A stretch of DNA of 64,000 nt from Balanoglossus misakiensis (taxonomy: Eukaryota; Animalia; Hemichordata): contig CM082586.2 of assembly GCA_040954595.2 (NCBI GenBank), positions 1-64,000 of the forward strand, read 5' to 3'. The translations under genes and the position numbers were made by a program. Within the stretch, counting starts at the first letter, position 1, and each line of letters starts with the position of its first letter. Below, one piece after another: positions 1-64,000 of the stretch. The notes under the pieces are model-generated. The model worked only from the letters and a program-made list of their open reading frames with translations, was not told the DNA's origin and made no database searches.

Positions 1-21
1 AACCCTAACCCTAACCCTCAC

Positions 22-62
<41 letters not shown>

Positions 63-1510
63 CCCTAACCCTAACCCTAACCCTAACCCTAACCCTAACC
101 CTAACCCTAACCCTACCCTAACCCTAACCCTAACCCTAACCCTAACCCTAACCCTAACCCTAACCCTAACCCTAACCCTAACCCTAACCCTAACCCTAAC
201 CCTAACCCTAACCTAACCCTAACCCTAACCCTAACCCTAACCTAACCCTAACCCTAACCCTAACCCTAACCCTAACCCTAACCCTAACCCTAACCCTAAC
301 CCTAACCCTAACCCTAACCCTAACCCTAACCCTAACCCTAACCCTAACCCTAACCCTAACCCTAACCCTAACCCTAACCCTAACCCTAACCCTAACCCTA
401 ACCCTAACCCTAACCCTAACCCTAACCCTAACCCTAACCCTAACCCTAACCCTAACCCTAACCCTAACCCTAACCCTAACCCTAACCCTAACCCTAACCC
501 TAACCCTAACCCTAACCCTAACCCTAACCCTAACCCTAACCCTAACCCTAACCCTAACCCTAACCCTAACCCTAACCCTAACCCTAACCCTAACCCTAAC
601 CCTAACCCTAACCCTAACCCTAACCCTAACCCTAACCCTAACCCTAACCCTAACCCTAACCCTAACCCTAACCCTAACCCTAACCCTAACCCTAACCCTA
701 ACCCTAACCCTAACCCTAACCCTAACCCTAACCCTAACCCTAACCCTAACCCTAACCCTAACCCTAACCCTAACCCTAACCCTAACCCTAACCCTAACCC
801 TAACCCTAACCCTAACCCTAACCCTAACCCTAACCCTAACCCTAACCCTAACCCTAACCCTAACCCTAACCCTAACCCTAACCCTAACCCTAACCCTAAC
901 CCTAACCCTAACCCTAACCCTAACCCTAACCCTAACCCTAACCCTAACCCTAACCCTAACCCTAACCCTAACCCTAACCCTAACCCTAACCCTAACCCTA
1001 ACCCTAACCCTAACCCTAACCCTAACCCTAACCCTAACCCTAACCCTAACCCTAACCCTAACCCTAACCCTAACCCTAACCCTAACCCTAACCCTAACCC
1101 TAACCCTAACCCTAACCCTAACCCTAACCCTAACCCTAACCCTAACCCTAACCCTAACCCTAACCCTAACCCTAACCCTAACCCTAACCCTAACCCTAAC
1201 CCTAACCCTAACCCTAACCCTAACCCTAACCCTAACCCTAACCCTAACCCTAACCCTAACCCTAACCCTAACCCTAACCCTAACCCTAACCCTAACCCTA
1301 ACCCTAACCCTAACCCTAACCCTAACCCTAACCCTAACCCTAACCCTAACCCTAACCCTAACCCTAACCCTAACCCTAACCCTAACCCTAACCCTAACCC
1401 TAACCCTAACCCTAACCCTAACCCTAACCCTAACCCTAACCCTAACCCTAACCCTAACCCTAACCCTAACCCTAACCCTAACCCTAACCCTAACCCTAAC
1501 CCTAACCCTA
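1..1510 (-). repeat. Terminal telomere, (TTAGGG)n on the minus strand / (CCCTAA)n on the plus strand
   Basis: About 250 near-perfect CCCTAA hexamers from base 1. The few single-base irregularities are all in the first ~240 nt. The orientation is that of a left chromosome end. Confidence 0.99.
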
Positions 1511-3474
1511 GCCGAGGAGCCCTGGACTGGAGACCTAACCCTAATCCTAACCCCAGACTGCAACCCTAACCCTAATCCTAGCCGAGGAGCCCTGGACTGG
1601 AGACCTAACCCTAATCCTAACCCCAGACTGCAACCCTAACCCTAATCCTAGCCGAGGAGCCCTGGACTGGAGACCTAACCCTAATCCTAACCCCAGACTG
1701 CAACCCTAACCCTAATCCTAGCCGAGGAGCCCTGGACTGGAGACCTAACCCTAATCCTAACCCCAGACTGCAACCCTAACCCTAATCCTAGCCGAGGAGC
1801 CCTGGACTGGAGACCTAACCCTAATCCTAACCCCAGACTGCAACCCTAACCCTAATCCTAGCCGAGGAGCCCTGGACTGGAGACCTAACCCTAATCCTAA
1901 CCCCAGACTGCAACCCTAACCCTAATCCTAGCCGAGGAGCCCTGGACTGGAGACCTAACCCTAATCCTAACCCCAGACTGCAACCCTAACCCTAATCCTA
2001 GCCGAGGAGCCCTGGACTGGAGACCTAACCCTAATCCTAACCCCAGACTGCAACCCTAACCCTAATCCTAGCCGAGGAGCCCTGGACTGGAGACCTAATC
2101 CTAACCCCAGACTGCAACCCTAACCCTAATCCTAGCCGAGGAGCCCTGGACTGGAGACCTAACCCTAATCCTAACCCCAGACTGCAACCCTAACCCTAAT
2201 CCTAGCCGAGGAGCCCTGGACTGGAGACCTAACCCTAATCCTAACCCCAGACTGCAACCCTAATCCTAGCCGAGGAGCCCTGGACTGGAGACCTAACCCT
2301 AATCCTAACCCCAGACTGCAACCCTAATCCTAGCCGAGGAGCCCTGGACTGGAGACCTAACCCTAATCCTAACCCCAGACTGCAACCCTAATCCTAGCCG
2401 AGGAGCCCTGGACTGGAGACCTAACCCTAATCCTAACCCCAGACTGCAACCCTAATCCTAGCCGAGGAGCCCTGGACTGGAGACCTAACCCTAATCCTAA
2501 CCCCAGACTGCAACCCTAATCCTAGCCGAGGAGCCCTGGACTGGAGACCTAACCCTAATCCTAACCCCAGACTGCAACCCTAATCCTAGCCGAGGAGCCC
2601 TGGACTGTAGACCTAACCCTAATCCTAACCCCAGACTGCAACCCTAACCCTAGCCGAGGAGCCCTGGACTGGAGACCTAACCCTAATCCTAACCCCAGAC
2701 TGCAACCCTAACCCTAGCCGAGGAGCCCTGGACTGGAGACCTAACCCTAATCCTAACCCCAGACTGCAACCCTAACCCTAATCCTAGCCGAGGAGCCCTG
2801 GACTGGAGACCTAACCCTAATCCTAACCCCAGACTGCAACCCTAACCCTAATCCTAGCCGAGGAGCCCTGGACTGGAGACCTAACCCTAATCCTAACCCC
2901 AGACTGCAACCCTAACCCTAATCCTAGCCGAGGAGCCCTGGACTGGAGACCTAACCCTAATCCTAACCCCAGACTGCAACCCTAACCCTAATCCTAGCCG
3001 AGGAGCCCTGGACTGGAGACCTAACCCTAATCCTAACCCCAGACTGCAACCCTAACCCTAATCCTAGCCGAGGAGCCCTGGACTGGAGACCTAACCATAA
3101 TCCTAACCCCAGACTGCAACCCTAACCCTAATCCTAGCCGAGGAGCCCTGGACTGGAGACCTAACCCTAATCCTAACCCCAGACTGCAACCCTAACCCTA
3201 ATCCTAGCCGAGGAGCCCTGGACTGGAGACCTAACCCTAATCCTAACCCCAGACTGCAACCCTAACCCTAATCCTAGCCGAGGAGCCCTGGACTGGAGAC
3301 CTAACCCTAATCCTAACCCCAGACTGCAACCCTAACCCTAATCCTAGCCGAGGAGCCCTGGACTGGAGACCTAACCCTAATCCTAACCCCAGACTGCAAC
3401 CCTAACCCTAATCCTAGCCGAGGAGCCCTGGACTGGAGGCCTAACCCTAATCCTAACCCCAGACTGGAACTCTA
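1511..3474. repeat. Telomere-associated 70/64-bp tandem repeat, 29 copies
   Basis: Unit GCCGAGGAGCCCTGGACTGGAGACCTAACCCTAATCCTAACCCCAGACTGCAACCCTAACCCTAATCCTA starts at 1511, 1581, 1651 and so on. The 64-bp variants lack one telomere-like hexamer. Confidence 0.97.
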
Positions 3475-3530
3475 AGGGGGCCGGGTTGCCCTCCACTTCC
3501 TGTCGTAACGGCGCGGTCAATGGGGGCCAG

Positions 3531-6500
3531 GTTGGCCTCCGCTTCCGGCCGTAGCCTGGCGGTCGAAGGGGTTGGGTATCAGGTTGGCCTCCGCTTCCGG
3601 CCGTAGCCTGGCGGTCGAAGGGGTTGGGTATCAGGTTGGCCTCCGCTTCCGGCCGTAGCCTGGCGGTCGAAGGGGTTGGGTATCAGGTTGGCCTCCGCTT
3701 CCGGCCGTAGCCTGGCGGTCGAAGGGGTTGGGTATAAGTTTGGCCTCCGCTTCCGGCCGTAGCCTGGCGGTCGAAGGGGTTGGGTATCAGGTTGGCCTCC
3801 GCTTCCGGCCGTAGCCTGGCGGTCGAAGGGGTTGGGTATCAGGTTGGCCTCCGCTTCCGGCCGTAGCCTGGCGGTCGAAGGGGTTGGGTATCAGGTTGGC
3901 CTCCGCTTCCGGCCGTAGCCTGGCGGTCGAAGGGGTTGGGTATCAGGTTGGCCTCCGCTTCCGGCCGTAGCCTGGCGGTCGAAGGGGTTGGGTATCAGGT
4001 TGGCCTCCGCTTCCGGCCGTAGCCTGGCGGTCGAAGGGGTTGGGTATCAGGTTGGCCTCCGCTTCCGGCCGTAGCCTGGCGGTCGAAGGGGTTGGGTATC
4101 AGGTTGGCCTCCGCTTCCGGCCGTAGCCTGGCGGTCGAAGGGGTTGGGTATCAGGTTGGCCTCCGCTTCCGGCCGTAGCCTGGCGGTCGAAGGGGTTGGG
4201 TGTCAGGTTGGCCTCCGCTTCCGGCCGTAGCCTGGCGGTCGAAGGGGTTGGGTTTCAGGTTGGCCTCCGCTTCCGGCCGTAGCCTGGCGGTCGAAGGGGT
4301 TGGGTATCAGGTTGGCCTCCGCTTCCGGCCGTAGCCTGGCGGTCGAAGGGGTTGGGTATCAGTTTGGCCTCCGCTTCCGGCCGTAGCCTGGCGGTCGAAG
4401 GGGTTGGGTATCAGTTTGGCCTCCGCTTCCAGCCGTAGCCTGGCGGTCGAAGGGGTTGGGTATCAGGTTGGCCTCCGCTTCCGGCCGTAGCCTGGCGGTC
4501 GAAGGGGTTGGGTATCAGGTTGGCCTCCGCTTCCGGCCGTAGCCTGGCGGTCGAAGGGGTTGGGTATCAGGTTGGCCTCCGCTTCCGGCCGTAGCCTGGC
4601 GGTCGAAGGGGTTGGGTATCAGGTTGGCCTCCGCTTCCGGCCGTAGCCTGGCGGTCGAAGGGGTTGGGTATCAGGTTGGCCTCCGCTTCCGGCCGTAGCC
4701 TGGCGGTCGAAGGGGTTGGGTATCAGGTTGGCCTCCGCTTCCGGCCGTAGCCTGGCGGTCGATGGGGTTGGGTATCAGGTTGGCCTCCGCTTCCGGCCGT
4801 AGCCTGGCGGTCGAAGGGGTTGGGTATCAGGTTGGCCTCCGCTTCCGGCCGTAGCCTGGCGGTCGAAGGGGTTGGGTATCAGGTTGGCCTCCGCTTCCGG
4901 CCGTAGCCTGGCGGTCGAAGGGGTTGGGTATCAGGTTGGCCTCCGCTTCCGGCCGTAGCCTGGCGGTCGAAGGGGTTGGGTATCAGGTTGGCCTCCGCTT
5001 CCGGCCGTAGCCTGGCGGTCGAAGGGGTTGGGTATCAGGTTGGCCTCCGCTTCCGGCCGTAACCTGGCGGTCGAAGGGGTTGGGTATCAGGTTGGCCTCC
5101 GCTTCCGGCCGTAGCCTGGCGGTCGAAGGGGTTGGGTATCAGGTTGGCCTCCGCTTCCGGCCGTAGCCTGGCGGTCGAAGGGGTTGGGTATCAGGTTGGC
5201 CTCCGCTTCCGGCCGTAGCCTGGCGGTCGAAGGGGTTGGGTATCAGGTTGGCCTCCGCTTCCGGCCGTAGCCTGGCGGTCGAAGGGGTTGGGTATCAGGT
5301 TGGCCTCCGCTTCCGGCCGTAGCCTGGCGGTCGAAGGGGTTGGGTATCAGGTTGGCCTCCGCTTCCGGCCGTAGCCTGGCGGTCGAAGGGGTTGGGTATC
5401 AGGTTGGCCTCCGCTTCCGGCCGTAGCCTGGCGGTCGAAGGGGTTGGGTATCAGGTTGGCCTCCGCTTCCGGCCGTAGCCTGGCGGTCGAAGGGGTTGGG
5501 TATCAGGTTGGCCTCCGCTTCCGGCCGTAGCCTGGCGGTCGAAGGGGTTGGGTATCAGGTTGGCCTCCGCTTCCGGCCGTAGCCTGGCGGTCGAAGGGGT
5601 TGGGTATCAGGTTGGCCTCCGCTTCCGGCCGTAGCCTGGCGGTCGAAGGGGTTGGGTATCAGGTTGGCCTCCGCTTCCGGCCGTAGCCTGGCGGTCGAAG
5701 GGGTTGGGTATCAGGTTGGCCTCCGCTTCCGGCCGTAGCCTGGCGGTCGAAGGGGTTGGGTATCAGGTTGGCCTCCGCTTCCGGCCGTAGCCTGGCGGTC
5801 GAAGGGGTTGGGTATCAGGTTGGCCTCCGCTTCCGGCCGTAGCCTGGCGGTCGAAGGGGTTGGGTATCAGGTTGGCCTCCGCTTCCGGCCGTAGCCTGGC
5901 GGTCGAAGGGGTTGGGTATCAGGTTGGCCTCCGCTTCCGGCCGTAGCCTGGCGGTCGAAGGGGTTGGGTATCAGGTTGGCCTCCGCTTCCGGCCGTAGCC
6001 TGGCGGTCGAAGGGGTTGGGTATCAGGTTGGCCTCCGCTTCCGGCCGTAGCCTGGCGGTCGAAGGGGTTGGGTATCAGGTTGGCCTCCGCTTCCGGCCGT
6101 AGCCTGGCGGTCGAAGGGGTTGGGTATCAGGTTGGCCTCCGCTTCCGGCCGTAGCCTGGCGGTCGAAGGGGTTGGGTATCAGGTTGGCCTCCGCTTCCGG
6201 CCGTAGCCTGGCGGTCGAAAGGGTTGGGTATCAGGTTGGCCTCCGCTTCCGGCCGTAGCCTGGCGGTCGAAGGGGTTGGGTATCAGGTTGGCCTCCGCTT
6301 CCGGCCGTAGCCTGGCGGTCGAAGGGGTTGGGTATCAGGTTGGCCTCCGCTTCCGGCCGTAGCCTGGCGGTCGAAGGGGTTGGGTATCAGGTTGGCCTCC
6401 GCTTCCGGCCGTAGCCTGGCGGTCGAAGGGGTTGGGTATCAGGTTGGCCTCCGCTTCCGGCCGTAGCCTGGCGGTCGAAGGGGTTGGGTATCAGGTTGGC

Positions 6501-6960
6501 CTCCGCTTCCGGCCGTAGCCTGGCGGTCGAAGGGGTTGGGTATCAGGTTGGCCTCCGCTTCCGGCCGTAGCCTGGCGGTCGAAGGGGTTGGGTATCTGGT
6601 TGGCCTCCGCTTCCGGCCGTAGCCTGGCGGTCGAAGGGGTTGGGTATCAGGTTGGCCTCCGCTTCCGGCCGTAGCCTGGCGGTCGAAGGGGTTGGGTATC
6701 AGGTTGGCCTCCGCTTCCGGCCGTAGCCTGGCGGTCGAAGGGGTTGGGTATCAGGTTGGCCTCCGCTTCCGGCCGTAGCCTGGCGGTCGAAGGGGTTGGG
6801 TATCAGGTTGGCCTCCACTTCCGGCCGTAGCCTGGCGGTCGAAGGGGTTGGGTATCAGGTTGGCCTCCACTTCCGGCCGTAGCCTGGCGGTCGAAGGGGT
6901 TGGGTATCAGGTTGGCCTCCACTTCCGGCCGTAGCCTGGCGGTCGAAGGGGTTGGGTATC
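3531..6960. repeat. 52-bp GC-rich subtelomeric minisatellite, block 1 (~66 copies)
   Basis: Unit GTTGGCCTCCGCTTCCGGCCGTAGCCTGGCGGTCGAAGGGGTTGGGTATCAG with period 52 (3531, 3583 and so on). The copies are very homogeneous. Confidence 0.97.
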
Positions 6961-7440
6961 TGGTTGGCGTGGTGAATCCGGGCCAAGTTGCCGGCGACTT
7001 CCGGTCGTAACGGCGCGGTGAATCTGGGCCAAGTTGCCGGCGACTTCCGGTCGTAACGGCGAGGTGAATCTGGGCCAAGTTGCCGGCGACTTCCGGTCGT
7101 AACGGCGCAAGAATCTGGGCCAAGTTGCCGGAGACTTCCTGTGAATCCGGGCCAAGTTGCGGCAACTTCCGGTCGTAACGGCGCGGTGAATCAGGGCCAA
7201 GTTGCCGGCGACTTCCGGTGGTAACGGTGCGGTGAATCTGGGCCAAGTTGCCGGCGACTTCCGGTCGTAACGGCGCAAGAATCTGGGCCAAGTTGCCGGA
7301 GACTTCCTGTGAATCCGCGCCAAGTTGCGGCGACTTCCGGTCGTAACAGCGCGGTGAATCAGGGCCAAGTTGCCGGCGACTTCCAGTGGTAACGGCGCGG
7401 TGAATCTGGGCCAAGTTGCCGGCGACTTCCGGTCGTAACG
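6961..7440. repeat. Island of the 46/32-bp minisatellite inside the 52-bp array
   Basis: GCCAAGTTGCCGGCGACTTCCGGTCGTAACGGCGCGGTGAATCTGG units with period 46 (6982, 7028). Confidence 0.95.
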
Positions 7441-8390
7441 AAGGGGTTGGGTATCAGGTTGGCCTCCACTTCCGGCCGTAGCCTGACGGTCGAAGGGGTT
7501 GGGTATCAGGTTGGCCTCCACTTCCGGCCGTAGCCTGGCGGTCGAAGGGGTTGGGTATCAGGTTGGCCTCCACTTCCGGCCGTAGCCTGGCGGTCGAAGG
7601 GGTTGGGTATCAGGTTGGCCTCCACTTCCGGCCGTAGCCTGGCGGTCGAAGGGGTTGGGTATCAGGTTGGCCTCCACTTCCGGCCGTAGCCTGGCGGTCG
7701 AAGGGGTTGGGTATCAGGTTGGCCTCCACTTCCGGCCGTAGCCTGGCGGTCGAAGGGGTTGGGTATCAGGTTGGCCTCCACTTCCGGCCGTAGCCTGGCG
7801 GTCGAAGGGGTTGGGTATCAGGTTGGCCTCCGCTTCCGGCCGTAGCCTGGCGGTCGAAGGGGTTGGGTATCAGGTTGGCCTCCGCTTCCGGCCGTAGCCT
7901 GGCGGTCGAAGGGGTTGGGTATCAGGTTGGCCTCCGCTTCCGGCCGTAGCCTGGCGGTCGAAGGGGTTGGGTATCAGGTTGGCCTCCACTTCCGGCCGTA
8001 GCCTGGCGGTCGAAGGGGTTGGGTATCAGGTTGGCCTCCACTTCCGGCCGTAGCCTGGCGGTCGAAGGGGTTGGTTATCAGGTTGGCCTCCACTTCCGGC
8101 CGTAGCCTGGCGGTCGAAGGGGTTGGGTATCAGGTTGGCCTCCACTTCCGGCCGTAGCCTGGCGGTCGAAGGGGTTGGGTATCAGGTTGGCCTCCACTTC
8201 CGGCCGTAGCCTGGCGGTCGAAGGGGTTGGGTATCAGGTTGGCCTCCACTTCCGGCCGTAGCCTGGCGGTCGAAGGGGTTGGGTATCAGGTTGGCCTCCA
8301 CTTCCGGCCGTAGCCTGGCGGTCGAAGGGGTTGGGTATCAGGTTGGCCTCCACTTCCGGCCGTAGCCTGGCGGTCGAAGGGGTTGGGTAT
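7441..8390. repeat. 52-bp minisatellite, block 2
   Basis: Same 52-bp unit, mostly the CTCCACTTCC variant. Confidence 0.95.
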
Positions 8391-8825
8391 CTGGTTGGCG
8401 TGGTGAATCCGGGCCAAGTTGCCGGCGACTTCCGGTCGTAACGGCGCGGTGAATCTGGGCCAAGTTGCCGGCGACTTCCGGTCGTAACGGCGCAAGAATC
8501 TGGGCCAAGTTGCCGGAGACTTCCTGTGAATCCGGGCCAAGTTGCGGCAACTTCCGGTCGTAACGGCGCGGTGAATCAGGGCCAAGTTGCCGGCGACTTC
8601 AGGTGGTAACGGTGCGGTGAATCTGGGCCAAGTTGCCGGCGACTTCCGGTCGTAACGGTGCAAGAATCTGGGCCAAGTTGCCGGAGACTTCCTGTGAATC
8701 CGGGCCAAGTTGCGGCGACTTCCGGTCGTAACAGCGCGGTGAATCAGGGCCAAGTTGCCGGCGACTTCCAGTGGTAACGGCGCGGTGAATCTGGGCCAAG
8801 TTGCCGGCGACTTCCGGTCGTAACG
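8391..8825. repeat. Second island of the 46/32-bp minisatellite
   Basis: Near copy of 6961-7440 with the same left and right junction sequences. Confidence 0.95.
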
Positions 8826-9672
8826 AAGGGGTTGGGTATCAGGTTGGCCTCCACTTCCGGCCGTAGCCTGGCGGTCGAAGGGGTTGGGTATCAGGTTGGC
8901 CTCCACTTCCGGCCGTAGCCTGGCGGTCGAAGGGGTTGGGTATCAGGTTGGCCTCCACTTCCGGCCGTAGCCTGGCGGTCGAAGGGGTTGGGTATCAGGT
9001 TGGCCTCCACTTCCGGCCGTAGCCTGGCGGTCGAAGGGGTTGGGTATCAGGTTGGCCTCCACTTCCGGCCGTAGCCTGGCGGTCGAAGGGGTTGGGTATC
9101 AGGTTGGCCTCCACTTCCGGCCGTAGCCTGGCGGTCGAAGGGGTTGGGTATCAGGTTGGCCTCCACTTCCGGCCGTAGCCTGGCGGTCGAAGGGGTTGGG
9201 TATCAGTTTGGCCTCCACTTCCGGCCGTAGCCTGGCGGTCGAAGGGGTTGGGTATCAGTTTGGCCTCCACTTCCGGCCGTAGCCTGGCGGTCGAAGGGGT
9301 TGGGTATCAGGTTGGCCTCCACTTCCGGCCGTAGCCTGGCGGTCGAAGGGGTTGGGTATCTGGTTGGCCTCCACTTCCGGCCGTAGCCTGGCGGTCGAAG
9401 GGGTTGGGTATCAGGTTGGCCTCCACTTCCGGCCGTAGCCTGGCGGTCGAAGGGGTTGGGTATCAGGTTGGCCTCCACTTCCGGCCGTAGCCTGGCGGTC
9501 GAAGGGGTTGGGTATCTGGTTGGCCTCCACTTCCGGCCGTAGCCTGGCGGTCGAAGGGGTTGGGTATCTGGTTGGCCTCCACTTCCGGCCGTAGCCTGGC
9601 GGTCGAAGGGGTTGGGTATCAGGTTGGCCTCCACTTCCGGCCGTAGCCTGGCGGTCGAAGGGGTTGGGTATC
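8826..9672. repeat. 52-bp minisatellite, block 3
   Basis: 52-bp unit, CTCCACTTCC variant. Confidence 0.95.
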
Positions 9673-12600
9673 TGGTTGGCGTGGTGAATCCGGGCCAAGT
9701 TGCCGGCGACTTCCGGTCGTAACGGCGCGGTGAATCTGGGCCAAGTTGCCGGCGACTTCCGGTCGTAACGGCGCAAGAATCTGGGCCAAGTTGCCGGAGA
9801 CTTCCTGTGAATCCGGGCCAAGTTGCGGCAACTTCCGGTCGTAACGGCGCGGTGAATCAGGGCCAAGTTGCCGGCGACTTCCGGTGGTAACGGTGCGGTG
9901 AATCTGGGCCAAGTTGCCGGCGACTTCCGGTCGTAACGGCGCAAGAATCTGGGCCAAGTTGCCGGAGACTTCCTGTGAATCCGGGCCAAGTTGCGGCGAC
10001 TTCCGGTCGTAACAGCGCGGTGAATCAGGGCCAAGTTGCCGGCGACTTCCTGTGGTAATGGCGCGGTGAATCTGGGCCAAGTTGATGGCGACTTCATGTG
10101 AATCCGGGCCAAGTTGCGGCGACTTCCGGTCGTAACGGCGCGGTGAATCCGTGCCAAGTTGCCGGCGACTTCCGGTCGTAACGGCGCGGTGAATCCGGGC
10201 AAAGTTGCGGCGACTTCCGGTCGTAACGGCGCGGTGAATCCAGGCCAAGTTGCCGGCGACTTCCGGTCGTAACGGCGCGTTGAATCTGGGCCAAGTTGCC
10301 GTTGATTTCCTGTGGTAACGGAGCGGTGAATCTGGGCCAAGTTGATGGCGACTTCCTGTGAATCCGGGCCAAGTTGCCGGCGACTTCCGGTCGTGACGGT
10401 GCGGTGAATCCGGGCAAAGTTGCCGGCGACTTCCGGTCGTAACGACGCGGTGAATCCGGGCCAAGTTGCCGGCGACTTCCGGTGGTAACGGCGTGGTGAA
10501 ACTGGGCCAAGTTGCCGGCGACTTCCTGTCGTAACGGCGCGGTGAATCCGGGCCAAGTTGATGGCGACTTCCTGTGAATCCGGGCCAAGTTGCCGGCGAC
10601 TTCCGATGGTAACGGCGCGGTGAAACTGGGCCAAGTTGCCGGATCTCCTGTCGTAACGGCGCGGTGAATCTGGGAAAAGTTGCCGGCGACTTCCGGTCGT
10701 AACGGCGCGGTGAATCAGGGCCAAGTTGCCGGCGACTTCCGGTGGTAACGGTGCGGTGAATCTGGGCCAAGTTGCCGGCGACTTCCGGTCGTAACGGCGC
10801 AAGAATCTGGGCCAAGTTGCCGGAGACTTCCTGTGAATCCGGGCCAAGTTGCGGCGACTTCCGGTCGTAACAGCGCGGTGAATCAGGGCCAAGTTGCCGG
10901 CGACTTCCTGTGGTAATGGCGCGGTGAATCTGGGCCAAGTTGATGGCGACTTCATGTGAATCCGGGCCAAGTTGCGGCGACTTCCGGTCGTAACGGCGCG
11001 GTGAATCCGGGCCAAGTTGCCGGCGACTTCCGGTCGTAACGGCGCGGTGAATCCGGGCAAAGTTGCGGCGACTTCCGGTCGTAACGGCGCGGTGAATCCA
11101 GGCCAAGTTGCCGGCGACTTCCGGTCGTAACGGCGCGTTGAATCTGGGCCAAGTTGCCGTTGATTTCCTGTGGTAACGGAGCGGTGAATCTGGGCCAAGT
11201 TGATGGCGACTTCCTGTGAATCCGGGCCAAGTTGCCGGCGACTTCCGGTCGTGACGGTGCGGTGAATCCGGGCAAAGTTGCCGGCGACTTCCGGTCGTAA
11301 CGACGCGGTGAATCCGGGCCAAGTTGCCGGCGACTTCCGGTGGTAACGGCGTGGTGAAACTGGGCCAAGTTGCCGGCGACTTCCTGTCGTAACGGCGCGG
11401 TGAATCCGGGCCAAGTTGATGGCGACTTCCTGTGAATCCGGGCCAAGTTGCCGGCGACTTCCGATGGTAACGGCGCGGTGAAACTGGGCCAAGTTGCCGG
11501 ATCTCCTGTCGTAACGGCGCGGTGAATCTGGGAAAAGTTGCCGGCGACTTCCGGTCGTAACGGCGCGGTGTATCCGGGCCAAGTTGCCGGCGACTTCCGG
11601 TGGTAATGGCGCGGTGAAACTGAGCCAAGTTGCCGGCGACTTCCTGTCGTAACGGCGCGGTGAATCTGGGCAAAGTTGCCGGCGACTTCCGGTCGTAACG
11701 GCGCGGTGAATCCGGGCCAAGTTGATGGCGACTTCCTGTGAATCCGGGCCAAGTTGCCGGCGACTTCCTGTCGTAACGGCGCGGTGAATCTGGGCCAAGT
11801 TGCCGGCGACTTCCGGTCGTAACGGCGCGGTGAATCTGGGCCAAGTTGCCGTTGATTTCCTGTGGTAACGGCGCGGTGAATCTGGGTCAAGTTGATGGCG
11901 ACTTCCTGTGAATCCGGGCCAAGTTGCCGGCGACTTCCGGTGGTAATGGCGCGGTGAAACTGAGCCAAGTTGCCGGCGACTTCCTGTCGTAACGGCGCGG
12001 TGAATCTGGGCAAAGTTGCCGGCGACTTCCGGTCGTAACGGCGCGGTGAATCCGGGCCAAGTTGATGGCGACTTCCTGTGAATCCGGGCGAAGTTGCCGG
12101 CGACTTCCTGTCGTAACGGCGCGGTGAATCTGGGCAAAGTTGCCGGCGACTTCCGGTCGTAACGGCGCGGTGAATCCGGGCCAAGTTGCCGGAGACTTCC
12201 TGTGAATCCAGGCCAAGTTGCCAGCGACTTCCGGTGGTAACGGCGCGGTGAAACTGGGCCAAGTTGCCGGCGACTTCCAGTCGTAACGGCGCCGTGAAAC
12301 TGGGCCAAGTTGCCGGCGACTTCCTGTCGTAACGGCGCGGTGAATCTGGGCAAAGTTGCCGGCGACTTCCGGTGGTAACCGCGCGGTGAATCCGGGCCAA
12401 GTTGCCGGCGACTTCCGGTGGTAATGGCGCGGTGAATCTGGCCCAAGTTGCTGGCGACTTCCTGTCGTAACGGCGCGGTGAATCTGGGCAAAGTTGCCGG
12501 CGACTTCCGGTCGTAACGGCGCGGTGAATCCGGGCCAAGTTAATGGCGACTTCCTGTGAATCCGGGCCAAGTTGCCGGCGACTTCCTGTCGTAACGGCGC

Positions 12601-15600
12601 GGTGAATCTGGGCCAAGTTGCCGGCGACTTCCGGTCGTAACGGCGCGGTGAATCTGGGCCAAGTTGCCGTTGATTTCCTGTGGTAACGGCGCGGTGAATC
12701 TGGGCCAAGTTGATGGCGACTTCCTGTGAATCCGGGCCAAGTTGCCGGCGACTTCCGGTGGTAATGGCACGATGAAACTGAGCCAAGTTGCCGGCGACTT
12801 CCTGTCGTAACGGCGCGGTGAATCTGGGCAAAGTTGCCGGCGACTTCCGGTCGTAACGGCGCGGTGAATCCGGGCCAAGTTGATGGCGACTTCCTGTGAA
12901 TCCGGGCCAAGTTGCCGGCGACTTCCTGTCGTAACGGCGCGGTGAATCTGGGCAAAGTTGCCGGAGACTTCCTGTGAATCCGGGCCAAGTTGCCAGCGAC
13001 TTCCGGTGGTAACGGCGCGGTGAAACTGGGCCAAGTTGCCGGCGACTTCCAGTCGTAACGGCGCGGTGAATCTGGGCAAAGTTGCCGGCGACTTCCGGTC
13101 GTAACGGCGCGGTGAATCCGGGCCAAGTTGCCGGCGACTTCCGGTGGTAACGGCGCGGTGAATCTGGGCCAAGTTGCCGTTGATTTCCTGTGGTAACGGC
13201 GCAGTGAATCTGGGCCAAGTTGATGGCGACTTCCTGTGAATACGGGCCAAGTTGCCGGCGACTTCCGGTGGTAATAGCGGTGAAACTGAGCCAAGTTGCC
13301 GGCGACTTCCTGTCGTAACGGCGCGGTGAATCTGGGCCAAGTTGCCGGCGACTTCCGGTCGTAACGGCGCGGTGAATCCGGGCCAAGTTGCCGTTGATTT
13401 CCTGTGGTAACGGCGCGGTGAATCTGGGCCAAGTTGATGGCGACTTCCTGTGAATCCGGGCCAAGTTGCCGGCGACTTCCGGTGGTAATGGCGCGGTGAA
13501 ACTGAGCCAAGTTGCCGGCGACTTCCTGTCGTAACGGCGCGGTGAATCCGGGCCAAGTTGATGGCGACTTCCCGTGAATCCGGGCCAAGTTGCCGGCGAC
13601 TTCCTGTCGTAACGGTGCGGTGAATCTGGGCCAAGTTGCCGGCGACTTCCGGTCGTAACGGCACGGTGAATCTGGGCCAAGTTGCCATTGATTTCCTGTG
13701 GTAACGGCGCGGTGAATCTGGGCCAAGTTGATGGCGACTTCCTGTGAATCCGGGCCAAGTTGCCGGCGACTTCCGGTGGTAATGGCGCGGTGAAACTGAG
13801 CCAAGTTGCCGGCGACTTCCTGTCGTAACTGCGCGGTGAAACTGAGCCAAGTTGCCGGCGACTTCCTGTCGTAACTGCGCGGTGAATCCGGGCCAAGTTG
13901 ATGGCGACTTCCTGTGAATCCGGGCCAAGTTGCCGGCGACTTCCTGTCGTAACGGCGCGGTGAATCAGGGCCAAGTTGCCGTTGATTTCCTGTGGTAACG
14001 GCGCGGTGAATCTGGGCCAAGTTGATGGCGACTTCCTGTGAATCCGGGCCAAGTTGCCGGCGACTTCCGGTGGTAATGGTGCGGTGAAACTGAGCCAAGT
14101 TGCCGGCGACTTCCGGTCGTAACGGCGCGGTGCATCTGGGCAAAGTTTCCGGCGACTTCCGGTCGTAACGGCGCGGTGAATCCGGGCCAAGTTGATGGCG
14201 ACTTCCTGTGAATCCGGGCCAAGTTGCCGGCGACTTCCTGTCGTAACGGCGCGGTGAAACTGAGCCAAGTTGCCGGCGACTTCCTGTCGTAACGGCGCGG
14301 TGAATCTGGGCAAAGTTGCCGGCGACTTCCGGTCGTAACGGCGCGGTGAATCCGGGCCAAGTTGATGGCGACTTCCTGTGAATCCGGGCCAAGTTGCCGG
14401 CGACTTCCTGTCGTAACGGCGCGGTGAATCTGGGCAATGTTGCCGGCGACTTCCGGTCGTAACGGCGCGGTGAATCCGGGCCAAGTTGCCGGAGACTTCC
14501 TGTGAATCCGGGCCAAGTTGCCAGCGACTTCCGGTGGTAACGGCGCGGTGAATCCGGGCCAAGTTGCCGTTGATTTCCTGTGGTAACGGCGCGGTGAATC
14601 TGGGCCAAGTTGATGGCGACTTCCTGTGAATCCGGGCCAAGTTGCCGGCGACTTCCGGTGGTAATGGCGCGGTGAAACTGAGCCAAGTTGCCGGCGACTT
14701 CCTGTCGTAACGGAGCGGTGAATCCGGGCCAAGTTGATGGCGACTTCCTGTGAATCCGGGCCAAGTTGCCGGCGACTTCCTGTCGTAACGGTGCGGTGAA
14801 TCTGGGCAAAGTTGCCGGCGACTTCCGGTCGTAACGGCACGGTGAATCTGGGCCAAGTTGCCATTGATTTCCTGTGGTAACGGTGCGGTGAATCTGGGCC
14901 AAGTTGATGGCGACTTCCTGTGAATCCGGGCCAAGTTGCCGGCGACTTCCGGTGGTAATGGCGCGGTGAAACTGAGCCAAGTTGCCGGCGACTTCCTGTC
15001 GTAACGGCGCGGTGAATCTGGGCAAAGTTGCCGGCGACTTCCGGTCGTAACGGCGCGGTGAATCCGGGCCAAGTTGATGGCGACTTCCTGTGAATCCGGG
15101 CCAAGTTGCCGGCGACTTCCTGTCGTAACGGCGCGGTGAATCTGGGCAAAGTTGCCGGCGACTTCCGGTCGTAACGGCGCGGTGAATCCGGGCCAAGTTG
15201 ATGGCGACTTCCTGTGAATCCGGGCCAAGTTGCCGGCGACTTCCTGTCGTAACGGCGCGGTGAAACTGAGCCAAGTTGCCGGCGACTTCCTGTCGTAACG
15301 GCGCGGTGAATCTGGGCAAAGTTGCCGGCGACTTCCGGTCGTAACGGCGCGGTGAATCCGGGCCAAGTTGATGGCGACTTCCTGTGAATCCGGGCCAAGT
15401 TGCCGGCGACTTCCTGTCGTAACGGCGCGGTGAATCTGGGCAAAGTTGCCGGCGACTTCCGGTCGTAACGGCGCGGTGAATCCGGGCCAAGTTGCCGGAG
15501 ACTTCCTGTGAATCCGGGCCAAGTTGCCAGCGACTTCCGGTGGTAACGGCGCGGTGAAACTGGGCCAAGTTGCCGGCGACTTCCTGTCGTAACGGCGTGG

Positions 15601-18600
15601 TGAATCTGGGCAATGTTGCCGGCGACTTCCGGTCGTAACGGCGCGGTGAATCCGGGCCAAGTTGCCGGCGACTTCCGGTGGTAACGGCGCGGTGAATCTG
15701 GGCCAAGTTGCCGGAGACTTCCTGTGAATCCGGGTCAAGTTTCCGGCGACTTCCGGTGGTAACGGCGCGGTGAAACTGGGCCAAGTTGCCGCCAAGATTC
15801 ACCGCGCCATTACCACAGGAAATCGCCGGCAACTTGGCCCAGATTCACCGCGCCGTTACGACAGGAAGTCGCAGGCAACTTTGCCCAGATTCACCGCACC
15901 GTTACGACAGGAAGTCGCCGGCAACTTGGCCCGGATTCACCGGAAGTCGCTGGCAACTTGGCCCGGATTCACAGGAAGTCTCCGGCAACTTGGCCCAGAT
16001 TCACCGCGCCGTTACCACCGGAAGTCGCCGGCAACTTGGCCCGGATTCACCGCGCCGTTACGACCGGAAGTCGCCGGCAACATTGCCCAGATTCACCGCG
16101 CCGTTACGACAGGAAGTCGCCGGCAACTTGGCCCAGTTTCACCGCGCCGTTACCACCGGAAGTCGCTGGCAACTTGGCCCGGATTCACAGGAAGTCTCCG
16201 GCAACTTGGCCCGGATTCACCGCGCCGTTACGACCGGAAGTCGCCGGCAACTTTGCCCAGATTCACCGCGCCGTTACGACAGGAAGTCGCCGGCAACTTG
16301 GCCCGGATTCACAGGAAGTCGCCATCAACTTGGCCCGGATTCACCGCGCCGTTACGACCGGAAGTCGCCGGCAACTTTGCCCAGATTCACCGCGCCGTTA
16401 CGACAGGAAGTCGCCGGCAACTTGGCTCAGTTTCACCGCGCCGTTACGACAGGAAGTCGCCGGCAACTTGGCCCGGATTCACAGGAAGTCGCCATCAACT
16501 TGGCCCGGATTCACCGCGCCGTTACGACCGGAAGTCGCCGGCAACTTTGCCCAGATTCACCGCGCCGTTACGACAGGAAGTCGCCGGCAACTTGGCCCGG
16601 ATTCACAGGAAGTCGCCATCAACTTGGCCCGGATTCACCGCGCCGTTACGACCGGAAGTCGCCGGCAACTTTGCCCAGATTCACTGCGCCGTTACGACAG
16701 GAAGTCGCCGGCAACTTGGCTCAGTTTCACCGCGCCATTACCACCGGAAGTCGCCGGCAACTTGGCCCGGATTCACAGGAAGTCGCCATCAACTTGGCCC
16801 AGATTCACCGCGCCGTTACCACAGGAAATCAATGGCAACTTGGCCCAGATTCACCGTGCCGTTACGACCGGAAGTCGCCGGCAACTTTGCCCAGATTCAC
16901 CGCACCGTTACGACAGGAAGTCGCCGGCAACTTGGCCCGGATTCACAGGAAGTCGCCATCAACTTGGCCCGGATTCACCGCGCCGTTACGACAGGAAGTC
17001 GCCGGCAACTTGGCTCAGTTTCACCGCGCCATTACCACCGGAAGTCGCCGGCAACTTGGCCCGGATTCACAGGAAGTCGCCATCAACTTGGCCCAGATTC
17101 ACCGCGCCGTTACCACAGGAAATCAACGGCAACTTGGCCCGGATTCACCGCGCCGTTACCACCGGAAGTCGCTGGCAACTTGGCCCGGATTCACAGGAAG
17201 TCTCCGGCAACTTGGCGGCAAGTTGCCGGCGATTTCCTGTGGTAATGGCGCGGTGAATCTGGGCCAAGTTGATGGCGACTTCCTGTGAATCCGGGCCAAG
17301 TTGCGGCGACTTCCGGTGGTAACGGCGCGGTGAATCTGGGCCAAGTTGCCGTTGATTTCCTGTGGTAACGGCGCGGTGAATCTGGGCCAAGTTGATGGCG
17401 ACTTACTGTGAATCCGGGCCAAGTTGCCGGCGACTTCCGGTGGTAATAGCGGTGAAACTGAGCCAAGTTACCGGCGACTTCCGGTGGTAACGGCGCAGTG
17501 AAACTGAGCCAAGTTGCCGGCGACTTCCTGTCGTAACGGCGCGGTGAATCTGGGCCAAGTTGATGGCGACTTCCTGTGAATCCGGGCCAAGTTGCCGGCG
17601 ACTTCCTGTCGTAACGGCGCAGTGAATCTGGGCAAAGTTGCCGGCGACTTCCGGTCGTAACGGCGCGGTGAATCCGGGCCAAGTTGCCGGAGACTTCCTG
17701 TGAATCCGGGCCAAGTTGCCAGCGACTTCCGGTGGTAACGGCGCGGTGAAACTGGGCCAAGTTGCCGGCGACTTCCTGTCGTAACGGCGCGGTGAATCTG
17801 GGCAAAGATTCCGGCGACTTCCGGTCGTAACGGCGCGGTGAATCCGGGCCAAGTTGCCGGCGACTTCCGGTGGTAACGGCGCGGTGAATCTGGGCCAAGT
17901 TGCCGGAGACTTCCTGTGAATCCGGGCCAAGTTGCCATCGACTTCCGGTGGTAACGGCGCGGTGAATCTGGGCCAAGTTGCCGGCGACTTCCTGTCGTAA
18001 CGGCGCGGTGAATCTGGGCCAAGTTGCCGGCGATTTCCTGTGGTAATGGCGCGGTGAATCTGGGCCAAGTTGATGGCGACTTCCTGCGAATCAGGGCCAA
18101 GTTGCGGCGACTTCCGGTGGTAACGGCGCGGTGAATCTGGGCCAAGTTGCCGTTGATTTCCTGTGGTAACGGCGCGGTGAATCTGGGCCAAGTTGATGGC
18201 GACTTCCTGTGAATCCGGGCCAAGTTGCCGGCGACTTCCGGTGGTAATAGCGGTGAAACTGAGCCAAGTTGCCGGCGACTTCCTGTCGTAACGGCGCGGT
18301 GAATCTGGGCAAAGTTGCCGGCGACTTCCGGTCGTAACGGCGCGGTGAATCCGGGCCAAGTTGCCGTTGATTTCCTGTGGTAACGGCGCGGTGAATCTGG
18401 GCCAAGTTGATGGCGACTTCCTGTGAATCCGGGCCAAGTTGCCGGCGACTTCCGGTGGTAATGGCGCGGTGAAACTGAGCCAAGTTACCGGCGAATTCCT
18501 GTCGTAACGGCGCGGTGAATCTGGGCAAAGTTGCCGGCGACTTCCGGTCGTAACGGCGCGGTGAATCCGGGCCAAGTTGCCGGAGACTTCCTGTGAATCC

Positions 18601-21600
18601 TGGCCAAGTTGCCAGCGACTTCCGGTGGTAACGGCGCGGTGAATCTGGGCCAAGTTGCCGGCGACTTCCTGTCGTAACGGCACGGTGAATCTGGGCCAAG
18701 TTGCCGGCGATTTCCTGTGGTAATGGCGCGGTGAATCTGGGCCAAGTTGATGGCGACTTCCTGTGAATCCGGGCCAAGTTGCGGCGACTTCCGGTCGTAA
18801 CGGCGCGGTGAATCTAGGCCAAGTTGCCGGCGACTTCCTGTGGTAACGGCGCGGTGAATCCGGGCCAAGTTGCGGCGACTTCCGGTCGTAACGGCGCGGT
18901 GAATCCAGGCCAATTTGCCGGCGACTTCCGGTCGTAACGGCGCGGTGAAACTGGGCCAAGTTGCCGTTGATTTCCTGTGGTAACGGCGCGGTGAATCTGG
19001 GCCAAGTTGATGGCGACTTCCTGTGAATCCGGGCCAAGTTGCCGGCGACTTCCGGTGGTAACGGCCCAGTGAAACTGAGCCAAGTTGCCGGCGACTTCCT
19101 GTCGTAACGGCGCGGTGAATCTGGGCAAAGTTGCCGGCGACTTCCGGTCGTAACGGCGCGGTGAATCCGGGCCAAGTTGATGGCGACTTCCTGTGAATCC
19201 GGGCCAAGTTGCCGGCGACTTCCTGTCGTAACGGCGCGGTGAATCTGGGCCAAGTTGCCGTTGATTTCCTGTGGTAATGGCGCGGTGAATCTGGGCCAAG
19301 TTGATGGCGACTTCCTGTGAATCCGGGCCAAGTTGCCGGCGACTTCCGGTGGTAATGGCGCGGTGAAACTGAGCCAAGTTGCCGGCGACTTCCTGTCGTA
19401 ACGGCGCGGTGAATCTGGGCAAAGTTGCCGGCGACTTCCGGTCGTAACGGCGCGGTGAATCCGGGCCAAGTTGATGGCGACTTCCTGTGAATCCGGGCCA
19501 AGTTGCCGGCGACTTCCTGTCGTAACGGCGCGGTGAATCTGGGCAAAGTTGCCGGCGACTTCCGGTCGTAACGGCGCGGTGAATCCGGGCCAAGTTGCCG
19601 GAGACTTCCTGTGAATCCGGGCCAAGTTGCCGGCGACTTCCGGTGGTAATAGCGGTGAAACTGAGCCAAGTTGCCGGCGACTTCCTGTCGTAACGGCGCG
19701 GTGAATCTGGGCAAAGTTGCCGGCGACTTCCGGTCGTAACGGCGCGGTGAATCCGGGCCAAGTTGATGGCGACTTCCTGTGAATCCGGGCCAAGTTGCCG
19801 GCGACTTCCTGTCGTAACGGCGCGGTGAATCTGGGCCAAGTTGCCGTTGATTTCCTGTGGTAACGGCGCGGTGAATCTGGGCCAAGTTGATGGCGACTTC
19901 CTGTGAATCCGGGCCAAGTTGCCGGCGACTTCCGGTGGTAATGGCACGGTGAAACTGAGCCAAGTTGCCGGCGACTTCCTGTCGTAACGGCGCGGTGAAT
20001 CTGGGCAAAGTTGCCGGCGACTTCCGGTCGTAACGGCGCGGTGAATCCGGGCGAAGTTGATGGCGACTTCCTGTGAATCCGGGCCAAGTTGCCGGCGACT
20101 TCCTGTCGTAACGGCGCGGTGAATCTGGGCAAAGTTGCCGGCGACTTCCGGTCGTAACGGCGCGGTGAATCCGGGCCAAGTTGCCGGAGACTTCCTGTGA
20201 ATCCGGGCCAAGTTGCCGGCGACTTCCGGTGGTAATAGCGGTGAAACTGAGCCAAGTTGCCGGCGACTTCCTGTCGTAACGGCGCGGTGAATCTGGGCAA
20301 AGTTGCCGGCGACTTCCGGTCGTAACGGCGCGGTGAATCCGGGCCAAGTTGCCGTTGATTTCCTGTGGTAACGGCGCGGTGAATCTGGGCCAAGTTGATG
20401 GCGACTTCCTGTGAATCCGGGCCAAGTTGCCGGCGACTTCCGGTGGTAATGGCGCGGTGAAACTGAGCCAAGTTACCGGCGACTTCCTGTCGTAACGGCG
20501 CGGTGAATCTGGGCAAAGTTGCCGGCGACTTCCTGTGAATCCGGGCCAAGTTGCCGGCGACTTCCGGTGGTAACGGCCCAGTGAAACTGAGCCAAGTTGC
20601 CGGCGACTTCCTGTCGTAACGGCGCGGTGAATCTGGGCAAAGTTGCCGGCGACTTCCGGTCGTAACGGCGCGGTGAATCCGGGCCAAGTTGATGGCGACT
20701 TCCTGTGAATCCGGGCCAAGTTGCCGGCGACTTCCTGTCGTAACGGCGCGGTGAATCTGGGCCAAGTTGCCGTTGATTTCCTGTGGTAACGGCGCGGTGA
20801 ATCTGGGCCAAGTTGATGGCGACTTCCTGTGAATCCGGGCCAAGTTGCCGGCGACTTCCGGTGGTAATGGCGCGGTGAAACTGAGCCAAGTTGCCGGCGA
20901 CTTCCTGTCGTAACGGCGCGGTGAATCTGGGCAAAGTTGCCAGCGACTTCCGGTGAATCCGGGCCAAGTTGCCGGCGACTTCCTGTCGTAACGGTGCGGT
21001 GAAACTGAGCCAAGTTGCCGGCGACTTCCTGTCGTAACGGCGCGGTGAATCTGGGCAAAGTTGCCGGCGACTTCCGGTCGTAACGGCGCGGTGAATCCGG
21101 GCCAAGTTGATGGTGACTTCCTGTGAATCCGGGCCAAGTTGCCGGCGACTTCCTGTCGTAACGGCGCGGTGAATCTGGGCAAAGTTGCCGGCGACTTCCG
21201 GTCGTAACGGCGCGGTGAATCTGGGCCAAGTTGCCGTTGATTTCCTGTGGTAACGGCGCGGTGAATCTGGGCAAAGTTGCCGGCGACTTCCTGTGAATCC
21301 GGGCCAAGTTGCCGGCGACTTCCGGTGGTAACGGCCCAGTGAAACTGAGCCAAGTTGCCGGCGACTTCCTGTCGTAACGGCGCGGTGAATCTGGGCAAAG
21401 TTGCCGGCGACTTCCGGTCGTAACGGCGCGGTGAATCCGGGCCAAGTTGATGGCGACTTCCTGTGAATCCGGGCCAAGTTGCCGGCGACTTCCTGTCGTA
21501 ACGGCGCGGTGAATCTGGGCCAAGTTGCCGTTGATTTCCTGTGGTAACGGCGCGGTGAATCTGGGCCAAGTTGATGGCGACTTCCTGTGAATCCGGGCCA

Positions 21601-24600
21601 AGTTGCCGGCGACTTCCGGTGGTAATGGCGCGGTGAAACTGAGCCAAGTTGCCGGCGACTTCCTGTCGTAACGGCGCGGTGAATCTGGGCAAAGTTGCCA
21701 GCGACTTCCGGTGAATCCGGGCCAAGTTGCCGGCGACTTCCTGTCGTAACGGTGCGGTGAAACTGAGCCAAGTTGCCGGCGACTTCCTGTCGTAACGGCG
21801 CGGTGAATCTGGGCAAAGTTGCCGGCGACTTCCGGTCGTAACGGCGCGGTGAATCCGGGCCAAGTTGATGGTGACTTCCTGTGAATCCGGGCCAAGTTGC
21901 CGGCGACTTCCTGTCGTAACGGCGCGGTGAATCTGGGCAAAGTTGCCGGCGACTTCCGGTCGTAACGGCGCGGTGAATCTGGGCCAAGTTGCCGTTGATT
22001 TCCTGTGGTAACGGCGCGGTGAATCTGGGCCAAGTTGATGGCGACTTCCTGTGAATCCGGGCCAATTTGCCGGCGACTTCCGGTGGTAATGGCGCGGTGA
22101 AACTGAGCCAAGTTGCTGGCGACTTCCTGTCGTAACGGCGCGGTGAATCTGGGCAAAGTTGCCGGCGACTTCCGGTCGTAACGGCGCGGTGAATCCGGGC
22201 CAAGTTGCCGGCGACTTCCGGTGGTAATGGCGCGGTGAATCTGGGCCAAGTTGCCGGCGACTTCCTGTCGTAACGGCGCGGTGAATCTGGGCCAAGTTGC
22301 CGGCGATTTCCTGTGGTAATGGCGCGGTGAATCTGGGCCAAGTTGATGGCGACTTCCTGTGAATCCGGGCCAAGTTGCCGGCGACTTCCGGTGGTAATAG
22401 CGGTGAAACTGAGCCAAGTTGCCGGCGACTTCCTGTCGTAACGGCGCGGTGAATCTGGGCAAAGTTGCCGGCGACTTCCGGTCGTAACGGCGCGGTGAAT
22501 CCGGGCCAAGTTGCCGTTGATTTCCTGTGGTAACGGCGCGGTGAATCTGGGCCAAGTTGATGGCGACTTCCTGTGAATCCGGGCCAAGTTGCCGGCGACT
22601 TCCGGTGGTAATGGCGCGGTGAAACTGAGCCAAGTTGCCGGCGACTTCCTGTCGTAACGGCGCGGTGAATCTGGCCAAAGTTGCCGGCGACTTCCGGTCG
22701 TAACGGCGCGGTGAATCCGGGCGAAGTTGCCGGAGACTTCCTGTGAATCCGGGCCAAGTTGCCAGCGACTTCCGGTGGTAACGGCGCGGTGAATCTGGGC
22801 CAAGTTGCCGCCGACTTCCTGTCGTAACGGCACGGTGAATCTGGGCCAAGTTGCCGGCGATTTCCTGTGGTAATGGCGCGGTGAATCTGGGCCAAGTTGA
22901 TGGCGACTTCCGGTGGTAACGGCGCGGTGAATCTGGGCCAAGTTGCCGGAGACTTCCTGTGAATCCGGGCCAAGTTGCCAGCGACTTCCGGTGGTAACGG
23001 CGCGGTGAATCTGGGCCAAGTTGCGGCGACTTCCGGTCGTAACGGCGCGGTGAATCCGGGCCAAGTTGCCGGCGACTTCCGGTGGTAACGGCGCGGTGAA
23101 ACTGAGCCAAGTTGCCGGCGACTTCCTGTCGTAACGGCGCGGTGAATCTGGGCAAAGTTGCCGGCGACTTCCGGTCGTAACGGCGCGGTGAATCCGGGCC
23201 AAGTTGCCGGCGACTTCCGGTGGTAACGGCGCGGTGAAACTGAGCCAAGTTGCCGGCGACTTCCTGTCGTAACGGCGCGGTGAATCTGGGCAAAGTTGCC
23301 GGCGACTTCCGGTCGTAACGGCGCGGTGAATCGTGGCCAAGTTGATGGCGACTTCCTGTGAATCGGGCCAAGTTGCCGGCGACTTCCTGTCGTAACGGCG
23401 CGGTGAATCTGGGCCAAGTTGCCGTTGATTTCCTGTGGTAACGGCGCGGTGAATCTGGGCCAAGTTGATGGCGACTTCCTGTGAATCCGGGCCAAGTTGC
23501 CGGCGACTTCCTGTCGTAACGGCGCGGTGAATCTGGGCCAAGTTGCCGTTGATTTCCTGTGGTAACGGCGCGGTGAATCTGGGCCAAGTTGATGGCGACT
23601 TCCTGTGAATCCGGGCAAAGTTGCCGGCGACTTCCGGTGGTAATGGCGCGGTGAAACTGAGCCAAGTTGCCGGCGACTTCCTGTCGTAACGGCGCGGTGA
23701 ATCTGGGCAAAGTTGCCGGCGACTTCCGGTCGTAACGGCGCGGTGAATCCGGGCCAAGTTGATGGCGACTTCCTGTGAATCCGGGCCAAGTTGCCGGCGA
23801 CTTCCTGTCGTAACGGCGCGGTGAATCTGGGCAAAGTTGCCGGCGACTTCCGGTCGTAACGGCGCGGTGAATCCGGGCCAAGTTGATGGCGACTTCCTGT
23901 GAATCCGGGCCAAGTTGCCGGCGACTTCCTGTCGTAACGGCGCGGTGAATCTGGGCAAAGTTGCCGGCGACTTCCGGTCGTAACGGCGCGGTGAATCCAG
24001 GCCAAGTTGCCGGAGACTTCCTGTGAATCCGGGCCAAGTTGCCAGCGACTTCCGGTGGTAACGGTGCGGTGAAACTGGGCCAAGTTGCCGGCGACTTCCT
24101 GTCGTAACGGCGCGGTGAATCTAGGCCAAGTTGATGGCGACTTCCTGTGAATCCGGGCCAATTTGCCGGCGACTTCCGGTGGTAATGGCGCGGTGAAACT
24201 GAGCCAAGTTGCTGGCGACTTCCTGTCGTAACGGCGCGGTGAATCTGGGCAAAGTTGCCGGCGACTTCCTGTCGTAACGGCGCGGTGAATCTGGGCAAAG
24301 TTGCCGGCGACTTCCGGTCGTAACGGCGCGGTGAATCCGGGCCAAGTTGATGGCGACTTCCTGTGAATCCGGGCCAAGTTGCCGGCGACTTCCTGTCGTA
24401 ACGGCGCGGTGAATCTGGGCAAAGTTGCCGGCGACTTCCGGTCGTAACGGCGCGGTGAATCCGGGCCAAGTTGCCGGAGACTTCCTGTGAATCCGGGCCA
24501 AGTTGCCAGCGACTTCCGGTGGTAACGGCGCGGTGAAACTGGGCCAAGTTGCCGGCGACTTCCTGTCGTAACGGCGCGGTGAATCTGGGCAAAGTTGCCG

Positions 24601-27600
24601 GAGACTTCCGGTCGTAACGGCGCGGTGAATCCGGGCCAAGTTGCCGGCGACTTCCGGTGGTAACGGCGCGGTGAATCTGGGCCAAGTTGCCGTTGATTTC
24701 CTGTGGTAACGGCGCGGTGAATCTAGGCCAAGTTGATGGCGACTTCCTGTGAATCCGGGCCAATTTGCCGGCGACTTCCGGTGGTAATGGCGCGGTGAAA
24801 CTGAGCCAAGTTGCTGGCGACTTCCTGTCGTAACGGCGCGGTGAATCTGGGCAAAGTTGCCGGCGACTTCCGGTCGTAACGGCGCGGTGAATCCGGGCCA
24901 AGTTGCCGGAGACTTCCTGTGAATCCGGGCCAAGTTGCCAGCGACTTCCGGTGGTAACGGCGCGGTGAAACTGGGCCAAGTTGCCGGCGACTTCCTGTCG
25001 TAACGGCGCGGTGAATCTGGGCAAAGTTGCCGGCGACTTCCGGTCGTAACAGCGCGGTGAATCCGGGCCAAGTTGCCGGCGACTTCCGGTGGTAACGGCG
25101 CGGTGAATCTGGGCCAAGTTGCCGGAGACTTCCTGTGAATCCGGGCCAAGTTGCCAGCGACTTCCGGTGGTAACGGCGCGGTGAATCTGGGCCAAGTTGC
25201 CGGCGACTTCCTGTCGTAACGGCACGGTGAATCTGGGCCAAGTTGCGGCGACTTCAGGTCGTAACGGCGCGGTGAATCTAGGCCAAGTTGCCGGCGACTC
25301 CCTGTGGTAACGGCGCGGTGAATCCGGGCCAAGTTGCGGCGACTTCCGGTCGTAACGGCGCGGTGAATCCGGGCAAAGTTGCCGGCGACTTCCGGTCGTA
25401 ACGGCGCGGTGAATCCGGGCCAAGTTGATGGCGACTTCCTGTGAATCCGGGCCAAGTTGCCGGCGACTTCCTGTCGTAACGGCGCGGTGAATCTGGGCAA
25501 AGTTGCCGGCGACTTCCGGTCGTAACGGCGCGGTGAATCCGGGCCAAGTTGCCGGAGACTTCCTGTGAATCCGGGCCAAGTTGCCAGCGACTTCCGGTGG
25601 TAACGGCGCGGTGAAACTGGGCCAAGTTGCCGGCGACTTCCTGTCGTAACGGCGCGGTGAATCTGGGCAAATTTGCCGGAGACTTCCGGTCGTAACGGCG
25701 CGGTGAATCCGGGCCAAGTTGCCGGCGACTTCCGGTGGTAACGGCGCGATGAATCTGGGCCAAGTTGCCGTTGATTTCCTGTGGTAACGGCGCGGTGAAT
25801 CTGGGCCAAGTTGATGGCGACTTCCTGTGAATCCGGGCCAATTTGCCGGCGACTTCCGGTGGTAATGGCGCGGTGAAACTGAGCCAAGTTGCTGGCGACT
25901 TCCTGTCGTAACGGCGCGGTGAATCTGGGCAAAGTTGCCGGCGACTTCCGGTCGTAACGGCGCGGTGAATCCGGGCCAAGTTGCCGGAGACTTCCTGTGA
26001 ATCCGGGCCAAGTTGCCAGCGACTTCCGGTGGTAACGGAGCGGTGAAACTGGGCCAAGTTGCCGGCGACTTCCTGTCGTAACGGCGCGGTGAATCTGGGC
26101 AAAGTTGCCGGCGACTTCCGGTCGTAACAGCGCGGTGAATCCGGGCCAAGTTGCCGGCGACTTCCGGTGGTAACGGCGCGGTGAATCTGGGCCAAGTTGC
26201 CGGAGACTTCCTGTGAATCCGGGCCAAGTTGCCAGCGACTTCCGGTGGTAACGGCGCGGTGAATCTGGGCCAAGTTGCCGGCGACTTCCTGTCGTAACGG
26301 CACGGTGAATCTGGGCCAAGTTGCGGCGACTTCAGGTCGTAACGGCGCGGTGAATCTAGGCCAAGTTGCCGGCGACTCCCTGTGGTAACGGCGCGGTGAA
26401 TCCGGGCCAAGTTGCGGCGACTTCCGGTCGTAACGGCGCGGTGAATCCGGGCCAAGTTGCCGGCGACTTCCGGTGGTAACGGCGCGGTGAAACTGAGCCA
26501 AGTTGCCGGCGACTTCCTGTCGTAACGGCGCGGTGAATCTGGGCAAAGTTGCCGGCGACTTCCGGTCGTAACGGCGCGGTGAATCCGGGCCAAGTTGATG
26601 GCGACTTCCTGTGAATCCGGGCCAAGTTGCCGGCGACTTCCTGTCGTAACGGCGCGGTGAATCTGGGCCAAGTTGCCGTTGATTTCCTGTGGTAACGGCG
26701 CGGTGAATCTGGGCCAAGTTGATGGCGACTTCCTGTGAATCCGGGCCAAGTTGCCGGCGACTTCCGGTGGTAATGGCGCGGTGAAACTGAGCCAAGTTGC
26801 CGGCGACTTCCTGTCGTAACGGCGCGGTGAATCTGGGCAAAGTTGCCGGCGACTTCCGGTCGTAACGGCGCGGTGAATCCGGGCCAAGTTGATGGCGACT
26901 TCCTGTGAATCCGGGCCAAGTTGCCGGCGACTTCCTGTCGTAACGGCGCGGTGAATCTGGGCAAAGTTGCCGGCGACTTCCGGTCGTAACGGCGCGGTGA
27001 ATCCGGGCCAAGTTGCCGGAGACTTCCTGTGAATCCGGGCCAAGTTGCCAGCGACTTCCGGTGGTAACGGCGTGGTGAAACTGGGCCAAGTTGCCGGCGA
27101 CTTCCTGTCGTAACGGCGCGGTGAATCTGGGCAAAGTTGCCGGCGACTTCCGGTCGTAACGGCGCGGTGAATCCGGGCCAAGTTGCCGGCGACTTCCGGT
27201 GGTAACGGCGCGGTGAATCTGGGCCAAGTTGCCGTTGATTTCCTGTGGTAACGGCGCGGTGAATCTGGGCCAAGTTGATGGCGACTTCCTGTGAATCCGG
27301 GCCAAGTTTCCGGCGACTTCCGGTGGTAATGGCGCGGTGAAACTGAGCCAAGTTGCCGGCGACTTCCTGTCGTAACGGCGCGGTGAATCTGGGCAAAGTT
27401 GCCGGCGACTTCCGGTCGTAACGGCGCGGTGAATCCGGGCCAAGTTGATGGCGACTTCTTGAGAATCCGGGCCAAGTTGCCGGCGACTTCCTGTCGTAAC
27501 GGCGCGGTGAATCTGGGTAAAGTTGCCGGCGACTTCCGGTCGTAACGGCGCGGTGAATCCGGGCCAAGTTGCCGGAGACTTCCTGTGAATCCGGGCCAAG

Positions 27601-30195
27601 TTGCCAGCGACTTCCGGTGGTAACGGCGTGGTGAAACTGGGCCAAGTTGCCGGCGACTTCCTGTCGTAACGGCGCGGTGAATCTGGGCAAAGTTGCCGGC
27701 GACTTTCGGTCGTAACGGCGCGGTGAATCCGGGCCAAGTTGCCGGCGACTTCCGGTGGTAACGGCGCGGTGAATCTGGGCCAAGTTGCCGTTGATTTCCT
27801 GTGGTAACGGCGCGGTGAATCTGGGCCAAGTTAATGGCGACTTCCTGTGAATCCGGGCCAATTTGCCGACGACTTCCGGTGGTAATGGCGCGGTGAAACT
27901 GAGCCAAGTTTCCGGCGACTTCCTGTCGTAACGGCGCGGTGAATCTGGGCAAAGTTGCCGGCGACTTCCGGTCGTAACGGCGCGGTGAATCCGGGCCAAG
28001 TTGATGGCGACTTCCTGTGAATCCGGGCCAAGTTGCCGGCGACTTCCTGTCGTAACGGCGCGGTGAATCTGGGCAAAGTTGCCGGCGACTTCCGGTCGTA
28101 ACGGCGCGGTGAATCCGGGCCAAGTTGCCGGAGACTTCCTGTGAATCCGGGCCAAGTTGCAAGCGACTTCCGGTGGTAACGGCGCGGTGAAACTGGGCCA
28201 AGTTGCCGGCGACTTCCTGTCGTAACGGCGCGGTGAATCTGGGCAAAGTTGCCGGCGACTTCCGGTCGTAACGGCGCGGTGAATCCGGGCCAAGTTGCCG
28301 GCGACTTCCGGTGGTAACGGCGCGGTGAATCTGGGCCAAGTTGCCGGAGACTTCCTGTGAATCCGGGCCAAGTTGCCAGCGACTTCCGGTGGTAACGGCG
28401 CGGTGAATCTGGGCCAAGTTGCCGGCGACTTCCTGTCGTAACGGCGCGGTGAATCTGGGCCAAGTTGCTGGCGATTTCCTGTGGTAATGGCGCGGTGAAT
28501 CTGGGCCAAGTTGATGGCGACTTCCTGTGAATCCGGGCCAAGTTGCGGCGACTTCCGGTCGTAACGGCGCGGTGAATCTAGGCCAAGTTGCCGGCGACTT
28601 CCTGTGGTAACGGCGTGGTGAATCCGGGCCAAGTTGCGGCGACTTCCGGTCGTAACGGCGCGGTGAATCCAGGCCAAGTTGCCGGCGACTTCCGGTCGTA
28701 ACGGCGCGGTGAAACTGGGCCAAGTTGCCGTTGATTTCCTGTGGTAACGGCGCGGTGAATCTGGGCCAAGTTGATGGCGACTTCCTGTGAATCCGGGCCA
28801 AGTTGCCGGCGACTTCCGGTGGTAAAGGCGCGGTGAAACTGAGCCAAGTTGCCGGCGACTTCCTGTCGTAACGGCGCGGTGAATCTGGGCCAAGTTGCCG
28901 GCGACTTCCGGTCGTAACGGCGCGGTGAATCCGGGCCAAGTTGATGGCGACTTCCTGTGAATCCGGGCCAAGTTGCCGGCGACTTCCTGTCGTAACGGCG
29001 CGGTGAATCTGGGCCAAGTTGCCGTTGATTTCCTGTGGTAACGGCGCGGTGAATCTGGGCCAAGTTGATGGCGACTTCCTGTGAATCCGGGCCAAGTTGC
29101 CGGCGACTTCCGGTGGTAATGGCGCGGTGAAACTGAGCCAAGTTGCCGGCGACTTCCTGTCGTAATGGCGCGGTGAAACTAGGCCAAGTTGCCGGCGACT
29201 TCCGGTCGTAACGGCGCGGTGAATCCGGGCCAAGTTGATGGCGACTTCCTGTGAATCCGGGCCAAGTTGCGGCGACTTCCGGTCGTAACGGCGCGGTGAA
29301 TCTGGGCAAAGTTGCCGGCGACTTCCGGTCGTAACGGCGCGGTGAATCCGGGCCAAGTTGATGGCGACTTCCTGTGTATCCGGGCCAAGTTGCTGGCGAC
29401 TTCCGGTGGTAACGGCGCGGTGAAACTGGGCCAAGTTCCCGGCGACTTCCTGTCGTAACGGCGCGGTGAATCTGGGCAAAGTTGCCGGCGACTTCCGGTC
29501 GTAACGGCGCGGTGAATCCGGGCCAAGTTGCCGGCGACTTCCGGTGGTAACGGCGCGGTGAATCTGGGCCAAGTTGCCGGCGACTTCCTGTCGTAACGGC
29601 GCGGTGAATGTGGGCCAAGTTGCCGGCGATTTCCTGTCGTAACGGCGCGGTGAATCTGGGCAAAGTTGCCAGTGACTTCCGGTCGTAACGGCGCGGTGAA
29701 TCCGGGCCAAGTTGCCGGCGACTTCCGGTGGTAATGGCGAGGTGAATCTGGGCCAAGTTGATGGCGACTTCCTGTGAATCCGGGCCAAGTTGCCGGCGAC
29801 TTCCGGTGGTAACGGCACGGTGAAACTGGGCCAAGTTGCCGGCGACTTCCTGTCGTAACGGCGCGGTGAATCTGGGCAAAGTTGCCGGCGACTTCCGGTC
29901 GTAACGGCGCGGTGAATCCGGGCCAAGTTGCCGGCGACTTCCGGTCGTAACGGCGCGGTGAATCCGGGCCAAGTTGATGGCGACTTCCTGTGAATCCGGG
30001 CCAAGTTTCCGGCGACTTCCGGTGGTAACGGCGCGGTGAAACTGGGCCAAGTTGCCGGCGACTTCCTGTCGTAACGGCGCGGTGAATCTGGGCAAAGTTG
30101 CCGGTGACTTCCGGTCGTAACGGCGCGGTGAATCCGGGCCAAGTTGCCGGCGACTGCCGGTGGTAACGGCGCGGTGAATCTGGGCCAAGTTGATG
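9673..30195. repeat. ~20.5-kb CpG-rich 46/32-bp variant minisatellite array with higher-order duplications
   Basis: The 46-bp unit GCCAAGTTGCCGGCGACTTCC(G/T)GT(C/G)GTAACGGCGCGGTGAA(TCC/TCT/ACT)GG is interspersed with a 32-bp deletion variant GCCAAGTTGATGGCGACTTCCTGTGAATCCGG and with 44/45-bp variants. Confidence 0.97.
15797..17216 (-). repeat. Inverted segment of the 46/32-bp array; mostly a mirror copy of 14480-15757
   Basis: The units switch to reverse complement (ATTCACCGCGCC...GGAAGTCGCCGGCAACTTGGC) and the ORF track flips strand. The rare variant CAATGTTGCC (15611) is mirrored as GGCAACATTG (16076). Confidence 0.95.
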
Positions 30196-30450
30196 GGAGC
30201 AGACTGGAGGGGGACTGGAGCAGACTTGAGGGGGACTGGAGCAGACTGGAGGGGGACTGGAGCATGCTGGAGGGGGACTGGAGCAGACTGGAGGGGGACT
30301 GGAGCAGACTGGAGGGGGACTGGAGCAGACTGGAGGGGACTGGAGCAGACTGGAGGGGGACTGGAGCAGACTGGAGGGGGACTGGAGCAGACTGGAGGGG
30401 GACTGGAGCAGACTGGAGGGGGACTGGAGCAGACTGGAGGGGGACTGGAG
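30196..30450. repeat. 21-bp tandem repeat GGAGCAGACTGGAGGGGGACT, ~12 copies
   Basis: Directly visible; it terminates the 46/32-bp array. Confidence 0.95.
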
Positions 30451-31158
30451 TAACGGGGCAGGGTTGGGGTCAAGTGTCTGCGGCATGGTGGGGTGTAATG
30501 GGGCAGGGTTGGGGTCAAGTGTCTGCGGCAACGGCGGGGTGTAACTGGGCAGGGTTGAGGTCAAGTGTCTGAGGCAACGGCGGGAATGTAACGGGGCTGG
30601 GTTGGGGTCAAGTGTCTGCGGCAACGGCTCGGTGGAACAGGGTAGGTTTGGGGTCAAGTGTCTGCGGCAACGGCGCGGTGGAACGGGGCAGGGTTGGGGT
30701 AAAATGTCTGACACAACGGCGGGGTGTAACTGGGCAGGGTTGGGGTCAAGTGTCTGCGGCAACGGCGGGTTGGAACGGGGCAGGGTAGGGTCAAGTGTCT
30801 GCGCCAACGGCGGGGTGTAACGGGGCAGGGTTGGGGTCAAGTTTCTGAGGCAACGGCGGGATGTAACGGGGCAGGGTTGGGGTCAAGTGTCTGCGGCATG
30901 GCGGGGTGTAATGGGGCAGGGTTGGGGTCAAGTGTCTGCGGCATGGCGGGGTGTAATGGGGCAGGGTTGGGGTCAAGTGTCTGCGGCAACGGCGGGGTGT
31001 AACTGGGCAGGGTTGGGGTCAAGTGTCTGAGGCAACGGCGGGGTGTAACGGGGCAGGGTTGGGGTCAAGTGTCTGCGCCATGGCGGGGTGGAACGGGGCA
31101 GGGTTGGGGTCAAGTGTCTGCCGAAACGGCAGGGTGGAACGGGTCAGGGTTGGGGTCA
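30451..31158 (+). repeat. G-rich 45/46-bp tandem repeat (~15 copies) with canonical G-quadruplex motifs
   Basis: Unit GGGGCAGGGTTGGGGTCAAGTGTCTGCGGCAACGGCGGGGTGTAAC. Many unit junctions read GGGG-TGTAAC-GGGG-CA-GGG-TT-GGGG. Confidence 0.92.
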
Positions 31159-31164
31159 TAAATG

Positions 31165-32010
31165 CATACATAGAGGACATTTCTGTACCCATACATTTCA
31201 AATTTATTAATTTTCCTGACCTTCACTATCAGGTTTTGGGAATGACAGGTAATTGAAATTGAATTAAAATACAATACGTAAACATATTTTCATCTGTGAA
31301 CTTTTAACTGGTGAACAAATTGGAGCCCATTATTAAAAAGAGTTTCCCTGAGCCTGTTTATACCATACCAGCCTAAGTATTAGTTGTTAGGGTAAGGGTT
31401 AGGGTAAGGGTTAAGGTTAGGGTTAGAGTTAGAGTTAGGGTTAGGGTTAGGGTTAGGGTTAGTGTTTGAGTTGGCTGGCTGAAATGGCACAAACAATTTC
31501 AGAGATTGAATCAATTTGCTTTGACTGCAAAATTCACTGAACAAAGTTTGCTCTGTGCAAACTTGTGATTCTAAGAAACACTGTATCTATGGACATTTAG
31601 GCTACAGTTAGATAAGTAATACTGTGTCCTAATCTGAATCCTTCCTTATCATAACATATAACCAGTGGGCTCAAGGGAACATGTAAGGAAAGTCAATGTC
31701 ATAATCCCCACTGGATAAATAGATTAAACAGCAACATTCTCTGTTTTTTTATCTTTTAGAGATTAATTTCGTTTGATACAGAATGATGAAGTTAAAAATC
31801 ATTATTTTTAACACAGAAAACTAATGCAAGTATTCAATGTATAGTTGACAACATTCAAAGCTCAAAAAGAGAGATTGTGACACTTTAATAGAAAACTGGA
31901 CAGAAGACAATCTATAAGTTTTCTCTTCATTCTCATTATAAACTCCTAAAATGCTGACTGACAATCTATGTCTTCTCTTTATCTGGCATTCAGACTTCAT
32001 ATGCCAAGAT
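31165..32010 (+). repeat. Diverged local duplication, copy 1 (paralogous to 37727-38875)
   Basis: Shared collinear blocks: CATACATAGAG..TTCTGTACCCATA, TTTTCCTGACCTTCACT, GGCTGAAATGGCACAAACA, TTGAATCAATTTGCTTTGACTGC, ATACTGTGTCCTAATCTGAATCCTTC, GAAAACTGGACAGAA, CTTCATTCTCATTATAAACTC. Confidence 0.88.
31387..31462 (+). repeat. Interstitial degenerate telomeric tract (TTAGGG)n, inverted relative to the terminal telomere
   Basis: TTAGGG TAAGGG TTAGGG TAAGGG TTAAGG TTAGGG TTAGAG TTAGAG (TTAGGG)4 TTAG. Confidence 0.9.
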
Positions 32011-35000
32011 GCAAGTATTTCATTGGGTTACTGGTAGACCAAGTCCTTGTCCATTTCTACTATCATCATCATTTGGAAAATCACCAGTCTTCACACTTCA
32101 GCTTCAGCTAAGAAAGAAAGAGAAAAAATAGATTCGCGTTTAATGAATGAAGTGGGGACACGTTTTATAGAATTGATTCATTCAGCTTAAGTTAAATTTG
32201 GATGTGTTCCAATACTACACGCACTCGTATAATAATGATTACAAACCTTTACATTTTCTTCATTTGAAAACCAGATATGGTCATCTGCCATCATGCAAAT
32301 AGTTTATGGGGTGAGTGCAAGACCAAGTCCTTGTCCACTTCTAACAATGGCAACATTCAGATACACAACATCAGCCTGCACTCTTCGCCATATTCTAACA
32401 AAAGTACAGAAAAATGTTATCAATGATTAATGAACAAATTGGCGAAAGATTGTATAAATTGATTCAATTAGTTAAATTTGGATTTGTTCCAACACTATAT
32501 ACAATCTTAAAATGTTGATTGCAAACCTGTATGTTTTCTTTATTTGACATCCAAATATCTTCATCTGCCATCATGCAAGTAGTTTATTGGGTGACTGGAA
32601 GACCATGTCCATGTCCACTTCTACCAATGGCAACATTCAGATACACAACATCAGCCTGCACTCTTCGCCATATTCTAACAAAACAACAGAAACAAAAATT
32701 ATTCATGATCAATAAAAAAAGTGGTGACATATTTTATAAAATTGATTCAATGAGTTAAGTTTGGATTTGTTCCAACACTATATACACTCTTAAAATGTTG
32801 ACTGCAAACCTGTATGTGTTCTTTATTTGACATCCAAATATCTTCATCTGCCATCATGCAAGTAGTTTATTGGGTGACTGGGAAACCAAGTCCTTGTCCA
32901 CTTCTACCAATGGCAACATTCAGATACACAACATCAGCCTGCACTCTTTGCCATATTCTAACAAAACAACAGAAAAAAAATATTCATGATCAATGAACAA
33001 AGTGGTGACATATTTTATAAAATTGATTCAATGATTTAAGTTTGGATTTGTTCCAACACTATATACACTCTTAAAATGTTGATTGCAAACCTGTATGTTT
33101 TCTTTATTTGACATCCAAATATCTTCATCTGCCATCATGCAGAGTTTATTGAGTGAATGCAAGACCAAGTCCTTGTCCACTACTACCAATGGCAACATTC
33201 AGATACACATCATCAGCCTGCACTCTTCGCCATATTCTAACAAAAGAACAGAAAAATATTATCCATGATTAATGAACAAATTGGTGAAAGATTGTATAAA
33301 TTGATTCGATGGGTTAAATTTGGATTTGTTCCAATACTATATACACTCTTAAAATGTTGACTGCAAACCTGTATGTTTTCTTTATTTAACATCCAAATAT
33401 CTTCATCTGCCATCATGCAGGATGTTTATTGGCTGACTGCAAGACCAAGTCCTCGTCCACTTCTACCGTTGGCACCATTTAGAAATTAAACATCAGTCTT
33501 CATGCTTGACCTTGCTTCATCTCCCATCATGGAAGTACTTTATTGGCTGACTGGAAGACCATGTCCTTGTCCACTTCTACCATTGGCAACATTCAGATAC
33601 ACAACATCACCCTGCACTCTTCGCCATATTCTAACAAAACAACAGACACAAATTATTCATGATCAATGAACAAAGTGGTGACATATTTTATAAAATTGAT
33701 TCAATGAGTTAAGTTTTGATTTGTTCCAACACTATATACACTCTTAAAATGTTGACAGCAAACCTGTATGTGTTCTTTATTTGACATCCAAATATCTTCA
33801 TCTGCCATCATGCAGAGTTTATTGGGTGAAAGCAAGACCAAGTCCTTGTCCACTTCTAACAATGAAAACATCCAGATACACAACATCAGCCTGCACTCTT
33901 CGCCATATTCTAACAAAAGAACAGAAAAATGTTATCCATGATTAATGATCAAAAAGGCGAAAGATTGTATAAATTGATTCAATGAGTTAAGTTTGGATTT
34001 GTTCCAACACTATATACAATCTTAAAATGTTGATTGCAAACCTGTATGTTTTCTTTATTTGACATCCAAATATCTTCATCTGCCATCATGCAAGTAGTTT
34101 ATTGGGTGACTGGAAGACCGTGTCCATGTCCACTTCTACCAATGGCAACATTCAGATACACAACATCAGCCTGCACTCTTCGCCATATTCTAACAAAACA
34201 ACAGAAACAAAAATTATTCATGATCAATAAAAAAAGTGGTGACATATTTTATAAAATTGATTCAATGAGTTAAGTTTGGATTTGTTCCAACACTATATAC
34301 ACTCTTAAAATGTATACTGCAAACCTGTATATGTTCTTTATTTGACATCCAAATATCTTCATCTGCCATCATGCAAGTAGTTTATTGGGTGACTGGGAAA
34401 CCAAGTCCTTGTCCACTTCTACCAATGGCAACATTCAGATACACAACATCAGCCTGCACTCTTTGCCATATTCTAACAAAACAACAGAAAAAGAAATATT
34501 CATGATCAATGAACAAAGTGGTGACATATTTTATAAAATTGATTCAATGAGTTAAGTTTGGATTTGTTCCAACACTATATACACTCTTAAAATGTTGATT
34601 GCAAACCTGTATGTTTTCTTTATTTGACATCCAAATATCTTCATCTGCCATCATGCAGAGTTTATTGGGTGAAAGCAAGACCAAGTCCATGTCCACTTCT
34701 AACAATGAAAACATCCAGATACACAACATCAGCCTGCACTCTTCGCCATATTCTAACAAAAGAACAGAAAAATGTTATCCATGATTAATGATCAAATAGG
34801 CGAAAGATTGTATAAATTGATTCAATGAGTTAAGTTTGGATTTGTTCCAACACTATATACAATCTTAAAATGTTGATTGCAAACCTGTATGTTTTCTTTA
34901 TTTGACATCCAAATATCTTCATCTGCCATCATGCAAGTAGTTTATTGGGTGACTGGAAGACCATGTCCATGTCCACTTCTACCAATGGCAACATTCAGAT

Positions 35001-37375
35001 ACACAACATCAGCCTGCACTCTTCGCCATATTCTAACAAAACAACAGAAACAAAAATTATTCATGATCAATAAAAAAAGTGGTGACATATTTTATAAAAT
35101 TGATTCAATGAGTTAAGTTTGGATTTGTTCCAACACTATATACACTCATAAAATGTTGACTGCAAACCTGTATGTGTTCATTATTTGACATCCAAATATC
35201 TTCATCTGCCATCATGCAAGTAGTTTATTGGGTGACTGGGAAACCATGTCCTTGTCCACTTCTACCATTGGCAACATTCAGATACACAACATCAGCCTGC
35301 AGTCTTCGCAATATTCTAACAAAACAACAGAAAAAAAAATTATTCACGATCAATGAACAAAGTGGTGACATATTTTATAAAATTGATTCAATGAGTTAAG
35401 TTTGGATTTGTTCCAACACTATATACACTCTTAAAATGTATACTGCAAACCTGTATGTGTTCTTTATTTGACATCCAAATATCTTCATCTGCCATCATGC
35501 AAGTAGTTTATTGGGTGACTGGGAAACCAAGTCCTTGTCCACTTCTACCAATGGCAACATTCAGATACACAACATCAGCCTGCACTCTTTGCCATATTCT
35601 AACAAAACAACAGAAAAAGAAATATTCATGATCAATGAACAAAGTGGTGACATATTTTATAAAATTGATTCAATGAGTTAAGTTTGGATTTGTTCCAACA
35701 CTATATACACTCTTAAAATGTTGACAGCAAACCTGTATGTGTTCTTTATTTGACATCCAAATATCTTCATCTGCCATCATGCAGAGTTTATTGGGTGAAA
35801 GCAAGACCAAGTCCTTGTCCACTTCTAACAATGAAAACATCCAGATACACAACATCAGCCTGCACTCTTCGCCATATTCTAACAAAAGAACAGAAAAATG
35901 TTATCCATGATTAATGATCAAAAAGGCGAAAGATTGTATAAATTGATTCAATGAGTTAAGTTTGGATTTGTTCCAACACTATATACAATCTTAAAATGTT
36001 GATTGCAAACCTGTATGTTTTCTTTATTTGACATCCAAATATCTTCATCTGCCATCATGCAAGTAGTTTATTGGGTGACTGGAAGACCGTGTCCATGTCC
36101 ACTTCTACCAATGGCAACATTAAGATACACAACATCAGCCTGCACTCTTCGCCATATTCTAACAAAACAACAGAAACAAAAATTATTCATGATCAATAAA
36201 AAAAGTGGTGACATATTTTATAAAATTGATTCAATGAGTTAAGTTTGGATTTGTTCCAACACTATATACACTCATAAAATGTTGACTGCAAACCTGTATG
36301 TGTTCATTATTTGACATCCAAATATCTTCATCTGCCATCATGCAAGTAGTTTATTGGGTGACTGGGAAACCATGTCCTTGTCCACTTCTACCATTGGCAA
36401 CATTCAGATACACAACATCAGCCTGCAGTCTTCGCAATATTCTAACAAAACAACAGAGAAAAAAATTTATTCATGATCAATGAACAAAGTGGTGACATAT
36501 TTTATAAAATTGATTCAATGAGTTAAGTTTGGATTTGTTCCAACACTATATACACTCTTAAAATGTTGACTGCAAACCTGTATGTGTTCTTTATTTGACA
36601 TCCAAATATCTTCATCTGCCATCATGCAAGTAGTTTATTGGGTGACTGGGAAACCATGTCCTTGTCCACTTCTACCAATGGACACATGCAGATACACAAC
36701 ATCAGCCTGCACTCTTCGCCATATTCTCACAAAACAGAAAAAAATTATTCATGATCAATGAACAAAGTGGTGACATATTTTATAAAATTGATTCAATGAG
36801 TTAAGTTTTGATTTGTCCCAACACTATATACACTCTTAAAATGTTGACTGCAAACCTTTATGTTTTCTTTATTTGACATCCAATTATCTTCATCTGCCAT
36901 CATGCAAGTAGTTTATTGGGTGACTGGGAAACCAAATCTTTGTCCACTTCTACCAATTTCAACATTCAGATACTCAACATCAGCCTGCACTCTTCGCCAT
37001 ATTCTAACAAAACAACAGAAAAAAAATTATTCATGATCAATGAACAAAGTGGTGACATATTTTATAAAATTGATTCAATGAGTCAAGTTTGAATTTGTTC
37101 CAATATACACTTGTTGCCTGCAAACCTGTACGTTTTCTTCATTTGACATCCATATATCTTCATCTGCCATCATGCAAGTTGTTTATTGGCTGACTGCAAG
37201 ACCAGGTCCTTGTCAACTTCTACCGTTGGCACCATTCAGAAATTATACATCAGTCTTCATGCTTGCTTGAACTTGCTTCATCTGCCATCATGCAAGTACT
37301 TTATTGGCTGGCTGGAAAATCAAGTCCTTGTCCACTTCTACCATTGGCATCATTTGGAATTTTGTCGTCATCCTT
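31940..37375. repeat. AT-rich ~281-283-bp satellite (~19 monomers) with 3-/4-mer higher-order structure
   Basis: AACACTATATACA recurs at 32491, 32774 and 33055. Identical or near-identical spurious ORFs recur at offsets of 843 and 1126 bp (34034/34877/36003; 33701/34544/35670). Edge monomers are more diverged. Confidence 0.95.
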
Positions 37376-37560
37376 CCTGCTTAACTTAAAGCAATTATAC
37401 TTCAATTGTTAGTTTCTGTTATATTATAGCACACTAGTAAACAATTACCAAAAATTTGCTAAACTTATCTACCATCACGGTTGGAAAGCTTCTGAACTAT
37501 TGTAGACATTGGGAGAACTTCATGACAAGATAAAATTCGGACAAGGATACATTAGGGATT

Positions 37561-37733
37561 CACATACACATACATTACATAGATGCATACATTACATACA
37601 TGCATACATACATTACATACATTACATACATTGCATACATACATACATACATACATACATACATACATACATACATACATACATACATACATACATACAT
37701 ACATACATACATACATACATACATACATACATA
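37561..37733. repeat. (CATA)n microsatellite
   Basis: Directly visible. Confidence 0.97.
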
Positions 37734-38875
37734 GAGAACAATTCTGTACCCATAAAATTGAGTAATTTTCCTGACCTTCACTTTCGGGGTTTGGGAAATA
37801 CAGCTAATTTAAATTGAATTAGAATGCAATACTTATTTTCATCTGTATACTTCTAACTGGGGCTAACAAATTACGGGCTCATTATGAAAAATAGAAAAAG
37901 TCACAAGAATACAAGTTTCTCATAGCCTGCTTATACCACTCCAGCCAAAGTATTAGTTGTTATAGTTAGTTAATGGTGTGTTAGTACGTTAATATGAAGT
38001 TAGAAAAATTGGCTGAAATGGCACAAACAGATTTCTAGATTGAATCAATTTGCTTTGACTGCTCAATTCACTAAACAAAATTTCCTCAATGCATACATGC
38101 AATTCTTAGAATTACTGTATAATATGGAAATTTAGGTTACATTTAAATAAGCATAGTTGAGTTCAATGGTTGCAGACTTGTTCTCTCTGATATTGCATTT
38201 AACACACATTAAACGCACATGTACATGTACATGTACATGTACATGTATGTATGTATGTATGTATGTATGTATGTATGTATGTATGTATGTATGTATGTAT
38301 GTATGTATGTATGTATGTATGTCTGTATGTCTGTCTGTATGTCTGTATGTATGTATGTATGTATGTATGTATGTATGTATGTATGTATGTATGTATGTAT
38401 GAGAATTCATACTGTGTCCTAATCTGAATCCTTCTTGTCATGAAATTTTCCCAATGGCTGCAACAATTGGGAAGCTCCTCAACTGTGATAGTAGACAAGT
38501 GTGCTAATTTACATAATTCTAATTTTACACACGTAACCAGTGTGATCAAGGGAAAACATACGGAAATTCAATGTCGATGCCATAATCTGCACTGGATCAA
38601 CATATTAAGGAGCAAAATTCACGCATTTTTGACCGTTTGGAGATTGATTTTGTATGACAGAAAATGATGGTTACAAATCAACATAAATCTTTAACACAAA
38701 CATAATACGAGTAATCAATGTATACGTGATTTCATTGAAAGCAATTTTGTCGCTTTAAGAGAAAACTGGACAGAACGCAATCCCTTCATTCTCATTATAA
38801 ACTCTTAAAATGCTGACTAAAAACCTGTGTCTTCTCTTCATTTGGCATCCATATATCTTCATCTGCGATCATGGA
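37727..38875 (+). repeat. Diverged local duplication, copy 2
   Basis: Collinear with 31165-32010. It lacks the clean TTAGGG tract, carries an extra ~260-bp segment with (TATG)n, and ends in one partial satellite-like monomer. Confidence 0.85.
38219..38401. repeat. (TACATG)n + (TATG)n microsatellite
   Basis: Directly visible. Confidence 0.97.
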
Positions 38876-41800
38876 CCCTACATGGTCTATGATAAAACAC
38901 ACTCAAATTTAATACGGATCAATAAAAACATGCATCAGTAGAATTGAGGAGTGAAGTTCATTACTGCAATGCCATGGAAACCTAAATCATTGGTTCACAA
39001 GGAAAATTAAAAACTCAAAGTAATTCTAAATTTGTCAATGGTATGTGTCAGGGAGCCCCTGCAGAGGGCAAAAATGCGTAATTTGAAAATCCACCTTGCC
39101 TACAGTCTTATGACTGAACCTTCAAAGTTGCCATTTTTGAAGTTTTTCCATAATTTATGCTAATTTTATGCAGGGTACACCCACACTTTGTGTCATACTA
39201 CCGTTTCAAAGATACATATCCAATGTACCAAATGAGTATAAAACTTATCTCCCAACCTATTGTGAATAGCCTAGGAGAGCTCTATCCAATGATGCACTGG
39301 GTTCTGAGAGAGTGCAGGATTTCACTACAAGGCCAAGCTGCTGCTGTAGCTGACAAAGCAAAGTCAGTTTTATGAAAGTGAATGACCAATAATAACACTG
39401 GATTGATGTATATTACTATGTAGTGCATAAATGTTGGCAAGACAACCAATTTTGTTGCTGGTTGTGTGATATGTAATTGTATTAATGGTATACTTATTTG
39501 TAAATAAAACCATTGGTGCATAGGTACCGGTATGACAGTTTAGTAAATAAAAGATCTGTGTAGTCCAGAAGGCATAACATGATCTACCATTGATTACCGA
39601 GGTGATGACCAGTGTAGTTATAATGCAATACCATCAATTGCATCTAGAATTTATACTGTTAACATGGTTAAAGTTGTGATATTTGGTCCATCCACAGATC
39701 ATAGTAGTACATGTATCGCACATTTGCTGTAAAGTATAAAACTGAAGGGCCAATGGTTTTTATTGACAATAAAGTTATAATTGACTCTTTTGCTGGCTTA
39801 AAAGTATCCACTCACTGGTAGTACCTGCTTGGAGAACGCATCTTAACGCAAGACGAAATATGTACACGTTGCTACTACGTTACCTCTTTTGTTCTCCACA
39901 AAAGAAAGTGCTGCACAGTATAAACAATGAAGAGAACAACGCGTATGCTCTGAAATTAACTCACTTCCGCCTTTCTAAAAACGCGTTGCGCTAGTTTGCG
40001 CTACACTTTGGACGATATGTAGGGGTCGGAAACGCTAGAAGTTTGTATGTATTTTGAAGAGCGCGTTGGTTCAGGTACGCCCTACTTCATTTACATGCCG
40101 AAAACGGTGAAATTAGCAAATTTTTTCCATTTTTCGATAAATTTCGCCCCACCTTTTCAATTCACGTGTTCCCTCTCTTGTAGACAAGATGAAGAATGAC
40201 ACATGGTTTCAAATTTCATGTCAATACGCCCACGCGATTACTCAAAAACGGGAAAATCCCACGACGTGACGGTCGCAAAATGGCGTCCATGAAAACAAAA
40301 ACCTTTCAAACTGTTCGCGAATTTACGCCAAATCGCGTACTTCAAAATATTAACCAACAACGGGAGGTGGAAGTACATTCACTTGTCTTTGACTAACGCG
40401 TTTCAGACCACTGAACTCCACCGCGATTACCTTCTGATTAGCAAACCATTTCGGGTCGCAACCCCATGGTGTGGAATAGGAAGGTCCGACCTTTGGGATC
40501 CCTACTAAATGCCTGAAGTCGCGAATAAACATGTGTGATTTACGTACATCGTGAAATGCAACACACCAGCTCGGCTATATTCATGCACACTCTGGCAAAC
40601 AGACAAACACACGTACGCATTAAATTGGTTGCGCGGTTTCATGACTTTGATAATAGGGCTCAGCATTGGTGTCGCGCCAGCGGTTAATGACTAGAAATGT
40701 ATTTCCATCTGAAGATGCACAGTCATCAGTTTCGTGGTCAACAATAGTATTGATTCATTACAAGGCTATGTGGAGCAAATTGGCGAGGTTGAGGCCGTAA
40801 CGCCGAGAAAACAAAGACCTGTACACACAGTGGCTGTACGAAGGGCTAGGATTACACGGTAAATACTCCTAGTTTTCTCTCGACTACATACCACTTGTTC
40901 TCCAACCAGAACAAAAAACTAACGAATAGGCGATTTATTTGGTGCAAGTGTTGAAAACCGAAAGCACTTGGGCGTCCGCGCCATGTTGCAAGCGGAAAAT
41001 CATGTCGCAACTTGGAACAATAGCGAGTACTCCGACTACTCTCTCTCTCTCTCTCTCGAAAATTGGCTAAAATTATTACGGAGTTCTTCACCTTTCCCAA
41101 CTAGGGTCAAAAAGTCACCGCGGTAATTGTGGAAAATACCGGTTGCTTACCTGGTAGATACTATGTTTTTATCTTGGGTTCCGGGCAGTAGAGATTCCCG
41201 TAGCTTGTCAGGCAAAATCATGTAGGCTGTTGTTCATTTGATAGTCCGGGTCGTTCTGCGCTATTTGCGTTAACACGTGGATGAGCTCGTAGCACAGGTG
41301 CAGTGGACCCTCGCCAAGTCGCGACCCTAGATGTCGCGCTGCACAGGTGATCACAGCGTCTCACATGTGCAGTGGGACGCCACCAACGAACAGATGCCCA
41401 CGAATTACTACATCGAGCCTTTGCAGCAACCAACTCATTCATCGCGGTGCTGGAGAGGTTTTGCATAACATGAAGTAAAATAACAAATATTAAAATGTAG
41501 AAAAACAGGTCTCACAGATAAAATTTGTGGAAAGTAAGAAAAAAATGCTCTTGTAAGCCTTATAATTTCAGAGATTGTGCATCACATGTCAAAAGACTAG
41601 CCTACATACTTACTTACCTGTAGAGGAATGCCAGTAGCTACAGAGTCAAACTAGGTAATTCGTACATCTCACATAGACTAACACACATATACGTACGTAC
41701 GGACGAGTGTCAATTTTCAAGACAGTGAGATTTATAGAGATTCTTTTCTAACAACTCTTCCTTTGCCATATTGCAGCAACTCTATTCGTATAGTTTTGAG

Positions 41801-44800
41801 ATCAGTTCTCCAATATGTTATAGATGAGATGTTGCCCTTTCTAATATTAATTGCACCTTGATGATCGGACTTCCTTTCAATAAGCACTGAAACAAATATT
41901 TAAAATGATGAATATGATGTTTAAGGGAAATGGGCAATTGTATTGTGCCACTCATTTGCACACAAACAATAACATTTTACAGTTTGTAGAAAATGGTTAA
42001 TTTAGCAAATAGATTTCATCCTTAGAGTGAACAGGCGCCAATCCCTCAAATCTACAATGCACTTTATGGTGGTTTATATTGAAAATAACTTATTGAAATT
42101 ACATCGTAACCAAGCAAGATAACTCGAAAGGTTACGTTTACACAGGCTTACATGGGCACATGAATTTGTGGAGATGTGTTAATTCTTACACCGAGACCTG
42201 AGACGTTTCAGAAACGTCTTTATGGTGACTGTGTGAACCCCACATGTATTACAAACTTCTTTGACATGATTTTATTTTAAACCACAGTATAATTTTGCAT
42301 GTTGTTATCATGAAATCACACCATGTTACCCTGGCAGACAACCCAAGCTACCTATCGAGGGTATATTTAGCTGTTCTCATATGACATTTATTGATACTAT
42401 AATAGTAAGGTTTGAAATATCTATTCAATTTTAAGTTATAATTATGATGACCCAACTAATCAAGGTCCTTAACCACATATATATTTTATTGTTCTGGTGT
42501 TAGTGGTCTAAAACAATAAAAGAATTGCATCGCCTATTTGGTTTCATGAGTCTGTTAATGTTAAACTTATTTGAATAATTATTTACTGAGTGCATGGTAC
42601 AGACGGGGACATCGTAGCCGACCACATCTTGCATGTTGAAGGTGAGCGCCAGTTTTCTTCGAAAATTTATTTCAGTCTTTGTAGGAGAAACACGTCTGAT
42701 GACAGAAAGTATAAATGCTTCTCGTTCAATGTCAAACTTTCGAATACACTGCGTGGCGCTCACAAGTTTCGCAGTACCGGACAAACGTTTGGGTATTGAC
42801 TTTGCAATTTGATAAGAAAAATCCTGCAAAGTTTATATCGACCTTTGTTCTTGACTGTCTTCATTTTACTCTTTGGCGTTTTGTGTTTTACGGTGTCTTG
42901 TAAATGTTGAAACAGACCGTTCTTGACGCAGGAGGCGCTGTTCGAAAGCTACAAGCAGAGAGTCACCGTTTGCACAAATAACAGTACTCAATCACGTAGG
43001 TCTACATAATATTATAATAAATGACATTCACGTTTGAGTTTGCTTTGAATACTGGTTGTATCGCGCCAGAACAGCATGGTAAGGTGATGTTCTTTATTGA
43101 CCAAATTATCTTGATTCATCGAACAACTGTTTTATGTCTGAAAATGTCCGCCATACTCTATCACCATTGGCCTAACATGTCTATCCGTGGCTGAGCATAT
43201 CTACAGGGCAGTGGCCTTTCTGATAGACCAATCTATACCTTCGTTCGGTAATATCTAACCTCATGTACATTTACGTACGTTTGTATTGTTTTGTTGTGTG
43301 GGTGGATGGGTGGCTAGAGTAACAGTTATCTTGTCCCACTGTTCGGACCCCTGAGAGAAACTGCCAAGCTGCTATTGAGTCGTGTTAAAAGTGAATTTAG
43401 TATTCTTCGTGAGGTATCGGTACGACTAAGACACCCCCCTCCCGACCGAATGTTTGAGATCTTTGTTTTAATTCTTCGGTTGCTGTGAAACCCCTCACCC
43501 TTGACCCTATTCCTCAAAGGCCGCGACAGGCAGAGTGACTGGGTGGTAGCTCCGTGGGCGGCGGACAAAACGCCGAGAAATGAAAGGAACCGCGCCGCTT
43601 TGTTGGACAAACAAAATAAGAGAATTTCTGAAGAACAGGTGAACAAAGGGCAGTGACGTGATCTTGGCACAAACGCCCTGCACAGTACTGTCGACTGCTT
43701 GCAACGACAGTATGCGGTCGCATACGGGTTACCTATAACCTATTTTGTGCTACGCCACTCTGTGTTCATCCGTCCATTTTGTTTGTAACATGTGATCAGG
43801 TAAAGTAGTCGACCGCTGATTACATCGTTTATAAGTAGTTTTCCTTGCCCTAGCTATAAGACGTGTCTGTTGAAATACCTACTATTTAAATTCAGTTAGC
43901 AACGAACAACCTGTGCCAAGATGGCCACCTATCACAGGTCAGCCACATTTTATTTACATGTTTTATTTGCAAAGTATAGCTTAATCGCAAATCATTCTGT
44001 CAGTGGATTGTTGACTATATCTGCATGTCGTTATGTATGTCACGGTGTATGTCACTGTGTATCTGAAGGTAAACTGACTACCCTGCGCGTCCGAACGTTT
44101 GTGATATGACATGCTAGAACACGACTTTCGCATAATACCATGCTATTTGGCAACTGATCAAACCTGACCAAGAATATCGTCAAAAAATGTGCCCGTTACC
44201 TGGCCTTTTGATACACACAAGAGTTGGGATCGTTGGCGATAAAATAGGCTACATCCGGGTGACCGAGAAATCATTAATTGGTGTGCGGAGGTCTGTGGTG
44301 AAAGCTTACGGGCCCTTCGTGTGTGTCCGTCGAGCCTGCCGGTTCCGTTTTACGAATATGTCGTGAGTCAGTCGTTCTCACTCTTTCTTCCATGGTGCAT
44401 CCGTTCACACCGTGCAGCGAATCAATATTTATAGCGTTTACGTGGCCATGGCAACAAGGCAGCCTATTTCATCGGTATTATGAGTACGAGGTCAACGCAC
44501 AGCTAATGGCTTCCATGTTCATTGCTCCTCACAATGATTAGACCAGCTAGCTCAGCTAAACCGTACGTACGGTCTTTTGTCTCCCCCACAGCACTTGTGT
44601 GTTGATCGTGTGCGTTATTAAAGCTCCATTAGCTGTTACGTTTCGCTATTTCTTCAGTATATGTTTGTTTTGTGTGTCTATTGCAGTTTCTTGTTCAAAT
44701 CCCTGAAGCATGATGAAATGCATAGTATCCAGCTCAAGTTATTAACTACCTATATAGTCAACATTGTTATAATGCAAAATTTGGATACAATACAATAACA

Positions 44801-45003
44801 ATGGTATATTAGCATGCTGTTTGGAATAGAAAAAAGAAAATGTATTTGGTACACAGAACAAAAACTCTGAATGTAAAGGCATAATTACAATAACCTGGCC
44901 GTGTTTAGCCATGAAAAATTAATTAAAGAGACAAACTAATATTGATTTTCGCTTCCTCCCCTGCATCACTTTATAGTTGGGAACCAACGATTGAGTAGCA
45001 ACC

Positions 45004-46599
45004 ATGGCAACCAAACACGGGGAAGATTTTACATGCTCTCGCCTTGAAGAGTGTGATGGCTCTGTGAGCAGTAATAATAGGATACACCCAGGTGAAAACG
45101 TGGAAGAAACTAACGTCAGTGGGACGACCATCGCGAGTGAAAATCAGACAATTCAAGCAAACGCATGCGCAACAGATATGGAATCGACACCAACGGAGCA
45201 CCCAACAGCGAACGGGGCATGTGCAACAGGTGACAAACCTACACCAGCAGACTTGTATAAAGTACTTGAAGGCTTACTGGCTCTTGACGATTCTGTTCGG
45301 AAAAAATCACCTCAAAAGAAAAGTCGACCAAAAAGCGCGGGTGAATATCTTATCGGTTCAGATATAGAAAGCAGTGATGCCGTTGTAGCTGATGAGAGTC
45401 TAGAACGTGACACAAACGCGAAGGACGGTCAAACTGTCCGTTTTCACGATAAAACGAAAACACCTGAAGAGAAAACCGCCCTCCGCAGATACATGTCCAG
45501 TGATGAGAGCAAGAAAAACAAGAAATTTCAGAAAAGAACATCATGGTTTGGGAATAGCAGATCGCTGTCTCGAACACAAAGCGCGTACACGTTCCAAGAA
45601 GGTGACGTGAGTTACCATGATCCACACGACCTCAATAAATTTTCTTGGAGTGGCGAAAATCTCGCTTACCGAAAACCTTCGAGCACGTCGATGCCTAATC
45701 TTTCATCCATGATGGCGAATAATAACTCGTACGAACCTGAATTGGTGTGGAAATTTAACAACACCGCTTCATCGAGATATGAGTTACGCAATCCCCGTGG
45801 TTTGACTGTGTCTTCCAAAGGTACAGTTTTTGTCTGTGACCCTGGCAACCGTAAACTTCAGGCTTTCAGTTTCACCAACAACTTCACATGGAAATTTCCA
45901 GCAGACAGCGGAGACTCAGATCGCAGAGACAACAAGAAGAAGCAACATTTCGACCCGCGAGATGTTACACTGTCACGTGACGAACGCAACGTACTCGTCA
46001 CAGACTTTGGTAGTGAGTCCGTTTTTGAAATTTGTGTGTCCACGAGTGATGTTACCGGACAGTACCATTCTCTGCACCTGCGTGGACCTTGGGGAATTGC
46101 CCAAAACAGAGAACTTCTTGTTTTTGTTGCGTGCAATAAATCTCACTGCATTGTAGTGTTAAAAGAAGGGAAGGTTGTCAGAGTTATGGGCAAACAGGGG
46201 AGTGCCCCGGGTCAATTTAAATGCCCAACTTTCCTCGCAATAGATAGTCGTGACAACCTCTTTGTGGCGGACTCTCGAAATTTCAGAGTTCAGATTCTAA
46301 ACGCCGAGGGCGCCTTCCTGGACTGCATCCAAGACAAGCAAAAATTTCCATCGATGACTGGGATTGCGATCGACAACACCAACAATCTGTTTGTCGCCGA
46401 CGACAAGCTCGGTTACATCTGGGTGTATGATGTAGAAGGGAAACTGAAAGCCCGCATCAAGCGTTGTCACGGAGACAAGAAGTTCTCCAAGCCCCAAGGG
46501 ATTTCGTCTACACCAGAAGGCAGAATTGTAATTGTCGACAAAATGCACATCCGGGTATTAAATTGCTGGCACCTCGTTCCGTTAAAAGATGGTCAGTAA
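45004..46599 (+). CDS. NHL-repeat beta-propeller protein (TRIM2/3/71-like NHL domain, no RING or B-box), 531 aa, single coding exon
   Basis: ATG is in ACCATGG context, with a splice acceptor (pyrimidine tract + TATAG, ~44976) just upstream. C-terminal NHL repeats: LRNPRGLTVSSKGTVFVCDPGNRKLQAF, FDPRDVTL..VLVTDFG, LRGPWGIA, GKQGSAPGQFKCPTFLAIDSRDNLFVADSRNFRVQIL, FSKPQGIS. The N-terminal ~240 aa are polar and low in complexity. Confidence 0.9.
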   Translation: MATKHGEDFTCSRLEECDGSVSSNNRIHPGENVEETNVSGTTIASENQTIQANACATDMESTPTEHPTANGACATGDKPTPADLYKVLEGLLALDDSVRKKSPQKKSRPKSAGEYLIGSDIESSDAVVADESLERDTNAKDGQTVRFHDKTKTPEEKTALRRYMSSDESKKNKKFQKRTSWFGNSRSLSRTQSAYTFQEGDVSYHDPHDLNKFSWSGENLAYRKPSSTSMPNLSSMMANNNSYEPELVWKFNNTASSRYELRNPRGLTVSSKGTVFVCDPGNRKLQAFSFTNNFTWKFPADSGDSDRRDNKKKQHFDPRDVTLSRDERNVLVTDFGSESVFEICVSTSDVTGQYHSLHLRGPWGIAQNRELLVFVACNKSHCIVVLKEGKVVRVMGKQGSAPGQFKCPTFLAIDSRDNLFVADSRNFRVQILNAEGAFLDCIQDKQKFPSMTGIAIDNTNNLFVADDKLGYIWVYDVEGKLKARIKRCHGDKKFSKPQGISSTPEGRIVIVDKMHIRVLNCWHLVPLKDGQ

Positions 46600-47492
46600 A
46601 CATTACAAGCCGAACAGAATGTCCAGTCAAGCTGTGTACATAATTGATGGGACGCTTCACTCATCCAATTGAAAATGCTTCACTTATCACGTGACTGTGT
46701 GTACTTCGCAAAGTAACTTAATCGTCATTTACAATTAAGAACAAAATTGAATATAACATACCTAAGACTCGATTGGAAAATTTACAATACGGCCTTATAA
46801 ACTCAATTTAGACTTCCGAAATGAGTTTTTTTTCATTGAAATATCTAAATGCTAACAACCTTGTAACCGTTTTGGATTCGAAGGGTAACTAATATTATTA
46901 AAATATATCGTGTATATGTCCATGTATATCAAATAACTGTCGCCACCAACTGTCGCCAGATTTTTGTACTTCTGCAAACATTTACAGTGTAGTATCCACA
47001 TCAATCTATACTCAAATCCATTGAAATCAACAACACGACGAAAAGTCAGGTATTATTTTTTTCAGCGTTCGAACACGGATATTTAATCAGATGGAGTTTT
47101 CGTCAATGCGTAATAATCGTTAGATGGTCAGAGAATACGTAAATATCAATAAAAGCTATTGTTTATGTGTAATAACGAGTCTCTAATGTGTATTTAACTG
47201 TTAACATACATTTTGCCTATACTGCCTTGACAATCAGAAATTTAAAATAAAATGAAGTAAAATCAGAAATTAAAATAAAAGAGGGAAAGTTTGATTGACT
47301 ACATGAAAACTTAAAATTACACTCGAGCTGACAAAATTTACAGTGCATCGACACTCTTTGTGTTGATAGCAAACGTACGACGTAACCATATTCACTATAG
47401 AACGAACATTGTAAAGGTATTAAAAAAATTCCCACTGAGACACACGTGTCTCATGGGGTGCTACATTTGCTTCTACGCAAAGAATAACTTAA

Positions 47493-48713
47493 CTAGCAGT
47501 TTTTACCAATCCACGAAAAATTTTGCTTGAGAAGATTAGATAGAGCGTGATCGAAAGGCCTGTAAAACTCACACAATCTTTGCAGTGCCCAGTCAGCAAC
47601 CACTGGGTGAGTTCTTCCCTTGGCGGATGGCATACAAAACCTCTTTGGATAAGACACACAATAATTGTGTTTAATCTCGTCATAGTAAAAATGCTCCTTC
47701 CGATAATAATGCCGAACCCCAAGAAATTTCTCTAATTTATACATCTCCTCTGGTGGGTTCTTTCTAAAATTATCCCCGTCCATAAAATGTATTTGTTGTC
47801 GAGGGAAGTATTCTAACCAATGAAACAGGTGCTTTACATAAATACCAACGTCCACGATTTCGCTGTAGATGTTGACATTTTTCGTCACGTTACTCTCAAA
47901 CACAGTTTCCTCTACTGTAGAGGCCATGTTCTTCTTTTGCATATAGTCACGATCAGTTTTGTTGATAAACTCGAGATAGTCCGAGATGAGACGGCGTACG
48001 GGATCACAAACCATCACGATAATTTTGGTGCTTGGCGAAAGAGTGTCATGAATCCGTTTTGGACAATCAATTGGCCGAAAGAAGTAGGTTGGAGTTTTCT
48101 CAATAGTCATTTGGTAACGTGAGGACAGAGGCATTTGCGACGCGTACCATTCTAAACCGGGCTCTTTTTCAGAATCGAAATAGTGCGTTTCATCTCTCGG
48201 AGAGACAAACTGAGGATGAACGTTAAGTAACTTCGACACTGTCCCTGTACCACACTTACGGACACCCGTTATGATTGCTTGTGGCAACCGTCTCTCGCAA
48301 CCCAAGCTCTCTTGATCGTCCTCGTTCACGGCAAATTTCAGACAGTACGCACACCGTGCAAGGTAATAACAAGAATGCTTGATATGCTCTTCCACATATT
48401 TCTCATAATTTAGACTAGCTTGCCAGATATCCGCCTCGTCTCCATCTTCATTCTTCGACCCCAACTTAGTTTGCCAATAATCCCGCACTGCTGGCTTCTC
48501 TGCCATAAGCTGTCGCGTCATCTCGCCCCCTCCAGGCCTCTGCAGATATCTCACGAGAAGTAAAGAAGACAAAAAAATGATACCATACACATATGCAGCC
48601 ATTCGAATATTTCGCCGTGGCAGAACCAAACGAGGAATTTCTTCCGTCATCTTCCAAACTAGAGCCAACTTATTCCAAATGGCGACGTAAACGGGGTGTG
48701 CGCCTCCTGACAT
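47493..48713 (-). CDS. Heparan sulfate glucosamine 3-O-sulfotransferase-like protein (HS3ST1/5 family), paralog A, 406 aa, type II membrane
   Basis: Signal-anchor AAYVYGIIFLSSLLLV. Family motifs: RRLPQAIITGVRKCGT (5'-PSB), ETHYFD, GLEWYASQMP, IEKTPTYF, DPVRRLISDY (3'-PB), FYYD..KHNYC, KGRTHP. Uninterrupted ORF ending in TAG. Confidence 0.93.
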   Translation of the reverse strand: MSGGAHPVYVAIWNKLALVWKMTEEIPRLVLPRRNIRMAAYVYGIIFLSSLLLVRYLQRPGGGEMTRQLMAEKPAVRDYWQTKLGSKNEDGDEADIWQASLNYEKYVEEHIKHSCYYLARCAYCLKFAVNEDDQESLGCERRLPQAIITGVRKCGTGTVSKLLNVHPQFVSPRDETHYFDSEKEPGLEWYASQMPLSSRYQMTIEKTPTYFFRPIDCPKRIHDTLSPSTKIIVMVCDPVRRLISDYLEFINKTDRDYMQKKNMASTVEETVFESNVTKNVNIYSEIVDVGIYVKHLFHWLEYFPRQQIHFMDGDNFRKNPPEEMYKLEKFLGVRHYYRKEHFYYDEIKHNYCVSYPKRFCMPSAKGRTHPVVADWALQRLCEFYRPFDHALSNLLKQNFSWIGKNC

Positions 48714-51700
48714 GTTTTATTAGCGAAAACTATACACTGAATACGTTGTGTACGTCGTCATAATTTACTCTCTGCTCAATTAGTATGCGTGGCAAATTTT
48801 GATCTTTTTCCATGGCTACGTGCCAATGATATTATCGATAATCTGATTTACACAGTTAGTCCTCCATATGGCTAATATATTGTACAAAGAGGGGTATAAG
48901 CCAATCTCTATTGAAGGAGTATTTGATACGCAACAGCTTGAGGAGAATGAAAAAGAGTTAAAATGGAAAGTAAACAAAACACGTCTGTCGGTATGTTGAT
49001 GGATATAAAAAGCTGACCCATCCTTTTTGAGAATCGACCGAGAATTAAACTGAAACCGGAGTGCTGACAACAGGCTGAATTGAAATCTTATAAACGCGGG
49101 TTTTGATTGGGGGTTAGGCTGCGCCAGTCACCCCCTATTAACGTGGTTTTTTTGTGGAACAGGTTCGAACAAAAATAATAAATATGCGAATTTTACGATC
49201 AAGCAACAGGCAGATATTACTGAGGACATGTTGACAAGTTGGGCCTTTGTCATTTTTATGTCTGCGTTCATGAAACTAATTTATGTTCATCAGATCATAC
49301 ATTTTATGCAACGGTAACAATGCACGACACGAGCGGTGAAATATCCCGCTTCATTTTACAACATGTCAATAACACCCGGTGTTATCATTACCAATCATGA
49401 AACAAACATTGCTTTCTCATCAGCCATTAACGTTTGGACAGTGTGCAACTTGTGTATTTTCATTGGTTGAGAGTGGCCCTGCAAAATGCGTAGCTTCACC
49501 AGGTGGTTTCACTGATGTGTGTGCGCCACGTCAGTCGTGCCACCACTTCGTGTCGGATGACGACCGCGTACTCGTTACCTTCAACATGCTTGGGGAGGAT
49601 AACAAGCTTTGCTGGTCGTTCAGGGATTTTGGAGAACTGTCGGAAAATTTGCAGTACTCTACCATGTCGACGTTCGACCCTTCAAGCAACAAGTGAGTAT
49701 ACACCACTCGTTTATGTTGCTCATATGTGGTGTGGTTCAATAACTTTTCAAAACAGTTCAATACTCATCAGAACAAGACGGAATCAGGACTATCTTGTTC
49801 TGAGGGAAATTAAATAGTGAGCATGCCCTGTTATAAATTCGTCTTTGTATCTCCTTTTTGACATTTTTCTTTTCTTGCGGAGGGTTTATGAAGAGTTGCC
49901 TCGATCTTTAAATTTGCTGGTTCTTTGCTGAAATGTTCTCTCAGTGCAGTGGACATCCGAGAAGGGACCAGCAAAGAACCAACAAATGTAAAACTCGAGC
50001 CAACTTTTGGTCTGATTTTAATCAGATTGGCCAGGGTAATACCAACCTGATGCCACCGAAAATACTACCACGGCGCCAGTAGCGCCAGCCAAGTGGTATG
50101 ACGTCAATGTCCCCGTAGAATTATATATATCAAAGCGCCCTCACACCCATGCAGTTGTTTGTGCATACCGCGAATCACGCACGCACGCACCGGTTAAGCG
50201 GTTGGGTTGAACAAAACGGCCATGTGCGTGCATTTCTGGACTAGTTTTACCCGTTGTTATGCGGTTACAGGTATATTGTCACCAATGCAAATTTAACCAA
50301 TGATACCATGGAAAATTCAAATACATGTACATGTTGTGTGTATAGCAATCAAAGATTTTCAGTGGGTGGCACAATAGGGGGGAAAATGCGCCACCACATG
50401 GCAATGCATTCTTCCTATCTTCGAAGTGAAGGACCGAGCATTAAAATCTTAATGCTATTTTGGTCTCACTACCAACTGCTTCAAAAGAGCCTCTATCTCA
50501 GTAATATTCAGAATAGTTGTAAACGGAAATCGCCTCCGTCTGGTGCCAGTAGCGAATGAAAAGAATGTATACGTTTTTTGTAAATATTAAAATTGTGTCA
50601 ATAACACCGCTGCTGTATAGTGTATATCTACAACAGTGTGAGCATGACGCGTGTTCAGACGTTAGCTATAGCCATTTATGGCTCGATGAGATCCTACAAT
50701 AAAATGTATTCGCTTGATTGGAATTTGCTGCGTCAAAGCTGCACAGGCCAGGAAGCCAAAATACTATAAACTGCCTATTACAGGATATTGTATGGCCACA
50801 GCTGTTTATTCCTTTCAAATGTAAAATAGGTGTTATTTTAGAATAGGATCGCCGCTCATTGATATTCAAGGGGATTTGCTCTCTTTGAGCTCTGTAAAGC
50901 CCATCCGGAGCACTGCTTACGAAACCCCTCAACTGTACGTTGGTGCTAAATGAAAACAATATTCTAATTGATAAACCGACGGTTTTGCGCAACATTGTAA
51001 CACTAATATAAATATGGGAATACTGGTTACACTTCAAGTGGTGACGGTCCGAACCCGATCCGGATCGAAGCTGCTTATAGTTGCTTAGCAACAGGTGACA
51101 TTCAGAATGTGAGCGATGACACTCCAGTATTTTTCCGTGTTTGCTGGCAGTTTGAACGTTGAAGAATGCATGTATATTCGTGGGTGATTTGTGAACTCTT
51201 TGAAAGGACAGTACGATTGTCCGCATTTTAATTATACAGTAAATACCAGTTTTTAATTTTTATTTAAGTTCAAGGTGCTGTATTACTGTATCAAACGTTA
51301 TTGAATTTTACGGAAAATATGAAGACCCAATAAATAAAATCAGTGGTCTAGAATTAAAATGTATTCTAAAAGACTTGAGAATTGATTACCCCGTAACGAG
51401 GAGTCCAGATTATAATGTTGCTGAAAGCGCCATTGTCATCAGTAACATCTGTGTCGAGTGATTAATGGTGATCAGAAATCGGTAATGTAAAATGTTCGGA
51501 TCTAGATAAGTATGGGCGACGGGGCAATTTTTGTGCTTTTAAATTTCAACAGTTTAAATTTCACAGGACCTACACCAAAAATAATTTTGCAAAGGTATGT
51601 TCATTACTCGTTGATTCAACTAAATTTGGACTTACTCGGCTATATAAAACCACAACATGACACTTTTAAAAGTCATTATGTAGTTTTAATACGTGTAACA

Positions 51701-52868
51701 GATTTTCTCCACATCATAACCACAATATAATTGATAGAATATTTATATTTATAGTATATTTTGTGACAAATGACATGCAATTTTGGACGTGTCCCGCTAC
51801 GACTTACACCGCCGTGAAGTACATCGCAAACTCATATCGATATTTAACAACAATCAAATAGATCTTACAGATAATGACATTTTCTTTACATTTCCAAGTA
51901 GATTTTTAAAAGACTATAAAAGAATAACGTTTGTTATTCCGTTGTTGCAATTGAAACTAACTTCCAAATGAAGAAATATGTGCCTGTAGTTTCTAATCTT
52001 GTTTCCTTTTCCAATTCTGGTTGCAACATGACAATTTTAGATTACCATCCATGTGCTCTGTGAGACTTTGTGTAATCTGCTTTTCGTGTCATCCCCTGTT
52101 TTGTCCAGATGCACATTACACGCGTCACGTTAAATTCCGATCCAACGAGTTCACTAAATCGTGCCCGACCCACTGTGCGGAATCCCTCACCGTTTGTTAG
52201 CTTTCAGTAATGCTAACTGCAAGCACATATTCGTTAATTTTTCTCTTCCATACCAGCGAACATTCAGTTGATAGTGTAAACGTGGCCACCATTTGTCACA
52301 ACTGCCTTGAATATTAAATCACGAGATTACAGCAACTGACAAAAGCTGTGACCTTTGACACAGACTTTGCATGGAACATTGTGTGCCATATCCATTGTCT
52401 TCCCTTTCACCAGAAAAAAAGCTGACCAGTTATTAGCTTCAAGTATCCATAGCAAACAAGATTAACAAATATTAGAGAAATCATTCCAGATAATATAACT
52501 TAATGTAGCACGCAAAATATACTGGACTAGACAGCTCAGTAATTAAAGAGTACTTTTCGGAACACTGTGGATATCCATCACAAGATCTGCCTCAATATCC
52601 TCGTGGCATAAAGAAAAATGTAATGAAAGTAAAAGTTTCTGATTTGAGTTCGTGTTCACCTCAATTGGATTAGTACTGTCATAACGTTCATGGGAAGACC
52701 ATGTATTTGAAACAAACTACTGAAGATGATGGATGTCGAATTCTCATGCTGGAGATATATAATCATTGGTTTCTTTTGAGTAATATGCTGTACAGAGGGA
52801 AACACTGTTAAATTCTTCGTATTTACAAATACAACTACAGTTCCCGGATGCTTATTAAACCTGCTTTT

Positions 52869-54104
52869 TCAACAATTCTTTCCAACCCAAGTGAAGTTCT
52901 GTTTGAGTACATTAGACAGGGCGTAATCGTAAGGTCTATAGAACTCACACAGGCGTTGCTTTGCCCAATCAGCCAGTTCAGGATGCTCACGACCTTTCGC
53001 TTTTGGCATGCAGGTGATTTTTGGAAAAGAGACACAGTAGTGGCCTTTCGTGCTGTCGTAGTAGAAATGCTCCTCCCTGAAAAAGCCCCTGACGCCTAGA
53101 AATTTTTCCACTTTCTGTAATTCAGCAGATGGATTAACGCGAAAATTCTCTCCATCGACAAAATGGATTTGATCTTTCGAAAAGTACTCTAGCCACCTGA
53201 AAAGATATTTGACATAGAGGCCCACGTCGACCATTTCGTTGTACATGTTGACGTTGGTAGGCCTCGCCTTCTCGAAAACTGTGTCTTCAATTGTTTCGCC
53301 TAGAGTTTTCCTTTGCATGAAATCGTGATCTTGGGCTTCAGTGGTTTTGTTAATAAATTCTACGTAGTCCGAAACTAACCTTCGTACTGGTTCACACACG
53401 ATCACAAGAATCCGGACATTCGGCGAAAGTGTGTCGCGAATTCGCTTCGGTGCATCGAATGGTCTGAAGAAATATGTTGGCGTTTTTTCGACGGTGATTT
53501 GGTATTTTGACGAGTAGGGCATTTGAGATTTGTACCATTCTAGTCCGCGTTCGTTCAGAGAATCAAAGTAGTGCGTTTCATCTTTGGGTCCAACCAGCTG
53601 AGGATGAAAGTTCAGAAATTTCAGAAGAGTCCCAGTTCCACATTTACGGACACCAGCGATGACAACCTGTGGTAGGCGTTTTTCGCATCCTCGCCGCTTC
53701 AACTCGTCCACTTTCAGTAATCGCTTGAGACGATAGACTGGATGGATAGGGTAGTAGCACGACGTTCTCCATCTTTCCACCATAAACCGCTTGGCATCAT
53801 AGCTGACGTCCCAAGTCGCATAGTCGTCGGACACCCCGTTTACGTACGCAGAATCGTTTAGGAGACTTTTCAACGATGATCTGTCGGCGAGCAGTTTTCT
53901 CGTCGTTTCCCCTTCTCTCGGCGCTTCTAACACTCTAAGACAAAGTAATGAGCAAACAAAGATTGCCACATACAGCGCTGTCCACGGTGATAATTTGAAT
54001 CCCTTCCTTGGCAAAACACGGTGTAGTTTTTCTTCCACCATCGCAAACCAGTCTCCTAATTTGCTCACGATTATGGCGCGGGTTGGCAAAGGCCGTTTAT
54101 CCAT
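52869..54104 (-). CDS. Heparan sulfate glucosamine 3-O-sulfotransferase-like protein, paralog B, 411 aa
   Basis: Signal-anchor WTALYVAIFVCSLLCL. Family motifs: KRLPQVVIAGVRKCGT, ETHYFD, GLEWYKSQMP, VEKTPTYF, EPVRRLVSDY, KGHYC, KGREHP. Collinear with paralog A and ends in TGA. Confidence 0.93.
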   Translation of the reverse strand: MDKRPLPTRAIIVSKLGDWFAMVEEKLHRVLPRKGFKLSPWTALYVAIFVCSLLCLRVLEAPREGETTRKLLADRSSLKSLLNDSAYVNGVSDDYATWDVSYDAKRFMVERWRTSCYYPIHPVYRLKRLLKVDELKRRGCEKRLPQVVIAGVRKCGTGTLLKFLNFHPQLVGPKDETHYFDSLNERGLEWYKSQMPYSSKYQITVEKTPTYFFRPFDAPKRIRDTLSPNVRILVIVCEPVRRLVSDYVEFINKTTEAQDHDFMQRKTLGETIEDTVFEKARPTNVNMYNEMVDVGLYVKYLFRWLEYFSKDQIHFVDGENFRVNPSAELQKVEKFLGVRGFFREEHFYYDSTKGHYCVSFPKITCMPKAKGREHPELADWAKQRLCEFYRPYDYALSNVLKQNFTWVGKNC

Positions 54105-55491
54105 CGTCTATGAGGTATATTTGTGGAAAGAACCACTGATTTGTGGCTGGGCGAGACCTCAGTAACAGCTGGCCCCTTTTCTGTGCATTATCAATATTCT
54201 TTAACACAGAAGGCTTGAATAGCTGATCGTTTCACCTAAGTGATTTGTGTTGGCCTGAACATGTGGTATACACATCAATAGAATGGTAACGCATTATGCA
54301 AATGATTCTTTATAAGTATTTTGCGGCAGTTTGCAAAACGTGTCACTGTACCAGAACCGTGATATTAAAATTATTGTATTATTTATTTATTTAATAGAGG
54401 CTTTTATGATATAATGACTGACAAGCTAGAACCAAATCTGCCAGGATCATCTCTGGATATCCAGCATTTAAGTCTTTGTACAATTTGAAAATTTGTCGAA
54501 ACGTATGTACTTGCTGTCAAATTGAAAATCTGGTCGAAAAAATTCTGAACGATAATCAAATGTGACAAAGATGAGCCTGAGACATTTCAATATACCGGGG
54601 AGCGTTTCTAATGGTAAGCGCCGAGTGCTATCACTCCTCCCGTGATAAATACATGGAACCTTTCTCCACTTGGTGATAAATACGGGGAATGCCTAACAAT
54701 ATAATCCTGAGTTCAAAAAGGTATGCTTTCCGGTTTAGGAGGACGAACTGAGATAATCCCGATGTTCACGTCGAGTATTTTCCGATTTAGGCCGACGAAC
54801 TGTTTTAAAGACAGTTTTATCTTTCAATAACATTTAATACCGCATATGCACTTGCCTTTTCACGTTCATTTTGGCTTACGTACAGAAGTAATTGTTTAAC
54901 AAAATTAAAATAATTATTGTAATTATTGTAAACATTTACTTATACCAAACATGCCGGAATTAAATCTGTACATGTTTGCATAAGTCAATGTTCGTTGCAG
55001 CCTACAAATATCTTATTCGTTTACAAAAGACAGCATCAGGCTGACACCGTAATATTTGCATAAGAATAGCATATAACAATGAACAACGCATACGTACTTG
55101 CAGGGTGAATGGCAACATGACGTACTGACACTGAATCATACCATGTGATATGTTGAGAGACCATTGAAGAAAAAAATGACATAAAGTTGATTTCATTCCC
55201 CGACGTTCAAGCAGAATAACCCCATTAATTTGATTTGATTTGATCAATCGATCATTGATTCGATTGATTTGATTTAAATTGATTTTGAGAAAGTCGCGAC
55301 AACAAGAAATCCTCCATCTTGAAATCGCAATTTTTTGCATCCGGAAGTTGCAGAGTGCAATTTCTGGAAGTAATATAAGACCATCGAGATCCACGGATCA
55401 TTCAATCAGTTTTCATAATTATGTATACGGCAGATTCCATTACCTTCTCCTTTGTGCTTTATGGGCCCAGCAAATCTGAGCGGCGGCTTCC

Positions 55492-55828
55492 TTAAAGTAG
55501 TACGTGCCCTGGAAAGATGATAGTCCTCCAAACCTTTTAATTCGTTGCACAACAACATGTATGAGGAGTCCTTTTGAAAACAAAGAAAAAAACAGGGTGT
55601 TCATCTAGTCTTGTTTTCATAAAAATCATTATTTCAATTTCTCTCCTTATAGTTAATACAGAATATCATTTTGAATTTCAAATTTATGATAATTTGCTCT
55701 ATAATCCGCAAACTTTTGCACGGTGACATCCAAGTTTTATCCTTAATTTAAGAGATGATTGTCTAAAGTTACCTTGAGCAAATTATGATAAAAGCTTTAA
55801 GATTTAGACTTTCGGGGCACATACCCTA
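55492..55828. mobile_element. Diverged non-autonomous DNA transposon (MITE-like)
   Basis: Imperfect terminal inverted repeats GTACGTGCCCTGGAAAG ... CTTTCGGGGCACATAC, TTAA at the left end, AT-rich interior, no ORF. Confidence 0.5.
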
Positions 55829-57085
55829 CATGTAAGCGAGGCGGGGTATATAATGACGTAGTGTCGCCCAATATTTTGATATTTGTTCAGTACTCTGCTG
55901 CTCTACCTTCAAAAAACGAGCTGACCCATCATAAATACGATACACTGAGAACACATCAAACAACGTGGTACCCTTAAATATTTTTTTTTCTTGGAGAACA
56001 AATACTTAGATGACTATGAAATGTTTTATATTTTTCTATTAAATATTGATTAAATTTTTCATTGTGAAATTTCAGTACCGGCGTTTTTGTGCCAACTGTT
56101 AATATTACTTGACAAAAGAGAGGCGCAGTCTGTAAATGTAAGATGTGCTGGTATGTACTTGTCAGTGGTGAACCATCGTATAAAAGTGGGATTGGTTGAA
56201 AAGAGGACTTTTGACGGCCAACAAGCCCACTGATCACTGCTACGATACCACTCTCCAACCCATAGAAGGTAAGACCCATTTCTTCAAGATTTTTTCATAT
56301 AATTACACTATGTCTGCGTATTCATGTAACTTGGTAGTAGTTTTGTCCGGTCTTCTGAATTTTGCTGGATAAGGTGATCAAAAACAGTGAACTTAAGACG
56401 CGGAACACATAGTTGAATGAAAGGGTGATTGGATCGACAGACACCAAACACACAAGAAAGGTTAGTTTAGATGAGGGCTAGTCCGTGGATTAATGTTTTC
56501 TAATGAAAGAAAAATGTAGGGAGGATCTATACCTATTTGGGGTACAAGTTCGATCATTTCATTGCCAAATTTTTCGAGAAAGAAAAAGCTCGAATTCTAA
56601 AATGATGACATACGATACTCACTCACTCACGGAGTAAAATGGCGGGGCGAATTGCTTGTAAAACATTTTGGAATCATCAAAATGTACATGTACAGTTTGT
56701 TGGTGTAGTGTACGAGAGTTCTAAAATGTAAATTTTACTCCGGATATTCCTGGACATAGGGCATTCGACTTTACACTAAATAATTTAGAAAGTATGAACT
56801 CTGTAGTAAACAGACTGACTATTTTTTTAAATCTAACTGACAAAAAATAAGGTATATTTGTGAATATTAATTTTTGTTAGGCAAAATAAAAGTTCTGGCA
56901 ATAAGTGTGATGACTGATCAATTGGGTTATTTTGTAATATTTCCATGAATCTCTCGGCGTACGCGAGTTTTCATGGGCATAACTAATCAAATACCCGCAC
57001 TATATCCACTCCCAGTGACTTCATGTGTGTATTTTGTTGTACTCGTTTTTGCTGGTAGTCTCAAGCCCAACTATCCTTTACCTCT

Positions 57086-57990
57086 TGTTACGACACGCTG
57101 GCCGTTCCAGCCGAAACAGGGCGAGCAATAAACACACTAGCCGGATGGCGTACTTTGTAAGGAACCAAACCAGCGCCGCACGCAACAAAGTTGGTCAACA
57201 AAAGTCACAACAACCAGCAAATCACCTTATTTATAACGAATTTAATAATAACTAAAATAATCGTGAACATTAAATATTATAAACTAAAGAAACACACAAG
57301 AAACAAGTGAACTACCTTTTTAAACGTGACCAGGTGTGCATAAACTGAAAACAGAACAAGTCCAATGTCCGCTAGAACGTTCCGCTGACTTGACGGAGGA
57401 CACGTAGACACAGCAACTCGGCGATAATTCAGTGTAGACACAGCGACACGGCGACAGCTCCAACTCGGCGGCAGTTCAGCGTAGACACAACGACAGCTCC
57501 AACTCGGCGGCAGTTCAGCGTAGACACAACGACAGCTCCAACTCGGCGGCAGTTCAGCGTAGACACAACGACAGCTCCAACTCGGCGGCAGTTCAGCGTA
57601 GACACAGCGACACGGCGGTCCAGGCAAAAGTCCAGCTCCAACTGGTTCCACAAAAGTCCGCAAAAGTCTGCTCCACAAAAGTCCGCAAAAGTCTGCTCCA
57701 CAAAAGTCCGCTTCAAAAGTCCGCTCCACACGAAACAGCACGACTTACAACTTGTTCAGAAGGGCAGCCACAGCTTCCAAGACGGTTCAAACGAGCAGCA
57801 CGTCCTCCAGGTCAAATTAACCTCCACACCCACAACGTGGCAACGAGCGGGCTTTTATACTAGCCAAATATTAATTCATCACACCTGGTCACTTAAATAT
57901 TCAAATAAAGAAAGCAAACGAAACGCACACGAAAAGCACACGAAAAACACACCTGGTCACAAAACAATAGCCGACTGAACCTACGTAACA
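57086..57990 (-). mobile_element. Solo LTR (905 bp) of an LTR retrotransposon
   Basis: TG...CA termini with 7-bp inverted ends TGTTACG/CGTAACA and a 4-bp target-site duplication CTCT (57082-85, 57991-94). A minus-strand TATAAAA lies near 57855. Internal 39-bp and 25-bp tandem repeats; no gag or pol. Confidence 0.8.
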
Positions 57991-58145
57991 CTCTGATGTA
58001 CATGAAATATTGACTGTAAATACAAACAGGTAAAAAGTCAATATCCGGAACATACCTCAAAGGGTAACGTTTTATTGGTTTTTCACTCCCACAGGTGAAA
58101 AGAGAACAGAATAATACATATGGTGAGAAGAATTGCGGGTTGAGT

Positions 58146-58237
58146 ATGACCGTTGGACGATCAAGGGCTCTGCGCATGCCTCGGTTTCAAATCACATTTT
58201 TGTTCATATGTGCTGTAGCAGCAAAGAGTGCAGGGGT
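58146..58237 (+). CDS. First coding exon, signal peptide (MTVGRSRALRMPRFQITFLFICAVAAKSAG)
   Basis: Acceptor TTTTCACTCCCACAG at 58094, in-frame ATGs at 58146 and 58176, a hydrophobic core, and GTAAGT donor at 58238. Phase 2 joins correctly to exon 58631. Confidence 0.72.
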
Positions 58238-61200
58238 GTAAGTAAAGTAACGGCCTTCTACTGAATCTGACAAGTCATCATGGATGACGCAGTCTCCTTA
58301 TACTGAATCTAACAATCACGAACACAATAATGCTTTCATTTAAAACCATTCGAGATCCCTTAGTGCAAATAGTAGTGGAGTTTTTTCGGTTCTATGCATG
58401 AGTACATATATGAACAAATTATAACCAATCCCAAACCAAGGGCTTTTTCACTGAAAATCACTGAGAAATGTAACTATACTATTCAATATAATTTAAAATA
58501 TAAGAAGACAATAAGTCAACACTTGGAAATACCGCCCGTGTCTGTATGTAAACCAATCAGTTATTACTGACCAATTTAATGTGAAATGTACAAAACTCTC
58601 ACTTTCCCACTTTTTTCTTCCTACGTCTAGAAAGTACGATGAACTGGAAGATGATTTACACTCTTTGATATCTCAAGACAAAGAAATCCATGGTAAGACG
58701 TTTTTAAATTTCGCCAAATACGCACTGGTGTCCGTCGCATACCCAGTTTTTGTCCATAGAAATAGCTGTAAAAGATCACCATCGTCAAGTGACGCAATGT
58801 ATGATGTATGATGCAAGTAAGATCGCAATTTTTTTTTAGTTCAGTTTTTTTTTCTTAGTTCAGTTGACAATTAAATGATTTAAACTATTTTTCATACTAG
58901 AAAACAATTTTTGGAAGCGGAACAGTTTCATCCTTCCACGAATCGGAGTCCGTGAGTTAATCTTATAAATCATTTCATTTTATTTTATTTATAAATAAGA
59001 TGGAAATTGTTAATTTTTAATTTTTAAAGTTACAGTTTGATCGGAGTTAAATAAATTTACATTTGAAACACACCTTAAGAAAACTGTTTAAATGAAAACA
59101 AAGCTTAGACGTAAAGCTTTTCTTTTTCGTCCTCCAGCAAGTGAAGGAAACACTGGGCACTGTAACACATGGGGGAAGTACGCTTTGCACTACCGGACTT
59201 TCGATGGTAAAAAGTTCAGTTTCCATGGCGTTTGCACCTACACCTTAGTTTCTGAATGTTCCAGTGGAAGCTTCGAAATTTTTGTCTCCAATGATCCAAA
59301 TTGCTCTCCAAGTTCTGTTTGTCAACGTTCTATCTCCGTCACTATCGGCGAACCAAGCAAAGAATTAGTTCTTCGGAACGAGAGCGGTGAAGCTGCAGTG
59401 TTTCTCGGTGGTGATCGCATCGGCATTCCCGCCGATACCCAGGGTTACCTGGTCGAGCAAGTGAGAGACTACATTTTCGTTGAGAACGGCGGGCTTGGAT
59501 TTCGAATCACGTGGGATGGAGCTGATTCTTTTAGTATAGAGCTGACCAATTCGGATCTGCAAGGCCGCACGTGCGGTCTGTGTGGTACATGGAACAATAA
59601 CATCAACGACGAGTTCACCATTGCTAACGGCCAAGTCGTGCAAGACTTGGAGGAATTTGCAGAGAGTTGGCAAGACCATGGATCATCGGAAGGTAAGCGT
59701 TTGATTCATCCATAACATTTGTTAATTTTAAAAATTGGTCGTAAAAGCATTTTAGATGTTATTTAAACTCATGATTCTGTAATTTTTTCGTAGGAAACCG
59801 ACTCACGAAACGGAAAAGCTTTATTCTTCCACGAATTGGACAACGTAAGTAAACCTGCAGTCTTTATTTTTCTTCAACAATCATCGCTGATAATATCTTT
59901 ACACATATGTAAAATTATGGAAATTTAGAAACATTAAATTTTAGGCTTTGGTGATTCACGGTGTTCTAGAACATTGGGTAGTCAAATAAGAGACCACGTG
60001 ATCGTTCCCAGCGACAAAAATGAAGTTACTGAAACCCTTCTTCAATAACTGGAAATTTGCCAAGAGATTACACAAATAAGTTTTGACTTGGTGTCTCCTC
60101 CTGGATTTATCTGTGTTGTCATAAAATGGCAAGTTTCTACAACATGTCAATTCACTGAACTATCGTTCTCCCAACAGAATTCAAAAAGCAAATAGTCGTC
60201 GCTGTACAACCCAGTGACCACCAAATATATCATATTGTGAAATATGTGCTAAAATAGCCTGATTGTTATTCGTCCGAAATGACGTTTCTTAGGGATGTTT
60301 TTTTCTTTCCTGACATTTATGACGCAGCTCAATGTGATGGCCCTCCACGTGACCTGCAATCCTGTAAACTGAGTTCTCGAAACATTGAACCTGACCCTGA
60401 TGACACGGAGGAAGAGGCCAGAGCCAAGATGGCAGTCAATACATGCAACGCCCTGGATTCAGAGCCATTCGCATCCTGTCACGATGTAAGTAAATTATTC
60501 ATTCGCTCGAATGGCCAATCGATAGATCGATGGATCAACATATCCATCCATCCCTGAACCAGCAAGCCGTCCATATATCTATCCGTCCATTAACTGATCA
60601 CTCTAGCCATGAATCCGTCGATCGTCCAATTAGTCAGATAGTCCATTAACCTATTAATCAACCAACCAGTCAATTAATAAACGAATCTGTAATCAATGGA
60701 ATGAAAGAAATTTAGTTTGATCAAGTAGTTTAGCTTGTTATCAAGGGTGCGATGCATAGCGGATAGTCCACTAGTCTAAACCGAGTAAGGTTGTTTTCAT
60801 CATTTTTTGTCCGGTAGATCGTGGAAGTAAAGGCCTACAAAACAGCCTGCAATGAAGACATGTGTTCATGCAGCCAGGAAAATCTGGAGGAATGCAAGTG
60901 TGCTGCACTTGCTGCCTATGCACGAGAATGCGCGCGCATGGGCTCACCCGTCGACTGGAGAAGCGAAAACCTTTGTCGTGCGTATGCTCTATGTTCCACT
61001 CATTCCCTGGGCATGCGTGTTATTTGTTCGAACTTTTTTGGCATTTGCGCCAAAATGTCTGTGTTAAAGGCTGAAATAATCAGCCCAATGCTACAACTGT
61101 ACTGAAATGCAACCGCTACGGATTAAGTCATCAAATCAAACCTTTTCATGTGGCATTATCTCAGTCAATTCATTTGTCCCACATGTCCTCCCTTTACTTC

Positions 61201-63710
61201 ACAGCCGTCATTTGTCCAAGTGGAATGGAGTTCACGGAATGTGAAGCGTCGTGTCCCCAGAGTTGTCAATCAAAAGGCGAAGGAAATTGTGACGTAGAAG
61301 AATGCATCGACGGTTGCCGCTGTCCATCCGGCACGTACCTATATCAAGGCCAGTGTGTCCAGGCTTCACAGTGTCCGTGTTACTTCAATGGAGTGGAATA
61401 CCCAGCCCAATCAATACTTGAACAGGACTGCAATCATTGGTACGTTTATTTTCAATAGACCATTTTCCGAACTTTAGGAGACCAAGAGATCTCGCACTTT
61501 TATGCGACACAGAACAAACAACGCTTAGCCAATCGTGGAAAATTGTCAACAAATGTTCAGGTTTATCTAGAAATGTTCGAATTGAGAACTGTTAGATTTG
61601 CATGGCAAAGGGTCGTTTCCTAAAGTGAGCTAATAGTTAGCCAATCCTATAGCTGTCAATTAGTTTCAAGCAAAATAAAAAATATTCAAATCTTAGTTCA
61701 GATCAGGACCGATAGAAATATAATTCAAACTTTATGTGGTTTGTCTGTTTGTTTTTCATTCAGTGAATGTATTGATGGCAGTTGGAGTCGATGTACAAAC
61801 GATATCTGTGAAGGTATGTTAATGAACCCATTTAAACAAGACCCTTCTTTCTTGTTGGCAAAAGTGTTCACAACAACCACTGTGGGTGTATGCTGTCTAT
61901 ATTTTCATTTAAGGCTACAACAATGCGATTTTCGCGTCACCTCTCGTATGGCTTATGTATAAGTGCAAGGGTAAACAAGCACGCAACTCCCTAGTTCGGT
62001 TGAAGAATGTAAGGGGCGAGATTTATCGACAGGATTCGTAATTGTTTTGACATAATTAACTACATGTTTTCAAGCTCAATTTGGGTAATGCTACAAATAC
62101 AGGCTACGTTGTTGTTTTTTCCAGGAACCACTGTGTTGCAACTATTGTAATTTTAATGTGTCGCCCACGTGAACGATTCCGATAATAATATAATCCGGTA
62201 CCATGGAAACTTAATTATGGCTATTTTATTCACAGCGCACTGTCGCGTTTACGGAGACCCTCATTACTCGACATTTGATGGAACGAACTATGACTTTATG
62301 GGCGACTGTACTTACGTTTTGTTGAAGAATTGTTTCAGCGAAAACGGCAATTATCATATTTTGGGCAAAAATGTCGAATGTGGACGGTCTGACGGTCTGA
62401 CGTGTACAAGAGCTGTCATCATTGAAATCGGCCACACCCTTGTCTACTTAAAACGTGGGGGCGCTGTTAACGTGAATGGAGACGACGTTGACAAATTTCC
62501 TTTCACGGAAGAAAGCGTTTATATCGAAAGAGTATCGACCATATTTGTCAAGGTAACTGATTTAACGATGTGTCACATCATTTAATATAAAACGCTGGCA
62601 TTGAGAATATTGATGTGTATTTTATTAAAATTCGCACCAAGTGGACTGGCCGTGAAATCAAATGTATATCCTGTGAAATGCTGTTTAAGATTATGATAAT
62701 AGCACATTCATTTAGGCCGAGAATACTACATTTACATAAACTTTTCACTATTCAAACAGGTCGAACTTAACAACGGAGTAAAGGTATTATGGGATGGTCG
62801 AAGTCGCGTGTTCATCAGGGTTAGTCCCGATCACTTCAACAAAACGTGCGGTTTGTGCGGTACTTTCAACAACAACCAGCTCGATGACTTCCAAACCATG
62901 CAAGGTGCGTATAGACAGACACAAAGACGGGCAGGCAGGCAGGCAAACAGACAACCTTTTTTTTATCTTAACTGATAAAAAATATCTGGAGCAAACTACA
63001 ATGACAGTGACGACAGATATGGCCGCAGGTGGCTTTTGAAATATTTTACCACAACTTTTCTCATTCTGTGTTGTCAGTTCTGGATGTCTTGTTACTGTTT
63101 CAGAGTGACAATATACAGGTAAAAACTTTAAGAGAAAGTTTTGACTCTCCTTTCCTCTGACTCTAGGCGACGTCGAGACAAGCGTTGAAGCGTTTGCCAA
63201 CAAATACAAGACTAATCCAGGGTGTAAAGACGTGCCAATTGAAGAAGTACCTCATCCCTGTGACGTGTACTCCCAGCATGCCTCTACAGCCGAACGACTG
63301 TGCAGTCACCTGCTGAATGAAGATATCTTCAGAGGTATTGACCAGAACAAATTAGATATTTGCATAAGGAGGCTGGAATAGAAAGTCCGGCCTCTTCTGT
63401 ATTTTAACAAGAGTCTGTACATTTTCCAGCCGGTCTTACAAGAGATAAATAACACGAATGTTGTGAGTGAAGGGGCACTATATCATAACTTAAGGATAAA
63501 TGAAAAACAAACCTTATCTTTCAATCACTTTCCCAGAATGCCACAGTGTTATAGATCCACAGTCCTACTACGACAATTGTATGTTTGATGTCTGCGCATG
63601 CGAACAGCGAGCCTGTCACTGCATCTCCTTGTCAGCCTACGCGCATGACTGTGCCAACAAAGGAGTTCCTTTGAATGGATGGCGACAGCTGGAATCCCTT
63701 CCCGAATGTG
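58146..63710 (+). CDS. Secreted VWF/gel-forming mucin/SCO-spondin/otogelin-type protein, 5' part (signal peptide, VWD-C8-TIL-E, VWD-C8); continues beyond the window
   Basis: Phase-consistent GT-AG exons: 58146-58237, 58631-58692, 58901-58951, 59138-59692, 59794-59844, 60328-60485, 60818-60977, 61205-61439, 61764-61813, 62236-62552, 62760-62904, 63167-63334, 63537-63710. Motifs: CNTWG..HYRTFDG, TCGLCG (twice), C8 domains, a TIL domain, CRVYGDPHYSTFDG. Confidence 0.92.
58901..58951 (+). CDS. 51-nt phase-1 microexon A: (E)NNFWKRNSFILPRIGV(P)
   Basis: TTTTTCATACTAG acceptor and GTGAGT donor; open in the frame linking exons 58631 and 59138. Confidence 0.8.
59138..59692 (+). CDS. VWD domain 1 exon
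   Basis: CNTWGKYALHYRTFDGKKFSFHGVCTYTLV...RITWDG...GRTCGLCGTWNNNINDEF; CCTCCAG acceptor and GTAAGC donor. Confidence 0.93.
59794..59844 (+). CDS. 51-nt phase-1 microexon B: (G)NRLTKRKSFILPRIGQ(P)
   Basis: TTTTTTCGTAG acceptor and GTAAGT donor; same length and phase as microexon A, with the same peptide motif. Confidence 0.82.
60328..61813 (+). CDS. C8, TIL and E/VWC-like exons of D assembly 1 (4 exons)
   Basis: PFASCHD|IVEVKAYKTACNEDMCSC...CAALAAYARECAR..WRSENLC|PVICPSGMEFTECEASCPQSC...CIDGCRCPSG...DCNHC|ECIDGSWSRCT. Confidence 0.92.
62236..63710 (+). CDS. VWD2 (GDPH, CGLCG) and C8 exons of D assembly 2 (4 exons)
   Basis: HCRVYGDPHYSTFDG...|VELNNGVKVLWDGRSRVFIRVSPDHFNKTCGLCGTFN|GDVETSVEAFANKYK...|ECHSVIDPQSYYDNCMFDVCAC. 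Confidence 0.93.
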
Positions 63711-64000
63711 GTGAGTGTACTGTGAATATAACATGTTCTCTGACATCGATGAAATACGACAAAATAATGTATATGAGTGCTTCGTAACCATTCCCTGTAT
63801 TTTCGTATATGTGTGCTGCTTCGAGTCATGGCTACGTTTGAATAACGAAATTAATATTAATCCATGCTTATTTTCTAAACGCGGTAGGTAACTTTGTGAA
63901 TTCATCACTTTGAATGATGGATACTCTCGTTGTTTAGATTTGAATGACCGCACAGTTGCTAAAGTTGCGTGGACAATTTTTGAAATAGTGTCATATTAAT

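Follow-up and report, generated by a model that had tools for sequence, protein, structure and literature searches.

Two 51-nt exons of a gene predicted to encode a secreted protein of the VWF/mucin type in the hemichordate Balanoglossus misakiensis each carry a Lys-Arg (KR) site followed by a conserved peptide that appears to be under selection. Sequence comparison suggests that the first copy is ancestral across echinoderms and hemichordates and that the second arose by a later duplication. The analyzed window comprised 64,000 nt (contig CM082586.2, positions 1 to 64,000). The exons are located at 58901..58951 and 59794..59844 on the plus strand, are bounded by AG and GT, and have phase 1-1. 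A preliminary description of this DNA had reported their coordinates, length, splice sites, phase, translations and codon tally, and all of these were confirmed. The two exons are identical at 34 of 51 nt, and the 11 motif codons differ by five synonymous changes and one non-synonymous change. A merged degenerate pattern of the two copies matched the 64-kb window only twice, at the two exons themselves, and gave no match in 100 shuffles.

The two exons were placed into a hand-built model of 13 exons, which extends from 58146 to 63710 and is open for 739 codons. Its features are as follows, with the basis of each assignment in brackets.

58146..58237, plus strand: exon 1, start codon and likely signal peptide (by eye), second Met 10 codons on (sequence, open model)
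58631..58692, plus strand: exon 2, acidic pro-segment, kept in the Ptychodera flava protein P0001 (alignment)
58901..58951, plus strand: exon 3, 51 nt, phase 1-1, KR and peptide, putative ancestral copy (copy 1), 18 residues before the first VWD1 cysteine (sequence, model)
59138..59692, plus strand: exon 4, VWD1 (PF00094), lacking only the closing cysteine (Pfam, alignment)
59794..59844, plus strand: exon 5, 51 nt, phase 1-1, KR and peptide, putative duplicate (copy 2), between the end of the VWD1 sheet and the closing cysteine (sequence, model)
60328..60977, plus strand: exons 6-7, VWD1 closing cysteine (model residue 273) and C8-1 (Pfam, model)
61205..61813, plus strand: exons 8-9, TIL1 and the next small cysteine-rich module (Pfam, model)
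62236..63710, plus strand: exons 10-13, VWD2 and C8-2; the gene continues past the window end (Pfam, model)

The likely signal peptide rests on a hydrophobic stretch in exon 1, which was read by eye. It is separated from VWD1 by about 45 residues. The reading frame of the model stays open when either, both or neither of the 51-nt exons is removed. The symmetric phase had previously been noted as compatible with alternative splicing, but it says little about this because phase 1-1 is common in this gene (5 of 12 non-first exons), and 9 of the 13 introns have phase 1. The introns around the two exons yielded a gappy, AT-rich local alignment, which was left out of the evidence. VWD2 (62236-62552) carries a GDPH motif at model residue 478, a motif that is an autocatalytic cleavage site in some mucins, and VWD1 does not contain it.

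Pfam assigned the domain order VWD, C8, TIL, VWD, C8, and a tandem VWD-C8-TIL assembly of this kind at the N-terminus is a feature of VWF and the gel-forming mucins. The closest protein was XP_070535312 from P. flava (P0001), with 70% identity over 663 columns, followed by XP_077869402 from Saccoglossus kowalevskii (P0038) with 51% identity. In D1-D2 trees (quick trees with midpoint root), the window gene grouped with P0001 (support 100) and then with two Saccoglossus proteins (100), within an echinoderm-hemichordate clade of 11 rows (support 99) that is apart from vertebrate MUC2/MUC5 and SCO-spondin. The crinoid row P0057 was absent from the first of these trees, in which the clade had 10 rows and agreed, and was included in the second without its inserted domain. 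MUC2, MUC5AC and MUC5B of vertebrates formed a separate clade with support 100, to which the window gene did not belong. The SCO-spondin-like rows were another group, and the window gene, with only about 45 residues from the signal peptide to VWD1, does not show the extra N-terminal module that precedes VWD1 in SCO-spondin. The relatives have D'D3, Thr/Pro-rich stretches, and CysD or F5/8 domains; the Saccoglossus ortholog model P0153 contains D'D3 and a Thr/Pro-rich stretch. These domains are in line with the invertebrate gel-forming mucins and hemolectin-type VWD proteins, which likewise have repeated VWD-C8-TIL units, and the window gene clusters with proteins of invertebrates and lamprey and not with MUC2/5. 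In contrast to what is predicted for the window gene, these proteins showed no processed or repeated N-terminal peptide in the part of the source that was available (PMC4948705). A search of metagenome contigs with the back-translated motif gave 22 loci, none similar to the gene model, and the first 63 residues of P0038 had no usable match in the ESM Atlas.

Copy 1 was not restricted to the window gene. In 7 of the 11 rows of the clade with support 99, a basic site is followed by a seven-residue motif ending in Arg, directly upstream of VWD1:

NSFILPR, copy 1 of the window
RSFLIIR, P0001 (Ile in place of Pro)
GAHIIPR, P0038
AAPLIPR, P0231
AAQPIPR, crinoid P0057
AAMPIPR, echinoids P0043 and P0238

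The motif was absent in the other four rows; it is degenerate in P0173 and P0040, and P0025 and P0055 differ. As to the basic site, the echinoids show Arg-x-x-Arg, and a KR that lacks Arg at P4 is present in the window, P0001, P0038 and the crinoid. The first residue after it varies (N, K, R, G or A), and Pro-Arg occupies positions 6-7 of the predicted exposed N-terminus. When the motif was written as a pattern (Arg, three residues, two hydrophobic or Pro residues, Pro or Ile, Arg), 7 matches were found outside the clade among 340 proteins, versus 0-6 in 20 shuffles of the whole set. Because the pattern was drawn from the same clade sequences and the outside matches are near the shuffle range, the argument rests on the common position of the motif. 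In the older Saccoglossus annotation P0153, precisely the copy-1 segment is missing and the frame is preserved, which would be expected if a symmetric exon had been missed or skipped. The preliminary description had named the lack of the motif in orthologs as an outcome that would speak against it, and the seven rows show the opposite. It had overlooked, however, that copy 1 appears to be an old feature shared by echinoderms and hemichordates, and also the separate second copy that Saccoglossus carries in another loop (see below). At the copy-1 place of P0055 from Strongylocentrotus purpuratus (residues ~49-62), we noticed a dibasic site and a peptide ending in Phe-Pro-Arg, followed by Gly-Lys-Arg, which might represent an amidated peptide released from the pro-region of a mucin.

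The codon changes between the two exons of the window support the earlier proposal that the peptide is under selection. For the motif codons, pS was 0.60 and pN was 0.04 (binomial P 0.005, with the 11-codon window chosen after the fact), whereas the five flanking codons had a pS of 0.72 and a pN of 0.65. Over all 16 exon codons, the excess of silent changes was weaker (P 0.06). In neutral simulations with the same 16 nucleotide changes, only 11 of 20,000 runs gave any 11-codon window with at least 10 identical residues. Recent gene conversion between the copies was rejected on account of the 5 silent differences in 11 codons. Both between the window copies and between species, the KR and the residues that follow it are kept and the preceding residues drift, which is the pattern expected if the new N-terminus, and not just the cut site, is selected.

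Copy 2 is much more restricted in its distribution. Among 583 VWD ends, the insert of the window was unique as a long insert with a dibasic site and Pro-Arg, and the P. flava model P0001 does not contain it. The residues before the KR in the single copy of P0001 match copy 2 of the window and not copy 1, indicating that the flank of copy 1 changed after the duplication. From these comparisons, copy 2 appears to be the later duplicate. An insertion at the same junction was also seen in P0057 from Antedon mediterranea, in which a Methyltransf_FA domain (residues 258-389) lies just after the VWD1 closing cysteine, beside the place of copy 2, and thus the VWD1-end junction accepts insertions.

Saccoglossus P0038 has no insert at the end of VWD1, and instead repeats its own motif, with 9 identical residues, in a loop of C8-1. 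Two separate annotations include this copy, and at the corresponding place the paralog P0173 contains a diverged one. C8 loops of at least 23 residues occurred in 3 of 208 cases, and all three were from Saccoglossus. The two copies within one protein resemble each other more than the first copies do between species. The simplest account of the sequences would be two independent duplications into different D1 loops; one ancestor with both inserts, followed by two losses, is also conceivable.

The natural reading of the two sites is that cleavage at the predicted KR sites would produce two similar new N-termini, as had been proposed. KR in an exposed flexible segment is a feature of PC1/PC2-type dibasic substrates, and both window copies have KR and the homologous segments of P0038 are of low confidence in the structure model. 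The furin consensus includes Arg at P4, and this position is Phe and Leu in the window copies, whereas the echinoid relatives have Arg-x-x-Arg. The AlphaFold model of P0038 (48 sequences) had a mean pLDDT of 84.5 with confident domains, and its fold matched the heads of VWF, MUC5AC, MUC5B and MUC2. Residues 25-57 had a pLDDT below 50 and the C8-1 loop averaged 53-69, so that both copies are mostly unstructured in the model. Each copy, once cut, would thus give a free N-terminus on a short tether.

The further proposal that cleavage would nick out VWD1 was not supported. In VWF D3, C889 pairs with C1031 and C1071 pairs with C1111, according to the available part of the source (PMC10196764). In the alignment to VWF, C889 corresponds to model residue 101 and C1031 to residue 273, the first cysteine after the VWD end and downstream of copy 2 (hand count). 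Copy 2 thus lies between the equivalents of two cysteines that, by homology, pair inside the domain, and after a cut at the second KR, VWD1 would remain attached to the remainder of the chain. By the same homology argument, the Saccoglossus insert would lie in a loop that is spanned by a C8 disulfide. Both internal copies would accordingly be situated in disulfide-closed surface loops, and cut pieces would stay linked.

We propose, at a little less than an even chance, that each chain is cut by a convertase in secretory granules and thereby gains two tethered N-terminal peptides, which dock on neighboring mucin chains. If exon 5 is included in the mRNA, a convertase specific for dibasic sites would cut at the KR of both modules, the exposed peptides would dock during granule packing or gel formation, and a chain with the duplicated module would have two docking ends instead of one. 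The proposal draws on the human MUC5AC filament, in which the segment upstream of VWD1 joins the beta-sheet of VWD3 in another chain and is visible from P67, and in which paired filaments touch at C8-1 (PMC11912381, available part). The distance from P67 to the first VWD1 cysteine is 14 residues. In the window, P0001 and P0038, the corresponding distance for the beginning of the motif's hydrophobic core is 13-16 residues. It is 21-33 residues in the remaining four rows (echinoderms and P0231), which makes the positional match to MUC5AC loose. Because vertebrate MUC2/MUC5 belong to another clade, the MUC5AC strand is an analogy only. Furin is not mentioned in the filament paper (PMC11912381), and thus nothing there says that the strand needs a cut. 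Points against docking are that P0001 does not have copy 2, that its copy 1 has Ile for Pro, and that four of the 11 clade rows do not have the motif.

The same conservation and duplication would also be found if the exposed peptides were tethered ligands for a non-mucin partner (for example a receptor on the cell surface, a lectin or a protease), with the two copies raising avidity. A mobile partner would more readily account for copies at three different D1 places, and the closer match of copies within a protein than between species points in the same direction. Yet the sole structural precedent that we found for the segment is a contact between mucins, and we regard this explanation as unlikely but worth keeping in mind. 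The motif itself could, with a rather small probability, be a second protease site, at which a trypsin-like enzyme cuts after Pro-Arg. Cuts at KR and Pro-Arg would then release a seven-residue activation peptide and leave a new end, and cleavage at the copies would be timed so as to loosen or mature the mucin. The best-kept positions are indeed the hydrophobic pair, Pro and Arg, which fits a thrombin-like subsite preference, and of the 5 copies in the window, P0001 and P0038, 4 have Ile-Gly after the Arg. However, the Ser-Phe before the hydrophobic pair is kept too, between the window copies and in P. flava, a fixed spacing from the KR is not needed for a protease site, and P0231 has Pro after the Arg, which blocks trypsin-like cleavage.

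Release of a free signaling or antimicrobial peptide, with the mucin as the precursor of a PRXamide or an unamidated variant, seems quite improbable to us. The likely signal peptide, acidic spacer and KR of the gene model do resemble a prohormone layout, and the best support is the complete amidation cassette at the copy-1 place of sea-urchin P0055, but this is 1 of 11 clade rows. In PRXamide and neuromedin U-type precursors, the peptide is closed by Gly and basic residues for amidation. Gly with a basic residue followed the motif in none of 9 copies, and the Arg is followed by different residues (I, M, L, R, P). The PRXamide-like release that the preliminary description had considered is therefore not supported by these 9 copies. 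They also have no closing second dibasic site, except Arg-Arg-Pro in two echinoids, and an aliphatic residue after a single Arg disfavors convertase cleavage. Finally, copy 1 could simply mark the usual boundary of a propeptide, with copy 2 being a duplicate that is tolerated or skipped and has no function of its own. The exon is frame-neutral, P0001 lacks copy 2, and the silent excess over all 16 codons is not strong. This explanation is nevertheless very improbable, as so few neutral simulations match the conservation, the splice sites are intact, and Saccoglossus also keeps a second copy.

The window gene's family shares the D1-D2 architecture and fold with human MUC5AC (PDB 9GVJ/9GVQ; PMC11912381, available part). 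The MUC5AC-like row that was examined differs in having no dibasic site before the segment and no internal repeat, and the sequence likeness of the strand is weak. VWF shares the D1-D2-D'-D3 head, the conserved cysteine pattern and convertase processing, which is predicted for the window protein. The VWF furin site lies between D2 and D', and a cut there removes the whole propeptide, whereas the window sites flank VWD1 and are dibasic without a P4 Arg. The furin site is an insertion elsewhere in the head, as given in the available part of the source (PMC7599080). The window peptides have no homology to fibrinogen knobs or PAR ligands, the protease class is different, and their first residue is unconserved. 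In both of these systems, cleavage frees an N-terminal peptide that stays tethered and binds afterwards, and the exposed N-terminus of a fibrin-type knob begins with residues that do not vary. The variable first residue makes the window peptides unlike such a strict knob. In the literature searched, from which subscription papers were mostly missing, we found no description of a conserved N-terminal peptide that is processed and has been copied twice into internal loops in this clade. Scaffold and dibasic processing are already known, and the twice-copied conserved peptide in internal loops is apparently new.

The contacts between D1, D2 and D3 in mucin and VWF heads have been solved only in vertebrates. 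That a conserved peptide, probably exposed by cleavage, was twice copied into one and the same assembly identifies it as a small functional element. Should the peptide cross-link chains, it would add a new means of controlling mucus gel formation and would clearly illustrate convergent valency gain by micro-duplication; if it is released, a peptide precursor would be hidden in a mucin. A broader version, which we consider doubtful, is that echinoderm-hemichordate mucins are protease-armed polymers, that a convertase uncovers their N-terminal docking peptide, that two acorn-worm lineages independently doubled the docking valency via copies in disulfide-closed D1 loops, and that this provides a fibrin-like cleavage-triggered cross-linking so far not described for the VWF/mucin family. 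Gene models drop such exons, as copy 1 is missing from one of the two Saccoglossus annotations.

Several further features were observed in the window and in the relatives. A telomeric hexamer array of about 252 copies occupies positions 1-1510, so that the window begins at the end of a chromosome; from there it is about 58 kb to the mucin-like gene. Subtelomeric GC-rich satellites with periods of 70, 52 and 46/78/124 follow at 1507-30162, with an inverted block at about 15800-17200. An open frame of 3994 codons in the satellite (18485-30469, minus strand) was rejected as an artefact, since the strand has only 12 stop triplets in any frame. A single-frame gene with NHL repeats is located at 44995-46599 (plus strand), and two tandem single-frame sulfotransferase genes (PF00685) at 47493-48716 and 52869-54107 (both minus strand) lie close upstream of the mucin-like gene. 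In all five vertebrate MUC5-type rows examined (P0070, P0077, P0084, P0094 and P0129), two hydrophobic residues followed by Pro-Pro begin 22 residues before the first VWD1 cysteine, a segment that lies upstream of the part visible in the MUC5AC map.
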